DNA of 52,773 bases, counting the filler, from Diploschistes diacapsis (taxonomy: Eukaryota), in the NCBI GenBank assembly GCA_023645945.1. It is 3 parts of 3 records of this genome, joined end to end, with 100 filler letters (N's around TTAATTAATTAA, not from the genome) between each part and the next. Parts side by side here need not be neighbours in the genome. Positions count along the whole stretch, not along the records: positions 17,643 to 35,174 come from JALAIB010000453.1; 2 more parts are not named here. The stretch is one strand, 5' to 3'. Positions 1-52,773 of the stretch are shown piece by piece. Below the pieces are notes generated by a model that was not told the origin of the DNA, made no database searches, and was given only the letters and a program-made list of their open reading frames with translations. Positions within the stretch are counted from its first letter, which is position 1, and every line of letters begins with the position of its first letter. The translations under genes and the position numbers were made by a program.

Positions 1-388
1 GGAGAGGAGGGGGGAGTGGTGGATGAGGTTGGTATACAAGGGAATGGGCAGGAAGGTGGAGATAGGTGCAGTGTTCGGCTATAATGGCGTTGCTGGGTAG
101 GGAAGGAAAAGCACATGGGCGAACTTGCGCCGGTTTATACATTGGCACTCTCATTAAGAAGACAACCAGGTGATACATCCAGCTCCGTTGAAAGCTAGAG
201 TAGCAGTCGTTGTGAGCAATACATTGTTATTCTGATCTTTAAGCTTCAAAAGCTCGCTTGACCAAATGCCTGTGGCGGAATTGAATATTTACGAAAGTGC
301 CTCCCCTCCTGACCTCTTCACTGGTTGCTCCCACCCGAGGCCCGCTCTCCCAATCCTGGCTTCGACATACTTTATACGTATGTATGCA

Positions 389-3045
389 TTACACGTCAGA
401 ACCATTGCTCCTGAAATTAGCACAGAGCTCCACATAATGGTGCGTCAAATCCAGCACCGACTGCGGCAAGCTCGTCGCCTGCACAATGCTGCGGACCTTG
501 ACGGCGCCCTCGTCCTCGATGAGTTTGCGGATGATGCGCAGGAGGCCGGGAGAGAACTGCCGGGCACCTCGTCAGCACACCCATCCCTCCAGCCAACGGA
601 CGCCACAACAGATACATCGTTAGAAAGTAATAGCAAAGAGTCTTCTTACCTCGGAGTACCACCGATACTGCCAGGCAATCAACCTAATCAACCCTTGCAG
701 CACATTCTCGTTCTTGTGCTCCTCCTCCCACATCTTCGTCACGGCTCTCATCGCCTTCGGGCTGAATCTGATCCTCAGGCAGCTCTGGTACGCTTCGATC
801 GCCTCGGGCGCATGGTGCAGCCGCTCCGCCAGGTCGCCCAGGATCTCCCACTCCTCGGCGCTCTTGTTGTAGGCTGCGCTGGGGTTGTTCGGGTTTGGCG
901 AGCCGGCGGGCTCGGAGGAGGCTTTGGCGCGGGCCATGTCCGTGCGCCAGATGGTGTAGATGCGTAGGTCCTCGTACAGCACCATGAAGAGGTTGTCGAG
1001 CCAGCGCTCGCAGAGGCGTTTGTGTTGGAAGTGGGTGTAATTTGAGTGGCTTGGGTCCGGCTGGGATGGTTAGCTTTAGAAATAGTGGGTTTGCGTGATG
1101 GAAGATTCACCTCTTCGCCGCCTGATTTGACTTCTACCGAAGCTACTGTGTGTTTGGGCTGCGCGAGGCGGTCTGCTGCGACGGTGCCTTCACTTGGCGC
1201 CTCTGTAGCGTCTTCAACACCAGGTTTTGCTTCCCGAGCGTTTTCCCCATCTTCTCCGTCTTCCTCATCGTCTTCGGCCTTTTCTTCTTTTCCATCATTC
1301 TGCTCAGAGGATGGTGAAGGCATTCCGTTCACCTGAGGACTCGGTGCCCGTAGGGCAGTTGTGCTAGGCGTCCGCCCCGTATGCGTAAATCTTCCCGTGG
1401 TTCGGCCCGTGCCTGGCTGGCTCTTCTCACTTCGATATTCTTCCTCCATCACGAATACCTGACTCCTAATCCGTAATAGCTGATCCCATCCAATCTTAGC
1501 CGTTATACCCGTCAGCAAACTGTAAGCCTTAAGAAAGGTGCCTTTATAATTGCCTGCGGTCAGTTTTCGTAGATTAGGATGTACTGCTTCTATATCGTAG
1601 CCATTGACTGATTCGTCTATTTCGTTATAGTTTGTGTCTGAGAGAAGAGGCAGATTAACTCGAGCGGGCTCTGGCATTCGTGGAGCGTCCTTGTCTTGAT
1701 AGGTGAACATTGGACAAGAGTTTAGCGTCAACAGTGCAAGGTCCCACTTCTCAAGCCCTACATAGATCTCGGCTAGTCTCGCCCAGGTTCCAAACTCAGA
1801 CGGCGCTGCAACGACCGCCCGTTGTGCTAATGGCAACGCCCACTCTAGGTTGTTTTTTTGCTGCAGGAAAGCTGCTTGACAATCGAGGAGTGAATAATCC
1901 ATGGGAAGTTCTTCAATTGATTCCTTAAGAAGATTGATTGCCTTCACCTCTTCGTCACCCTGAATCAGCACTCGCGCTAATAAGGAAGAAATCTCCGGAT
2001 CTCGACTGCGCAGCTTTTCGAAAAGGTTTATGCCAGAAGCGTACCTTCCGGTGGCGTGTATATAGCTAAGGAGCCCAGTCGTAAGGTGGTTTGAAACGAG
2101 ATTTGGGACTTGGATTTCAGGATCTGAGCCTAATTGCCAGCCTAGTTTCCCGTCAACTCTGGTGTTCGCGGGTACTTGAGTAGTGCAGACCTTTGTAAAA
2201 CAACCTCTCTGCTGCATCTAGGAATCGATGCTCTAATTCGGTGGTGATGATTGGGTCAAATCTTCGCACGGCAATAATTTTCTTGATGGTATCGCCGCTA
2301 CCGTCATCTGCGTACGAGTAGGCTCGAAGAACGGCACAAAGAAACGTCTCGAGCCATAGAGAGTCAGAGGCGACCCGCTTGTCGCCCCTCTCGTCAATGC
2401 AATAACTCTCAACACCTCCTGGTATCTTAACCTCTACGCGCATATCTAGTCTAGAAAAGGCGTTATAGCAGCTATCAGAAGTCAACACATTACAAGAGCC
2501 AGCACGCTGACCGCTTACCAGTATATACCGGAAACTATTTTTGATGACTTATCACCCGAAGTCTGAGTCAAAGTATTGATATAGGCAGCAAGACTGGCAG
2601 ATGAAGAAGCATCAATGCCCGTGACATGATGATAGACGCCGTTCTGGCCGAGAAACTTAGTACTTTCGGTGTACAGGAAGCACAGGATTACGCACCTGCT
2701 TGTTCGGCGATCTGGTTGATTGCTTAATGAGGTGGACTAGGTCTGGCGGGCCCAACTCCCGTAGAGTAGGCAACGCGTCGTTGCGGCTGTCGATCGCCGA
2801 CTCTATCTCATGTTCAATGACCCTTTAAAGGTTATCAGCTTTGCAATGGGGAATCGAATATAAAAACTACGATGTTAATGCAGATTGATTAGAGCCATGG
2901 CTTGCAGTAGGTGTTTCCCACCGTAGAAAGCTTTCGGTGTCATTGCCATTCTCGTAAACTGAATATCGCACATCTTTCTCGTAGTTATATGTTAAGAATA
3001 TGCAACAGAGCCCACTTACTCAGGAACAGCTGGCGTCGCGACCAT
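389..3045 (-). CDS. ChAPs family (Chs5-Arf1 binding; Bud7/Bch1/Chs6-like) exomer cargo adaptor, multi-exon
   Basis: Manual splicing gives MVATPAVPE|VIEHEIESAIDSRNDALPTLRELGPPDLVHL...YHHVTGIDASSSASLAAYIN...CYNAFSRLDMRV...LNSCPMF...WDQLLRIRSQVFVMEEEYR...KRLCERWLDNLFMVLYEDLR...FSPGLLRIIRKLIEDEGAVKVRSIVQAT...GSDV*. These are motifs of the ChAPs family. ATG at 3045-3043, TAA at 391-389, GT-AG introns. ORFs 775-2217, 620-985 and 2153-2488 are exon pieces. Confidence 0.9.
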
Positions 3046-3560
3046 GATGGGCAACGAGCTAAAGCAGCGCGCCGACACCCGTAAATCAGCAGCGCTTCAC
3101 GGTGGAGAACTTCGAGCCATTGTTATTCTTGATGCAAAGGAGCTTTTTGATGTGATTTCATATTCTCAGAATGACTACTGTAGTCATGGTTTTAAGTAAT
3201 AGTAAAGTAGTAGTAGGCTGGAGCAGTAGTAGTTTGTGTTGCTCCATCCTGAGCTTGAAGGACAGGTTAAACCAAACACGGCTGGTGGCCTGTGAAAACC
3301 GACGCTATTCCTAATCGGGATTCCGCAGACACGGATATGTCTTGGCTCAGAACTCGCCTGTGATTGGTTTGGGCAGGACTTCACCTGGTGCTCTTGCATG
3401 ACAAAGACAAGACTTTGAACAGTAAAGATCATTCATTCAATGCGCCAGCCATAAAAAGTAAGAGTGCATATTTACATGGCAGAAGTGCTGAACGGCCAAG
3501 AAAAGGTGTCAACGGAATCAGCAGAGATGGGAATGTGAAAACCAGAGCGAGAAGCTCAAC

Positions 3561-6500
3561 ATGCCTACCTGGCAGGCGCAGAATATTGAGCCAGAATCGG
3601 ATTCAGAAGAAGAAGAGTACGACGAGACAAAAGAAATTCAGATCGAAGATGCCATAAAGCTCTACCAAACAGCATTAAAGCTCCATTCTCAGGGTCCACC
3701 ATGTTTTGATGAAGCAGACAAGGCATATAAGGCTCTTCTAGCCTCCGAAATCTTCACATGGCCAGAATCTCAGTCAGACTACCAACGGCTCACGAGCGAA
3801 TTCTTGCCAGAAGAGTTCGATGTAGAGATTGAAGGTCCAAATGCATCTACGCTATCGCTTATTAGGCCAGACTCAGCGCCTAGCAACCTACCCCAAGTAT
3901 TGTACCTTTCGTACAAAAATTATGGACAATTCTTATTAGATCGATTAGCTCATCAACAGAAATCAAGCCAACTTTCAACCACTGAATCTAAGCAACATTG
4001 TTTCGCTGACGACTCAAAAAAGATTGCGTTGCGAAGTTTGCAATTACTTGTCAACGCGCTCGATAAGGATGAGGCTGATCCATCACTCTGGCGTAAAGTT
4101 GCCCGAGTTGGTGGTCACTTGGGCAGCAGAAGATTGGCTAGGTATGCATTGGAATCAGCACTTGCCCTCTTTGTGCATGATGAAACATTCATGCTTGGAG
4201 GTTCGAATCCTGAGGAAATGGCAATTCGGTATGAGCTGGCCGACGTGCTTCGGTCCGTTGGGGAAGACGAGACGCTTGTCAGGTGCACAGCACCCACGAA
4301 ACCATTGAGTAACGCTTTTAGAGCGCGACTGGACCCTTTGCCATCCCTCAGGTCAGCTCCTGTGATCTCGCTAAGCAGTCTCCTCACTTCTACCATACCC
4401 GCCACTCTTCGGCCGAGCGAGGTATCATGGGAGAGCGTGGGAAATAGCATCATGCAAGCTCGACAAGATGAACGAGACGATCACGAAAAGCGAATCCGTG
4501 GTTACATAATGGCCTTGCCGAATGAAGTAACCCAGGCTGGCCGAGATCCTGTCACAACAAACCTTGTCACGGCTGAGTCATTGTGCAAGAATCGCCCATC
4601 TCAGAGCCCTGCGTCGCCAACAAGATCCTCCCAGTATGGCACTATGAGCGCGTCAGCAAGCCTAAATGCTTCTCCAGTGCTCAGGCAAAAGGGCTTTGGT
4701 GCAGGGGTTGAAAATGAGGAACCAAAAATCCCTGCGGATATCACAGGACAAGGTGCACTTGGGGAGGTAAAATCCGCCGACGGGGACCTCGTTACGGTAA
4801 ATCAGATTTCTTCGGACCCACGGCCACCATCGAAACGGAGCTTGGAAGTAGCTGGTTTAGTTGAGACACCCGAAGCCGGAAGGTCACGAAGCAAGAGACT
4901 CAGGGCCCGTGCAGAAACGCTGGCCGAGGAGAGCGTGGATCCTAAGATGCTAACAAAATACTTCGAAGAGCAATTACAGCAATATATACGTGCGGACGAA
5001 TGGGTCTTCTCGGTGGCCTTCGAGATGAGTGCCAAGGCTGGTATCAAACATAGAGAGAACGCTTTGGCATTCAGATCACTCCTCTCAATGGACAGCGACA
5101 CCATTAGCCGTCTAACTTATCAAGATCCCATGATCCCGGCACTTATAGACTTCAAAAGTGCTCTATCCTCTTGGACTTTAAACAAAAGCAACCTCCTGCT
5201 CAATGGGGCTGGCGCTGGGGCGTCTGTTACTCTAATAGACAATGGCGTAGACTCTGGGTTTGCGGCATTTCTAGAGCACTCCAAAGCGGGCTCCAAGCGA
5301 GCTGCCACAAATGAAGATTTGTTGCATGATCAAGACGTGCAAAAATTCGCTGACGAGCTCAATGCCAACTCGGCCCACATTGATGCAGCTGTCATACTAT
5401 GGATAGAGTTCCTTCTGAAGCCTACTAGGAGCGCCGATGCCACGTCTCATGCCAATCAAAAGCTTGACTCAAAGTATACGAAGTACATCTGGCCGCACAG
5501 CCTTAAAGAACTCCTTACCCAGCTACTTGTTGACGAGGACAATGTGATCTATACTAAAGTTTGCGAGGACTTTTCTCCCTTCCAAGATCACCAAGATTTT
5601 CCGCGAGCTGCACGCGCCAGCATAAGCAACGAACAGATGGCAACCATTGCGTTCATCCAGACCGTGTTTGAGCTGCACTTAGACATCTATGGGAAAATGA
5701 CAGCCCCTGACAGCAAGGTGGATCAGCCGACACGAATTGCTCAAAAAGAGAGAATAAGGCGATGGGCTGAAGCCTCAAACCTTGCCATCTCGAGGTGGGA
5801 CTTGACACATGACTTTAAAGGCAATGCCAAATCACTCGCACTGAGACACGTGTGGTCTACTGTTCTCTACGTGAGCTTTATGGAAATCGCAGCTCGAGAT
5901 CACATTTTGCTCTGCTATCAGGATCTGAAAGCAATGCTCGAAGATGCAGGCTCCCCAGTCTACTTCCTAATAAATAACACAGTTATGCCTGAAATTTCGG
6001 TTGATGCTCTCGAGCGAGAAATGTCGAAAGAGAAGACATTAGACTTCTTCTCGAGTATATTCGGCACCGATTCCAAGGATCCAGTCTCACTGATTGAGAG
6101 TCTGGAACCAGTTCTCATGGAAACGCTTCACAAACCAACGGTGAGGGAGAGCCTCGGAGATGGAGAACAAGGGGTTAGAGGCAGCCAAGAAGACAATCAC
6201 CAGACAGAAATCGCAGCGTCTGTGGACAGTATAGCCACTGATAACCGAAATGAAAAGAGTGGTAATGGTCAGTTAGCAGATTTTCTCCAAAAAGCTACCG
6301 CGCAATTGAAACTCTCGCTCTGGCATCAGCTGAAAACTGCTTACGATGGCATCGACTACCCGCCAATGAAGATTATTTGCAATATTCGATCCATGGACAT
6401 CATCATTAAGGAAATCCAGAATACCGCAAATGCTGATGACAGCAAGGAAAACCGCTCAGCGAACTTGATTGTTTGGATCCGTAATTTGGCTGATTTGGTG

Positions 6501-9500
6501 ACTCAGTGTCTGGAGATTGCAAAGTCGAACAGTAACGCTCTGGATTTTCTGGCCGAAGGCAACATGCGTATCGCACTTACATCTTGCGTAGAAGCTGTGA
6601 AATTGTTCCACGTCTTCGCAACCTGGGAGGATTCGATCCGCATAGAACAGCTGAAACAACCACCTCAGCCGCCTGGCGCAGTCGTACCTTATAGAAACGC
6701 TATGAGTTTCCTGCGAGAAATGCAGCCCAGGGTTTGGCAATTGCTATATCTAATTTGCGTAGACGCCGCTTTGCAGAATGGTGAAGCGTTCCCAAATCTC
6801 AAGGAAGACCGTCTGGAATATTTAAGAGCTATTCATAACGCTTTCGGTTTGCGAGAATACTGTCGGCTTGGTAGAAAATGCTTCTTGAAATTCCTGAAAA
6901 CAGAGCTCATTCAGCTGGATGCACAAGAGGATGAGATTTCACAGGTTCTCTACGATCTATACAACTTGAAAATTTGCCAGAACAGCGCTAGCATCTTGGA
7001 GCACGGTTGTACAGGAGACCAGATTGATCGAGCATCCGCGTTGGAAATCGTTCCCTTCGTTATCGGTCAAGCGAACAGGATGAACGCCAAGGACGTGCTG
7101 AAATCGGACTTGAAAATAGCTACAGAGAAAATGCAAGCCGTTATTGGTACACCAAGAGGATCTGCCTTACACCAGGCTTTCAACAAAAGGACCATTTCCA
7201 ATCACTTGAAGTCGCTTGTACTACCGCTGCAGCTTTTCAAGTCATTGCGCGGTCTTGTTGAACTGACTAGCATGCCTGTTAATACGGAATACGCCACGGT
7301 GGCGAGGAGAAGGTGGTTTTTTTTGATGGGAGATGTAAACTTGGCCAGATACAAATCTCAAAAACGTGTGACTCCAGATAATTCAGATGATCTCGAGAAC
7401 GCAGACAAGTTCCTGAAGCTGGACCTGGAGTTCAACACAGACAGCTGGGAAACCTGGTATCGCTTAGCTCAGACTTACGACGCAAGGATTGAAGAAGATG
7501 TCACATGGGACGCCATCAAAATCAATGATCCTGCCTCTGACCTAGTTTCCATGCAGAAACAGGCAATCCACTGTTACGAGATGGCGGTTTCCCTTGCCCT
7601 TCGTTACGGGGACGAGTCTTTCGGGACGGCAAATCGAATCTCGGAACTCTATTCTGATTTCGCAATGAGGATCTACTCGTCAAGCCGAGAGCCATTTAAC
7701 ATGAAAGCATTTAGTCTGGAAGGCTACGAGAGGTACTTCAATCGCGATACTGAAGGCACCTTCAAGCGACGTGCGTGTAAGGAAGTCGATGAGCGTACAG
7801 CATGGAAGGTGGCAGCCGAGCTATATCGCAAGGCCTTATTGGATAAGCCACATTCCTGGCAGTAAGTGGTTAGCACTTTATTCGTTGTTGTATATCGGCT
7901 TACCTTACTGGACAGGAATTGGTATATGCTCGGTAAATGTCGGTGGAAATTATTTCAATCATCAGCTATCGGTTCCTTCAGCTGGCGCGATGCTGTAGAC
8001 GCCTTCGTCAAGGCCATCCAATGCGTACCAGGAAAGAGAGACAGCCGACATCCAGAGAAAGATCCAATCCTGGATCCTCATTACAAGCTGTTATCGATTG
8101 TTTACAAGTTGTTGAAGAAAGGCGAAATACCGGTAACTTGCAGTAATACAAGCATAAGCATCTACTGATTGCATCTAGTCAACGGAGGGCATCGATCTTC
8201 TCAAATGCTCACATTTTTCTCGAAAGGTGTCTTTGGAAGATTCCGAACAGTGGGAGAAGTACATCGCCGATATCTTACGGGTTCTTAGAACTGCGGACAA
8301 GGCTAATTGGCATCACCGGATGATTGCAAGAGTAAGCCTATTACCTGTACAGCATTGAACATGATTATAACAAAGTTTAACAGGCTGCGCACATCGAGTA
8401 CGACGATGTGCCCCATATGCGAGAGGCGGCGCAAACCGCAAAGGACAAGCTTACACAGCAAATCTTCACAAAGAGCATGATAGTCCAGGTCTGGAAACCA
8501 GAATTCGAGAGACCCGGGCGCCACTTTGTATATGCCTCCAGATACGTTCGGTTCTTTGCACGGCTCTTGGAACAGCTGGGTGATAGGGCAAGTCTAGAAT
8601 TGCTGGGCAAGCGTATTCGAAAGAAACAGAACGATTTTGTCGAACACGAGGGTCTGTGGACGGAAATATCGCATGCTCATCTGCGTGTAAGTTTGCCTTC
8701 AGATTCAGGCCATGTTCTAATACACTCCTCAGCTTCTTCGCAGGCAAGGCTCCATACCTAGTGAGCACGAGGATGCAGTCTTCAAAAGCGCCATACCATT
8801 CGAAGTTTTTACACTCAACGCTAATCGGTTAGAAACGTGGGCTCATTCGCAATTGTCCCTTGGCCACCCTACACTACTGTTGCTACAGGAAGCTATTGAG
8901 TTGAAGAAGCTCAACGGTACGCTCATAGACAAGCATGCTTTTGACGAGCTCGTTGGTGACTTATATGCCCGCATCTATGAGCAAGTGGTACCCGAGCTTA
9001 TCGCCAAGGCAGGCGAGGCGGAGAACAGGGAGCGAATGCGGATCGAGCGGATGCTAATGGACTCGGAAGCTTCCCAACCAGACCCAGCTGCAGGCGAAAA
9101 TGCAGCGCCGTCCGCTGGTAGGACGAAGACAATCAGCCGTACAGAGGTCCGTCGCCGAGCCGAAGCACTCGTGGCGAGGCCTGTTGCTACCGTCGGACGC
9201 GGCAGAGCAGTTACTTCCACGGCGGAGCCGGCCTCTGCAACTCGAGGTCGGCCCCAGAAGGATCTCAAGCCTCGTCCGGAGCAGCACAGACCGCAGTCAG
9301 ACGGCGAGGGGATGGGCAGTGTGGTGGGCAGTTTGCACGACAGCGCGGACGACGAGAGCGAGCTAAGCGAACTTGATGATGATGATGAAGAGGAGGAGGA
9401 GGAGGAGGAGGAGGAAGAAGTGGAAGAGCAGGAGAAATTGTTGTTCCCTAACTTGGCTACGCCGACCAGCGAGGCAAGCAGGGAAGCTTCTACATCTCCG

Positions 9501-9599
9501 GCGCTGCAAGGCGAGCAAGAGGATGGGCCACAGCACGAAGCTCAGAACGAGGCGCAGGGTGAAACACAGGACGAGATGGAGGGGTTAGAAACCTCTTGA
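3561..9599 (+). CDS. HIR3: Histone transcription regulator 3 (HIR complex subunit, Cabin1 homolog), 5 exons
   Basis: 1434-aa first exon begins MPTWQAQNIEPESD...TKEIQIEDAIKLYQTALKLHSQGP, with LPQVLYLSYKNYGQF and TPR-like WETWYRLAQTYD. Later exons carry DPILDPHYKL, DKANWHHRMIARAA and VWKPEFERPGRHFVY, then an acidic tail. GT-AG introns at about 7862-7915, 8133-8178, 8332-8383 and 8687-8732. Confidence 0.9.
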
Positions 9600-10331
9600 A
9601 TTTTGCTTCTTGACCAGTACTTATCAGCATGAGGTCGATGAGTTCGTGTAGTTACTCGGCATAAGGCGCGTTATTGGCAGCTGTTGATACCCCAGGATAA
9701 TTAGGCAATAAATATAGGCGCAATGGTCACTATACGAAGCTAATCCATTATATCCGATTTGAAGTGGTGCAACATTGCAGAAGACTAGCGCCCTTGACCA
9801 AATTGATGGCAGGATACTTGGGTGCAGCGACATGAGAGCAGAAGTCTGTACCCCGGCTTGAAGAAGAAGATCTGGGGAGGGGCATGTCCTTGGACATTTG
9901 GCACCTCCAGATTTAGGTGTTCAGAATACGTGCATCATCGCAGTGTGTCGGGGAGGTTGCTGGAGTTGCAGTTGCAGTTGCACTAGCAGAGGGTGTGGTC
10001 GCTGCAAACATGCCAATTGGTCACAACATTCGCGAATGATCCCATGATCGAGACCACAAAATATACATGAGCTGCCACAATAACGAGTTATCATCCCCAA
10101 AGTACCCCTCTTTGCCCCTGACGATGCGAAGCTCGGCGTCCGTGAGGTTTGCATAATATGATGCTGTTGTTGACGCGCCTAGAAGCGGATTCTAGATCTC
10201 CACATATGGAGTCAGCGTTGCCCCCTTCCCCTCCTCCGTGATGGAGAGCGTAAGCGCCTTGAAAACATGGACTTCTCTCAGGCCTGTTGACCTTCTTTCG
10301 CTTGATGAGTTCCACGACTCTTTCCCTTGCA

Positions 10332-11838
10332 ATGACTTCGAAGTTTGTGTAGGTAGATCTTGTGCTTCCGTCCAACCCACGGCTAATCACACTATAGGAT
10401 CAAAGAGGTCCTGCCTCGAGTGCCATTTCTCGCGTGGCTGACACTCGCCCACTCCTTTCGCCTGCTGGAAACGTCGTCGAAATGGGACCTCAAGACCACG
10501 CTGTTCATCAGGTTCATGCGGTCGTTGCTGGCCAACGACCCGCCCTCTATCTCGGATCAGCAAAAGGCTAGCCTTCGAGATCCTGGGATACAAGGGCCCA
10601 TGTGGGTTTCCAAGGTTACGGTGCCCCCGCCTAGCGAGCCCGATGCTCTCAACCGGTTAGTGGAAGCCATCGACTCTACCAAAGGTTCCGGCGCGATCTT
10701 CGACGTGCCATCGCTCGAGCGGGTGCAGGCGGAATGGACGGGATTCAGAAGAGGAGCCTCCGCGAAGACGAAGCACATGTCACATCTGCCTGAAGCGGCG
10801 CTGTACGATCGACTGATGAATGATACCCACAGCGATGTTACGGTGCTCTACATACATGGTGGAGCTCTGTTCCTCATGGACCCAGCAACGCACCGACCCG
10901 TCTGCTCGAATCTCAGTAGGGTCACGGGCGGAAGATGTCTCTCCGTACGGTACCGTCTTGCGCCCAAGTATCCTTTCCCAGCCGGATTACTAGACTGCTT
11001 GATTGCATACCTGTACCTCCTCTCTCCGCCACCAGGGTCGTACCACAGGCCCGTGCCGGCTTCGAAGATAGTGTTCGCCGGCGACTCTGCAGGTGGAACC
11101 TTATCCTTTGCCCTTCTCCAATTCATATTACAGTTGCACCGCCAAGCACCCCCTGGGCAACCGCCGACCGTTCGCTTCCATGGTCAAGACGTCCCTTTGC
11201 CGCTTCCGGCGGGCGTGGCAGCAGCGTGTGGGTGGCTCGATCTAACACGGAGCCTACCATCCATTTTCAACAACGCAAAATGGGACTACATACCGCCTCC
11301 GAAGGAAGGGAGTATGGCGACTCGGTTTCGACCTTGCGAGTTGTGGCCGGCGAACCCGACACGCGAGGATCTCTACTGCGATCTCTCGATGATGATGCAC
11401 CCGCTTGCGTCGCCTTTGGCAGCGAAGAGCTCCGCGTGGAGGGGCTCGTGCCCAATATTCCTGCTCTACGGACAGGAAATGCTGCTCGACGAAGGCAAGG
11501 TCATGTGCAGGACGCTGGCGCGGGAGAAGGTTCCGGTGCAGTGGGACGAGTTCGAGGGCATGCCGCACGATTGGCAACTGCTATTCCAGAACACGAAGGG
11601 TTCGCGCAAGGCATACCAGGTATGGGGCGACTTCATCACCAATGCTGTCAATGGGAAGGACATGGAGACTCGGGGCACGTTTCATGAGGCAAAGACATTG
11701 AGAGAGAGATCGGTAGACGTTGGGCAGCTGGGCGATTTGACCGATGCTGAGGTTGAGGAGAAGATGCGCGAGGTGGTTAGGAGGAAGGGGCTGTCCAGTG
11801 CGCAGAAAGAGGCGAGTCATGAGAAAGCGAAGCTATGA
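10332..11838 (+). CDS. HSL-family alpha/beta hydrolase (Abhydrolase_3; acetyl-hydrolase/lipase-like)
   Basis: ORF 10420-11838 has the HGG oxyanion motif (LYIHGGA), YRLAP..PFPA, the GDSAGG nucleophile elbow and GMPH near the C-terminus. The start is inferred: a 17-nt exon 10332-10348 (MTSKFV) plus a 49-nt GT-AG intron 10349-10397 with a GCTAAT branch site. Confidence 0.85.
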
Positions 11839-11846
11839 GATGTGCT

Positions 11847-11885
11847 GGGCGTGGGCATGGGCGTGGGCATGGGCATGGGCGTGGG
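11847..11885. repeat. (GGGCRT)n hexanucleotide microsatellite in the hydrolase 3' UTR
   Basis: gggcgtgggcatgggcgtgggcatgggcatgggcgtggg read directly. Confidence 0.8.
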
Positions 11886-12456
11886 AGATGGTATTCTTGG
11901 CTGTAGGTAAATAAGCTTTGATTACATAGGTAGGGAATGGGATGGGAATGGAACAGGGTCAATGGACGTGTATCGTGTATTGACAAGCTGCTATGGACCT
12001 GCGCAGCTAGCTATGTGGAGAGCTGTGTCACTTATTCGGCTTCGTTGCACCGGTCCTCCTCCGTGTCACCTTCTTCTCTTCTCTGAGTTATCAATCACAT
12101 CTTTATCATACGCAACGGTGAATTCTGTGAAGTGAGATGAGCTGCGTCAAAATCAGGCCATGGCTAGTTCTATCTGTACGTGTATATCAGACCACATTCG
12201 CATTCTGATCAGCCCACTCGGATGTGGCTGGAATGTAATGCTGACACCGGATTGGTCGAAGCTCTACCGGCAGCTCTCAGGAGTAGATTGAACGTCAGAC
12301 CACCGACAATTGGGAAACCCTCGATATTTTTTTTATAATTGCCCACACCCCATGCCAGTCCTTTCCGAACGCCATCAATCAACACGCTTTCCCATTGCTT
12401 CTTTGAACTAGCTATCATCTTTGTGTCACTTCTTTCCACATCATCCATTTCACACC

Positions 12457-14019
12457 ATGGCCTCACGACCGCAGAACGTGGGCATCAAGGCCCTTGAGCT
12501 CTATTTCCCAAGCCAGGTAGGTCATACTAGCTTATAGAAGCAAAGCCGAGCTCTGGGACGCGTACTAATGGGTTGTAGTGTGTAGCTCAATCCGAGCTTG
12601 AGAAATTCGACGGCGTTAGCGAGGGCAAATACACAATTGGTCTAGGGCAGACAAAGATGAGCTTCTGCGATGATCGAGAAGGTTGGTTCCGCCATCGAAC
12701 TTAAAGGATCCAAGCGTCTAATATTAACGATGCCAGACATGTACTCGATCGCACTGACCACCGTCTCTTGGCTCATGAAGAAGTACAATATCGACCCTAC
12801 CTCAATTGGGAGGCTCGAAGTCGGCACAGAGACTCTCCTCGACAAGTCCAAGTCCTGCAAGTCCGTCCTTATGCAGCTCTTCGAACCCTCGGGCAACACA
12901 AACATCGAGGGCGTGGACACCGTCAACGCCTGTTACGGTGGCACGAATGCCCTCTTCAACGCCGTAAACTGGGTCGAGTCCTCCGCGTGGGACGGCCGCA
13001 ACGCCATCGTTGTCGCTGGCGACATCGCCCTCTACAAGAAAGGCAGCGCCCGCCCCACCGGTGGAGCCGGCTGCGTCGCCATGCTCGTCGGACCCGATGC
13101 GCCCCTCGCCTTTGAACCTGGCCTGCGCGGCTCCTACATCAAGCACGTCTACGACTTCTACAAGGCGGACCTCACATCAGAATACCCCCTCGTTGATGGA
13201 CACTACTCTATAAAGTGCTACAGTGAAGCCGTCGACGCTTGCTACAGGGCTTACCACAACCGCAAGGCGCAGTTAGCCAAGCACCAAACCAACGGCGTCT
13301 CGGAACATGACAGCACATCCGATGAATCCCATACTCCCCTCGACGACTTCGACTACATGGCTTTCCACGCCCCTACCTGCAAGCTTGTCTCGAAATCCTA
13401 CGCCCGCATGCTCTACAACGACTATCTGTCCTCCCCTTCCTCTCCCGCCTTCTCATCCGTCCCCGCCGAAATCAAAAATATCTCCTACGAGCAATCGCTC
13501 AGCGACAAGAGCGTCGAGAAGACGTTCATGGGTCTCGTGAAGAAGCGGTTTGCCGAGCGCGTGCAACCATCTATAAATGTGCCGACGATGTGCGGTAACA
13601 TGTACTGCGCCAGCGTTTACGGGAGCTTGATCAGCACGCTGTGCAACGTGCCGCAGGAGCACTTGAAGGGCAAGAGAATCGGCATCTTCAGCTACGGGAG
13701 CGGGCTGGCGAGCAGCCTGTTCAGCTTGAAGGTCACGGGCGACGTGAGTGAGATCGTTGGCAAGATCGACCTGCAGAAGAGACTGGATGCCAGGAGGACG
13801 GTGGAGCCGAAGGTTTACGATGAGGTGAGCGAGATTGCCGAGTCCGTGGTTCTAGAGCAAGGTAATGCTGACCGTGGTTAGATGTGCCTGCTCCGCGAAG
13901 AAGCGCACCTCCAGAAGGGATACCAGCCGAAGGGCAACGTCGAGAGCCTGGTGGCCGGGACGTACTACCTGACCGAGGTGGACGATATGTTCAGGCGGAA
14001 ATACGAGGTCAAGGCATGA
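12457..14019 (+). CDS. ERG13: Hydroxymethylglutaryl-CoA synthase, 4 exons
   Basis: Starts [20 protein letters not shown]. Contains [36 protein letters not shown], active-site [24 protein letters not shown] and FSYGSG. Ends [18 protein letters not shown] (TGA 14017-14019). Introns at about 12516-12578, 12681-12737 and 13825-13881. Confidence 0.97.
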
Positions 14020-15311
14020 AGGCCACCGTCGGCAGCCTGTGGGGCCTGGAACAGGACCTTCGCGCACTCGATCATGCTTGAGAGCCGATGCCGAAAGCCT
14101 CGATTACAGCCGTGACGCACGGCAGACAGAACCCGAACTCGCTCCGCGGCCGGGTCCAATAACGGAAAGAAGAGCAGCGAGTTCTACTACCCGACACTCG
14201 AGAGATCTCATCGGAGAGATAGACCGGATAGGCATTGTGGATCTGGACATAGACTAGACTTGATCTACGCGAGAGAGTACCATAGATCCGTACTAAACCA
14301 ACCAACTAGGATTGACGACAGCTTTCCTTCTTCTCACGAATGTTCCCCTGTCACGGTGGGAAAGGAAGTGACTTTGGCCCATCGATCCCATCTCGATCAA
14401 GAACAACTTTACTGCAGGGATAGCACAATATCACAACCATCGCAGAAGCAAGCATGCTCGCATTTACTGCGCAGGATCCAACCTCCCATTAACAGTCACT
14501 AGGTACATGCACGCGTAGTATGTCTCCTTCCTCCATTTATCGCAGCAATCGGCATCCGCGCTCCCTCCCGTGCCATCTCCTCCATCATCCACCTCTTCAT
14601 CTCCACCACCTCCAGCTTTCAAGTTCCAAGACCCTCGCTCCAGCACCTCCGCACAGCCCACGACAACTGCCCAGCGACCTCTCTCCATCATCATCTTCTC
14701 CTTTTCCTTCCCCCCTAGATTATTACAGAGCGAGCGAGGTAGGAAGGCGCCCAGAGGATCCGCCGCCTGCTCTTTCGAGCATCCATCTCTTTAATCTCTC
14801 TCTCTTATTTGACTCTTTTTTGCCTCTTTTTGGCCTCGGTTTTCCCAAAATGCAAGACCCATCGCCTTGGTAACGCGCCGTGCCATGCCATACCCATGCC
14901 CTGCCAAAATTCGTGCCTGTCGAACATCATCGAATGGGCATATGCTAAGGAAGGTGGAACACTGGGGTTCATGCGCAGCTCGTGCTCTTATCACACAAAA
15001 GAGAGGTGATATGCCATAACATATCATGCTATGCTATGCCCATCCCATGCCATGCTAATTCCCATGTGCATGTCCACCACCTGCACGTCCCTATGTCGGA
15101 CAAGCGCGCCGCGCTCGCGCAGCCTTATAAAAATACGAGAAATATCTACCGAAAAAAAAAATTTAAAAAAATGCAAACAGGAATATGCGCAGAGAAGCGA
15201 AGTCCAAAGATCCTATCACCCGTCGCCGCGCTTGCTTTTCTTTCGGGGGCGCGCCACGAACCCGTCATTACTCCTCCCGCCAGCCAACCCGGTTCCACCA
15301 TGTCGTTTGGC

Positions 15312-16842
15312 TCACAGCCAGACGACGAAGCCCAGCAGCACCATTCCCAAGCCCACGGTCATGCCCGCCACCTCCTTCCCGCCGTTCGCCGAGCCCTTGG
15401 TCGCGCTCGCCGAGGCCGAGCCGGAAGGCGACCCTCCGCTGCCCGACCCCGTCGCTGCCGTCGCCGTCGCCGTCGCCGCGACGCTGGGGACCTGCGATCC
15501 CACCGGGTCGAAGGTTGCCGACTGGCCGATCGTCGGAATGGGCGGGTTGCCGTTGATAACCCACCCGCTCGGCGTCGACGACGGGCACGCGGGCGTCGAG
15601 AGCGCGGAGGTGGACGCGCTGTACGCCGAGAGCGCGACGCCCGAGGGCGAGAGCGTGGCCCATTGGGACTGCAGGTTGCTGAAGTCCGGGGTGACGGGCA
15701 TGGGCTTGCCGGAGCGGACGATGGAGCCCCCAGAGGCGGTGTTGGTGCCGGCGTAGGAGATGAGGCCGTAGTTGTTCGTCTCTTCGATCCACTCGTAGAT
15801 GATGGCGCCGGACCAGGTGTCGACCATGTCGGAGCCGAGAATGGCGGCCTGGTCGGAAAAGGTGCGGGGTGGGGCCGTGTTGCAGCCTGTTTCGGAGAAG
15901 AATATGGGTATGGGGTAGGACTTGGCTTCGGCCTGCAGGGTCGAGTAGCCGGATACCTGGTAAGAGCTCGCGCCGCACCACTCGTAGGCGTTCAGGGAGA
16001 AGAAGTCAATGGTTTGGGAGGAGTTGCCGCCGCAGACGAGGTAGTCTTGAAGCATTGGCCGTAGGGAGGCGATGTCGGCTGCAAAGCGTTAGGAAATGTG
16101 AGGCTGAGGAGTGTGGTGGACAAACCGGCGGAGTATCCGATGGGGATTTTGCGGTAGCCTTTCGAATCACGGTAGGCTTTCATGTCTCGTGCGGCTGCTT
16201 TCACGTAGGCTGCAGACGGGGCGTCCGATGCTACTCTGTGGTGAGTACTGTTGCAATTGAGGCAGAGAGTTTCCCACATACGTGTTTCAAGAACCTCGTT
16301 GCCAACGAATGCCCCGGCCAGGTTATCGTATTTTTGAAAACTATCGAGGACGGCAGCATAGTTGCTGAACTGGGTCTTGTTCCAGTATGGATCCTCCTGC
16401 ATGCTATCAGCCTTCTCATGTTCAATACGCACACCATATCGGCACGTACACCCAGGATGTACGTATTGAAAGTATCGAGGTCCACAAAGGCATATATACC
16501 AGCATCTGAGAAGGCCTGCATGCATGCATCGTGGTTTCCGCTAGCATCAACGTGATAGACTCGAATGGTATTAGCCCCCAAGGTCTTCATGAGTTGAGCA
16601 TCTTGTTGACATTGGTCTCCGTTGATCAATGGGTCGTCCTCCGTAAGCTGGTATGCGACTCCTGGAAATGGTAAGATCATTGCTTGTAGAGGTTGAGTTG
16701 ACAACATGCCTTTGATGAAGAATTGGTTACCATCGCTGGTGAAGAACTTGGAGCCAACTGCCTGTATCGTAGGAAGCGCAGTTACGGTTGGAAGAGCTGC
16801 TATGGCGCATAGGACCAAGAAACCTATGGGTTGGAGCAGCAT
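15312..16842 (-). CDS. GH72 1,3-beta-glucanosyltransferase (Gel/Gas family; no X8 domain, GPI-anchor-like tail), 5 exons
   Basis: Signal peptide, FFIKG|VAYQ, LGANTIRVYHVD, FVGNEV, IPIGYSAADI, DFFSLNAYEWCG, PIFFSETGCN, WSGAIIYEW, a Ser/Thr/Ala-rich linker and a hydrophobic C-terminus. Resembles Gel2-type members. Confidence 0.93.
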
Positions 16843-17542
16843 GACGGAGGGTAGAAGTCTTTGTTACAACGAATTATCCGTGTGACGGCAGCTTCAGTAG
16901 TGTCGAAAGATTATTCACTCCGGTGGACGACTCTAAGCCAGTATTACTCAAGGTCAGCTCGTAGAGCGTGCGTGCGTATTTGAAAAACAGAATTAGAGGT
17001 ATGAACACAATTAAAGACAAGTACAGAGTTTTCCATTTACAGTCAGACCGCATCCGCTCCTCTGATATGTGTGTATCAAGGTCCGACACTTGGAGAAGCC
17101 TCCCGATGCGGTAATGGAGCTCCAAGCTTGCCGGTTAGTAATCAATTCCTAGCGCAGTAACTTAGGTGCTAACTGTTAAGGCCGCTTATATGGATAAGCG
17201 CCGCATGTAGAGCGGCTTTCCTTGAGCTTCAAGGAATTTCGGAGACTGTTCTTGTTGCTTGACAGCAAGAGAACAGCGTGGGATTCATGTGAAGAAAGGC
17301 TCTCGAGATAGTTTGAACCGAAGGGAGTAACGCTACCAATAGCTATTTCCAACGAAGAACAGTATACAGTCACGTCCCAAAAGTAATGGTCCCTCCACCA
17401 AAACACACCAAAATTTTCGCATTTCAGGAAGCTCCCAACTCATCAATTAAAGGTTTTAGGAATTGAAAAGATTATAACGGACATTTAAAACTACGCTCAA
17501 TATATATAAATTCTTTTAAAAAAACTCCATGCGATATAGAGT

Positions 17543-17642
17543 NNNNNNNNNNNNNNNNNNNNNNNNNNNNNNNNNNNNNNNNNNNNTTAATTAATTAANN
17601 NNNNNNNNNNNNNNNNNNNNNNNNNNNNNNNNNNNNNNNNNN
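17543..17642. other. Artificial assembly linker (44 N + TTAATTAATTAA + 44 N)
   Basis: A stop-in-all-six-frames 12-mer is centred in an N run. An identical construct occurs at 35175-35274. Confidence 0.97.
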
Positions 17643-17828
17643 GATGAAGACTTGAGTCGACTAAGTGCTGCGTGCCATTTCCTGCAGCCACGCTCCCCCA
17701 GTTGTTCCACATGCTTAAGGGTAGACTTTTCCCCTCTCTTTCACTCCTCATATTATCGCGAACCCTTCTCGCTGTGAGTCTATGATTATTCCTCCCTCAT
17801 TCTCGTGGCCCTGTGAGCGAGATCGGAA

Positions 17829-19760
17829 ATGGGTCGCCGGAAGGTACCTCTACCGGCACAAGGTGTCGATCCAGCAGGATCCAACCTTTCGAATCGTGAA
17901 TATTACAACAAGGTGTACGATGAACAGGACAAGAATGCGAAACTTGTTAAGTTGTATAAAGATACCACTAACGGGGCGATTGATCGTATATAACGATTCT
18001 AGAAACAATACGTCTCTCTCTTATAGTGACCGGCCTTAACTTATAAATCCCTCTAGGTACTACGAAGAGGTCGAAATAAACCCCACGCATATCCTAATCC
18101 AGCAAGATGAAGGTCGGTTCAGAATCTTCTGGCGGTGGTACTGCGATAATTTCACTGTCAAGAAAGTCAGCTCAATCGAGATCTATTGGCATACACTCAG
18201 TCAGCTATATATAAGATGGGCAGGTCAACGAATGAGCCCGCAGGTTCCAAGCCATATCTACGAGGTAAAAGGGCTCTAAATATAAAGATATGGCGGAGAC
18301 TGAAACAATTACGGTTCATTCATGAAGAGCTTGCCGAAGAATATGGCCTTGACTTTGAAGAGACCGATAAGCCTCTGCTTGATGCGGAAGACTTTTGGGA
18401 AGCAGACAGAAAGACGTGTACATTTAATCTTGATGACAATCCTTTTTTCTGTATTATACTTTATTTCGTTACGCTTGTCTATGACGATAATACCTTCGAT
18501 ACCCTACCTGGCGATACGGTTATACTTCCAGAAACGGTATTTAAGCTGAGAGTTCGTTAAGGGCTTAACTGCCAACCGATATCTATCGTATAGCAGGTAT
18601 CACGAGTGGGTAAAGCGTCTAGGCCATGAGACGGGGTTTATTCAGGTATTTACAACCTACTGTCTACGCCGCGCGGCCGGCAATGCAATCAATGGTAAGT
18701 TCCTGGCGATTCTGCGATATGTAAGAGCAGCGCTGACGGCGGCATTCGCTAGACGATCCTACCGCAAATGAGCCCGTACGCAATCTGTCGATGGATCATA
18801 CTAACTCGGCCATCTTCTATCGCAATTACCTGTCTCGAATGATTCGGTATAACATTTAAGCCGTTTACCGAGAAGCGACTCCGCGGACAGACTGGATCCG
18901 TGCAGCCAGTCGTATGAGTCAACTGATGGATCCGCAGCTGCCAAAGAAATTGGACGAGTAACAGAGGAAGTTATACGGTCCGAGCCCGAGATCCGAAAGC
19001 TTCGTTTAAAGAAGAGTAAGCTATTTCGGCAAATCAGAATAAAGTATATCTTTGTTTATAACGCTATAAAGAACCCGATCTATAATAAATACCAGAAAGC
19101 TAAGCTAGATATACATGACTTTATTAAATTTCGAGAGCGTATCCTTTTTATCGAGATATTGAAGAGCTACGATCAGACAGCTCCGCTTAAAGATATATAG
19201 GAACAGATAAACAGGGACGTTAAAACGGATAAATCTTTAATGGCAAGTAACGATTCCATTTAATATTCTTTTCCCGAGCGATTTTAGATCGTAGAGGCGG
19301 TTAACGAGTCGAGATTATTAAAGATTAATATATCTCGCCAGATCGTTATCGTTAAAGATTTAATCTTTCTCTACAGGCGTCAGGAAAGCGGGCTGTTAAA
19401 AAGCTCGCGAAAAACGTATACAGTATACGTCGACTTTTTAACAGCGGAGTAGGAAGAAACTCGCCGCCTTCCCTATTGCATTCTGCTAAGACAGACTCGT
19501 CGGATTCTGAAGCCGATGACCGCCTTCTATTTCCAGTGAAATGCGACCCTTCTCAATGTCTAATATGTGTGGGTGATCGCAGCAAGCCTTTGATTCGAGC
19601 GGCGGCACAGTTACGGCAGCAAGTTCTCAATGCAGCGGCACATTAGCAGTACCACAAGGTCCCGCCAGGCGTGTGCACACATCCAGACTCTGTATGCTCT
19701 CCTTAAGTCGACGAGGCACTTCAAGCATCATGCCGCGGCGGTCCATGGTATTGAGCTGGG
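17829..19760 (+). pseudogene. DUF3435 tyrosine recombinase (Starship captain type) with C-terminal Cys/His finger-like region; RIP-damaged and internally deleted
   Basis: Manual translation: MGRRKVPLP...YKDTTNGAIDRI*RF*K; FWRWYCDNFTVKKVSSIEIYWHTLSQLY; LAEEYGLDFEETDKPLLDAEDF; DDNPFFCIILYFVTLVYDDNTF; WVKRLGHETGFIQVFTTYCLRRAAGNAIN (motif at 18658-18687); RNLSMDHTNSAIFYRNYLSRMIRYNI*; FPERF*IVEA; QCLICVGD; HFKHHAAAVHGIEL. Stops are mostly TAA/TAG, consistent with CpA->TpA change. The 3' end is approximate. Confidence 0.85.
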
Positions 19761-20135
19761 GGGAAGTTGTGGTCGCATTTGCCGTAAACCACGTCCAGGC
19801 GAGGAAGGGAAGCAGCCGCTGCGCAATTGCGAGCCTGTTGAGCCTCTATAAATCACGCTTGTCATATCATTCCCCTTCTAATTAGCAATGTTAGTTCCAA
19901 TCGTTTATAAGCTAGCAAAGCTCAAACTATACGGTTACCGCATAACTAACTGGTTAGTAAAAGAAATCTCTGTATATTGCGTTATTGGCTTACTTGCTTG
20001 GTCTAGGATTTGATTATATAGCTATACGCTTAAATAGTTCTTAGTTTAAAGGGAACACCCGCATCCTAGAACCAATGCGCTTGTCGCATACGTTTGATAC
20101 TTGATATCACTTTGAAAGCTCGATTATTTGAAGCG

Positions 20136-20698
20136 ATGTCTTCAAGCAATTTACCAAAGCTTAAAATACGACTAATACGAGTTATAGCTCATACGATGGG
20201 GCCTGTTACTCCCGGAGGAGCACTCAGTCAGAACCACTGGTCCATTCTCTTCATAATCGAATCGGGGGGATGCGTCCGGGTCCATATGCAACTCGCAGAC
20301 CCAAAATCGAGCAAATTGGACGGGAAACTCGAAATCAAACAATATGCGTACGAGAACTCCAATAGCGCTGTGAAATATTGGGACTTCGCCGTGCCCAACA
20401 ATCTCACCGTTGGTGCAATACTGAGCCTGATCAAAGAAAAAGGCCGGCATCAATATACCATGGCAGAAGGAGGGGTTGGATGTCGCCACTGGACGTTGGT
20501 GCTCTATCTCATCCCAACGTTAGATTCGATTTCTAATCCTTTCCCTGCAGATTAACTTTTATGCACGATATGGAGGAAAAGAATTACGTCGCAACGCAGA
20601 CTGCCACTGGTGAGAAGGTTGATGACATTGCTCAATACAACTATTCCCGTGGACAAGCACCAAGCATGCTCGCCATCAAGGAAGGGACCTTCTTCTAG
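20136..20698 (+). CDS. Small fungal protein with NHW...GCRHW motifs (resembles the DUF7770-like family), 2 exons
   Basis: MSSSNLPKLKIRLIRVIAHT...NHWSILFII...GRHQYTMAEGGVGCRHWT, then intron 20495-20550 (GT...CTAAT...CAG), then LTFMHDMEEKNY...AIKEGTFF*. Intact frame after splicing. Confidence 0.75.
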
Positions 20699-22604
20699 CT
20701 TGACTCTACTGAGGCTTGGATCTTATTCGAGTTAGTAATTCTGATGCCCCGTCAAATGTTCCTAATAATTGATCAAGAAGCATTGTCCCAGCACAAAATT
20801 ATCTACTATGTACGACACTGCATTGCAACTTATTAGTTGTAAGCAAACAATCTAGTCTCACTGCCATCTCACTTCAGGAAATGGTTATTCATCCCCTCAT
20901 AGATCACCTTTCACTTCATCTACGGAACTCCGAAGGGTTTCCAATGACTCACAGAAAAGTCCTACCGCGCAGAAAATATCTTCAATCCTATCTTAAATCT
21001 TCGGCTTAGGTGTACTCAAGAATGTTCATCACATGATGGCGGTAGACTGAGGGGCGGCCTAGATCAGCGACGTTTTATTTTGTTTATTGGCAGAGAGGTC
21101 TATTCGTTGCGATCCTCCTCCATCTTATCAGGTTTGCTCGAAGAAACGTCAAGATCGGAGCGGGAGGATAGGGTCCATGGCGAAACTTGCAGTGCAGTCT
21201 CCACTATTGTCGCTGGTCTTTGAGGCCTAGGGATACGATGAGCGTCATATAGGGCACATGCAAATTCCAGAACCCCTTTGTAATTACTCACATGGTGGCT
21301 ATCGCATCGCTAACTGCGTCGTGCTAGATGTGCTAGAGGCAGGGCGCGGGTTTTTGTCCGAGAAGTGCCATTTAAGCATGCAGCCTCAATATGTACTCGT
21401 CTTCGTGAGCGCGACGCGGTTGCGATACATTCCTTCATGAGTTCCGACGCCGCCGATTTCGGTTTCCCTTCCGGTCCCTTTTGTCTTCCGCCAAAGTTTG
21501 CTCCCATTCCAGATACCAGGCGGGAATTTGATCGGCAGTCAGCGCAGTCCCAAGTAAAATATGAGAGTGGTGTGAATGCCATTCGCGAGTTCTTTAGGTC
21601 GTTTCCCCAGTTCTAAATTCTACAGCTCCATCCAGACCCAACGTCGTAGTCTTTGCATCACGTGATCACGCCACGCATTTATGGCGCAGGGGCTGGTGAT
21701 ATTAACTGCTGCGATGGTGTTTAGTGGAATTACTAAAGAGGATCGATCGCCAATTCGACGACAGCCAGCCGCGGATTTCAGAGACTGAACGCTCGCAGGT
21801 AATTCGGTCATATCATGTCTCGAGTTCGTCCAGCCCTGGTTGCTCAGCTCCTTTGGGACAAAGCCAGAGTCATCGTCCAGAGGTCTTAGTAGATAGAATT
21901 TGTCAGGGATACAAGTTTGTAATGGGAAGATCGAGTATGCCTTGTCCTACGTGATCAGGTTGACGCTCGCTGTTGCGTACGAAGGAATCAAGAATAGTTT
22001 GAATAGGGGGCCCATATGCCCTTGTGACTCGATTTTTTTTTGGCCTGGCCGTTGGCTGTACGACTGCTAAAGATTAAACCCCCTTGAGCCTAGATGACAG
22101 AATCAGTAATTATCCAACATCCACACCTAGGAACCTTAATAGAACGGGCTCCTTGCTGTCTCGACCTCTGGCCTGTTATCCTGACTTATCTCATAACCCT
22201 CCTTTCCTCGCATGTAGTTCGCGAATTCCTCGGCGGGGATTCCAACTTGGATAAAAAAAATATCTAGATTCGACACCTTCCAACAATTTCACTCGACGAT
22301 GGAAATATTTGAGGCTCGGTTATAGAGTATTAACATTCAAGAAGTCGGCTATGCTCAAGTATGAAGAGGGCAGGGCCAAGATCGGAAAAGTACTGTGCAT
22401 CGAGCAAATTTCACTAGTTTTGACTGCAGTGGTTCGCTATCCAATGCTGCCGCATGAAGGTAGGATGGAGCATTCCCAGCCCTGCGTAGTACGAGTACCT
22501 AAGAACTTGAACACGATCTAGTCCGCAGAAGGATTACGGAGCGGAAAACATGGTCGTCGGCCCTTTAGGTCTTTGTTTTACGCTTCACACAGCATCCACC
22601 CAAG

Positions 22605-23498
22605 ATGGAACGTTCGAATGCTATTGATATCGACTATCATAATTGCTCAAACCAATCTCTTGTTGATGCTTGCAAACCAGGCGAGTATCCAGTTATTGGT
22701 GGTTGCGAATTTGGCAGACACGTTGTCCGAATCGCGAACGATGCTGTTATTAAGTACGGATATGGAGTAACAGCAGCAGAAGCCGCGACCCAAGCATTCG
22801 TTCATAGTCATGTTGACGTCTCGATGTTTCGTGTTCCTAAGGTCTATAGATTCTTTGAAGAGGAGGCAGACTTAGGTAATATTGGTTATCTTGTCATGGA
22901 GTTTATCAAAGGAACAAGACTTGATAAATTGGACGATCATGCTAAATCGGAGCTGTCGGTAAGACTCGCCAGCTGTCTACAACATCTGTGGCAGATCCCA
23001 GTTCCATCGGATTTCCAACCAGGGCCTATTGGTGGTGGGGAGCCCAAAGGTCTTGTATGGTCTGACGATGGCGCATGCACGGTCTTTGAAACGCTTTCGG
23101 ATATGGAAGATTGGCTCAATGTGAGCCTGGACGTTGATGAAGCCATGGCTAGAAAGGGCCGCTGGGACATTCTTGACTATTGCGCACCGCTAGAGTCAAT
23201 ACATCATCGGTTAAGCCTGGCAAAATACTCTTTGGTCGTATGCCATGGTGATTTTATTGGGCGAAACGCAATTCTTCAATCGGACGGTACAATCTGGATC
23301 CTTGATTGGGGTTGTGCAGGCTGCTATCCAATATTTTTCGACTTATACGTGATGATATATAACGAGAGTTTCGATCCCGTCCTAATTACGCCTCTTATAC
23401 AACAGTTAATGTCACTAAGGATAGATTTTACGAAAGAGCTGGACTTACTCCATCGGGTTCATCGTGCAAATGCTGTCTTTTCAAGGTTTTGTACTTGA
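22605..23498 (+). CDS. Aminoglycoside-phosphotransferase (APH/choline kinase-like) family protein
   Basis: AVIKYG.GVTAAEA, RVPKVYRFF, GYLVMEFIKG, PGPIGGG, Brenner-like HGDFIGRN and ILDWGCAGCYP. A short 3' exon (about 23535-23613) is possible, since a branch site GCTAAC and TAG acceptor are present. Confidence 0.85.
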   Translation: MERSNAIDIDYHNCSNQSLVDACKPGEYPVIGGCEFGRHVVRIANDAVIKYGYGVTAAEAATQAFVHSHVDVSMFRVPKVYRFFEEEADLGNIGYLVMEFIKGTRLDKLDDHAKSELSVRLASCLQHLWQIPVPSDFQPGPIGGGEPKGLVWSDDGACTVFETLSDMEDWLNVSLDVDEAMARKGRWDILDYCAPLESIHHRLSLAKYSLVVCHGDFIGRNAILQSDGTIWILDWGCAGCYPIFFDLYVMIYNESFDPVLITPLIQQLMSLRIDFTKELDLLHRVHRANAVFSRFCT

Positions 23499-23694
23499 TT
23501 GCGTTCTATCTGATACAGCTAACTGTTGAATTAGGGCTCCTATTATTCAAGAACGATGGTCATTTGATGGTCTCGAGACACCTCCCGAACCGTACTGGCC
23601 GGATGAAGAATGAAAATTTGAGAGGGAGCCTATCTCTCAATGAAATTATTACGCATGCTAGTGGTGCACATCACGTTGTTGCGTAAACCATACG

Positions 23695-23789
23695 GAGAGT
23701 GCATACCACAGAGGGTGTATACCACAGAAGGTGCATACCACGGGGAGTGCCTACCGCAGCAGAAGGTGTATATCACAGAGTGTGCATTA
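23695..23789. repeat. Degenerate 16-bp tandem repeat (GARRGTGYATACCACA), about 5.5 copies
   Basis: gagagtgcataccaca/gagggtgtataccaca/gaaggtgcataccacg/gggagtgcctaccgca/(gca)/gaaggtgtatatcaca/gagtgtgcatta. Confidence 0.85.
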
Positions 23790-26700
23790 CAAACAGCATT
23801 CAAGTCTCTTTAGACGCGTAATGGCTGTACACATCTGTCTTCACTATACGAGTCTCTCTAAGGAGCCTGCTAGATACGTCCCACACTCGTCGCCATCTTT
23901 ACCCCTTTTTGTCTTCGTCCTTTCTCTATTGTTCCTTTATTCCCTGCTCTCTTTCTCTTCTCCTCTGCTTCTTGGCCTTGGCCCACTCCCTTCTTGAAGG
24001 ACCACGGAAGTTCCTCTCAGGCGACTGTGGAGAGTGTACCACGAGTTTGCTGCTCTTAATGTGGGATGTTGAGAGACGCACAGTGACGTGCCCAACTTCG
24101 TTTTGGTCCCATTAACTAATTACAGCGTGAAGGCCATTCCTGTTTCGATCTTGTAAGAATAATTTGGTGATAATACAAGAATATTGTATGTGGAACAAGA
24201 GCCTCGTCTAAAGTCATACCTAATCTGCGTCTAGTTGTTTCTCCCACCTACCTGGACAGGATGGGCTACAGACTCGGAGAGTGAATCTTCCGGAGACAAA
24301 TTTCTTCTTTCAGTACGCTAAGGAAGATGAGTGAAGAAAGACGTAGGAAGCAAGTGTTTGGGAAACAGTAATCAATTGTCTATGTAATTGCATGGCTACC
24401 GTGAATTGTCTGAAGCAAATATCTAGAGCGGGTAATAACATCTGGCTAAGTCAGATAAAGCAGTTCCAGAGCCCCCCGAGGAAGTGTAAATCTAAGGGGG
24501 TTTTGGCAGTGGAAAGTAGCTGGTGAGGGGGCATGAATCCAGGAGTTCGTCTTCGCTACAGACACTTTTACTTCTTTCTCCGTTCCCTTAAAAGACCTCC
24601 CCCGTCGCCGGAAATTTAAAGACCTGCGCCACTTCATTCCAAGACTAGGAGCCCCATCCTAAAAGCAACGAAAACAGTCGTGGCAGCGGCTCTTGGAATA
24701 CCCCGGTTTTCTCGAGGGCTCTTCACCGTCCATGTTGAACCCCCCCCCCCCTGCCCATGCAGTCTGTAAACTACTCCCTACGGACCACTTGTACTCACAA
24801 CCTCATTGGGCCGAATGTGTCCCAAAGGACGGAGCCGCACGATAATCGCGAACGACGCCCTAGAAGTTGGTTGACTCGTCATATGGGATCCAACCTGGAT
24901 GCGAGGGCTGGCTGAAAAGATGGTACTTTTTCAAACAAGGGGTTCACGCAGAGTTACTGGTACTACATCTGTTTCCCAGCGGGGGGAGCGTTACGATTTC
25001 TTTGGATCAGACAGATAGAGATACATTGGATGCAAGCAAGCCAGCGTGTTATTTCCTGCTACCAGTATTTTTTTGTTTTCAAGGAAACTTTGACAGGTGA
25101 GTGGGTGGAAGCAGCGTGCTGTGATGCATTTTAGGTTTACCCTACCTACGCAGGAAGAATGCATCCCAATTCTCTCCTGGCATTCATTATGTATGGAGGG
25201 AGTCGGTCAGAGAATGCATGGGTCGAGGCAGGTACGCCATGTGTGAGATAGGACGCCACGTGAGAGAAGGGACAGGTACGATATATGTGAGGCAGATATA
25301 ATCTATGATTTGTATATTATATGATTCTTTCGTCGGCTTTAAAATTTTTAAATTCGGTCTTTTTCGATTCGATAACGACAGGCTTGAAGGTGAAGTGATC
25401 ACCTTCTTGCTTCGCTGTTCCTTCCACGCTTTTCTCATCAAACGATCTCTCTTGTTCGTCAGGATGCTCATAACAAGCGGTGACACAGCTTGTGATTCTC
25501 AGGATGCAAAGCCGCATGGCTTTGCACTGCGCTCGCCTATATACCGGACATCGTCACGCTGGGGCTCTCGATGGGGGCTATATGCAACGAACCCGGGGTA
25601 TCGCGGTTACCTCAACTGCCCGAGTCTTGCCTATCCATCGCTGAGACCTTTCCGTTGGAGAATCACTCCACCGACCGAAACGCCATGACTACTAATCAGA
25701 AGGGATCGTTCACGGGTCTCCAGATTCATGAGCCCCTTTTCCTGACCGAGCTGCAGGCGGCAACTTCACCTCCACATCTCCGTAAGACGTACAAACAGAT
25801 GCTCGAAAAGTACCGGCCGGTCGATACAGTAGTGGTATCGGAGCATGCGGCGAGCTGAGCCTTCAGAATCATCGGTGACGCCTGTGAGCCCAAGTTTAGC
25901 AGAAACTTCTCACCTGCTTGTTCCAAGTGCCGGCTTGTAATCCCGCTTGCCTAATTCCTCAGCTCGCTCAAGCAGAGCTCCATTGAGGCTGGTTACTGGC
26001 ACCATTGTTGGTTCCCATTGGTAGCACCTTACAACTCAGAGACTCGTCCTTCTCCAAGTGGACGGCGCCAAGGTCTGCGACTTTCCCAGTCTTTGCTACG
26101 ACAGGATCGTGAGAGTGGCAATGCGGTGGCGTGATGACTTCTCTTCACGACGAACCCAACGTGCTGGGATATCCCTCAGCTCCCTCGCCTTCGGAGTCGC
26201 AACTCTTGCGGAACGGCGACGCCGCTTTAGGAGCGGGTCATCCTCGAGCGGCGTATGAAACCCTGCAGGAGTAGCAGGCCATTTCCGGGTTGGCGCAGTT
26301 TGTGGAATGCTAGTGTCGACATGAGGTTAGAGGACCTCGCCGTCACGCTTCCTGGGTAAGACTTCCCCCAGCGCCACGTCTTCTACGACATGAGGTCCTC
26401 ATCATGCCCTTCACGATTCGAATAGCTGAAGAAAGAAAAAGCTAGCTACGGGTCGTGGTGGCAGGATACCGAGTGTGGGAGCTCGCGCGACCGGGATAAC
26501 GTTCTAACGTATATCGTGTGCCTGGCGGTGAGAATGCCCTAGATGCTATGAAATGCTATGGAGCGCTATGGAGCGTCGTTCTGCTGTTCGATTGAACGGT
26601 TTTGGCACGTTATTTTGGCGCATGAGAACGAGAGCGGTATTTATGTTGCCGCCGTGTCTGAGAGCGGTTAGAGTGAAGCGGAATGGACGGGGTCAGCGTT

Positions 26701-27583
26701 TGAACGGCGGAAACAACTTCGGAAAGAATAAATTTAATGGGAAGCCCCCCACACATCTATCTATCTGCTTCTGCGATGAGTCATGACGAGCGCTGTCCCC
26801 GTCTCTTTCCGACATTTCATTCGTCGGAAGCTTCAATCGCCAATGCTGGCGCCTAGGCCGCAGCGTCATTGCCGGATATCCTGCTCATAAAAGCTTCAGG
26901 TCCGGCATACGGAAGAGTGATACTGCTACTCCTCCACATTAATCAATCAAACTCGCTTTTCACATCCACAGGACATTTAAACTCAAGACTACAGAATTTG
27001 CGTAAGGGTTTCATTTCTGGAAAGTCTGACTACGACTGGAAAGACTGAAATTTGAGCAGAAAATGTGTACCTGGGTGGTTTCCACAACGAAGTATACCGG
27101 ATGCCCTTCATCAGGTAACACAACAAGTACCGACCTGGTTAAAATGTGAAGCCGCACGCCAGTCGGGCAACAACATGCGCAAACCCCGGGACGAGTACGT
27201 TAGCCTCAACCACTGGTCGCAATATGTGTCCCAATCATCGGGACGAAGGCTATTCCCGGCGCTAAGGGGAGCGCAATCTCTGCGGTTTTGGACTGCTTTG
27301 GTGGTTTACGATGGCAGCAGGTGGAACTGTGGTATGGTGGGGTAACCTGAAAAGAAGTTGATGAGCAAACATCGGATAAATATATATATATATATTAAGA
27401 TGGTCCTTCATTTGTAACACGCTCATTACACCATGCCAAGGTATCTTACACATGGCAGATGTTGCAGAAGGAGGTAATACACTGAATATATAGCGTACAG
27501 GTAGCCACCTCCCATCTCTTCCGCGGACAGTATGGTTATGCCGTAAGCGTGGTGGCATTACCGAAGAAAAAGCATGTGATTTT

Positions 27584-28594
27584 TTACTGCGTGTCTGGGA
27601 TAACTTGGGCCGACGAGCGCTTGACAAGTTCGATGATCATCTTAGCCGATTCGGCTTCCTGTCTCCAGCATAGTGCAATAATCTCTGCGAAGGGCACGCC
27701 GCCTAGTTCCGGAAACACTCCATCCTTATAGAGTTTCTCCACCTGGTCTTCGTCAGTTAGTTCGTTATACGGCTCATGCCCGGTGGCGATGAAGTAGATT
27801 GTCGAGCCCAAAGCGAAAAGGTCCTCTTTGATCGTCGCCGACTGCATGTGTCTCTCAGCCAGGCTCGGCAGCCTGTATCTCACTCCCGGAACAACCATGG
27901 CCCGCGAGCCATCCAAGGAAGACCCGCCGAAGTCACAGATCTTGAGACTGAGATCGACATCCAGCAGAAAATTGTGCGGCCCGACATCACCCTGAATGAC
28001 GCCGTGGGAGTGTAGATGCTCAACACCCTCACTGGCCTCCATGGCCCACTGTTTCCTCTGGGCTGGCGATATCTTTTGTCCATACTTCTTAACGTATTCC
28101 ATGAGATTGCCGCGAGGCATGTATTCCAGCGTCAATGTGTGGTCGACGGGATCCCAGTGTTTAAGTTGTACCAGTGGGGGATGTGCTCCAAGTCTCTCGT
28201 ATATTTGCGCCTCGATCGCCATCTCTTGCCTGCAGTCTGATGCTGTTGGACGGCCCGTCCAAGGAGACTTGATAACATCTCCCGACTTAAGACGTTCTAC
28301 AAGTCCCGTCACCCCCCCACCGAGGAACTCGCCCTTCCCCTGTATAATATTGGCATTTTTTTAAGCTCCTTGATAGAGACAGGCTTGCCATTGAAGATGA
28401 GGTCCTGAGGGTTGATACCTGCTTCGCCATCCGGGCCGTCCGGGCTGGTGTGATCGCAGGCTACAAATGCACGCATGGTTAGCTTACCCAGTGGGCAATG
28501 GTGGACCGCTCTCTGAGGAAGCTCTACCTAGCGAAATTGCTGCCTTTGAGAACATTGCTTTCAATGTGGAGCTGATCAAGTTGCACCAGCTCAT
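27584..28594 (-). CDS. Ser/Thr protein kinase-like gene (accessory fungal kinase) with an apparent frameshift in an A7 run
   Basis: Gly loop FLGGGVTGLV, VIKSPW, EAQIYERLGAHP, LEYMPRGNL, IQGDVGPHNFLL, KICDFGGSS, EDLFALGSTIYFIATGHEPY. Inferred exon 1 28594-28528 and intron 28527-28461 (GTAGAG...GCTAAC...TAG). The frame breaks at the T7 run at 28356-28362. Confidence 0.8.
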
Positions 28595-28734
28595 CGGTCT
28601 CCTTCCATTGGCCCGGATGGGTGTGGTTGCTCCCGCGCAGTCGTGGCTGCAGTCGCATTTGCTGAAAGCCTTGTTGTAAAGGTTGTAACTAGCGGAACAA
28701 TCATTTCCCGCAATGCAGAGTTCACGCGACAGAG

Positions 28735-28827
28735 GGGTGTGATATTGCAAAGCGCCCAGTTTAGTACAGCTAGGCCACATAGCCAAATGACCAATAATAC
28801 TGGTGTGCCAGTATTGAACTAAACTGA
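28735..28827. repeat. Structured ~93-bp terminal repeat, copy 1
   Basis: CAGTTTAGT (28757-28765) pairs with ACTAAACTG (28818-28826). Inner hairpins are GCTA-ggccaca-TAGC and AATACTGG-tgtg-CCAGTATT. Ends CTGA followed by TATATATA. Confidence 0.9.
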
Positions 28828-29558
28828 TATATATAGCAAAACCACAGGAATCATATCGGAATAGCCTACTGCAGCGAAAACACCTCAACAGCGAGAACTC
28901 GAATTCTTGGACATCGAAGCTGGGAGGGGTGGGAGGCGGTAAGAAGTGATCAGATCGTAAGTAGAAGAACTACGTTAACTATGAGAGAGCAAATGCAGCG
29001 CCCACGGAGTGCTCTATAGTCCCTCGATGGTCATTTAGGGTTGTTGATAGACCTATTCACTGTTTCTTGTTTGGACCGGGGGGGAGGTGGGAGGGTATGG
29101 CTTTTTTTATGACTTATAATATATGGCGGGTGTAGTTTGAGCAAATCAGAATACGCCATCATTCAACCTCTCTATCACGCCTGTTTTCTTTCCGTTTTGT
29201 CTATCAGTTAATAAAAAATATGTATAGTATATACGCTCCCGACACATTCTAATACAAAACTGCATTCTGTGCCCCCCCCCGAAAACTCACTGGAGGCTCA
29301 ATACTCAATGCTTCCCTGCCAAACGCCTCCGTGGTCCTACTCGCCAATTGCCGCAACGTAGTGCAACGAAACTTGACTGCCCTATGCCGGAGTACAGCCT
29401 TCATTGGACCGCCGGGCTTGTACACCATAGCCACCTTGAACCGTCCCTTGTTCTCTTCATCTCCACCTGTTCCCGTCGCCTTCCGTTCCTTCCTCCCCTC
29501 TCTCTATCCATTCTCCTCGACCGCCCCCGAATCACACGATCGTGTCCGCCCTTCCCAT

Positions 29559-30179
29559 CTACTTCCGAGGATCGGGCACACTGCCCTGTGACATCGTCTG
29601 CGGCGCCGTCTGCACGGGCGCTGCGGCGGCGGCCGGGCCCTCTGGCACCTTCACGTCCGAGAAATCATCCTGTTTCACGGCGTAGAAGGTAAAGGAATCT
29701 AGTTCTCGATTAAAATGATACTTTTCCCACCATAAGTTCCCTGTCCACTTGTGCGGGGGGATACTTAGTAGGAGTAAAACGGGGAAGGAGGCCTCGATGG
29801 GTACGAATGCGCTTTGCTTGAATTCGAGACGGAGCAGCCAAAAAGAGAGAAGAGGAGGGTGAGAGATGATTTGCATGCTAAAGGGGCAGTTGCTTCAAGG
29901 AAGACGTACAGATACTCATGGCGAAGGCGAAGAGGCCAAGGCCGGTGAAGATGTTCTTTATAAGGTATGGCTGGCGCGCGCGGATGAGGGCGGCGGTTTG
30001 CCGGTAGTCTTTTGTGTAATAGGAGGATCGCGGGAGACTTGCAGGAAGTGAGCATTAGCTTGGAGCTTGGGTAGGAGAGATGCAGGGAGGGAGAGGTAGG
30101 AGCATGATAGCGTCCGCTGACGTTGCCGGCATGTGAACCTGCGATATAGCATGCGGTAGGAAGGGACTTACATCCCCAT
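29559..30179 (-). CDS. COA3: Cytochrome c oxidase assembly factor 3 (Coa3/Cox25), 3 exons, 91 aa
   Basis: Exons 30179-30172, 30037-29910 and 29698-29559 (GTAAGT..AAG and GTACGT..TAG introns) give MGILPRSSYYTKDYRQTAALIRARQPYLIKNIFTGLGLFAFAMSIYSFTFYAVKQDDFSDVKVP...RK*. RARQPYLxKN and QDDFSDV are Coa3 signatures. Confidence 0.9.
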
Positions 30180-30787
30180 TGCTTTTGCTCGCCCTACTAT
30201 TGTAGCAGGTGTTGGTTTATGATAGTTGATTCGGGAGTTGGAGATCTATGATGCCCAAAGCAAATCCTTTAGATGTAGTAGGGCTACATCGTCGGAGCTT
30301 GGGCAAGGTCACGTGTAAAGCGGACAATGCAGGATTGCGGAAAAACGACAGCTCCAGAAGAAGATTAGCGACTTACAGGGATAGCTACAAAATACCGATC
30401 CTTGAATATCAAAGCATTTTTTTAACTCAGACTCTATTCACACCCCATCCATCGGCGTCGACAAACCGTTAAAAGGCATTGGAAAGTTATCGGGTGTTTG
30501 TTGCTGGCTTGAATTCTCTACGCCCGCTTAAGACGCGCTCTTCATTCCATGCTGACCTCAAGCTTCGTTCTCGCTTTGCATATCATTTATTGTCCTGCCA
30601 CAATACGTGTAGAAGCCCTTTGTTCTTGAACGCCTCGACCCCCGACGATTATTCAGTCTACTCTAATGTCTTCACAACCGTCCGTCTCGGCCTCCAGAAA
30701 TAGCCATTCAGCCGAGCCTACCAGCTCCTCGTAGCTTCCCCAAGCCTTTGCCTCGTCTTCCAATCTCGACGCTCTAAAACCCCCAAC

Positions 30788-33440
30788 ATGGCCGAAGCCA
30801 TCGCCAAGCAACTATCCCAGCTCGAGGAGGCTCGAAAACATGTGCTTGCCGACGCGGTCCACTACTCCGCTATTATCCCCGGCATCCTCCCTATCATCGG
30901 CTCCAAAGCGCACCTCGACATCCGAAGATGGGGTACGGAATTTCTAGCAGAAGGCTTCGCAAGCCCGGTACTTCAAATACACGCAAAAGAGGCACTGAGT
31001 GTGCAGGTATTGCCGCTACTGAGGGAGCTGCTGGACAATCCTGCGGAGGATGAATACGTAGTTAAAAGCGTGGTACAGACCGCGGCCAGCATTTATGGAC
31101 TGGTATTCAGGCATATGTATGTGGATTTCTACAAGTCTAGCCCATCGTTATATTTCAACATACTCGCGGCTCTGGTTTCGTCTCCGCTGAATCCAACGGC
31201 CACATCTAATATTTGTTCATAGAACGAACAACCCGCAAAACGCCCCAGCCTGGGCCGAAATGGCCGCCATCAAATCCAGCATACTCAAGAGATTTGATAC
31301 GGCCGCTGTCGGTGTCCGGGTCTGCTGCATTAAATTTGTTCAACGGGTGGTGCTTGTTCAGACGCCGGGAGTAATTACAGATCCAAGAGTACGTGATCGA
31401 TCCGTAATCACGAAAGGGCACAAAGGCTGATTAAGAGCCACAGAGACCAGAGCTGAATGAGATATCGCTGGCTCTAGTTCCTCGGGACCATCCCCTGATA
31501 CCACCCCCGAACCTTGAAGCAGAAGCCTCTGGCTTACTTGACAGGCTGCTAGAGGTGTTCTACGAAGAGAAGAGGTAAGATTGCATACTTCCTAGGTAGA
31601 GCGAAATATCTGATGCAGCTGAACTAGCAACGCCATTTTGGTGGATGCGACCCTCAACTGCCTGTCCCTCCTTGTCCGCGCGCGCCAAACGATCTCCAGC
31701 AAGATCATCTCCGCGGTCCTGAATTTCAACCCCCTCAAACACGTACAAAATGGCATGACCGGTAAAGACAAGGTTCTCATCAAGTCCATGGAGAGAACTG
31801 TCCGGTCGTTTCTCATGAACATCTACCGAAGGTTAGTCTTTGCATTTTTGACCAATTGGACATGAGCTTATGCATACAGGAGCCCTACCGGCCCATTCGC
31901 CGCCCGGATACAGCAACACGTCGATCGGCTAGCATCCGCGCGTCTAGAACTCTTTGAAGAAGGCAATAGGAAACGTGGACCTCCTGAGCCCATAGATGGT
32001 CTTGAAGGTGCTAAACGTGCTCGTCTCGGCGCGCAGCTCAACGACCGGTCAAACATCCCACCATTGCCTGCCGGACCAGTGAGCATAGCACAGCTGTACA
32101 CCCTGACACGCGAGGAAGCTCTCAAATCCTTCGATGTGACACTTATTCCTCTGGACCTTATCGTCAAGATTGCTCTAACGATATACCAAAACGTTGACGC
32201 TTCACATCTGGATGCGGCGGTCAACGCCGTGCGATCGAGGTATCTTGACATTAGTCGCCAGCCGCCAGCGCCAGGGCCAGCTCTCATTCCTGTTGACCCA
32301 GCTTATGAAGACGATGACGACTATGAGCCGGAATATCAGCCAGAGCCAGAAGAAGACGAAGACCAAGTCCGAAACAGACTTGAGCCATCACCTGCCGATG
32401 AAGAAACCAAACCAGAAGCTGATCTAGCACTAAAGGCCTTTAAGCTAGCGCAACCACCGCCCATTACATACGAAGAAGCAGAGAGCATGGGCAAGGGAGC
32501 TATATCGCGAGTGTTTATTATGATGAATAGACTTGAGGAGCCCGCCAAAGCACAGAAAGCAGGGCTAAACAGGCTTGCTGGCAGCAACTTCGATAGGGAA
32601 GCTTGGGTTACAATGATCACACGGCTAGCGACAAGAACAAGTCCCACTTTGCCGGACAATGACAACGTTGAGGAATCGGACAAAGGTGTCTTAGTACGAG
32701 CGCAAGGGCACTCACTAGGGGACGGCATTCGCGAGACGTTGTGGAAGTACGTGGTTGAGGACTTCCGACATCGGATAGATGTGGCTATATCGTGGCTCAA
32801 CGAAGAATGGTACAACGATCGAATACAGAGTGGAGCTGCTGGCAGGGCGGAAGCCACCAATGGCAAGCCGCAAGGGCCAATCGCGAAAGCAAACTATGAA
32901 AAATGGACACTTAAATTACTAGACGCCATCGTTCCCTACTTGGATGCTAACGACAAAGTGCTTGTGCGCTTTCTAGGAGAGATTCCCGATATTAGCCAAA
33001 CGGTGCTAGATCGGGTCAAGAACCTAGCGAGGGATCCTGATAGGGTGTCGTTGGCTGTGAAAGCCATTTAGTGAGTCTTCTTAATCACGTCAGAGGGCCC
33101 CATCTAATCTTCGATGCAGCTACCTCGTTGCCTTCAAACCGCCAGCAAAGGAAATGGCAATCAATGCTTTGGAGGATCTCTGGAACAACTGTAGGCTGAA
33201 TCTCTACGTTAGAACCAATCCCCACTAACTGCGGCACTAGACGAGGAAGCTAAGGCTTCCGTAAGGCCCCTTTTAGCGAGAGTTCGCCCAAGCGCGCTAG
33301 TAGAAGCTGCCCCCTCAGCTATCAAAAAGGAAGGCTCCTCAACGCCGGCATCACTCAAGGAATTGACACCTACCAGTCGAGCAACGGAATCGCCTACGCC
33401 GCAAAAGACGCTGTCGCCGAACCCCGTCGTTGCAGGTTAA
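30788..33440 (+). CDS. PTA1: Symplekin/Pta1, mRNA cleavage and polyadenylation factor scaffold, 7 exons
   Basis: QLEEARKHVLADAVHYSAIIPGILPII, VVKSVVQTAASIY, GVRVCCIKFVQRVVLVQTPG, NEISLALVPRDHPLI..PNLEAEASGLLDRLL, IKSMERTVRSFLMN, AISWLNEEWYND, LVRFLGEIP and LARDPDRV. GT-AG introns; TAA at 33438-33440. Confidence 0.9.
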
Positions 33441-34181
33441 GCATGTCCAGCGACTGGATTGTGGATGCGAGATGCTCATTACATTGCTGGGATACTTCGC
33501 AACGGCGCCGCGGCGTACGATGATTGCCCTTGGATTACTGTAGCACTGGGACATCTGGGCGAAGTGCTGCTTATTATTGGGCTGGACCTTTTACTACCAA
33601 GATACCAGGTTGTTTGGATTGCATTTGCCGGTTCGTGGTGCTGGATGACCTTTCTTGCTGCGGTGTTCCTTCTTGGTTGTTTGGAGAAGCCGACTGAGGT
33701 AAGCTAACTACAAGCTGGATTCAAGGAGATGGAATGAATAGATTTCTCTGGTGCTCCATAGTGGGGTTATAAAATCAAGCAAGGAGCAAAGAGATCTGGC
33801 GACTCACACTACAATAGCTATTTTTAGTTCCGAAGCAAGTCACGAATACGCTTGGCTATTATATACATTGAGTGCCTCGACGATTGAGCGCCTTGATGGG
33901 GCTTCACGGATCGCCCGACGACCCATTATTCTGCAGCCTTTTGGTTCTTAGATCCATCGGGCGTTTTGGGTCGCTCCTAAATGCAACACCCAACCTACTA
34001 CGTATGCTGCGTATGTTGTATGTTTTTTGCATACGCATCTAAAACCGAAGAGCTTTTGTTAAAAAGAGTGGGTGTAATGATCCCAAATTAGGTAATATTG
34101 GCTGATGAAATACAGTCAGGTGCCAAAAGTAGTTAGGTCCTTTTCAATCCTCACCAAAACCGATCAAATTAATACCTAAAT

Positions 34182-34447
34182 TAGGCTGGCCGTTTCGTGC
34201 CACGGTCACTGACACGGACACTATAACAAAAAATTTTAAAACACGGATACTAACACGGACATTATAGTTAAAATTTTAAAACACGGATATTAATATGGAC
34301 ATTATATTTCCGTAAATTCACGAACACGGACACCGTAATTAAAAAATTTAAAGCACGGATATTAATACGCACACCGTAATTAAAAAATTTAAAATACGGA
34401 TATTAATACGGATATTATATTTCCGTGAATCCACGGACACGGATACT
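34182..34447 (+). mobile_element. AT-rich, RIP-like DNA-transposon end with a subterminal repeat array (ACACGGAYAY units); hAT-like
   Basis: Starts TAGGCTGGCCGTTTCGTG. About ten ACACGGAC/ATACGGAT variants lie in ~39-40-bp higher-order units with AAAATTTTAAA spacers, and variants differ by C->T/G->A. Confidence 0.6.
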
Positions 34448-34582
34448 GTTTGGTAACGTAATAGATATATTGAAGTCTAGAGGTCTTATCCTAGGAAATA
34501 TCCTATTGTGCAGACTTTTATCCTTCACGGTGTGCGTTAAGCCCTATTACCTTAACCGGTCTAGTCCGAATTCTAGTAGGTT

Positions 34583-35140
34583 TAGGGGGGAAGTTCAGCT
34601 GAACTGAACTTCCTGGTTCACCTGACCTGAACCTTCCGGAATTGGGTCGAGCCTATCATACCTTCTACCTATCCGCTTAACACTTTTTTACAGACGGAAT
34701 CATTTAGCATGTCTAGCCTAACTAGATATCTTTTTAATCTAGGCCGAGTTTGAATAAATTAATAACTTCGTACGAAACAATCCGTTTGTTAAATAAATTA
34801 TTTTTTATTTTATTGCCCTTTTTGGTCGAATAAGTTCAGTATTAGTTCAGCCGAACTTTTAATAATTATCGAAGAACATCGAGCAGGTTTAATAATAAAT
34901 ATAATTAAATTCTCGATATTGACGAAGATGTCGAAAAGGTTCAGCGACGGTATAATTGAATATCGATCATTATCGGAGATCGAAAGGTTCTAACGGCGAA
35001 GATAACGTTTCGGTTAAATTTCGAAAATTATTAAAAAATTAATTAAATCTAATAACGTAAATAACGATACTATTAATTATCGAAAGTTAACGAAAATAAT
35101 CGATAGGATTCAGCGTAAAAGGTTAATTAAACTTCGATTA
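34583..35140 (+). mobile_element. Second RIP-like transposon remnant with GTTCAG/TGAAC subterminal motifs; hAT-like
   Basis: TAGGGGGGAAGTTCAGCTGAACTGAACTTCCTGGTTCACCTGACCTGAACC followed by very AT-rich, TpA-rich, CpA-poor sequence with recurring (G)GTTCAG. Confidence 0.5.
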
Positions 35141-35174
35141 TTGTTGAGCAGGCAGGCAGAATGCATGGCTGGGA

Positions 35175-35274
35175 NNNNNNNNNNNNNNNNNNNNNNNNNN
35201 NNNNNNNNNNNNNNNNNNTTAATTAATTAANNNNNNNNNNNNNNNNNNNNNNNNNNNNNNNNNNNNNNNNNNNN
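35175..35274. other. Artificial assembly linker (44 N + TTAATTAATTAA + 44 N)
   Basis: Same construct as 17543-17642. Confidence 0.97.
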
Positions 35275-35422
35275 ACATATAACAACTCACCCGGGGGGGC
35301 GGGTGTAACCTGCGCCGTCCACGCCGCGCCGCCGGGCGAGCGGCTGCCGTATTCCCCGTGGGGGTCAGGTTGCGCGGCGAACCTAGGCCACGGTGCCGTT
35401 GCCGTCGCGCTCGCCCCAGTAC

Positions 35423-35531
35423 GGGTGTGATATTGCAAAGCGCACAGTTTAGTACCGCTAGGCCACATAGCAAAAGACCAACAATACTGGATTCTGTCAG
35501 TATTGAACTAAACTGATATATATATATATAT
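35423..35531. repeat. Structured terminal repeat, copy 2, with abutting (TA)7
   Basis: gggtgtgatattgcaaagcgcacagtttagtaccgctaggccacatagcaaaagaccaacaatactggattctgtcagtattgaactaaactga|tatata... Same orientation as copy 1; homology stops abruptly left of GGGTGT. Confidence 0.9.
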
Positions 35532-35873
35532 GCGAGACCACACGGGGGCCCGGCCAGGTTCGCCGTTAGTAGTAGGCCTGCGAGCCGTAGGTCGGTTGAG
35601 GGCTCGTCTTGCGCGAATCTCGGGATGGATGCTAAATCTTGGACCGTACGTGACACTGTTCTTGAAGCATCCGGACATCGATGCGAGCACGACGTTACAT
35701 AAGCTGTTTTATGGCAGTTTGTTTTCAGAGTTACTACAGACCGAAAATTCCAATGCCTTAACCTAAGGACACTGAGTAATTGTTCTTAAAGATCGGCATT
35801 AGTAATCACGTCTACGAGCGTGCTTTACGCTTGAGATATTGACCCTATTTTCAGGCTAGACTCTTCATAGTGC

Positions 35874-37452
35874 GTGAAGTTGAAAGGTAGAGTCTGTCTT
35901 GCCTATTCGGGTCAGCCCCTACGGTGACAACTGGAATATCTCAACTGACGTGAAACAGGTGGACTTGATACTAGCTGCGTGCTGGCTTGGTTCCTCGATG
36001 CGGGTTATGAAGTGGTCTGCTTCCTGGCCGATGTAGGGCAACAGGAAGACTAGGAAGAAGTCCAAGCGAAAGCCCAAAAGATTAGCGCTTTAAAGATGAT
36101 TATCCTAGACTTGCACCACGAGTTTGTTGAGGAATTCTGTTTCCGTGCTATCCAATGCAACGCAATATACGAAGGAAGATACTTGCTTGGAACTGGGCTG
36201 GCCCGCCCCGTTATTGCTCGCGCGCAGATGCGTGTAGCCTAGGAAGAAGGATGTGAATTTGTGAGCCATGGGTGCACAGCGAAGGGTAACGATACTATTC
36301 GCTTCGGTGAGCTAAACTTGGCTTGCTCAGCGTCTCCGCAGCATGGTAACCTACTCAGAGCTGGCGTTTCTCGCTATCGACCCGAAGATTCGAACTATCG
36401 CCCCTTGGAGGGTTCCGGAGTTCTATGAACAGTTTCAGGCCGCAGCGACTTGCTTGATTATGCTGCTGCCAAAGGAATTCCAGTAACGTCTACCAAAGCT
36501 GAACTATATAGCATGGACGACAATATAGCTCGTTGCAGTTATGAAGCTGGTTCCTTAGAAGATCCCTCCGTTCCTCCTCCTGATACCATGTGGACCCGTA
36601 CCTTTGAACCTCAGGCTGTTCCCAATGAACCCGTTGATATTACTCTTCTCTTCGAACAGGGTCTGCCCCTTGAGCTATGTGTTGGTAACAAAGAGTATAC
36701 AGACAGCCTTGAGCTTTTTATCTCACTTAATGAGATTGGAAAAAGGGCAGGCATTGGAAGGAGTGATATCGTGGAGGTGGGTCATCCACAATTCCATTGT
36801 TACGTCCTCCTAGATCAGTAGGCTGCTCAGGGCTTATGTGGGGTTATTATGCCTTGGGCATCGAATATTGTAATACATATGGACTACTAATCTGAATCTT
36901 TAGAATCGCATTAACGGCCTGAAATCACGTGGCTGCTAGGATTCACCTGCCATGACCATACTAAGGCTCGCACATCTGGATGCTGAAGGCCTAGTGATGT
37001 TATATTTTTCGCCGGAACGTGAGTTCATAGAAAAACTCTTTACTGTTTAGCCAAAAACGAGTAGCAAGCAATCCTGCCCCGGGTCATGTCAACGATCGTG
37101 GTTGCCGTCATGTTTCCTATATTTAAGCACGACTGCTGACTACCGGTTCTCGTTAGAATGCGGAGGTGCGACTCCATTGCTACAAGGGCTCAGTGTCTGT
37201 GCTTGGCAGAACTTCGAAGACTGAAAAGCTTTATTCCATGGAGGAAGCGTCTATGGACTCACTGATTGATTTTGAACCTACGGACACCAGTACGTTTGAC
37301 ATATCCGCAGCCACCGAATGCTGTTAAATCTGGTCCCTGAATCGAGAAGGCACTACTAACTAATCATTTGCAACGCAGCTGGCTTCATCAATATCAATGC
37401 CATCCGGCTGAAGAAGTGGGGAATGCAGAAGGCCGAAGAAGGACAGAGGTAG
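35874..37452 (+). pseudogene. ARG1: Argininosuccinate synthase pseudogene (introns retained)
   Basis: KGRVCLAYSG|GLDTSCVL, ADVGQQED*, YEGRYLLGTGLARPVIARAQ, VSHGCTAKGND, YSMDDN...SYEAG.LEDP, GIGRSDIVE|NRINGLKSRGC*DSP, YFSPEREF, YKGSV, GFININAIRLKK. In-frame TAG at 36051, 36240 and 36937; frameshifts near 36438 and 37031-37035; no ATG at the expected start (GTG at 35874). Confidence 0.9.
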
Positions 37453-40400
37453 AGCACGGTATAGAACGTGCCTACCAACAACATGCAACTCATGCTTAGC
37501 GGACACAAGCTACTTACGAGATGGGGCTACTATCGGTCTAAAACGGGGATCTTTGCGAGGGTCAAGCGTCAAACGATTGTCTCTAGGAAAGATACCAATC
37601 CTCCCTCGACGCTATTACCTCATTCTATTTCGCTATCTCTGCGGTGGGACAAGCCTTTGACGAAGCTCTAGGCTATTGGACATGTCTGGAATGTCGAGTA
37701 CTCTTGGGGAATGGCCCTTTTTGTCATGGGACAATGAATGCTGCTTCGAAAAGTAGCACACAAAAATTCAATGTCTTGTACTTTGTCAAACTCTGCTTCA
37801 TCTTCGCCCTTGACCCTTGCTGTTCTGCAATTCGAGCTTTGTGTTTATAGAAAATGTTCGACCATTCTGCCGATGGAAGGCCGCTCCTCAGCCTTCGAAA
37901 GGCTTCAATCTCGCACGGAGACTGAAGATTTGAGGTGGCTGTATCGTCGTTTACTTCCTGTCCGAGCTCAACTATTAACAACGAGTCTGGTAGAGATACA
38001 GCAACTAATTCCTGCTTTCTACACACGATAGACCGGGCACAGCATCTTGTAGCCTCCCAGCTGGGAGATAGTGGGGGGTAAAGGAAGATAAGGGTAGAAG
38101 GAGCGTCTCTCATTTTTGCGGTTGCCAGTAACATAGCTGGCCACTCCCCCAGTCACCACACAAGCGTTCGTGTCATCCTCCCACTTTAGATTCGCAGAAG
38201 CTTCGACGCTGCGGAAGCAGCCGAACCGCTGTTCGGATTGAATAACCAGACCAGACAAGACCAGTCAGTCTCCCCACTCCCGACCTTCTCCATCATCCTG
38301 CTCTTTATCCCCGTGGGCCAGAACTGAAATTAACACGATTGCCTGCAGATCCACCTGTCGTGATATTGAACTAGTCGAATCCAGAACACCTTTTTGCCCA
38401 CCCAGGTCTGTCTTCCATGGGTGTTATTGGGTCGGCGTCTCTCCAAATTTCCTCATACTGGTTTTTTTGAGCCCGTTCGCTCGTACTTGCTGTATTCAAA
38501 TACCTTGTTGAAAGCCTGTGCCATTTAGCCACCAAAGGTGTCCCTCTTCTAGCAGCGCTCACGATCCCAACAACCATTCATTCTGTTTTTCGATCCGTCT
38601 TGGCCTGGTTTTCTTCTTGCTTCCCATTCCTTTCCCCCGGGGTTAATTTAGTTGAGCAGTTCGGTTGGAGAAAAATTTTTTTTGGGATCGATATGCTCTC
38701 AATGATGGACTTTGGGTTTCTGCTCGCCGGCTCTGCGGTCTAGACGCTGTTGCGTTCAGTGACCCCTGATGTTGATGTCCGTGCAGTCGCTAGCTGCAAC
38801 TTGCAACTATCGTTCTTGATTTTAAAAGGTTTACGTTGTGAGGAGGCCGAGCTTAGATGGTGGCAAGCAGAGCAGCATCTTTGCATGCAGAAGTGTATTC
38901 CATCCTCGAAAAAGATGCAACACTCGTCCTCATTCCTTCAGTGGGGACGTATTCGCAACCCTGCCCAAGTTCAATACCCATGTCCGGGGTCGTGAATTAA
39001 CTTTACTCTCTCAGAATTCTGAAGACAGCTCCAGGCGGAACAAGCCCGTCCATGCCACTGAAGCCGGTCATTTTACCGTATAGTCATGGATGGCAAGCTT
39101 CCTCCCGCAGTGCTGACTGGACATGTCTTTGCCTGTGAGAGAAACTCGGGACCTGCAGCAATTATATTCTCGAGGAGAGCAGGATTGCCGCGCTTTGAAA
39201 GAATATTGGGCGATCTCGCAGAATGCCGCCAAGCCCACGTTACACGCGTTCCCAGAAGTTAAGGAACGCTTGATTCTCTGCTTCGCCCCCTGAAATCGAT
39301 TTCATGGTCTGATTCCGATTCCGCCAGGCCATTCCAAGTCTGGCTGCAAAGAAACGTTCCTGTCGCCAGCGTCGCTTGAAAGCGGTTGAGAGGAAAGAGT
39401 CGTGCGCCCCAATCTCCCCCAGAAAACCGAGCTGGACAGATACTGTGTCGTTAGGGCTCGAGTTTTTGATTACCGCTGGTCGACTGACGCTGAATCCGTC
39501 CCCGGCGCCCGGTGGCTGTCGGGGAAGCTTTCTTTGGGGGTCCAGCCCCAGCCTTTTTGCCTTGGGCCTCCTCCCCCGACGATCTTGCGATCAATATCCC
39601 CCCATGGCGCTCTTGAAGCCCCGTTCGATCCAAGTCGAGCGGTCCGCGCGGCGGTGTCCGTCGCTTGGCCGCGTTCATCCAAATCGCCGGAAGCGTTTGC
39701 TCCCTTAACGGAACCTCGTCGTTTCGTGCCGTCGCGTTCGGAGCCTGGACGGTTCCATGCAATCGGCCTCGTCCCCTTCAGCGAGAAGACATCCGAGGGA
39801 CCATCTGTCTGTGTTCGTCCGGTACGAATTCGACAAGCGTCGTCAGGAGCAGGATCGTATCTCCATTTTAGGAAGGGGGGTTTTTGCAATCTGCGAGCTC
39901 CCGCTTCATGCCTGTCCTGGGCATGGACGATATCGAACAACTCCGGCCCAACTTGGTGTACACTCACGGCGCACTCCATCTGCGAGCCATCAGCGCAGTG
40001 CTTTTCGTGCCATACGCTCAAAGAAAAGGGGCCACGCTTGGGAGGAGCCGAGGGTTCAGGGCCCAGTTTCTGTATTCTGTGGCTTCTTGCTCAGCTACGC
40101 CTTTCCAAAAATGATACCGAACGACCCATTCGGAAACGCTGTTCAAGGTTGTGCGACGTTGTATGTCTTTCAGAGGAAATGCTTTGACGGGGCGGTGTTG
40201 CTATACAATTCCAGAAATTTATTACAAGGGGCTGGCTGCACTTACAAGTCGCTTCCCATTGTCCTTGGACAACTCGAAAAAGCAACTTGACATCAGCCAC
40301 TTTCGCACTTCACGGTGTGGCGGTGCAGGCCCGAATAGGAAAGTAGCACGTCTCCCCTGACGTCCTCACTTCGGTTTGCCCCTGATTCTGGGGATAAAAA

Positions 40401-41788
40401 ATGCTGACGATGTCGCATGCGGGTCAGAAACACGATCGGGAGATCTACCAGACTCAATCTCCTGTAGAGCTCAAGCAGGGGCGGTATTGCTTTTGAAAAG
40501 AGGCAATCTGGGATGGGAAAACGTGCCAGAGAGTGTATTGAAGGGTAAAAAAACCAATATAGAGAGAGGCGTGAATTGCCACGAGGGGACCTTGGAGTGG
40601 GAGCTTGCTCGATAAGCGCCATAAGAAATAGATGGAAGTTCAAAAGGAGTAGTAGCGGTTTTTTTTTTTTTTTTTTTGGTTATGTATACTTAGCAGCCCC
40701 GAACCGATTCCTTAGCTGCAGAACATCGCCGTCTCTCATCCATCAGGCTGGGAGGCACACTGCCTAACATACGAGACCCGTTCAATAATTCAATAACGTC
40801 AGCGGAACAACAGAGCCATGCCATTGAAGAGTAAACTAGGAGCCGATTAGGCTCGACATGTAAGCGTTGGACAAAACGCATAAAGTATTGTTGAAGGCCT
40901 TCGCTACGTTTGAAGCAAAAGCTCAACCTTGGCTGCCGGGCCGAAACGAGCTGTGGAGAGCCTGTCTGCGTAACCAGGTCTGGCAGAGCTAGGAACCAAG
41001 AGCACCCATGCCGGTGAGCATGCAGGATAGAGTCTCTCTCTCTCTCTGCATGATGAGCTGAAGCATCAGTTTGGTGCATAAAGTCCGACAGCAACAAGAA
41101 CGGACATGGTCTCTCAAGGGCGAGGGGGAAATGGTCACGACAACTAGGAACAGGGCAGGGACATGACATCGTCTACCTACGGGAGAAGGCCGCAGAGCGA
41201 GAAAAAACAGCGAAAGCACTGGCTGCAACACCAATAGGAGAAAAAGACCCATCAAACGCACCATCGACATATCATCGACCTCAGCAAACAACGGGCTCAC
41301 CCGAGACCCGGGACCAAAACTTGGTTGATATCTCTCCCAAGCAAAAAAATTCCTCTTCACATAAAATGTACAGATCGAAGTCAAGTAACTGGAGAGCTTA
41401 CTTCTTCCCTATTCTTGCACTTGAGAGAATTCTAGTGTCGCGTGGCTTCTTACGTCTAGGCATTTTCGGGGGAAAAAGCTGATTAGTTCAAGCTAAGGAG
41501 ATAAATAGCCACTCAGCTCCATGACCATCGAAGAAGCTAGACATCTCATGTACACAGATAAGCAAACCCAGTTCATTCCAACAACCCTTCTATCAAAACA
41601 CTCTCTAAGGATTAGCCAGGCTATCCAGGCAGAGAGGAGCTGTATCTACATTCAGGCGAGCAAGAAACAAGAAAGACGAGATATGGAAGATGAATGTACT
41701 CAAGCACCTAAGACTTACATAAGAGTAACGCCTTTGAATCATCCGCAGGGTTCATGACATTGGCATCCCCGATAAGCAGATAACAACG

Positions 41789-44213
41789 ATGCAAAACCAG
41801 AAAGGCAAGTGAACAAGAATAGGAGATACATACTTGCTGACAGAGAGTTTCAGGAATCATGGATCAAGATCGGGGCAGGGATAGGAACGATATGATGAGC
41901 CTATCAAGGTGGGATCTACCTCCAGGACCAACAGCACCAGCATATGTAGAAATTTCAACGAGCGGAGACGCTGACAAATCCGAGTTTAGTATGGGAATGG
42001 ATATATCGCCAGCGCCAAGCGGTGAGCAAGACGAGGTTCTTGACTGTACGGCTGCTACCCAACAACTGTTTCGGCACCCAGCAGAGTCCAGGAGTAGAGA
42101 AAACGAAGAGAACTACCAAAGTGGACGATCTTCGGATTCCGCTTTAGGACACAGCTTCTGGACGATGCTGATTGAGCGGGATCGCTCACCTGGCTCCCCC
42201 TCACCCTCAGAATTAGGTCAGTGGCTCTCATCTTCTGAACTATTTCAACGACAAAGACTTGTGTTAACACAAAGACAGAACCAGACTCTACCCATGAACA
42301 CAAAGTGCGCACAGGTGTACAGCCAACAACAAACAATAGAAATGGGCATGTCAGTAATCTCGTCCAACTCACCCTGAGTGTTGATGGCCAGCACACCATG
42401 GCTGATCAAGCAAGTACTCTGCCCGATCTGTGGAAGCTAACGCTAGGACGCGAAGATGAACATGGAAATATAGTAAACCTAGACTTCGAAACCCTCCGTG
42501 ACGCTGGCTATATCGAAAGCCGAACGTTACTGAGACGCAAATATGCAGAAGGCGACACAAGCTTGTCAGAATCTGAAGATGAAACAGAGGCCAACGCGTA
42601 TATAGGCCCAGGTACAGGCATGCCCCAAGTGTCAGAGCAGCCAATGCCTCCTGTATACACCAGGGCAGCCGGGGAGACGACTCAGGAGCCGTTTGACATT
42701 TCCGACTTTGTCAACGACGTTGAGGCAGACGAAAATGGTGAGTTTGACATCGGTCCACTTCGAGGCCAGGATACATTTGATGAGTTCGATAAATTCGCCA
42801 ATCTCAAAGAGATCAATCCCGTTGACATCACGCCGGGCCAGGGGCAGACACAAGAGAGAGATAAAAAACAGAAAAACGTCACGGATGAAGGCAAAGCAAC
42901 CGAAGAAGCAGCTCAGTCCGCCATACCAGCAAAGGCTTTTGAACTCGACTTCATTACACCAGGCCTGGGAGAGATGTTGAAGGACTACAAGAATCCCTAC
43001 GAAGACTTGAAAAGGGCCGGCCACAGCGGTGAATCCAGCAATGGTACCTTCCCAGAATCCGATGATACATACCTTTGGATCGCACAACTCGGTGGAACCT
43101 TCCGCGATGACGATTTTACTGAATACCCAACAACAGCTAAGAACTCAAATGGCTTCACAATGACCTGGGAGGACGGTGATGCAAAGAAATGGGAGGAAGC
43201 CTGGCCAGAGCTTTGCCTAGAGGTAGAAGACATAGAGAGGCAGAACAGTAAAGTGACCATCGAGAAGAAACCAAAGCAATTTATTGGTAAGCTGTGGACA
43301 AGACATTTGGATTGAAATATGCACACGGCTGATTGAGCTCAATTTAGTGGAGCTACTGAATCCGGCGAAAGGTCCAAATACTTACTGGAAATACGACGAT
43401 ATCGTGCTTGACGAAAACCTTATGTCAGGAAACCATCTTTTCAAATTGATCGACCCTCCGAAAGGATTGCCAGAGATATGGGCCATGAGCCGAAACGAGA
43501 CTAGCAAGAACGTTGGCTTTCTCCCCGAGCTTGGGTTCCACGCTCGAAACATGGAGATACCAGAAACCATAGAGGTTGTCCACTTGGACTTCCCAACCGA
43601 GCGCTTGGAGCTGAAACGCAAGCTCGATTCTATCGACTGGTTTTCATCCGACAAGGATGTATTAAGGTTTCCGATCATGCTAACGCTCCTCCGCGCCAAG
43701 GCACTTGCCGGATCCGGAATTAAATTGCAGTAAGTTATTTGATACCCCTTTATTCTCTTGAAAAAGCTGATCCGGACGAGGTGCGATGGTGTTTGGAACA
43801 AGGATAAGACGTGCACCACGCTGGCAGAGCTGTACGAGATGACCTGGCCTGACAGCAAGGAGGCGGGAGCGGAGGGCAAATTGCCAGAACAGCCCTTCGA
43901 GAACGATGCGGACTGGTATTTCTACCAGACCTCTGGAGAGGGTGAGCCGGCGGAGGCATGGAACCCTGGAAGCCTGTTCGGCACAACTGCGGGTGAGGCT
44001 GGAGAGATTTCAAGCGCGCGTTACCATGCTTCCCGCCAGCAAGCGTACCTGGCGGGGCTTTTCCTGTAAGTTTTGAGATGCATGAGACCTATTTGAACAG
44101 CGTGATCTAATTGTTGCAGTCGCGACATCGACAAGGAAAAAAAGAAAGACAAGAGTGGTGAAAGGGCACCCTGCTTGGGAGGCCTCAAACCTGTTGGATC
44201 GCGTAAGCTCTAG
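41789..44213 (+). CDS. Hypothetical multi-exon protein, acidic and low-complexity, no family recognised; 5' exons uncertain
   Basis: ORFs 41859-42377, 42305-43315, 43284-43733 and 43758-44069 can be joined in frame through GTAAG donors at about 43288, 43730 and 44066 with branch/AG acceptors. The last exon ends with TAG at 44211-44213. The start could be 41789, 41859 or about 42398. Confidence 0.6.
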
Positions 44214-45031
44214 AGAGCAAAAGCGTAGCACGTCCATCCATTGCTCGTAGTTTTCGCCTTAATTTTCGCCGAGCTCGCATGCATCTGAACTTTTGGACTC
44301 AGCTGGATGGATTGAGCGATGAATACCAAAAGTTGTAGATGCGAGGCGGCAAATGGGGTTTGGATTTTACTACTATGCCAAGTCTACTTGTGGCGTTACC
44401 CGTTTGCCAGCACCATGCCGCCCGCCATGGATGCCCCTTCGAAAGAAAGACGAGAAGTGCCGTCGCTACCTATTCCCATATTTCCCTACCACCTCATACT
44501 GAGGTACTAGAGAAAGCTTAGCTGCGCCTGTTACTATCAAGAAACGCAGTGTGTATATCACAACAACATATATGGCTCGCTTTTGAGCCTGATCACACAG
44601 TCAGAAAAAGTCACACCTGCAAGCATAATTTGGCAGGTACATTGTTGCATTCATCGTCGCTGCGTACTTCAATACAGTCTCATTTGCCGTGTTCTTCGCC
44701 CATAACCCACATCTTATCCAGTAGAGCGTGACCGATGCTATGCGCCATAGTCCACAAATAATGGGATTATGGAGCATAGCATACAGAGACACGTATGCTC
44801 GCATAACTACCATGCCCATCCATAACCATCATGTAACCGCCCAACCCGTAACAGGGCCGTTGTGCACCAGACGCCACGCTTGAAATCCACTGCGACGGAA
44901 CCTGAGTCCTCCTGCAGTATTATGACCGTACAGCCAACATGAACAAATCAAGGAAACAGACATCGACATGGGGGAGCACCCAAAGGAGACCGAGGTGACG
45001 GGAGCCGAGAACCGTGAGATGCTGTTTCAAC

Positions 45032-47497
45032 CTAGCTCTTCCATCGGCGGTCGTCTGTCTCTGTCCTCGAGGTCTTCCGTGTAGGCAGCAGGCTGCTTCT
45101 CCTGCCGCTCGGAACAGAAGACGAGGAAGCAATGGCCATTGATGACGCCGGTCGAGTGGGGAGCTTTCGGACGCTAGGGCCCTCCGCAGCAACGCTGCTC
45201 GCATTATCGTAACTCTCGCGCCCGACGTTAAAAGTGGAGACCACAGGAGAGTTTGGCAAGCTTGGCACGGGCAGCATGCTCGTGTGTCTCGACCCTGGTG
45301 CTAGAGGTATCCTCGGTACCGAGCTCTGATGCTGTGGCCTGTAGAGGCGGGATTTCGGGCGAGGCTCGCTCGGTGCTTGGTACGATCTGACCGACGAGGG
45401 CGATGAGTCACGACGGTTGTGGAAGCCCATCGAGGATGCTGCCCTGAAGCGGCTCGCAGCAGGCGCACTAGCCGAAGGAGCCCCAGGGCCCAGGGGTGAG
45501 GGCGACGGTAGTCCAGAGGCGGCAGTGGATTTGGGCGTGCGGTAGGAATAGGCCGATTGCTGGGAGTTCTTGAGCGCAATGGCGAAGGCGGTGGGCTTGA
45601 ACTTCTGTGGTTGCTCCAGAAGCTTACTATCGACTTTTCCGCCGATAGCCCAACGGGGACGATGGTCTGGGACGCTGGGCGTCACTGGAAGTCGCGCACG
45701 GCTGCCTGGTGTGGGCGTGCTGCTTGCTGCTCTTGAACTTGGTGAAGGCGAAGCACTCGACAAGCGCGACGTGGCAGGAAATGAAGGACGCTTCGCCGCA
45801 CTCAGAGTTACCGGTTGACTGACTACTCTACGCCCTGCAGGCGGTCGAGAAGAGGACAAGGAGCGGATGCTACTGCCTCGGCTTCTTGAGTGAGTAAGTT
45901 CAGGCGTGGATGGAAGGCTACCCTTTCCTTCTATGGTGTGGTGCACAACGGATGATGCAGGAGAGCTACCAGGGGTATCCAGGTTACTGGTCGAGCCAAA
46001 AGCCTCGGTCGACATGATCGTAGAAACAGAATCACGTAGTTGCTGGCTCTTGCTGGCTTGAACTTCTTCCAAAGCTGCATCAGCCTCTGCCAGCCTGTTC
46101 TCCAGCTCGTTCCACAAGGCGCGAGTGTCTGCGTGTATTCGCAGAACCTCTCCATTTACTGTCAATCGATCCTTGACTCCTTTTTCTATCATCGACAGAA
46201 CCTTCTTGATGGCCGGACCGTAATTGCTCTTCTTCACTTCGTAATCACCCACTCTCTTCGCGAGCAGATTCGGAGTAGATGTAAGAGCATCGCTTTCGAG
46301 TGCCTCGCGAAGCCTCAATATTCCCTTCTCAACAGACTCGCACATCTTCTGTGCCTGGCGGGCTGCGGTCCTGAAAACTACAACCCACCTATCCTCTCCA
46401 AGTTCGTGCCTCAGAGTTTCTGCGTCATTTTCGAGTTCTTTGTACTTTGCCTCTAGCGTCATGCGTCTATTGTCCAAGTCGCCGCAAGCCGAAGGAAAGA
46501 CTGACTTGGCTCGTGCTTCATACGAAGACAGTCGCATGGGCAAAAAGTCCAGGGAAGCACGCAAAGGCTGCATTCGAGCAAAGAGCGTAAGAAGGCTGGA
46601 GTCATCTGGAAGATTCTGAAGGCCAGGAGATGCAAGAGGCGAATGAGGCGGAATGGCTGGTGGAACGGCAAAGCGGCTGGTCTTGGCTGTTTTCGAGTCT
46701 GTCGTGGTAGGCGCCTCTTCCACGATTGTCTCCAATTCCTTGATATCAAGAGCAGAGGCATGATAGTCTAGGCTTTCATCGAATCCACCTTTGTATCGCT
46801 TCTCCTCCATCTCGAATACGAAAGTCCCCAGTCCCTCGATCTCTTGGCCAATTTCTCCGAGGACGTTGTTCCACAACTCTTCCCATTCCATTGCAAGCTC
46901 CACCTGCCGCTTCACTTCTTTGAGGGATGTGTTGACTCTGTCCCATGCGTTCACAACTTCGTCTAGCGTATCCAACAATTGAGTCATGTCCGCCTTTGAA
47001 ACGTCATATATGTCTGGCCTCTTCCTGGTTTCGTCGACGGAGCCCATGTAAGTCACCACCAGTCTCTCGAACCTTTTGATAGCGGCTTCGACATCGGCCA
47101 GACCTTCCTTGTTGCCAGACCCGGCCCATTCCACGTCATCTTCCGCGTCGAGACCGCCCAATACCTCCGCCGCCTTCTTAATCCAGCTTTTGATCTGGCC
47201 TGCCGCATTGCTGAGAGCCTTTGCGGCAGCGGTAGCTGTTGGTATGGCGGCTACGGTGGAAGCGAGCGAATCCGCATCAGGTAAATTGATGGACGTTAAT
47301 TGTGAGAGTTGCTGTGACAGAGAAGCGCGATTGACTGAGTAGATCGAGGCCGGTCGTGACGGTGGGAGGGGTTTGAAATATGATTCTAGGTTTGGCGATT
47401 GAAAAGTACCTGGCTCCCTTGGAGGTAGTGGTGGATGCTCGTCGTGAGGCGACGCTGGTGTTGCCGCGGCGAAGCCATTACCGTGCACTATGGCCAT
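45032..47497 (-). CDS. KAR9: Kar9-domain microtubule/cortex linker (karyogamy protein; MigA-like)
   Basis: Single 821-aa ORF with LDAEDDVEW, QVELAMEWEELWNNVLGEIGQE, LLTLFARMQPLRASLDFLPMRL, LRHELGEDRW..VFR and GVKDRLTVNGE, then a Ser/Pro/Arg-rich basic tail. Confidence 0.85.
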   Translation of the reverse strand: MAIVHGNGFAAATPASPHDEHPPLPPREPGTFQSPNLESYFKPLPPSRPASIYSVNRASLSQQLSQLTSINLPDADSLASTVAAIPTATAAAKALSNAAGQIKSWIKKAAEVLGGLDAEDDVEWAGSGNKEGLADVEAAIKRFERLVVTYMGSVDETRKRPDIYDVSKADMTQLLDTLDEVVNAWDRVNTSLKEVKRQVELAMEWEELWNNVLGEIGQEIEGLGTFVFEMEEKRYKGGFDESLDYHASALDIKELETIVEEAPTTTDSKTAKTSRFAVPPAIPPHSPLASPGLQNLPDDSSLLTLFARMQPLRASLDFLPMRLSSYEARAKSVFPSACGDLDNRRMTLEAKYKELENDAETLRHELGEDRWVVVFRTAARQAQKMCESVEKGILRLREALESDALTSTPNLLAKRVGDYEVKKSNYGPAIKKVLSMIEKGVKDRLTVNGEVLRIHADTRALWNELENRLAEADAALEEVQASKSQQLRDSVSTIMSTEAFGSTSNLDTPGSSPASSVVHHTIEGKGSLPSTPELTHSRSRGSSIRSLSSSRPPAGRRVVSQPVTLSAAKRPSFPATSRLSSASPSPSSRAASSTPTPGSRARLPVTPSVPDHRPRWAIGGKVDSKLLEQPQKFKPTAFAIALKNSQQSAYSYRTPKSTAASGLPSPSPLGPGAPSASAPAASRFRAASSMGFHNRRDSSPSSVRSYQAPSEPRPKSRLYRPQHQSSVPRIPLAPGSRHTSMLPVPSLPNSPVVSTFNVGRESYDNASSVAAEGPSVRKLPTRPASSMAIASSSSVPSGRRSSLLPTRKTSRTETDDRRWKS

Positions 47498-48573
47498 GGC
47501 AGCCAGCGGCCACTACCAGACAAGCAAGTTTATGTAAATTCTTAGGATATTGATGCTGAGAAAATTGTGTTTTGACGAGACATGAACAGGGTTTTTGCTG
47601 CCTGAGAATAGCTGTGGAAGCCTGCCTGCGCACGACAAGAGACCAGAAAATGTAGAATCTTGCTTTGTGGGGGTTTATCCGGTGTTCAATCGATCACTGC
47701 AAGCTGCTGATTCACGACTGGGCACCTAGGCATCACAGATAGGACAGTTGATTCGAAGAAGAAACGAGGTGTTGCTAGGATGTCAGTCGCAGTCGTGAAG
47801 CGACGGCCCCTCAAAGGAGTGTTGGCGATGTCTAAGAGGGTCTATTGCAACCTAACCTAACCACGGGCTGAGTACGGTTAAGCTAGCACTTGAAGCGTGA
47901 GTTTTCTTTCTCACTTATACATTGGACATGATCTCTGAGCTCTGGACTTCCTACGAAAGGAGTGTTTTTACTTTGAGGTGTCACACAGTATTCTCTCGCA
48001 CAAGTTTTCTCTGGCAAGAAATTTGCTGGCGGAGTTTACATTTATGTCATCGAGACGCGTCGCGGCATGTGACTTGGCGAACTCGACGTTCCCAAAATCA
48101 ACAAACATAGCCGTTACGTTGGGTAGTATCAATGTTCATCCACCAAAGGGGCAGATCAGATCGCCCAATAAGTACGCAATATGAGCAAGTAACTGTTTGA
48201 GGCTTCTCCTCGATCTTGATCTACCTTGGACTTTTACAGAAGCTCGTTGGGGCGACACTGTTAATGCTATACTACGTTTTCATATGGTAAGGGTATTTTT
48301 CAACCAAGTGTGTCGAGCATGGTACCAAACTCAACCAACACCTACCCGGAACAGCAACGACGCAAAATATTGTAGTATTATCAGGTGTATCATGCTGGGA
48401 AATTATCATAACAGCTAAATACTGAGCTGGTCAAAAACTCCTTGCAGGCCAAACGCAGGGTATCTCGAAAGCGAACGCTGAAGCCCACCTAATGATGGCA
48501 GGCCAGATCATGCAAGTATGTACAGATAGTGTCATCAGTCAGTCGTGCAGCACATACACCAAAACATCAAGTC

Positions 48574-50097
48574 TCAGGCACGATAGCCAACCTCCACAGA
48601 CCCTGCCTTCCACTCCTTCGTAAGCTCCTCCCTAACGGCGCGGCACCACTGCAGCACGGCATCGTCGAACTGCTTCCAGACTTCATCGCCTCTGCCGTAT
48701 ACGACACCCATGACATCTACCTGGAGCTTCGTTTCCCAGCGGATATCTGCGGCCTTGACCCAATAGCGTAGATTGTCTGCGGCGCGATATGGCTTCGCTG
48801 TGTCGGTATGGAAGGCTTTGATCTCCCCGTACTGGCGTTTGGACTTTTTGAGGATGCGATTATGAAGATGAACTAGGGACAGTCCATTGCACAGGGATCG
48901 CAAAAAGGTAGTCGGTAGCGATGCTGCGTCACAAGCGGCTGTCCACTCGGGAAGATCCTCGCCTTCTACGAAAGTCTTTAAAAATAGCCATTCCCTATGC
49001 CGTTCGTCCGCTGTCCAATCTCCCTCGAGCCATTGCCAGCTTTCGCGATCCCGAAGCTCCTGTGCTTCGACATCTTTCTCCTTTTCTAGGAAGTCGAAAA
49101 CCATGGAAGCCCACTGTTCAATCGTGGAGATCTCGTCATGTTTCATACCACCGGCAAAATTACGAGCTCCGATCCGCTTGAGGACGTCCATAACGCCAAG
49201 CAATTCCTCACGGAGCTGACGCTCGGTCTTGACCTTTGAGAGGCGTTGTGGGTTTTCATGCCCCGTGTAATACTCCTTGGCTGCGCGAATGGCCAGTGTG
49301 ACAACATCCAGAATGTGCATGCCTTGAATCTCATGCCAGCCTCTTCCCGGTGAGCGTTGTCCGGGTAGAAGGATGTCGTCATGATCCACCTGCCCTTCAA
49401 AGCTGGGTGCCTTGAGCTCGGTTGGCGAAAACTTGGCATCATCCTCCTTCTCGATCTTCTGATCTCGCACTTCCTTCATGGTCTTTGTGACGTGAGCCAA
49501 AGCCTCCTTTAGCTCCCTTCGTAGGGATCGGGTGTCTGGAGGAGGCGGAATGTATTGCGTCTTGTGAATATAGGTGCTCACGGTGGGTGGGAGCATGTCC
49601 GGATCGTCCCAGCCGTCTTCAACGTTGCTCTCCTCTTCAATGGGGCTTTGAGCCAGATCAGCACCCAAAGGGCCCACGGTAGAGGTTTCATAGTTGTTCG
49701 CAGGATCCAAGATTGAACCATCTATGCTATCCTTCTTTTTGTTTCTTGCCAGTTGTGCCCCTTTCCCATCCAAAAGTCCAGTGCGAGCGAAGTAGTATTG
49801 CAGATGTGCAATTGACCCCAGGCTCATGACACTGTCCCTGTTCCTGGCCGAGTCGGCAAAAGTGGCTCCCTGGGGTCGTACATAGCCGCGGCGTCGGGAC
49901 ACCGCAGAGCCCGAAGAGCATCTGGAGCCTGATGATCTGCCGGAAAATTCGGAAACCGAAGACTGTTCTGAGAAAGAGCGTCCAAGCGGTGGACACGCGA
50001 GAAGGGCTGGTGTTGGTGAGACTGATGGAGAAGGAGAGGATTCTCTTCCCCCAAGATTCGGAGAAGTGTAAGGGACGAAGCTTGTGTTGGTTGACAT
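48574..50097 (-). CDS. Conserved fungal hypothetical protein with a calponin-homology-like C-terminal region
   Basis: 507-aa intronless ORF with RRRGYVRPQG, SVMSLGSIAHLQYYFARTGLLDGKGAQ, EIQGMHILDVVTLAIRAAKEYY and FLRSLCNGLSLVHLHN...KPYRAADNLRYW. Confidence 0.8.
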   Translation of the reverse strand: MSTNTSFVPYTSPNLGGRESSPSPSVSPTPALLACPPLGRSFSEQSSVSEFSGRSSGSRCSSGSAVSRRRGYVRPQGATFADSARNRDSVMSLGSIAHLQYYFARTGLLDGKGAQLARNKKKDSIDGSILDPANNYETSTVGPLGADLAQSPIEEESNVEDGWDDPDMLPPTVSTYIHKTQYIPPPPDTRSLRRELKEALAHVTKTMKEVRDQKIEKEDDAKFSPTELKAPSFEGQVDHDDILLPGQRSPGRGWHEIQGMHILDVVTLAIRAAKEYYTGHENPQRLSKVKTERQLREELLGVMDVLKRIGARNFAGGMKHDEISTIEQWASMVFDFLEKEKDVEAQELRDRESWQWLEGDWTADERHREWLFLKTFVEGEDLPEWTAACDAASLPTTFLRSLCNGLSLVHLHNRILKKSKRQYGEIKAFHTDTAKPYRAADNLRYWVKAADIRWETKLQVDVMGVVYGRGDEVWKQFDDAVLQWCRAVREELTKEWKAGSVEVGYRA

Positions 50098-52773
50098 CGT
50101 AGCCGTTGGAACAAGGTTGCCGAGGCTGTTTAATCATACAACGCTGACCTTTGAGGAAACAGTGGAAAAAGGCCACGAGAAACGCGATGAAGGGAGAGTA
50201 CAGCGATCAAGAAAGTTGGCCTAATGGGTGCTTGCGTCACGTAGGTTGTAGGTTGTAGGTCGTTGGGAGAGAGAGACCGAGGCAACATCAAGAATTTGAT
50301 TCCTTGAGGTTTTGATTAAATTAGGGGTAAGTAAACGGATGATTAGCACTTCCGGGTCAAGAATTTTAAATTGATGGAAAGTCAAGAATGCAGGTTTTTA
50401 CCCGGCTCTAAGACTCTTGTTCGTTCGTACATCAATGTCAGGTATAGCATATTTTACATTTATTACCTGCTCTGCTTTGCAATCTCTAGTCGGACTTCTT
50501 GCAAGTGTCCTACGGGCAGTTCCCGCAAGGTACTGTTTGCTATATCCCCGACCTCATTCCTCATAGCTCGCTAGCTTCGATCCCCCACGGCTAAATGCCG
50601 CCCGTTAGCAAATCCCATGCCTGATCTTATACTTCGATGACCATACTCTGAGGCACCTCATCGGATAGGATGCACTTCAGTGGACTATAAATGAAGCAGT
50701 ATACATGGCATCTTCGACGGAAATTGATTGCCACAAGCATAATTGGCGCGCACGGCCCTTGGTCTAACGCGGTGCCGGTCCTTGGTAGACTCTTATCAAG
50801 CTGAGAGCCATCCGTGTCAGGGTTCGAAATTCATTGAAAGTAACGTGTCTGATCTATTGATTACCTTCGGGTCTACAGGCTCCGTGGCTGTTGGATTTCC
50901 CAAGCATGCCCCGGAAATCGCCGTGATGAACAAGACTGCTCAAGATATCCGATGCTGTCAGCCTACTGACAGTGCTCCAAAGCCCTTTTTCCCCCCGAGA
51001 AAGCAAGTCGTTGGCCCAACGTACTTGTTTGGTTGTGTGGATGCTTGGGTACTCCATTGTACTCTTCAGACATGGAAGCGATGAGCTTTGGCAAATGCCA
51101 CTAACGTGCCATGAGACGTGGTCCACATCCAAACTTGCCGATCGCAACCAGGCTGAGATGCGGTCGTTTAGAGCATTAAAACCTCTGGTTGAGGTACTAA
51201 TTGGCTTAAGATCCATTCCTTTGCTTGCCTTGTTCAAAGACAACCCTGGAAACACTTCCATCGCCTAAGTTGAGATAGAGAAGAAGCTCGGGCCACTTTG
51301 AGTGAAACTTGATGCTAGAACTGGGCCGCTAGCATTGGGCATTATCCTCATATAGTAGTGATTTCTCCGAAGCATGGACCGTCCCTCAATCAGCTGTGGG
51401 TAACAGACGCTCTCGTATGCAACTTCTTCTGCTGGTAACGGAGTCAGACCGCCCGCTTCCAGTTTCCTATGCTGCGACAACCCTTTCTTGTTAACCCAAC
51501 AAGGTACATGCCAGGTGAAAGAGGTCTAGAGCCCTCTAGAGAGTTAGCAAAGTCGTAAACATGTGTTAGGAGGTCTAAACTGCATAGATCGCGCTGAGAA
51601 ACCTAGGTATGCGTATGTATAAGGAACTCATCATAGCTTTCGAGGAAACATCTTACATCATATTCTTACCAGCAATCGAAGCCTACAACAGGAACCCTTT
51701 CCCAGATCATTGGTTTAGCTGCCCACTCGCGTCGATTCGTACCAATAAGAATGCATCTTCTCAAGCCCATCTTCGCCTTCTGCACAACCCGGGCTCTGGC
51801 CACTGCAGCCATATACCACAAAGATCAATTGAACTCAAAGCCCGCAAGGTAGAGTGATTCTACAGCCAGGGCCTGTATGGCCGTGTGTCTGATGACAGCA
51901 AGGATGAGGTAAGCACTGTGCTGGAGACTTCGCTTTTCTTGCAGAAATTCAAGAGCTGCAATCTGGCTTTGAGAAAGGAGGTGATGCTTCCTATTTCGCC
52001 TTGTTCTGCTCATGCGATACAACTTGCTAGATTTCAGAGGCCTTCGCTAGTACTGCGAGAGTCAAGTATAAAGCGTTGATGCCGCTTAAAAACCAGCAGA
52101 GCTTCTTAATGAGAGCTCATGTTTCCCTCAGGCTAAGTTGCGTCGTCGCATCGCCGTCGCTACTCAGCTCGCGGGAGGGCTCAGCTTAAGGGTTCAGTAA
52201 GGTGTCACGGGTACGACTGCAAGAACGCCGGTGACTGTTTCCGCATTGGGTGTTATCAACTGTGTCCCTGACATAAGAAGTTATGCAACCCTCCAAGTAA
52301 GCTGGGAAACAACTGGATGGCGGCATATGGGGCACCAGCGCAGAATAATACAGGGATAGATGGTGGTAAGAAGTTCTAGGCTTACTTGCCCATTGGAAAA
52401 GAGAATTGAAACTTGCCGAGGGAAGGAACAAAACTGTGCTGATCTAATTTGAGTGTACCTACCGAGAGCTAACTTACCGTAAGAAGAGTGTTACAAGAAA
52501 GCCAGGAAATTCAACCAAGCATGGTAGAACATGTTGTAGAAGAACTTGATACCGGTTGGCAATGCAGCATACCCGTACAAGGTGGCAGCTCGCTGTTGTA
52601 GCGAGGAGGAGACAATGTTGGAGAAAAAACCGCAGCTAAAACCCCGATCACGATATCCCGGCACCGGAACAACTCCCACTTCAGCCTTATACGAGCATAC
52701 GAGCTGTGCTATCAGCCAACTGAAGTCTGTGTCGCTCTCCCCCAACCTCTCCTTCCCCCTCTCCCTCCAAAAC

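Follow-up and report, generated by a model that had tools for sequence, protein, structure and literature searches.

A short repeat with an internal TA microsatellite next to a protein kinase gene of Xylaria affinity in the lichen fungus Diploschistes diacapsis

Background

Canonical Helitrons start with 5'-TC, end with CTRR-3' and insert between A and T without duplication, and the related Helitron2/Helentron elements have short asymmetric inverted repeats, the 3' one upstream of the terminal palindrome, and insert between T and T. Starships carry an intact DUF3435 captain as the first gene at the 5' end, have defined borders (direct or inverted repeats) and leave an empty site for comparison.

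Microsatellite-associated MITEs and non-autonomous MULEs include rSaTar of rice, gSaTar of guayule and the mt-MITEs of pineapple, and Micron (rice) and MuTAnT (Medicago) are cited in the same papers as microsatellite-targeting elements (PMC5907723, PMC8449440). In the parts of these sources used here, such elements lie between two stretches of the microsatellite, measure 380-1900 bp and possess MULE-like terminal inverted repeats (PMC5907723, PMC8449440). Lichen-forming fungi are also described as recipients of horizontal transfers, by Starships and otherwise, among them Tangerine in Xanthoria (PMC13486527, sections used here). Xylaria is described as common in lichen thalli, and the literature includes papers on endolichenic Xylaria.

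An initial annotation of the locus studied here proposed that a kinase gene between two TA tracts is cargo of non-autonomous elements that share one terminus and insert into (TA)n. If true, this would be a new class of gene-capturing, microsatellite-targeting element. We find that the shared unit belongs instead to an ordinary family of short repeats whose microsatellite lies inside the unit, and the kinase, with its Xylaria affinity, is of more interest than the repeat, its proposed transfer being directly testable with existing genomes.

Results and discussion

Make-up of the window and position of the repeat copies

The window, i.e. the whole stretch of 52,773 nt that was analysed, is three fungal contigs pasted together with artificial linkers. 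Contig B (17,532 nt, the length also recorded for the contig of an identical annotated protein) holds the kinase gene and the first repeat copy; the second copy is on contig C, where 151 nt precede it. The features needed first are as follows.

17543..17642, no strand: artificial contig joiner, N44-TTAATTAATTAA-N44 (repeat families D1, I1-I3)
35175..35274: second artificial contig joiner, N44-TTAATTAATTAA-N44
27381..27394, no strand: (TA)7 microsatellite in single-copy context, outside the repeat family
28738..28846, plus strand: repeat copy 1, MITE-like, about 109 nt, borders from loose ends of contigs
35426..35542, plus strand: repeat copy 2, 117 nt, identity with copy 1 91% (100 columns)

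Because the contigs are joined by N-linkers, the two copies are not 6.7 kb apart, as had been stated. The "entirely different inner sequence" ascribed to copy 2 does differ, but since that copy lies 151 nt from the contig start only 151 nt of it exist. The case is a warning about concatenated contigs.

Borders and copy number of the repeat

The recurrence of the last 93 bp before the right TA tract was confirmed: 28738-28835 matches 35426-35524 within the window at 91% identity over 100 columns (E 3.6e-28), and a 21-mer of the repeat has two matches in the window versus none in 100 shuffles. Searches of the window with both copies as queries (blastn-short, nhmmer) gave no further or partial copies, the next best match having an E value of 0.18.

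Contigs of four public runs (X1-X4) were aligned to positions 20000-34000 and their depth was summed per 467-nt bin; X4 yielded four short, weak pieces in this interval. The summed depth is a proxy and not a copy number, and copies beyond the two known ones are seen via depth and the consensus of loose contig ends. In bin 28406-28872 the depth is 2552 in X1 (72.3 and 76.8 in the adjoining bins), 926 in X2 (84.4 and 114.2) and 62.8 in X3 (1.74 and 1.6). At position 28757 it reaches 7300, 2946 and 205, respectively, which by this proxy is approximately 100, 34 and 60 times the depth of the flanks. The multi-copy signal is limited to this one bin and the repeat is confined to about 28738-28846, the loose ends before 28737/28738 and behind 28846 giving an unrelated consensus (agreement 0.55-0.62). 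Left of 28757 the depth is about tenfold lower than in the core (705 vs. 7300 in X1), so many copies may lack the left arm or have a diverged one, and the clipped-end consensus (..TGTGATAATACAAAGCG) suggests clipping at an indel, not true absence of the arm. The family appears to run to some tens to a hundred copies, in the genome of this lichen fungus as well as in two related genomes.

The loose ends behind 28835 in three runs read TGCGAAACCACA, TGCGAGAGACCACA and TGCGAGACCACA, and the consensus behind this position is still TGCGARACCACA. Past the TA run the likeness thus continues for 11 nt (GCRARACCACA) in three runs and copy 2, after which the copies diverge; in copy 2 and other genomic copies the TA run is followed by (T)GCGARACCACA and then by unrelated flanks. 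Because the likeness continues beyond it, the TA run, (TA)4 at 28828-28835 in copy 1 and (TA)7 at 35517-35530 in copy 2, is internal to the repeat and not a flanking target, and the claim that the elements insert into (TA)n falls with this observation.

Anatomy of the repeat

Copy 1 starts with TGTGATATTGC (28738-28748) and ends with GCAAAACCACA (28836-28846), and the right end of copy 2, directly after its TA run, is GCGAGACCACA. With the borders set independently by the loose ends, the two ends are short and form an imperfect 11-nt inverted repeat with 9/11 matches in copy 1 and 8/11 in copy 2; the probability of at least 9/11 is 1.3e-4 when the register is fixed, and an empirical estimate from the window gives 6.5e-5. 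The true ends, TGTG (28738) and CACA (28846), read the same on either strand. The 93-bp unit is accordingly not one terminus of longer elements, as had been thought, its borders at 28738 and 28846 being about 109 nt apart and mutually inverted.

Inside these ends the structures described initially are present. On the plus strand, the hairpin AATACTGG/CCAGTATT (28796-28803 and 28808-28815) is followed by 8 nt and CTGA|T, and the partner repeat about 60 nt inside is found as the inverted pair CAGTTTAGT (28757-28765) and ACTAAACTG (28818-28826). The CTGA, at 28824-28827, is internal to the repeated unit. As DNA, the repeat folds into nested helices (z -2.6; z-scores overall modest, -2.5 to -3.1) and can form a long hairpin; its site is intergenic or promoter-proximal, copy 1 being 182 nt upstream of the kinase start. 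The flanks of copy 2 form a 4-nt direct repeat (CGGG/CGGG) and those of copy 1 are GGGG/GGAA with only GG/GG in common (2/4 positions), so that no consistent target-site duplication is seen across the two copies readable base by base. A purine-rich run, ACAGAGGGG, adjoins copy 1 on the left.

Rfam gave no match on 28600-29000 at E<=10 and four sequence strings of the repeat were not found in the literature; like the initial annotation, we could not match the 93-bp unit to a described family. Among the papers listed for MITEs in lichens and for Diploschistes transposable elements, none was relevant. The 26-base core pattern of the repeat has no match in prokaryote genome contigs. One metagenome-contig locus (L001), retrieved with the two inner arms as a gapped pattern, was discarded as a chance match because its interior is unrelated to the repeat.

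Since its ends form an imperfect inverted repeat, we read the repeat as MITE-like. It is non-coding, and at 109 nt (copy 1) and 117 nt (copy 2) it is well below the upper limit of approximately 800 bp for MITEs. On balance we favour an explanation in which the repeat is a MITE-like non-autonomous DNA element, the (TA)7 beyond the kinase is a microsatellite unrelated to it, and the kinase was separately, and most likely horizontally, acquired from a Xylaria-like donor. Such an element would have the ends 5'-TGTGATATTGC ... GCRARACCACA-3' as terminal inverted repeat and, in its interior, the second inverted pair CAGTTTAGT/ACTAAACTG and a central hairpin with variable loop, with a (TA)n microsatellite that stands 11 nt before the right border and may have changed between (TA)4 and (TA)7 by slippage. 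Its copies would have been spread in trans by a transposase recognizing the terminal and subterminal repeats; no autonomous partner is seen in the window. The element lacks the TA duplication at both outer ends that marks Stowaway-like (Tc1/mariner-derived) MITEs, its outer flanks being G-rich and TA standing beside the inner repeat on one side only. From the initial proposal, a family of non-autonomous, mobile-element-like units is retained, the 93-bp unit being multi-copy and non-coding.

The kinase gene and its neighbours

Contig B contains the following genes.

17725..19882, plus strand: decayed DUF3435-family tyrosine-recombinase gene (DUF3435 E 2.4e-14, read through with X at stops)
22569..23495, plus strand: APH-type phosphotransferase gene, lecanoromycete-like (APH 6.6e-17)
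27587..28555, minus strand: protein kinase gene, frame-broken and pseudogene-like (Pkinase 2.4e-24)
29562..29990, minus strand: probable small Coa3-like gene (Coa3_cc E 0.0054 and 0.00017, both under the curated cut-off)
30704..33068, plus strand: Symplekin/Pta1 gene, housekeeping, with several exons (SYMPK_PTA1_N 3e-18 and 1e-18)

The kinase gene has its start codon at 28555 and its stop codon at 27584-27586. Tblastn of homologues of 312-325 aa shows two breaks, an in-frame stop after ...PLPTG near 28484-28489 and a frame change at the T7 run 28356-28362, and the gene model annotated on this contig is a 212-aa N-truncated protein. The ORFs flanking the kinase have no Pfam match and look non-coding. 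The APH protein is 100% identical to an annotated Diploschistes diacapsis (MAG) protein, the next best match being Xylographa trunciseda (77%), and the best matches of symplekin are Xylographa, Lambiella and Lasallia at 52-58%. Going right from the repeat, the first gene of native appearance would be the Coa3-like one, whose matches are weak. The DUF3435 gene, near the left end of contig B and about 7.7 kb from the kinase, lies in one frame with 17 in-frame stops (9 TAA, 5 TGA, 3 TAG); separate fragments score 6.2e-9 and 2.2e-4, and the best relatives (692-699 aa) are from Vezdaea aestivalis (41%) and Cladophialophora immunda (33%).

Origin of the kinase gene

The kinase protein falls inside Xylaria diversity although the genome is that of a lecanoromycete. 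It is 89-93% identical to Xylaria proteins and 92% to a Lineolata protein, as compared to 84-91% among Xylaria species themselves and 73-76% between Xylaria and Hypoxylon, and at the 90% identity level it clusters with two Xylaria proteins. The closest kinases are those of Xylaria polymorpha, Xylaria sp. FL1042, X. arbuscula, X. venustula and Lineolata rhizophorae. The neighbouring genes match Lecanoromycetes at 52-77%; judged by names, no Lecanoromycetes are among the 120 relatives listed for the kinase. In a tree from a quick search the group holding the window kinase has an SH-aLRT of only 85. An AU test did not reject a clade of the window kinase with Sarcosagium (leotiomyceta incertae sedis at NCBI; p 0.373), a result that says little as the Sarcosagium row is partial (174 aa). 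The GC3 of the kinase (0.61) is inside the host range (0.41-0.76) and therefore uninformative on its origin.

The identity to a distant lineage is thus above the expectation from the species tree, and the gene is linked to native genes. The linkage is given by an X1 contig (24716-28785), an X2 contig bridging the repeat and another X1 contig (28808-34139). In X1 the contigs (records 4 and 8) end within the repeat, so the linkage of kinase and symplekin rests there on the assembly and the bridging X2 contig. Judging by protein identity and linkage, the kinase probably reached the lichen fungus through horizontal transfer between classes, the donor being a Xylaria-like and possibly endolichenic fungus; the direction and the vehicle of the transfer are what we infer. 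If the transfer is true, the gene flow from lichen-associated fungi to mycobionts that was reported recently would have a second donor group. The description of the kinase as mobile is consequently kept for its foreign affinity, inside Xylaria diversity, but not for its being cargo of the repeat.

The repeat does not carry the kinase

The kinase frame (27587-28555) does lie between two tracts, (TA)7 at 27381-27394 and (TA)4 at 28828-28835, as was reported. The two sides have the TA run alone in common. Around (TA)7 (bin 27005-27471) the depth is flat, 72.3 in X1 and 86 in X2; the segment 27395-27480, suggested as a conserved opposite end, is single-copy at this flat depth (72.3 in X1), and the window contains nothing like it. 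Five tracts of (TA)>=4 occur in 52.7 kb, two of them inside the repeat copies, and by our estimate the chance that a third TA tract falls no more than 1.45 kb from a given point would be roughly 8%.

In X2, the one relative with bridging contigs, one contig (record 11) is colinear over 26957-28318, across (TA)7, and a second crosses the repeat locus and extends at least 90 nt beyond it to the left and to the right. The X2 allele of the repeat has an internal 56-nt deletion, 28757-28812 being replaced by AAC. X2 thus has both flanks and the repeat and no empty site, an outcome that the initial annotation had named as refuting its proposal.

The repeat does not carry the kinase because it is a complete element with its own two ends and an internal TA run, and the shared 93 bp are most of a self-contained short interspersed repeat. 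Variable cargo, the kinase included, was a central part of the earlier proposal and is not supported. Since unlike sequences to the left of the shared part are expected under a variable-cargo model as well, the argument depends on the inverted ends, on the depth being confined to the repeat and on the left side being single-copy.

Alternative explanations

The repeat could be a solo LTR, or the LTR of a TRIM-like miniature retrotransposon, i.e. a terminal repeat of about 110 nt left after LTR-LTR recombination. The TGTG...CACA ends with short inverted termini, the direct repeat CGGG/CGGG around copy 2 and the purine-rich run ACAGAGGGG abutting the left side of copy 1 are compatible with this, whereas an LTR of about 110 nt would be very short and the flanks of copy 1 agree at two of four positions only. 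Such elements are expected to have a duplication of 4-6 nt and paired copies around an interior with PBS and PPT; the window shows neither directly oriented pairs of copies nor anything PBS-like beside either copy, and nested internal inverted repeats with a hairpin are typical of MITEs rather than LTRs. We regard an LTR origin as unlikely, if still the strongest competitor of a MITE-like element.

Slightly less plausible is a composite, in which a Tc1/mariner-like mini-element of about 70 nt (CAGTTTAGT...ACTAAACTG) inserted at a TA within an older short repeat (TGTGATATTGCAAAGCGC / GCGARACCACA), the composite being amplified afterwards. Many Tc1/mariner ends begin with CAGT, as does the inner inverted repeat here; the TA run would have grown from the TA duplication, and the inner right arm is followed by A(TA)n; 28757-28812 are lacking in the X2 allele; and the depth of the core is tenfold above that of the left arm. 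However, there is no TA to the left of the inner unit (GCGCC|CAGT, GCGCA|CAGT), and the X2 deletion retains the right inner arm and is therefore not a clean excision or an empty site.

With the repeat read as MITE-like, the transferred unit might have been a cassette of about 1.5 kb from a Xylaria-like donor, with borders at (TA)7 and the repeat. Inverted or direct repeats bracketing the kinase were sought in 23500-30800 and in all of contig B, where short, chance-level pairs only were obtained. We hold the cassette to be very unlikely; if true, it would represent a type of small mobile gene carrier that is not known from fungi.

The initial model, in which non-autonomous elements, Helitron-like or other, have the 93-bp unit as their common 3' (or 5') terminus, insert into (TA)n and carry variable cargo, here the kinase, is largely refuted, and we give it hardly any credence. 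The hairpin with 8 nt and CTGA|T, the kinase between two TA tracts, the unlike sequence to the left of the shared part and the apparent horizontal mobility of the kinase speak for it. Against it, the likeness passes the TA tract by 11 nt in three runs and copy 2, so that the CTGA|T is internal; the sequence on the left is single-copy and has no counterpart near copy 2; and X2 is colinear without an empty site. The ends, TGTG...CACA, are not TC...CTRR, and the flanks are G|element|G in copy 1 and G|element|C in copy 2 (n=2), i.e. neither A|T nor T|T. The Helitron2/Helentron arrangement does not fit either, as the sequence that pairs with the 5' end forms the extreme 3' end and follows the (TA)n palindrome. 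Nor did the expected link to a Rep/helicase or transposase emerge: Pfam found no such domain among the window ORFs searched (36 of 83 ORFs of at least 110 aa and 38 of 59 shorter ones), and a six-frame read-through of 23900-30700 gave the kinase and the weak Coa3 match only.

A small structured RNA gene family, or a Pol III-transcribed SINE with the TA simple repeat as a tail, would be short and multi-copy with conserved stems and a variable loop as seen here, but is as improbable given the lack of an Rfam family at E<=10, of A/B box-like motifs on informal inspection by eye and of more than modest fold z-scores, and given the eleven conserved nt after the simple repeat.

Comparison with known systems

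The repeat resembles Helitrons and Helitron2/Helentron elements in its hairpin about 8 nt before CTGA and a T, and in the inverted partner about 60 nt inside, but its CTGA|T site is internal, its ends are TGTG...CACA and its flanks are G..G and G..C. With Micron, SaTar, mt-MITE and MuTAnT elements, as far as these are described in the parts of the sources used here, it shares the form of a short element with terminal inverted repeats tied to (TA)n. It differs from them in having one internal TA run followed by conserved sequence, and in lacking such a run at the left border of both copies. The repeat family should be useful mainly for repeat annotation of lichen-fungus genomes.

Regarding the kinase, the closest case is Tangerine in Xanthoria (PMC13486527), whose main text makes no mention of a kinase, Diploschistes or Xylaria. 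The DUF3435 gene of contig B is decayed and about 7.7 kb off, with the lecanoromycete-like APH gene in between, and the apparent donor here belongs to the Xylariaceae, not to the Chaetothyriales. What the two cases, as far as described there, have in common is a gene of foreign affinity in a lecanoromycete genome, a donor group that dwells in lichens and a DUF3435 gene on the same contig.

Repeat copies and their contigs

The window is interrupted at 17543-17642 and 35175-35274 by blocks of the form N44-TTAATTAATTAA-N44. It therefore represents three concatenated contigs, and distances and neighbourhoods that cross a joiner are artificial:

1-17542, contig A
17643-35174, contig B (17,532 nt)
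35275 to end, contig C

Diploschistes diacapsis is, by taxonomy, a lecanoromycete lichen fungus, and the Pfam matches in the window are to ordinary fungal genes (ChAPs, HMG-CoA synthase, KAR9, symplekin). Contig A contains a 1457-aa open frame (3492-7862, +) matching no Pfam family at E<=0.01, and contig B has a 16-nt tandem repeat of about four or more units at 23692-23790 and, near its right end, an AT-rich array of ~41-nt units at 34206-34449.

The initial annotation proposed that a protein kinase gene (27587-28555, -) is carried by a candidate non-autonomous, possibly Helitron-like, element that targets (TA)n and ends in a shared 93-bp sequence. Most of the underlying sequence observations stand, while the mobile-element interpretation does not. 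The kinase gene lies between (TA)7 (27381-27394) and (TA)4 (28828-28835) as claimed, the repeat recurs (28738-28835 vs. 35426-35524, 91% over 100 columns, E 3.6e-28), and the hairpin, the 8 nt, CTGA|T and the inner inverted partner were all found. The 6.7 kb said to separate the two copies is physically meaningless, since the joiners place copy 1 on contig B and copy 2 on contig C, where just 151 nt of contig remain on its left side.

Extent and abundance of the repeat

The repeat does not stop at its TA run, after which copy 2 goes on with T-GCGAGACCACA, matching GCAAAACCACA of copy 1. Contigs of four public sequencing runs (X1-X4; X1 a lichen metagenome and possibly the origin of the window, X2 a relative, X3 a rock metagenome) were placed on 20000-34000 at 80% likeness, and summed contig depth rose in only one of the 30 bins, 28406-28872. 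As summed depth is not copy number, the abundance of the repeat is given only as tens to about a hundred.

Table. Summed contig depth at the repeat (bin 28406-28872; neighbour bins; position 28757; ratio to flanks)
X1: 2552; 72.3 and 76.8; 7300; about 100x
X2: 926; 84.4 and 114.2; 2946; about 34x
X3: 62.8; 1.74 and 1.6; 205; about 60x

Clipped letters before 28737/28738 and behind 28846 are unrelated (agreement 0.55-0.62), and behind 28835 the clipped consensus stays TGCGAAACCACA in X1, TGCGAGAGACCACA in X2 and TGCGAGACCACA in X3. Before 28756 it still reads ..TGTGATAATACAAAGCG, so the break there is an indel and not the end of the repeat. These loose-end borders define a unit of about 28738-28846 (109 nt) for copy 1 and 35426-35542 (117 nt) for copy 2, with the TA run internal, 11 nt from the right end.

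Elsewhere on contig B, X1 depth is about 110 at 17643-24744 vs. 72-77 at 24716-34139, for which composition bias, strain mixture or partial duplication may be responsible; the X1 contig break at 24716-24744 falls on a C9 run. At 20047-20530 (DUF7770 ORF, 20070-20552) nearly all differences between the X2 contigs and the window are C>T or G>A and fall in blocks (36 places listed, depth about 1.6x), and these RIP-like changes suggest a duplicated copy in X2. A paralogous segment ~89% identical to 25510-25741 occurs on another X1 contig (10,141 nt, record 5), and coding signal is absent around this segment, at 23.9-27.4 kb.

Anatomy of the repeat

The borders of the repeat are mutually inverted: in copy 1, 9 of the 11 positions of TGTGATATTGC match the complement of GCAAAACCACA, and copy 2 has 8 of 11. 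With the register fixed, P(>=9/11) is 1.3e-4; estimated empirically from the window at this spacing, it is 6.5e-5. Folded as DNA, the repeat forms the nested helices TGTG/CACA, TTGC/GCAA, CAGTTTAGT/ACTAAACTG and AATACTGG/CCAGTATT (z -2.5 to -3.1). Alignments often break in the loop of this repeat's central hairpin (loose ends before 28804 and 28806), a stretch in which the two copies differ. Neither Rfam nor a literature search for four strings of the repeat returned a match.

This anatomy is that of a MITE, and the repeat constitutes an unclassified MITE-like family with an internal (TA)n. Its flanks (CGGG on both sides of copy 2, GGGG and GGAA for copy 1) reveal no consistent duplication by which to assign a superfamily (n=2). 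Two rival readings are less likely: the repeat may be a very short solo LTR, in keeping with its TG...CA ends, or a composite that contains a Tc1-like unit.

The left TA tract and the corresponding locus in a relative

The left (TA)7 shows flat, single-copy depth (72.3 in X1, 86 in X2) and has only the TA run in common with the repeat; it is an unrelated microsatellite. No inverted or direct repeats bracketing the kinase were found. The window contains five tracts of at least four TA units in 52.7 kb, two of them inside the repeat copies, and we estimate that another such tract within 1.45 kb has a chance of roughly 8%, which is unremarkable.

The initial annotation called for a search for an empty site in other strains. 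X2 is about 2-6% divergent from the window over the listed pieces. It carries the kinase and the element together with the flanks on both sides, and no empty site: one contig is colinear over 26957-28318, across (TA)7, and a second runs through the repeat locus, with flanks of 90 nt or more to the left and right and an element bearing an internal 56-nt deletion. This occupied locus is the outcome that the initial annotation itself had named as refuting. The colinear X2 contig also has 93 extra letters at 27527-27530, 57 nt past the kinase stop codon, which could be another small insertion.

A kinase gene of probable foreign origin

The kinase protein has surprising relatives, as the following comparisons show; Xylaria and Hypoxylon belong to the same order.

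Table. Identity of kinase proteins
Window vs. Xylaria venustula, arbuscula, polymorpha, digitata and sp. FL1042: 89-93%
Window vs. Lineolata (dothideomycete): 92%
Window vs. Trematosphaeria: 85%
Window vs. Diaporthe: 84%
Xylaria species inter se: 84-91%
Xylaria vs. Hypoxylon: 73-76%

A 90% cluster holds the window protein and two Xylaria proteins. Among 1141 candidates, 147 relatives were found at E<=1e-5; no Lecanoromycetes appear by name among the 120 listed, few of the names having been checked in the taxonomy. When a quick tree was built from 45 of these 120 (the named ones plus three unnamed, with 75 left out) and the window protein, the latter fell in a 17-row group including Xylaria, Nemania, Biscogniauxia and Lineolata (SH-aLRT 85), as sister to Lineolata (support 95). 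The neighbours on contig B are, by contrast, lecanoromycete-like, at 52-77%:

22569-23495 (+), APH gene, 4 kb left of the kinase; best non-self match Xylographa, 77%
30704-33068 (+), symplekin gene, 2.1 kb right of the kinase start; best matches Xylographa, Lambiella and Lasallia, 52-58%

Xylographa and Diploschistes are placed in one subclass by taxonomy. About 0.8 kb right of the repeat, two weak Coa3-like pieces (29562-29990, -; E 0.0054 and 0.00017, both below cut-off) suggest a small intron-containing housekeeping gene.

The kinase gene looks broken, with two frame breaks. Full-length homologues have 312-325 aa; relative to them the gene starts at 28555, runs into an in-frame stop just behind ...PLPTG, shifts to a different frame and is back in frame at T7 (28356-28362). 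The independently built X1 contig is identical to the window over 24716-28785, and the annotated protein is a 212-aa N-truncated model without the glycine loop.

The kinase is unlikely to be there through contamination or a chimeric join, because the X1 kinase contig (24716-28785) terminates on the right within a repeat belonging to the abundant genome and on the left at a C9 run, an X2 contig crosses the repeat into DNA that the X1 contig 28808-34139 continues into symplekin, and the two sides of the repeat have similar depths in each of X1, X2 and X3. We conclude that this pseudogene-like kinase gene probably reached the genome by horizontal transfer, either from a Xylaria-like lineage or from a mobile source that served both lineages. 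Its acquisition would be older than the split of the X1 and X2 lineages, and the foreign block takes up less than the interval 23495-29650. The MITE-like repeat is ordinary; the probable foreign origin of the kinase is moderately interesting.

Comparison with known elements

Helitron-like termini fail at the true ends of the repeat, which lack TC and CTRR and are flanked by G..G and G..C, and no Rep/helicase was found in any ORF scanned in the window; a gene-carrying, TA-targeting, Helitron-like element is the wrong interpretation. The known (TA)n-targeting elements Micron/rSaTar, gSaTar and the pineapple mt-MITEs are non-autonomous MULEs of 380-1900 bp with microsatellite on both sides (PMC5907723, PMC8449440). 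The present repeat differs from them in being without microsatellite flanking on both sides.

The left end of contig B carries a possible vehicle:

17725-19882 (+), decayed DUF3435 tyrosine-recombinase gene in a single reading frame

The frame has 17 in-frame stops (9 TAA, 5 TGA, 3 TAG), scores E 2.4e-14 with X in place of the stops, and lies in a lower-GC stretch (0.45); its best relatives (692-699 aa) are from Vezdaea aestivalis (41%) and Cladophialophora immunda (33%). Starship 'captains' are DUF3435 recombinases, and we take the decayed gene to be a recombinase of the Starship-captain/Crypton type. A link between it and the kinase is possible, and arrival of the kinase on a DUF3435/Starship-type element is improbable. 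A Starship bearing foreign genes has recently been reported from Xanthoria, a lichen fungus (PMC13486527); in comparison, the DUF3435 gene here is decayed, and the roughly 7.7 kb that separate it from the kinase contain a lecanoromycete-like gene.
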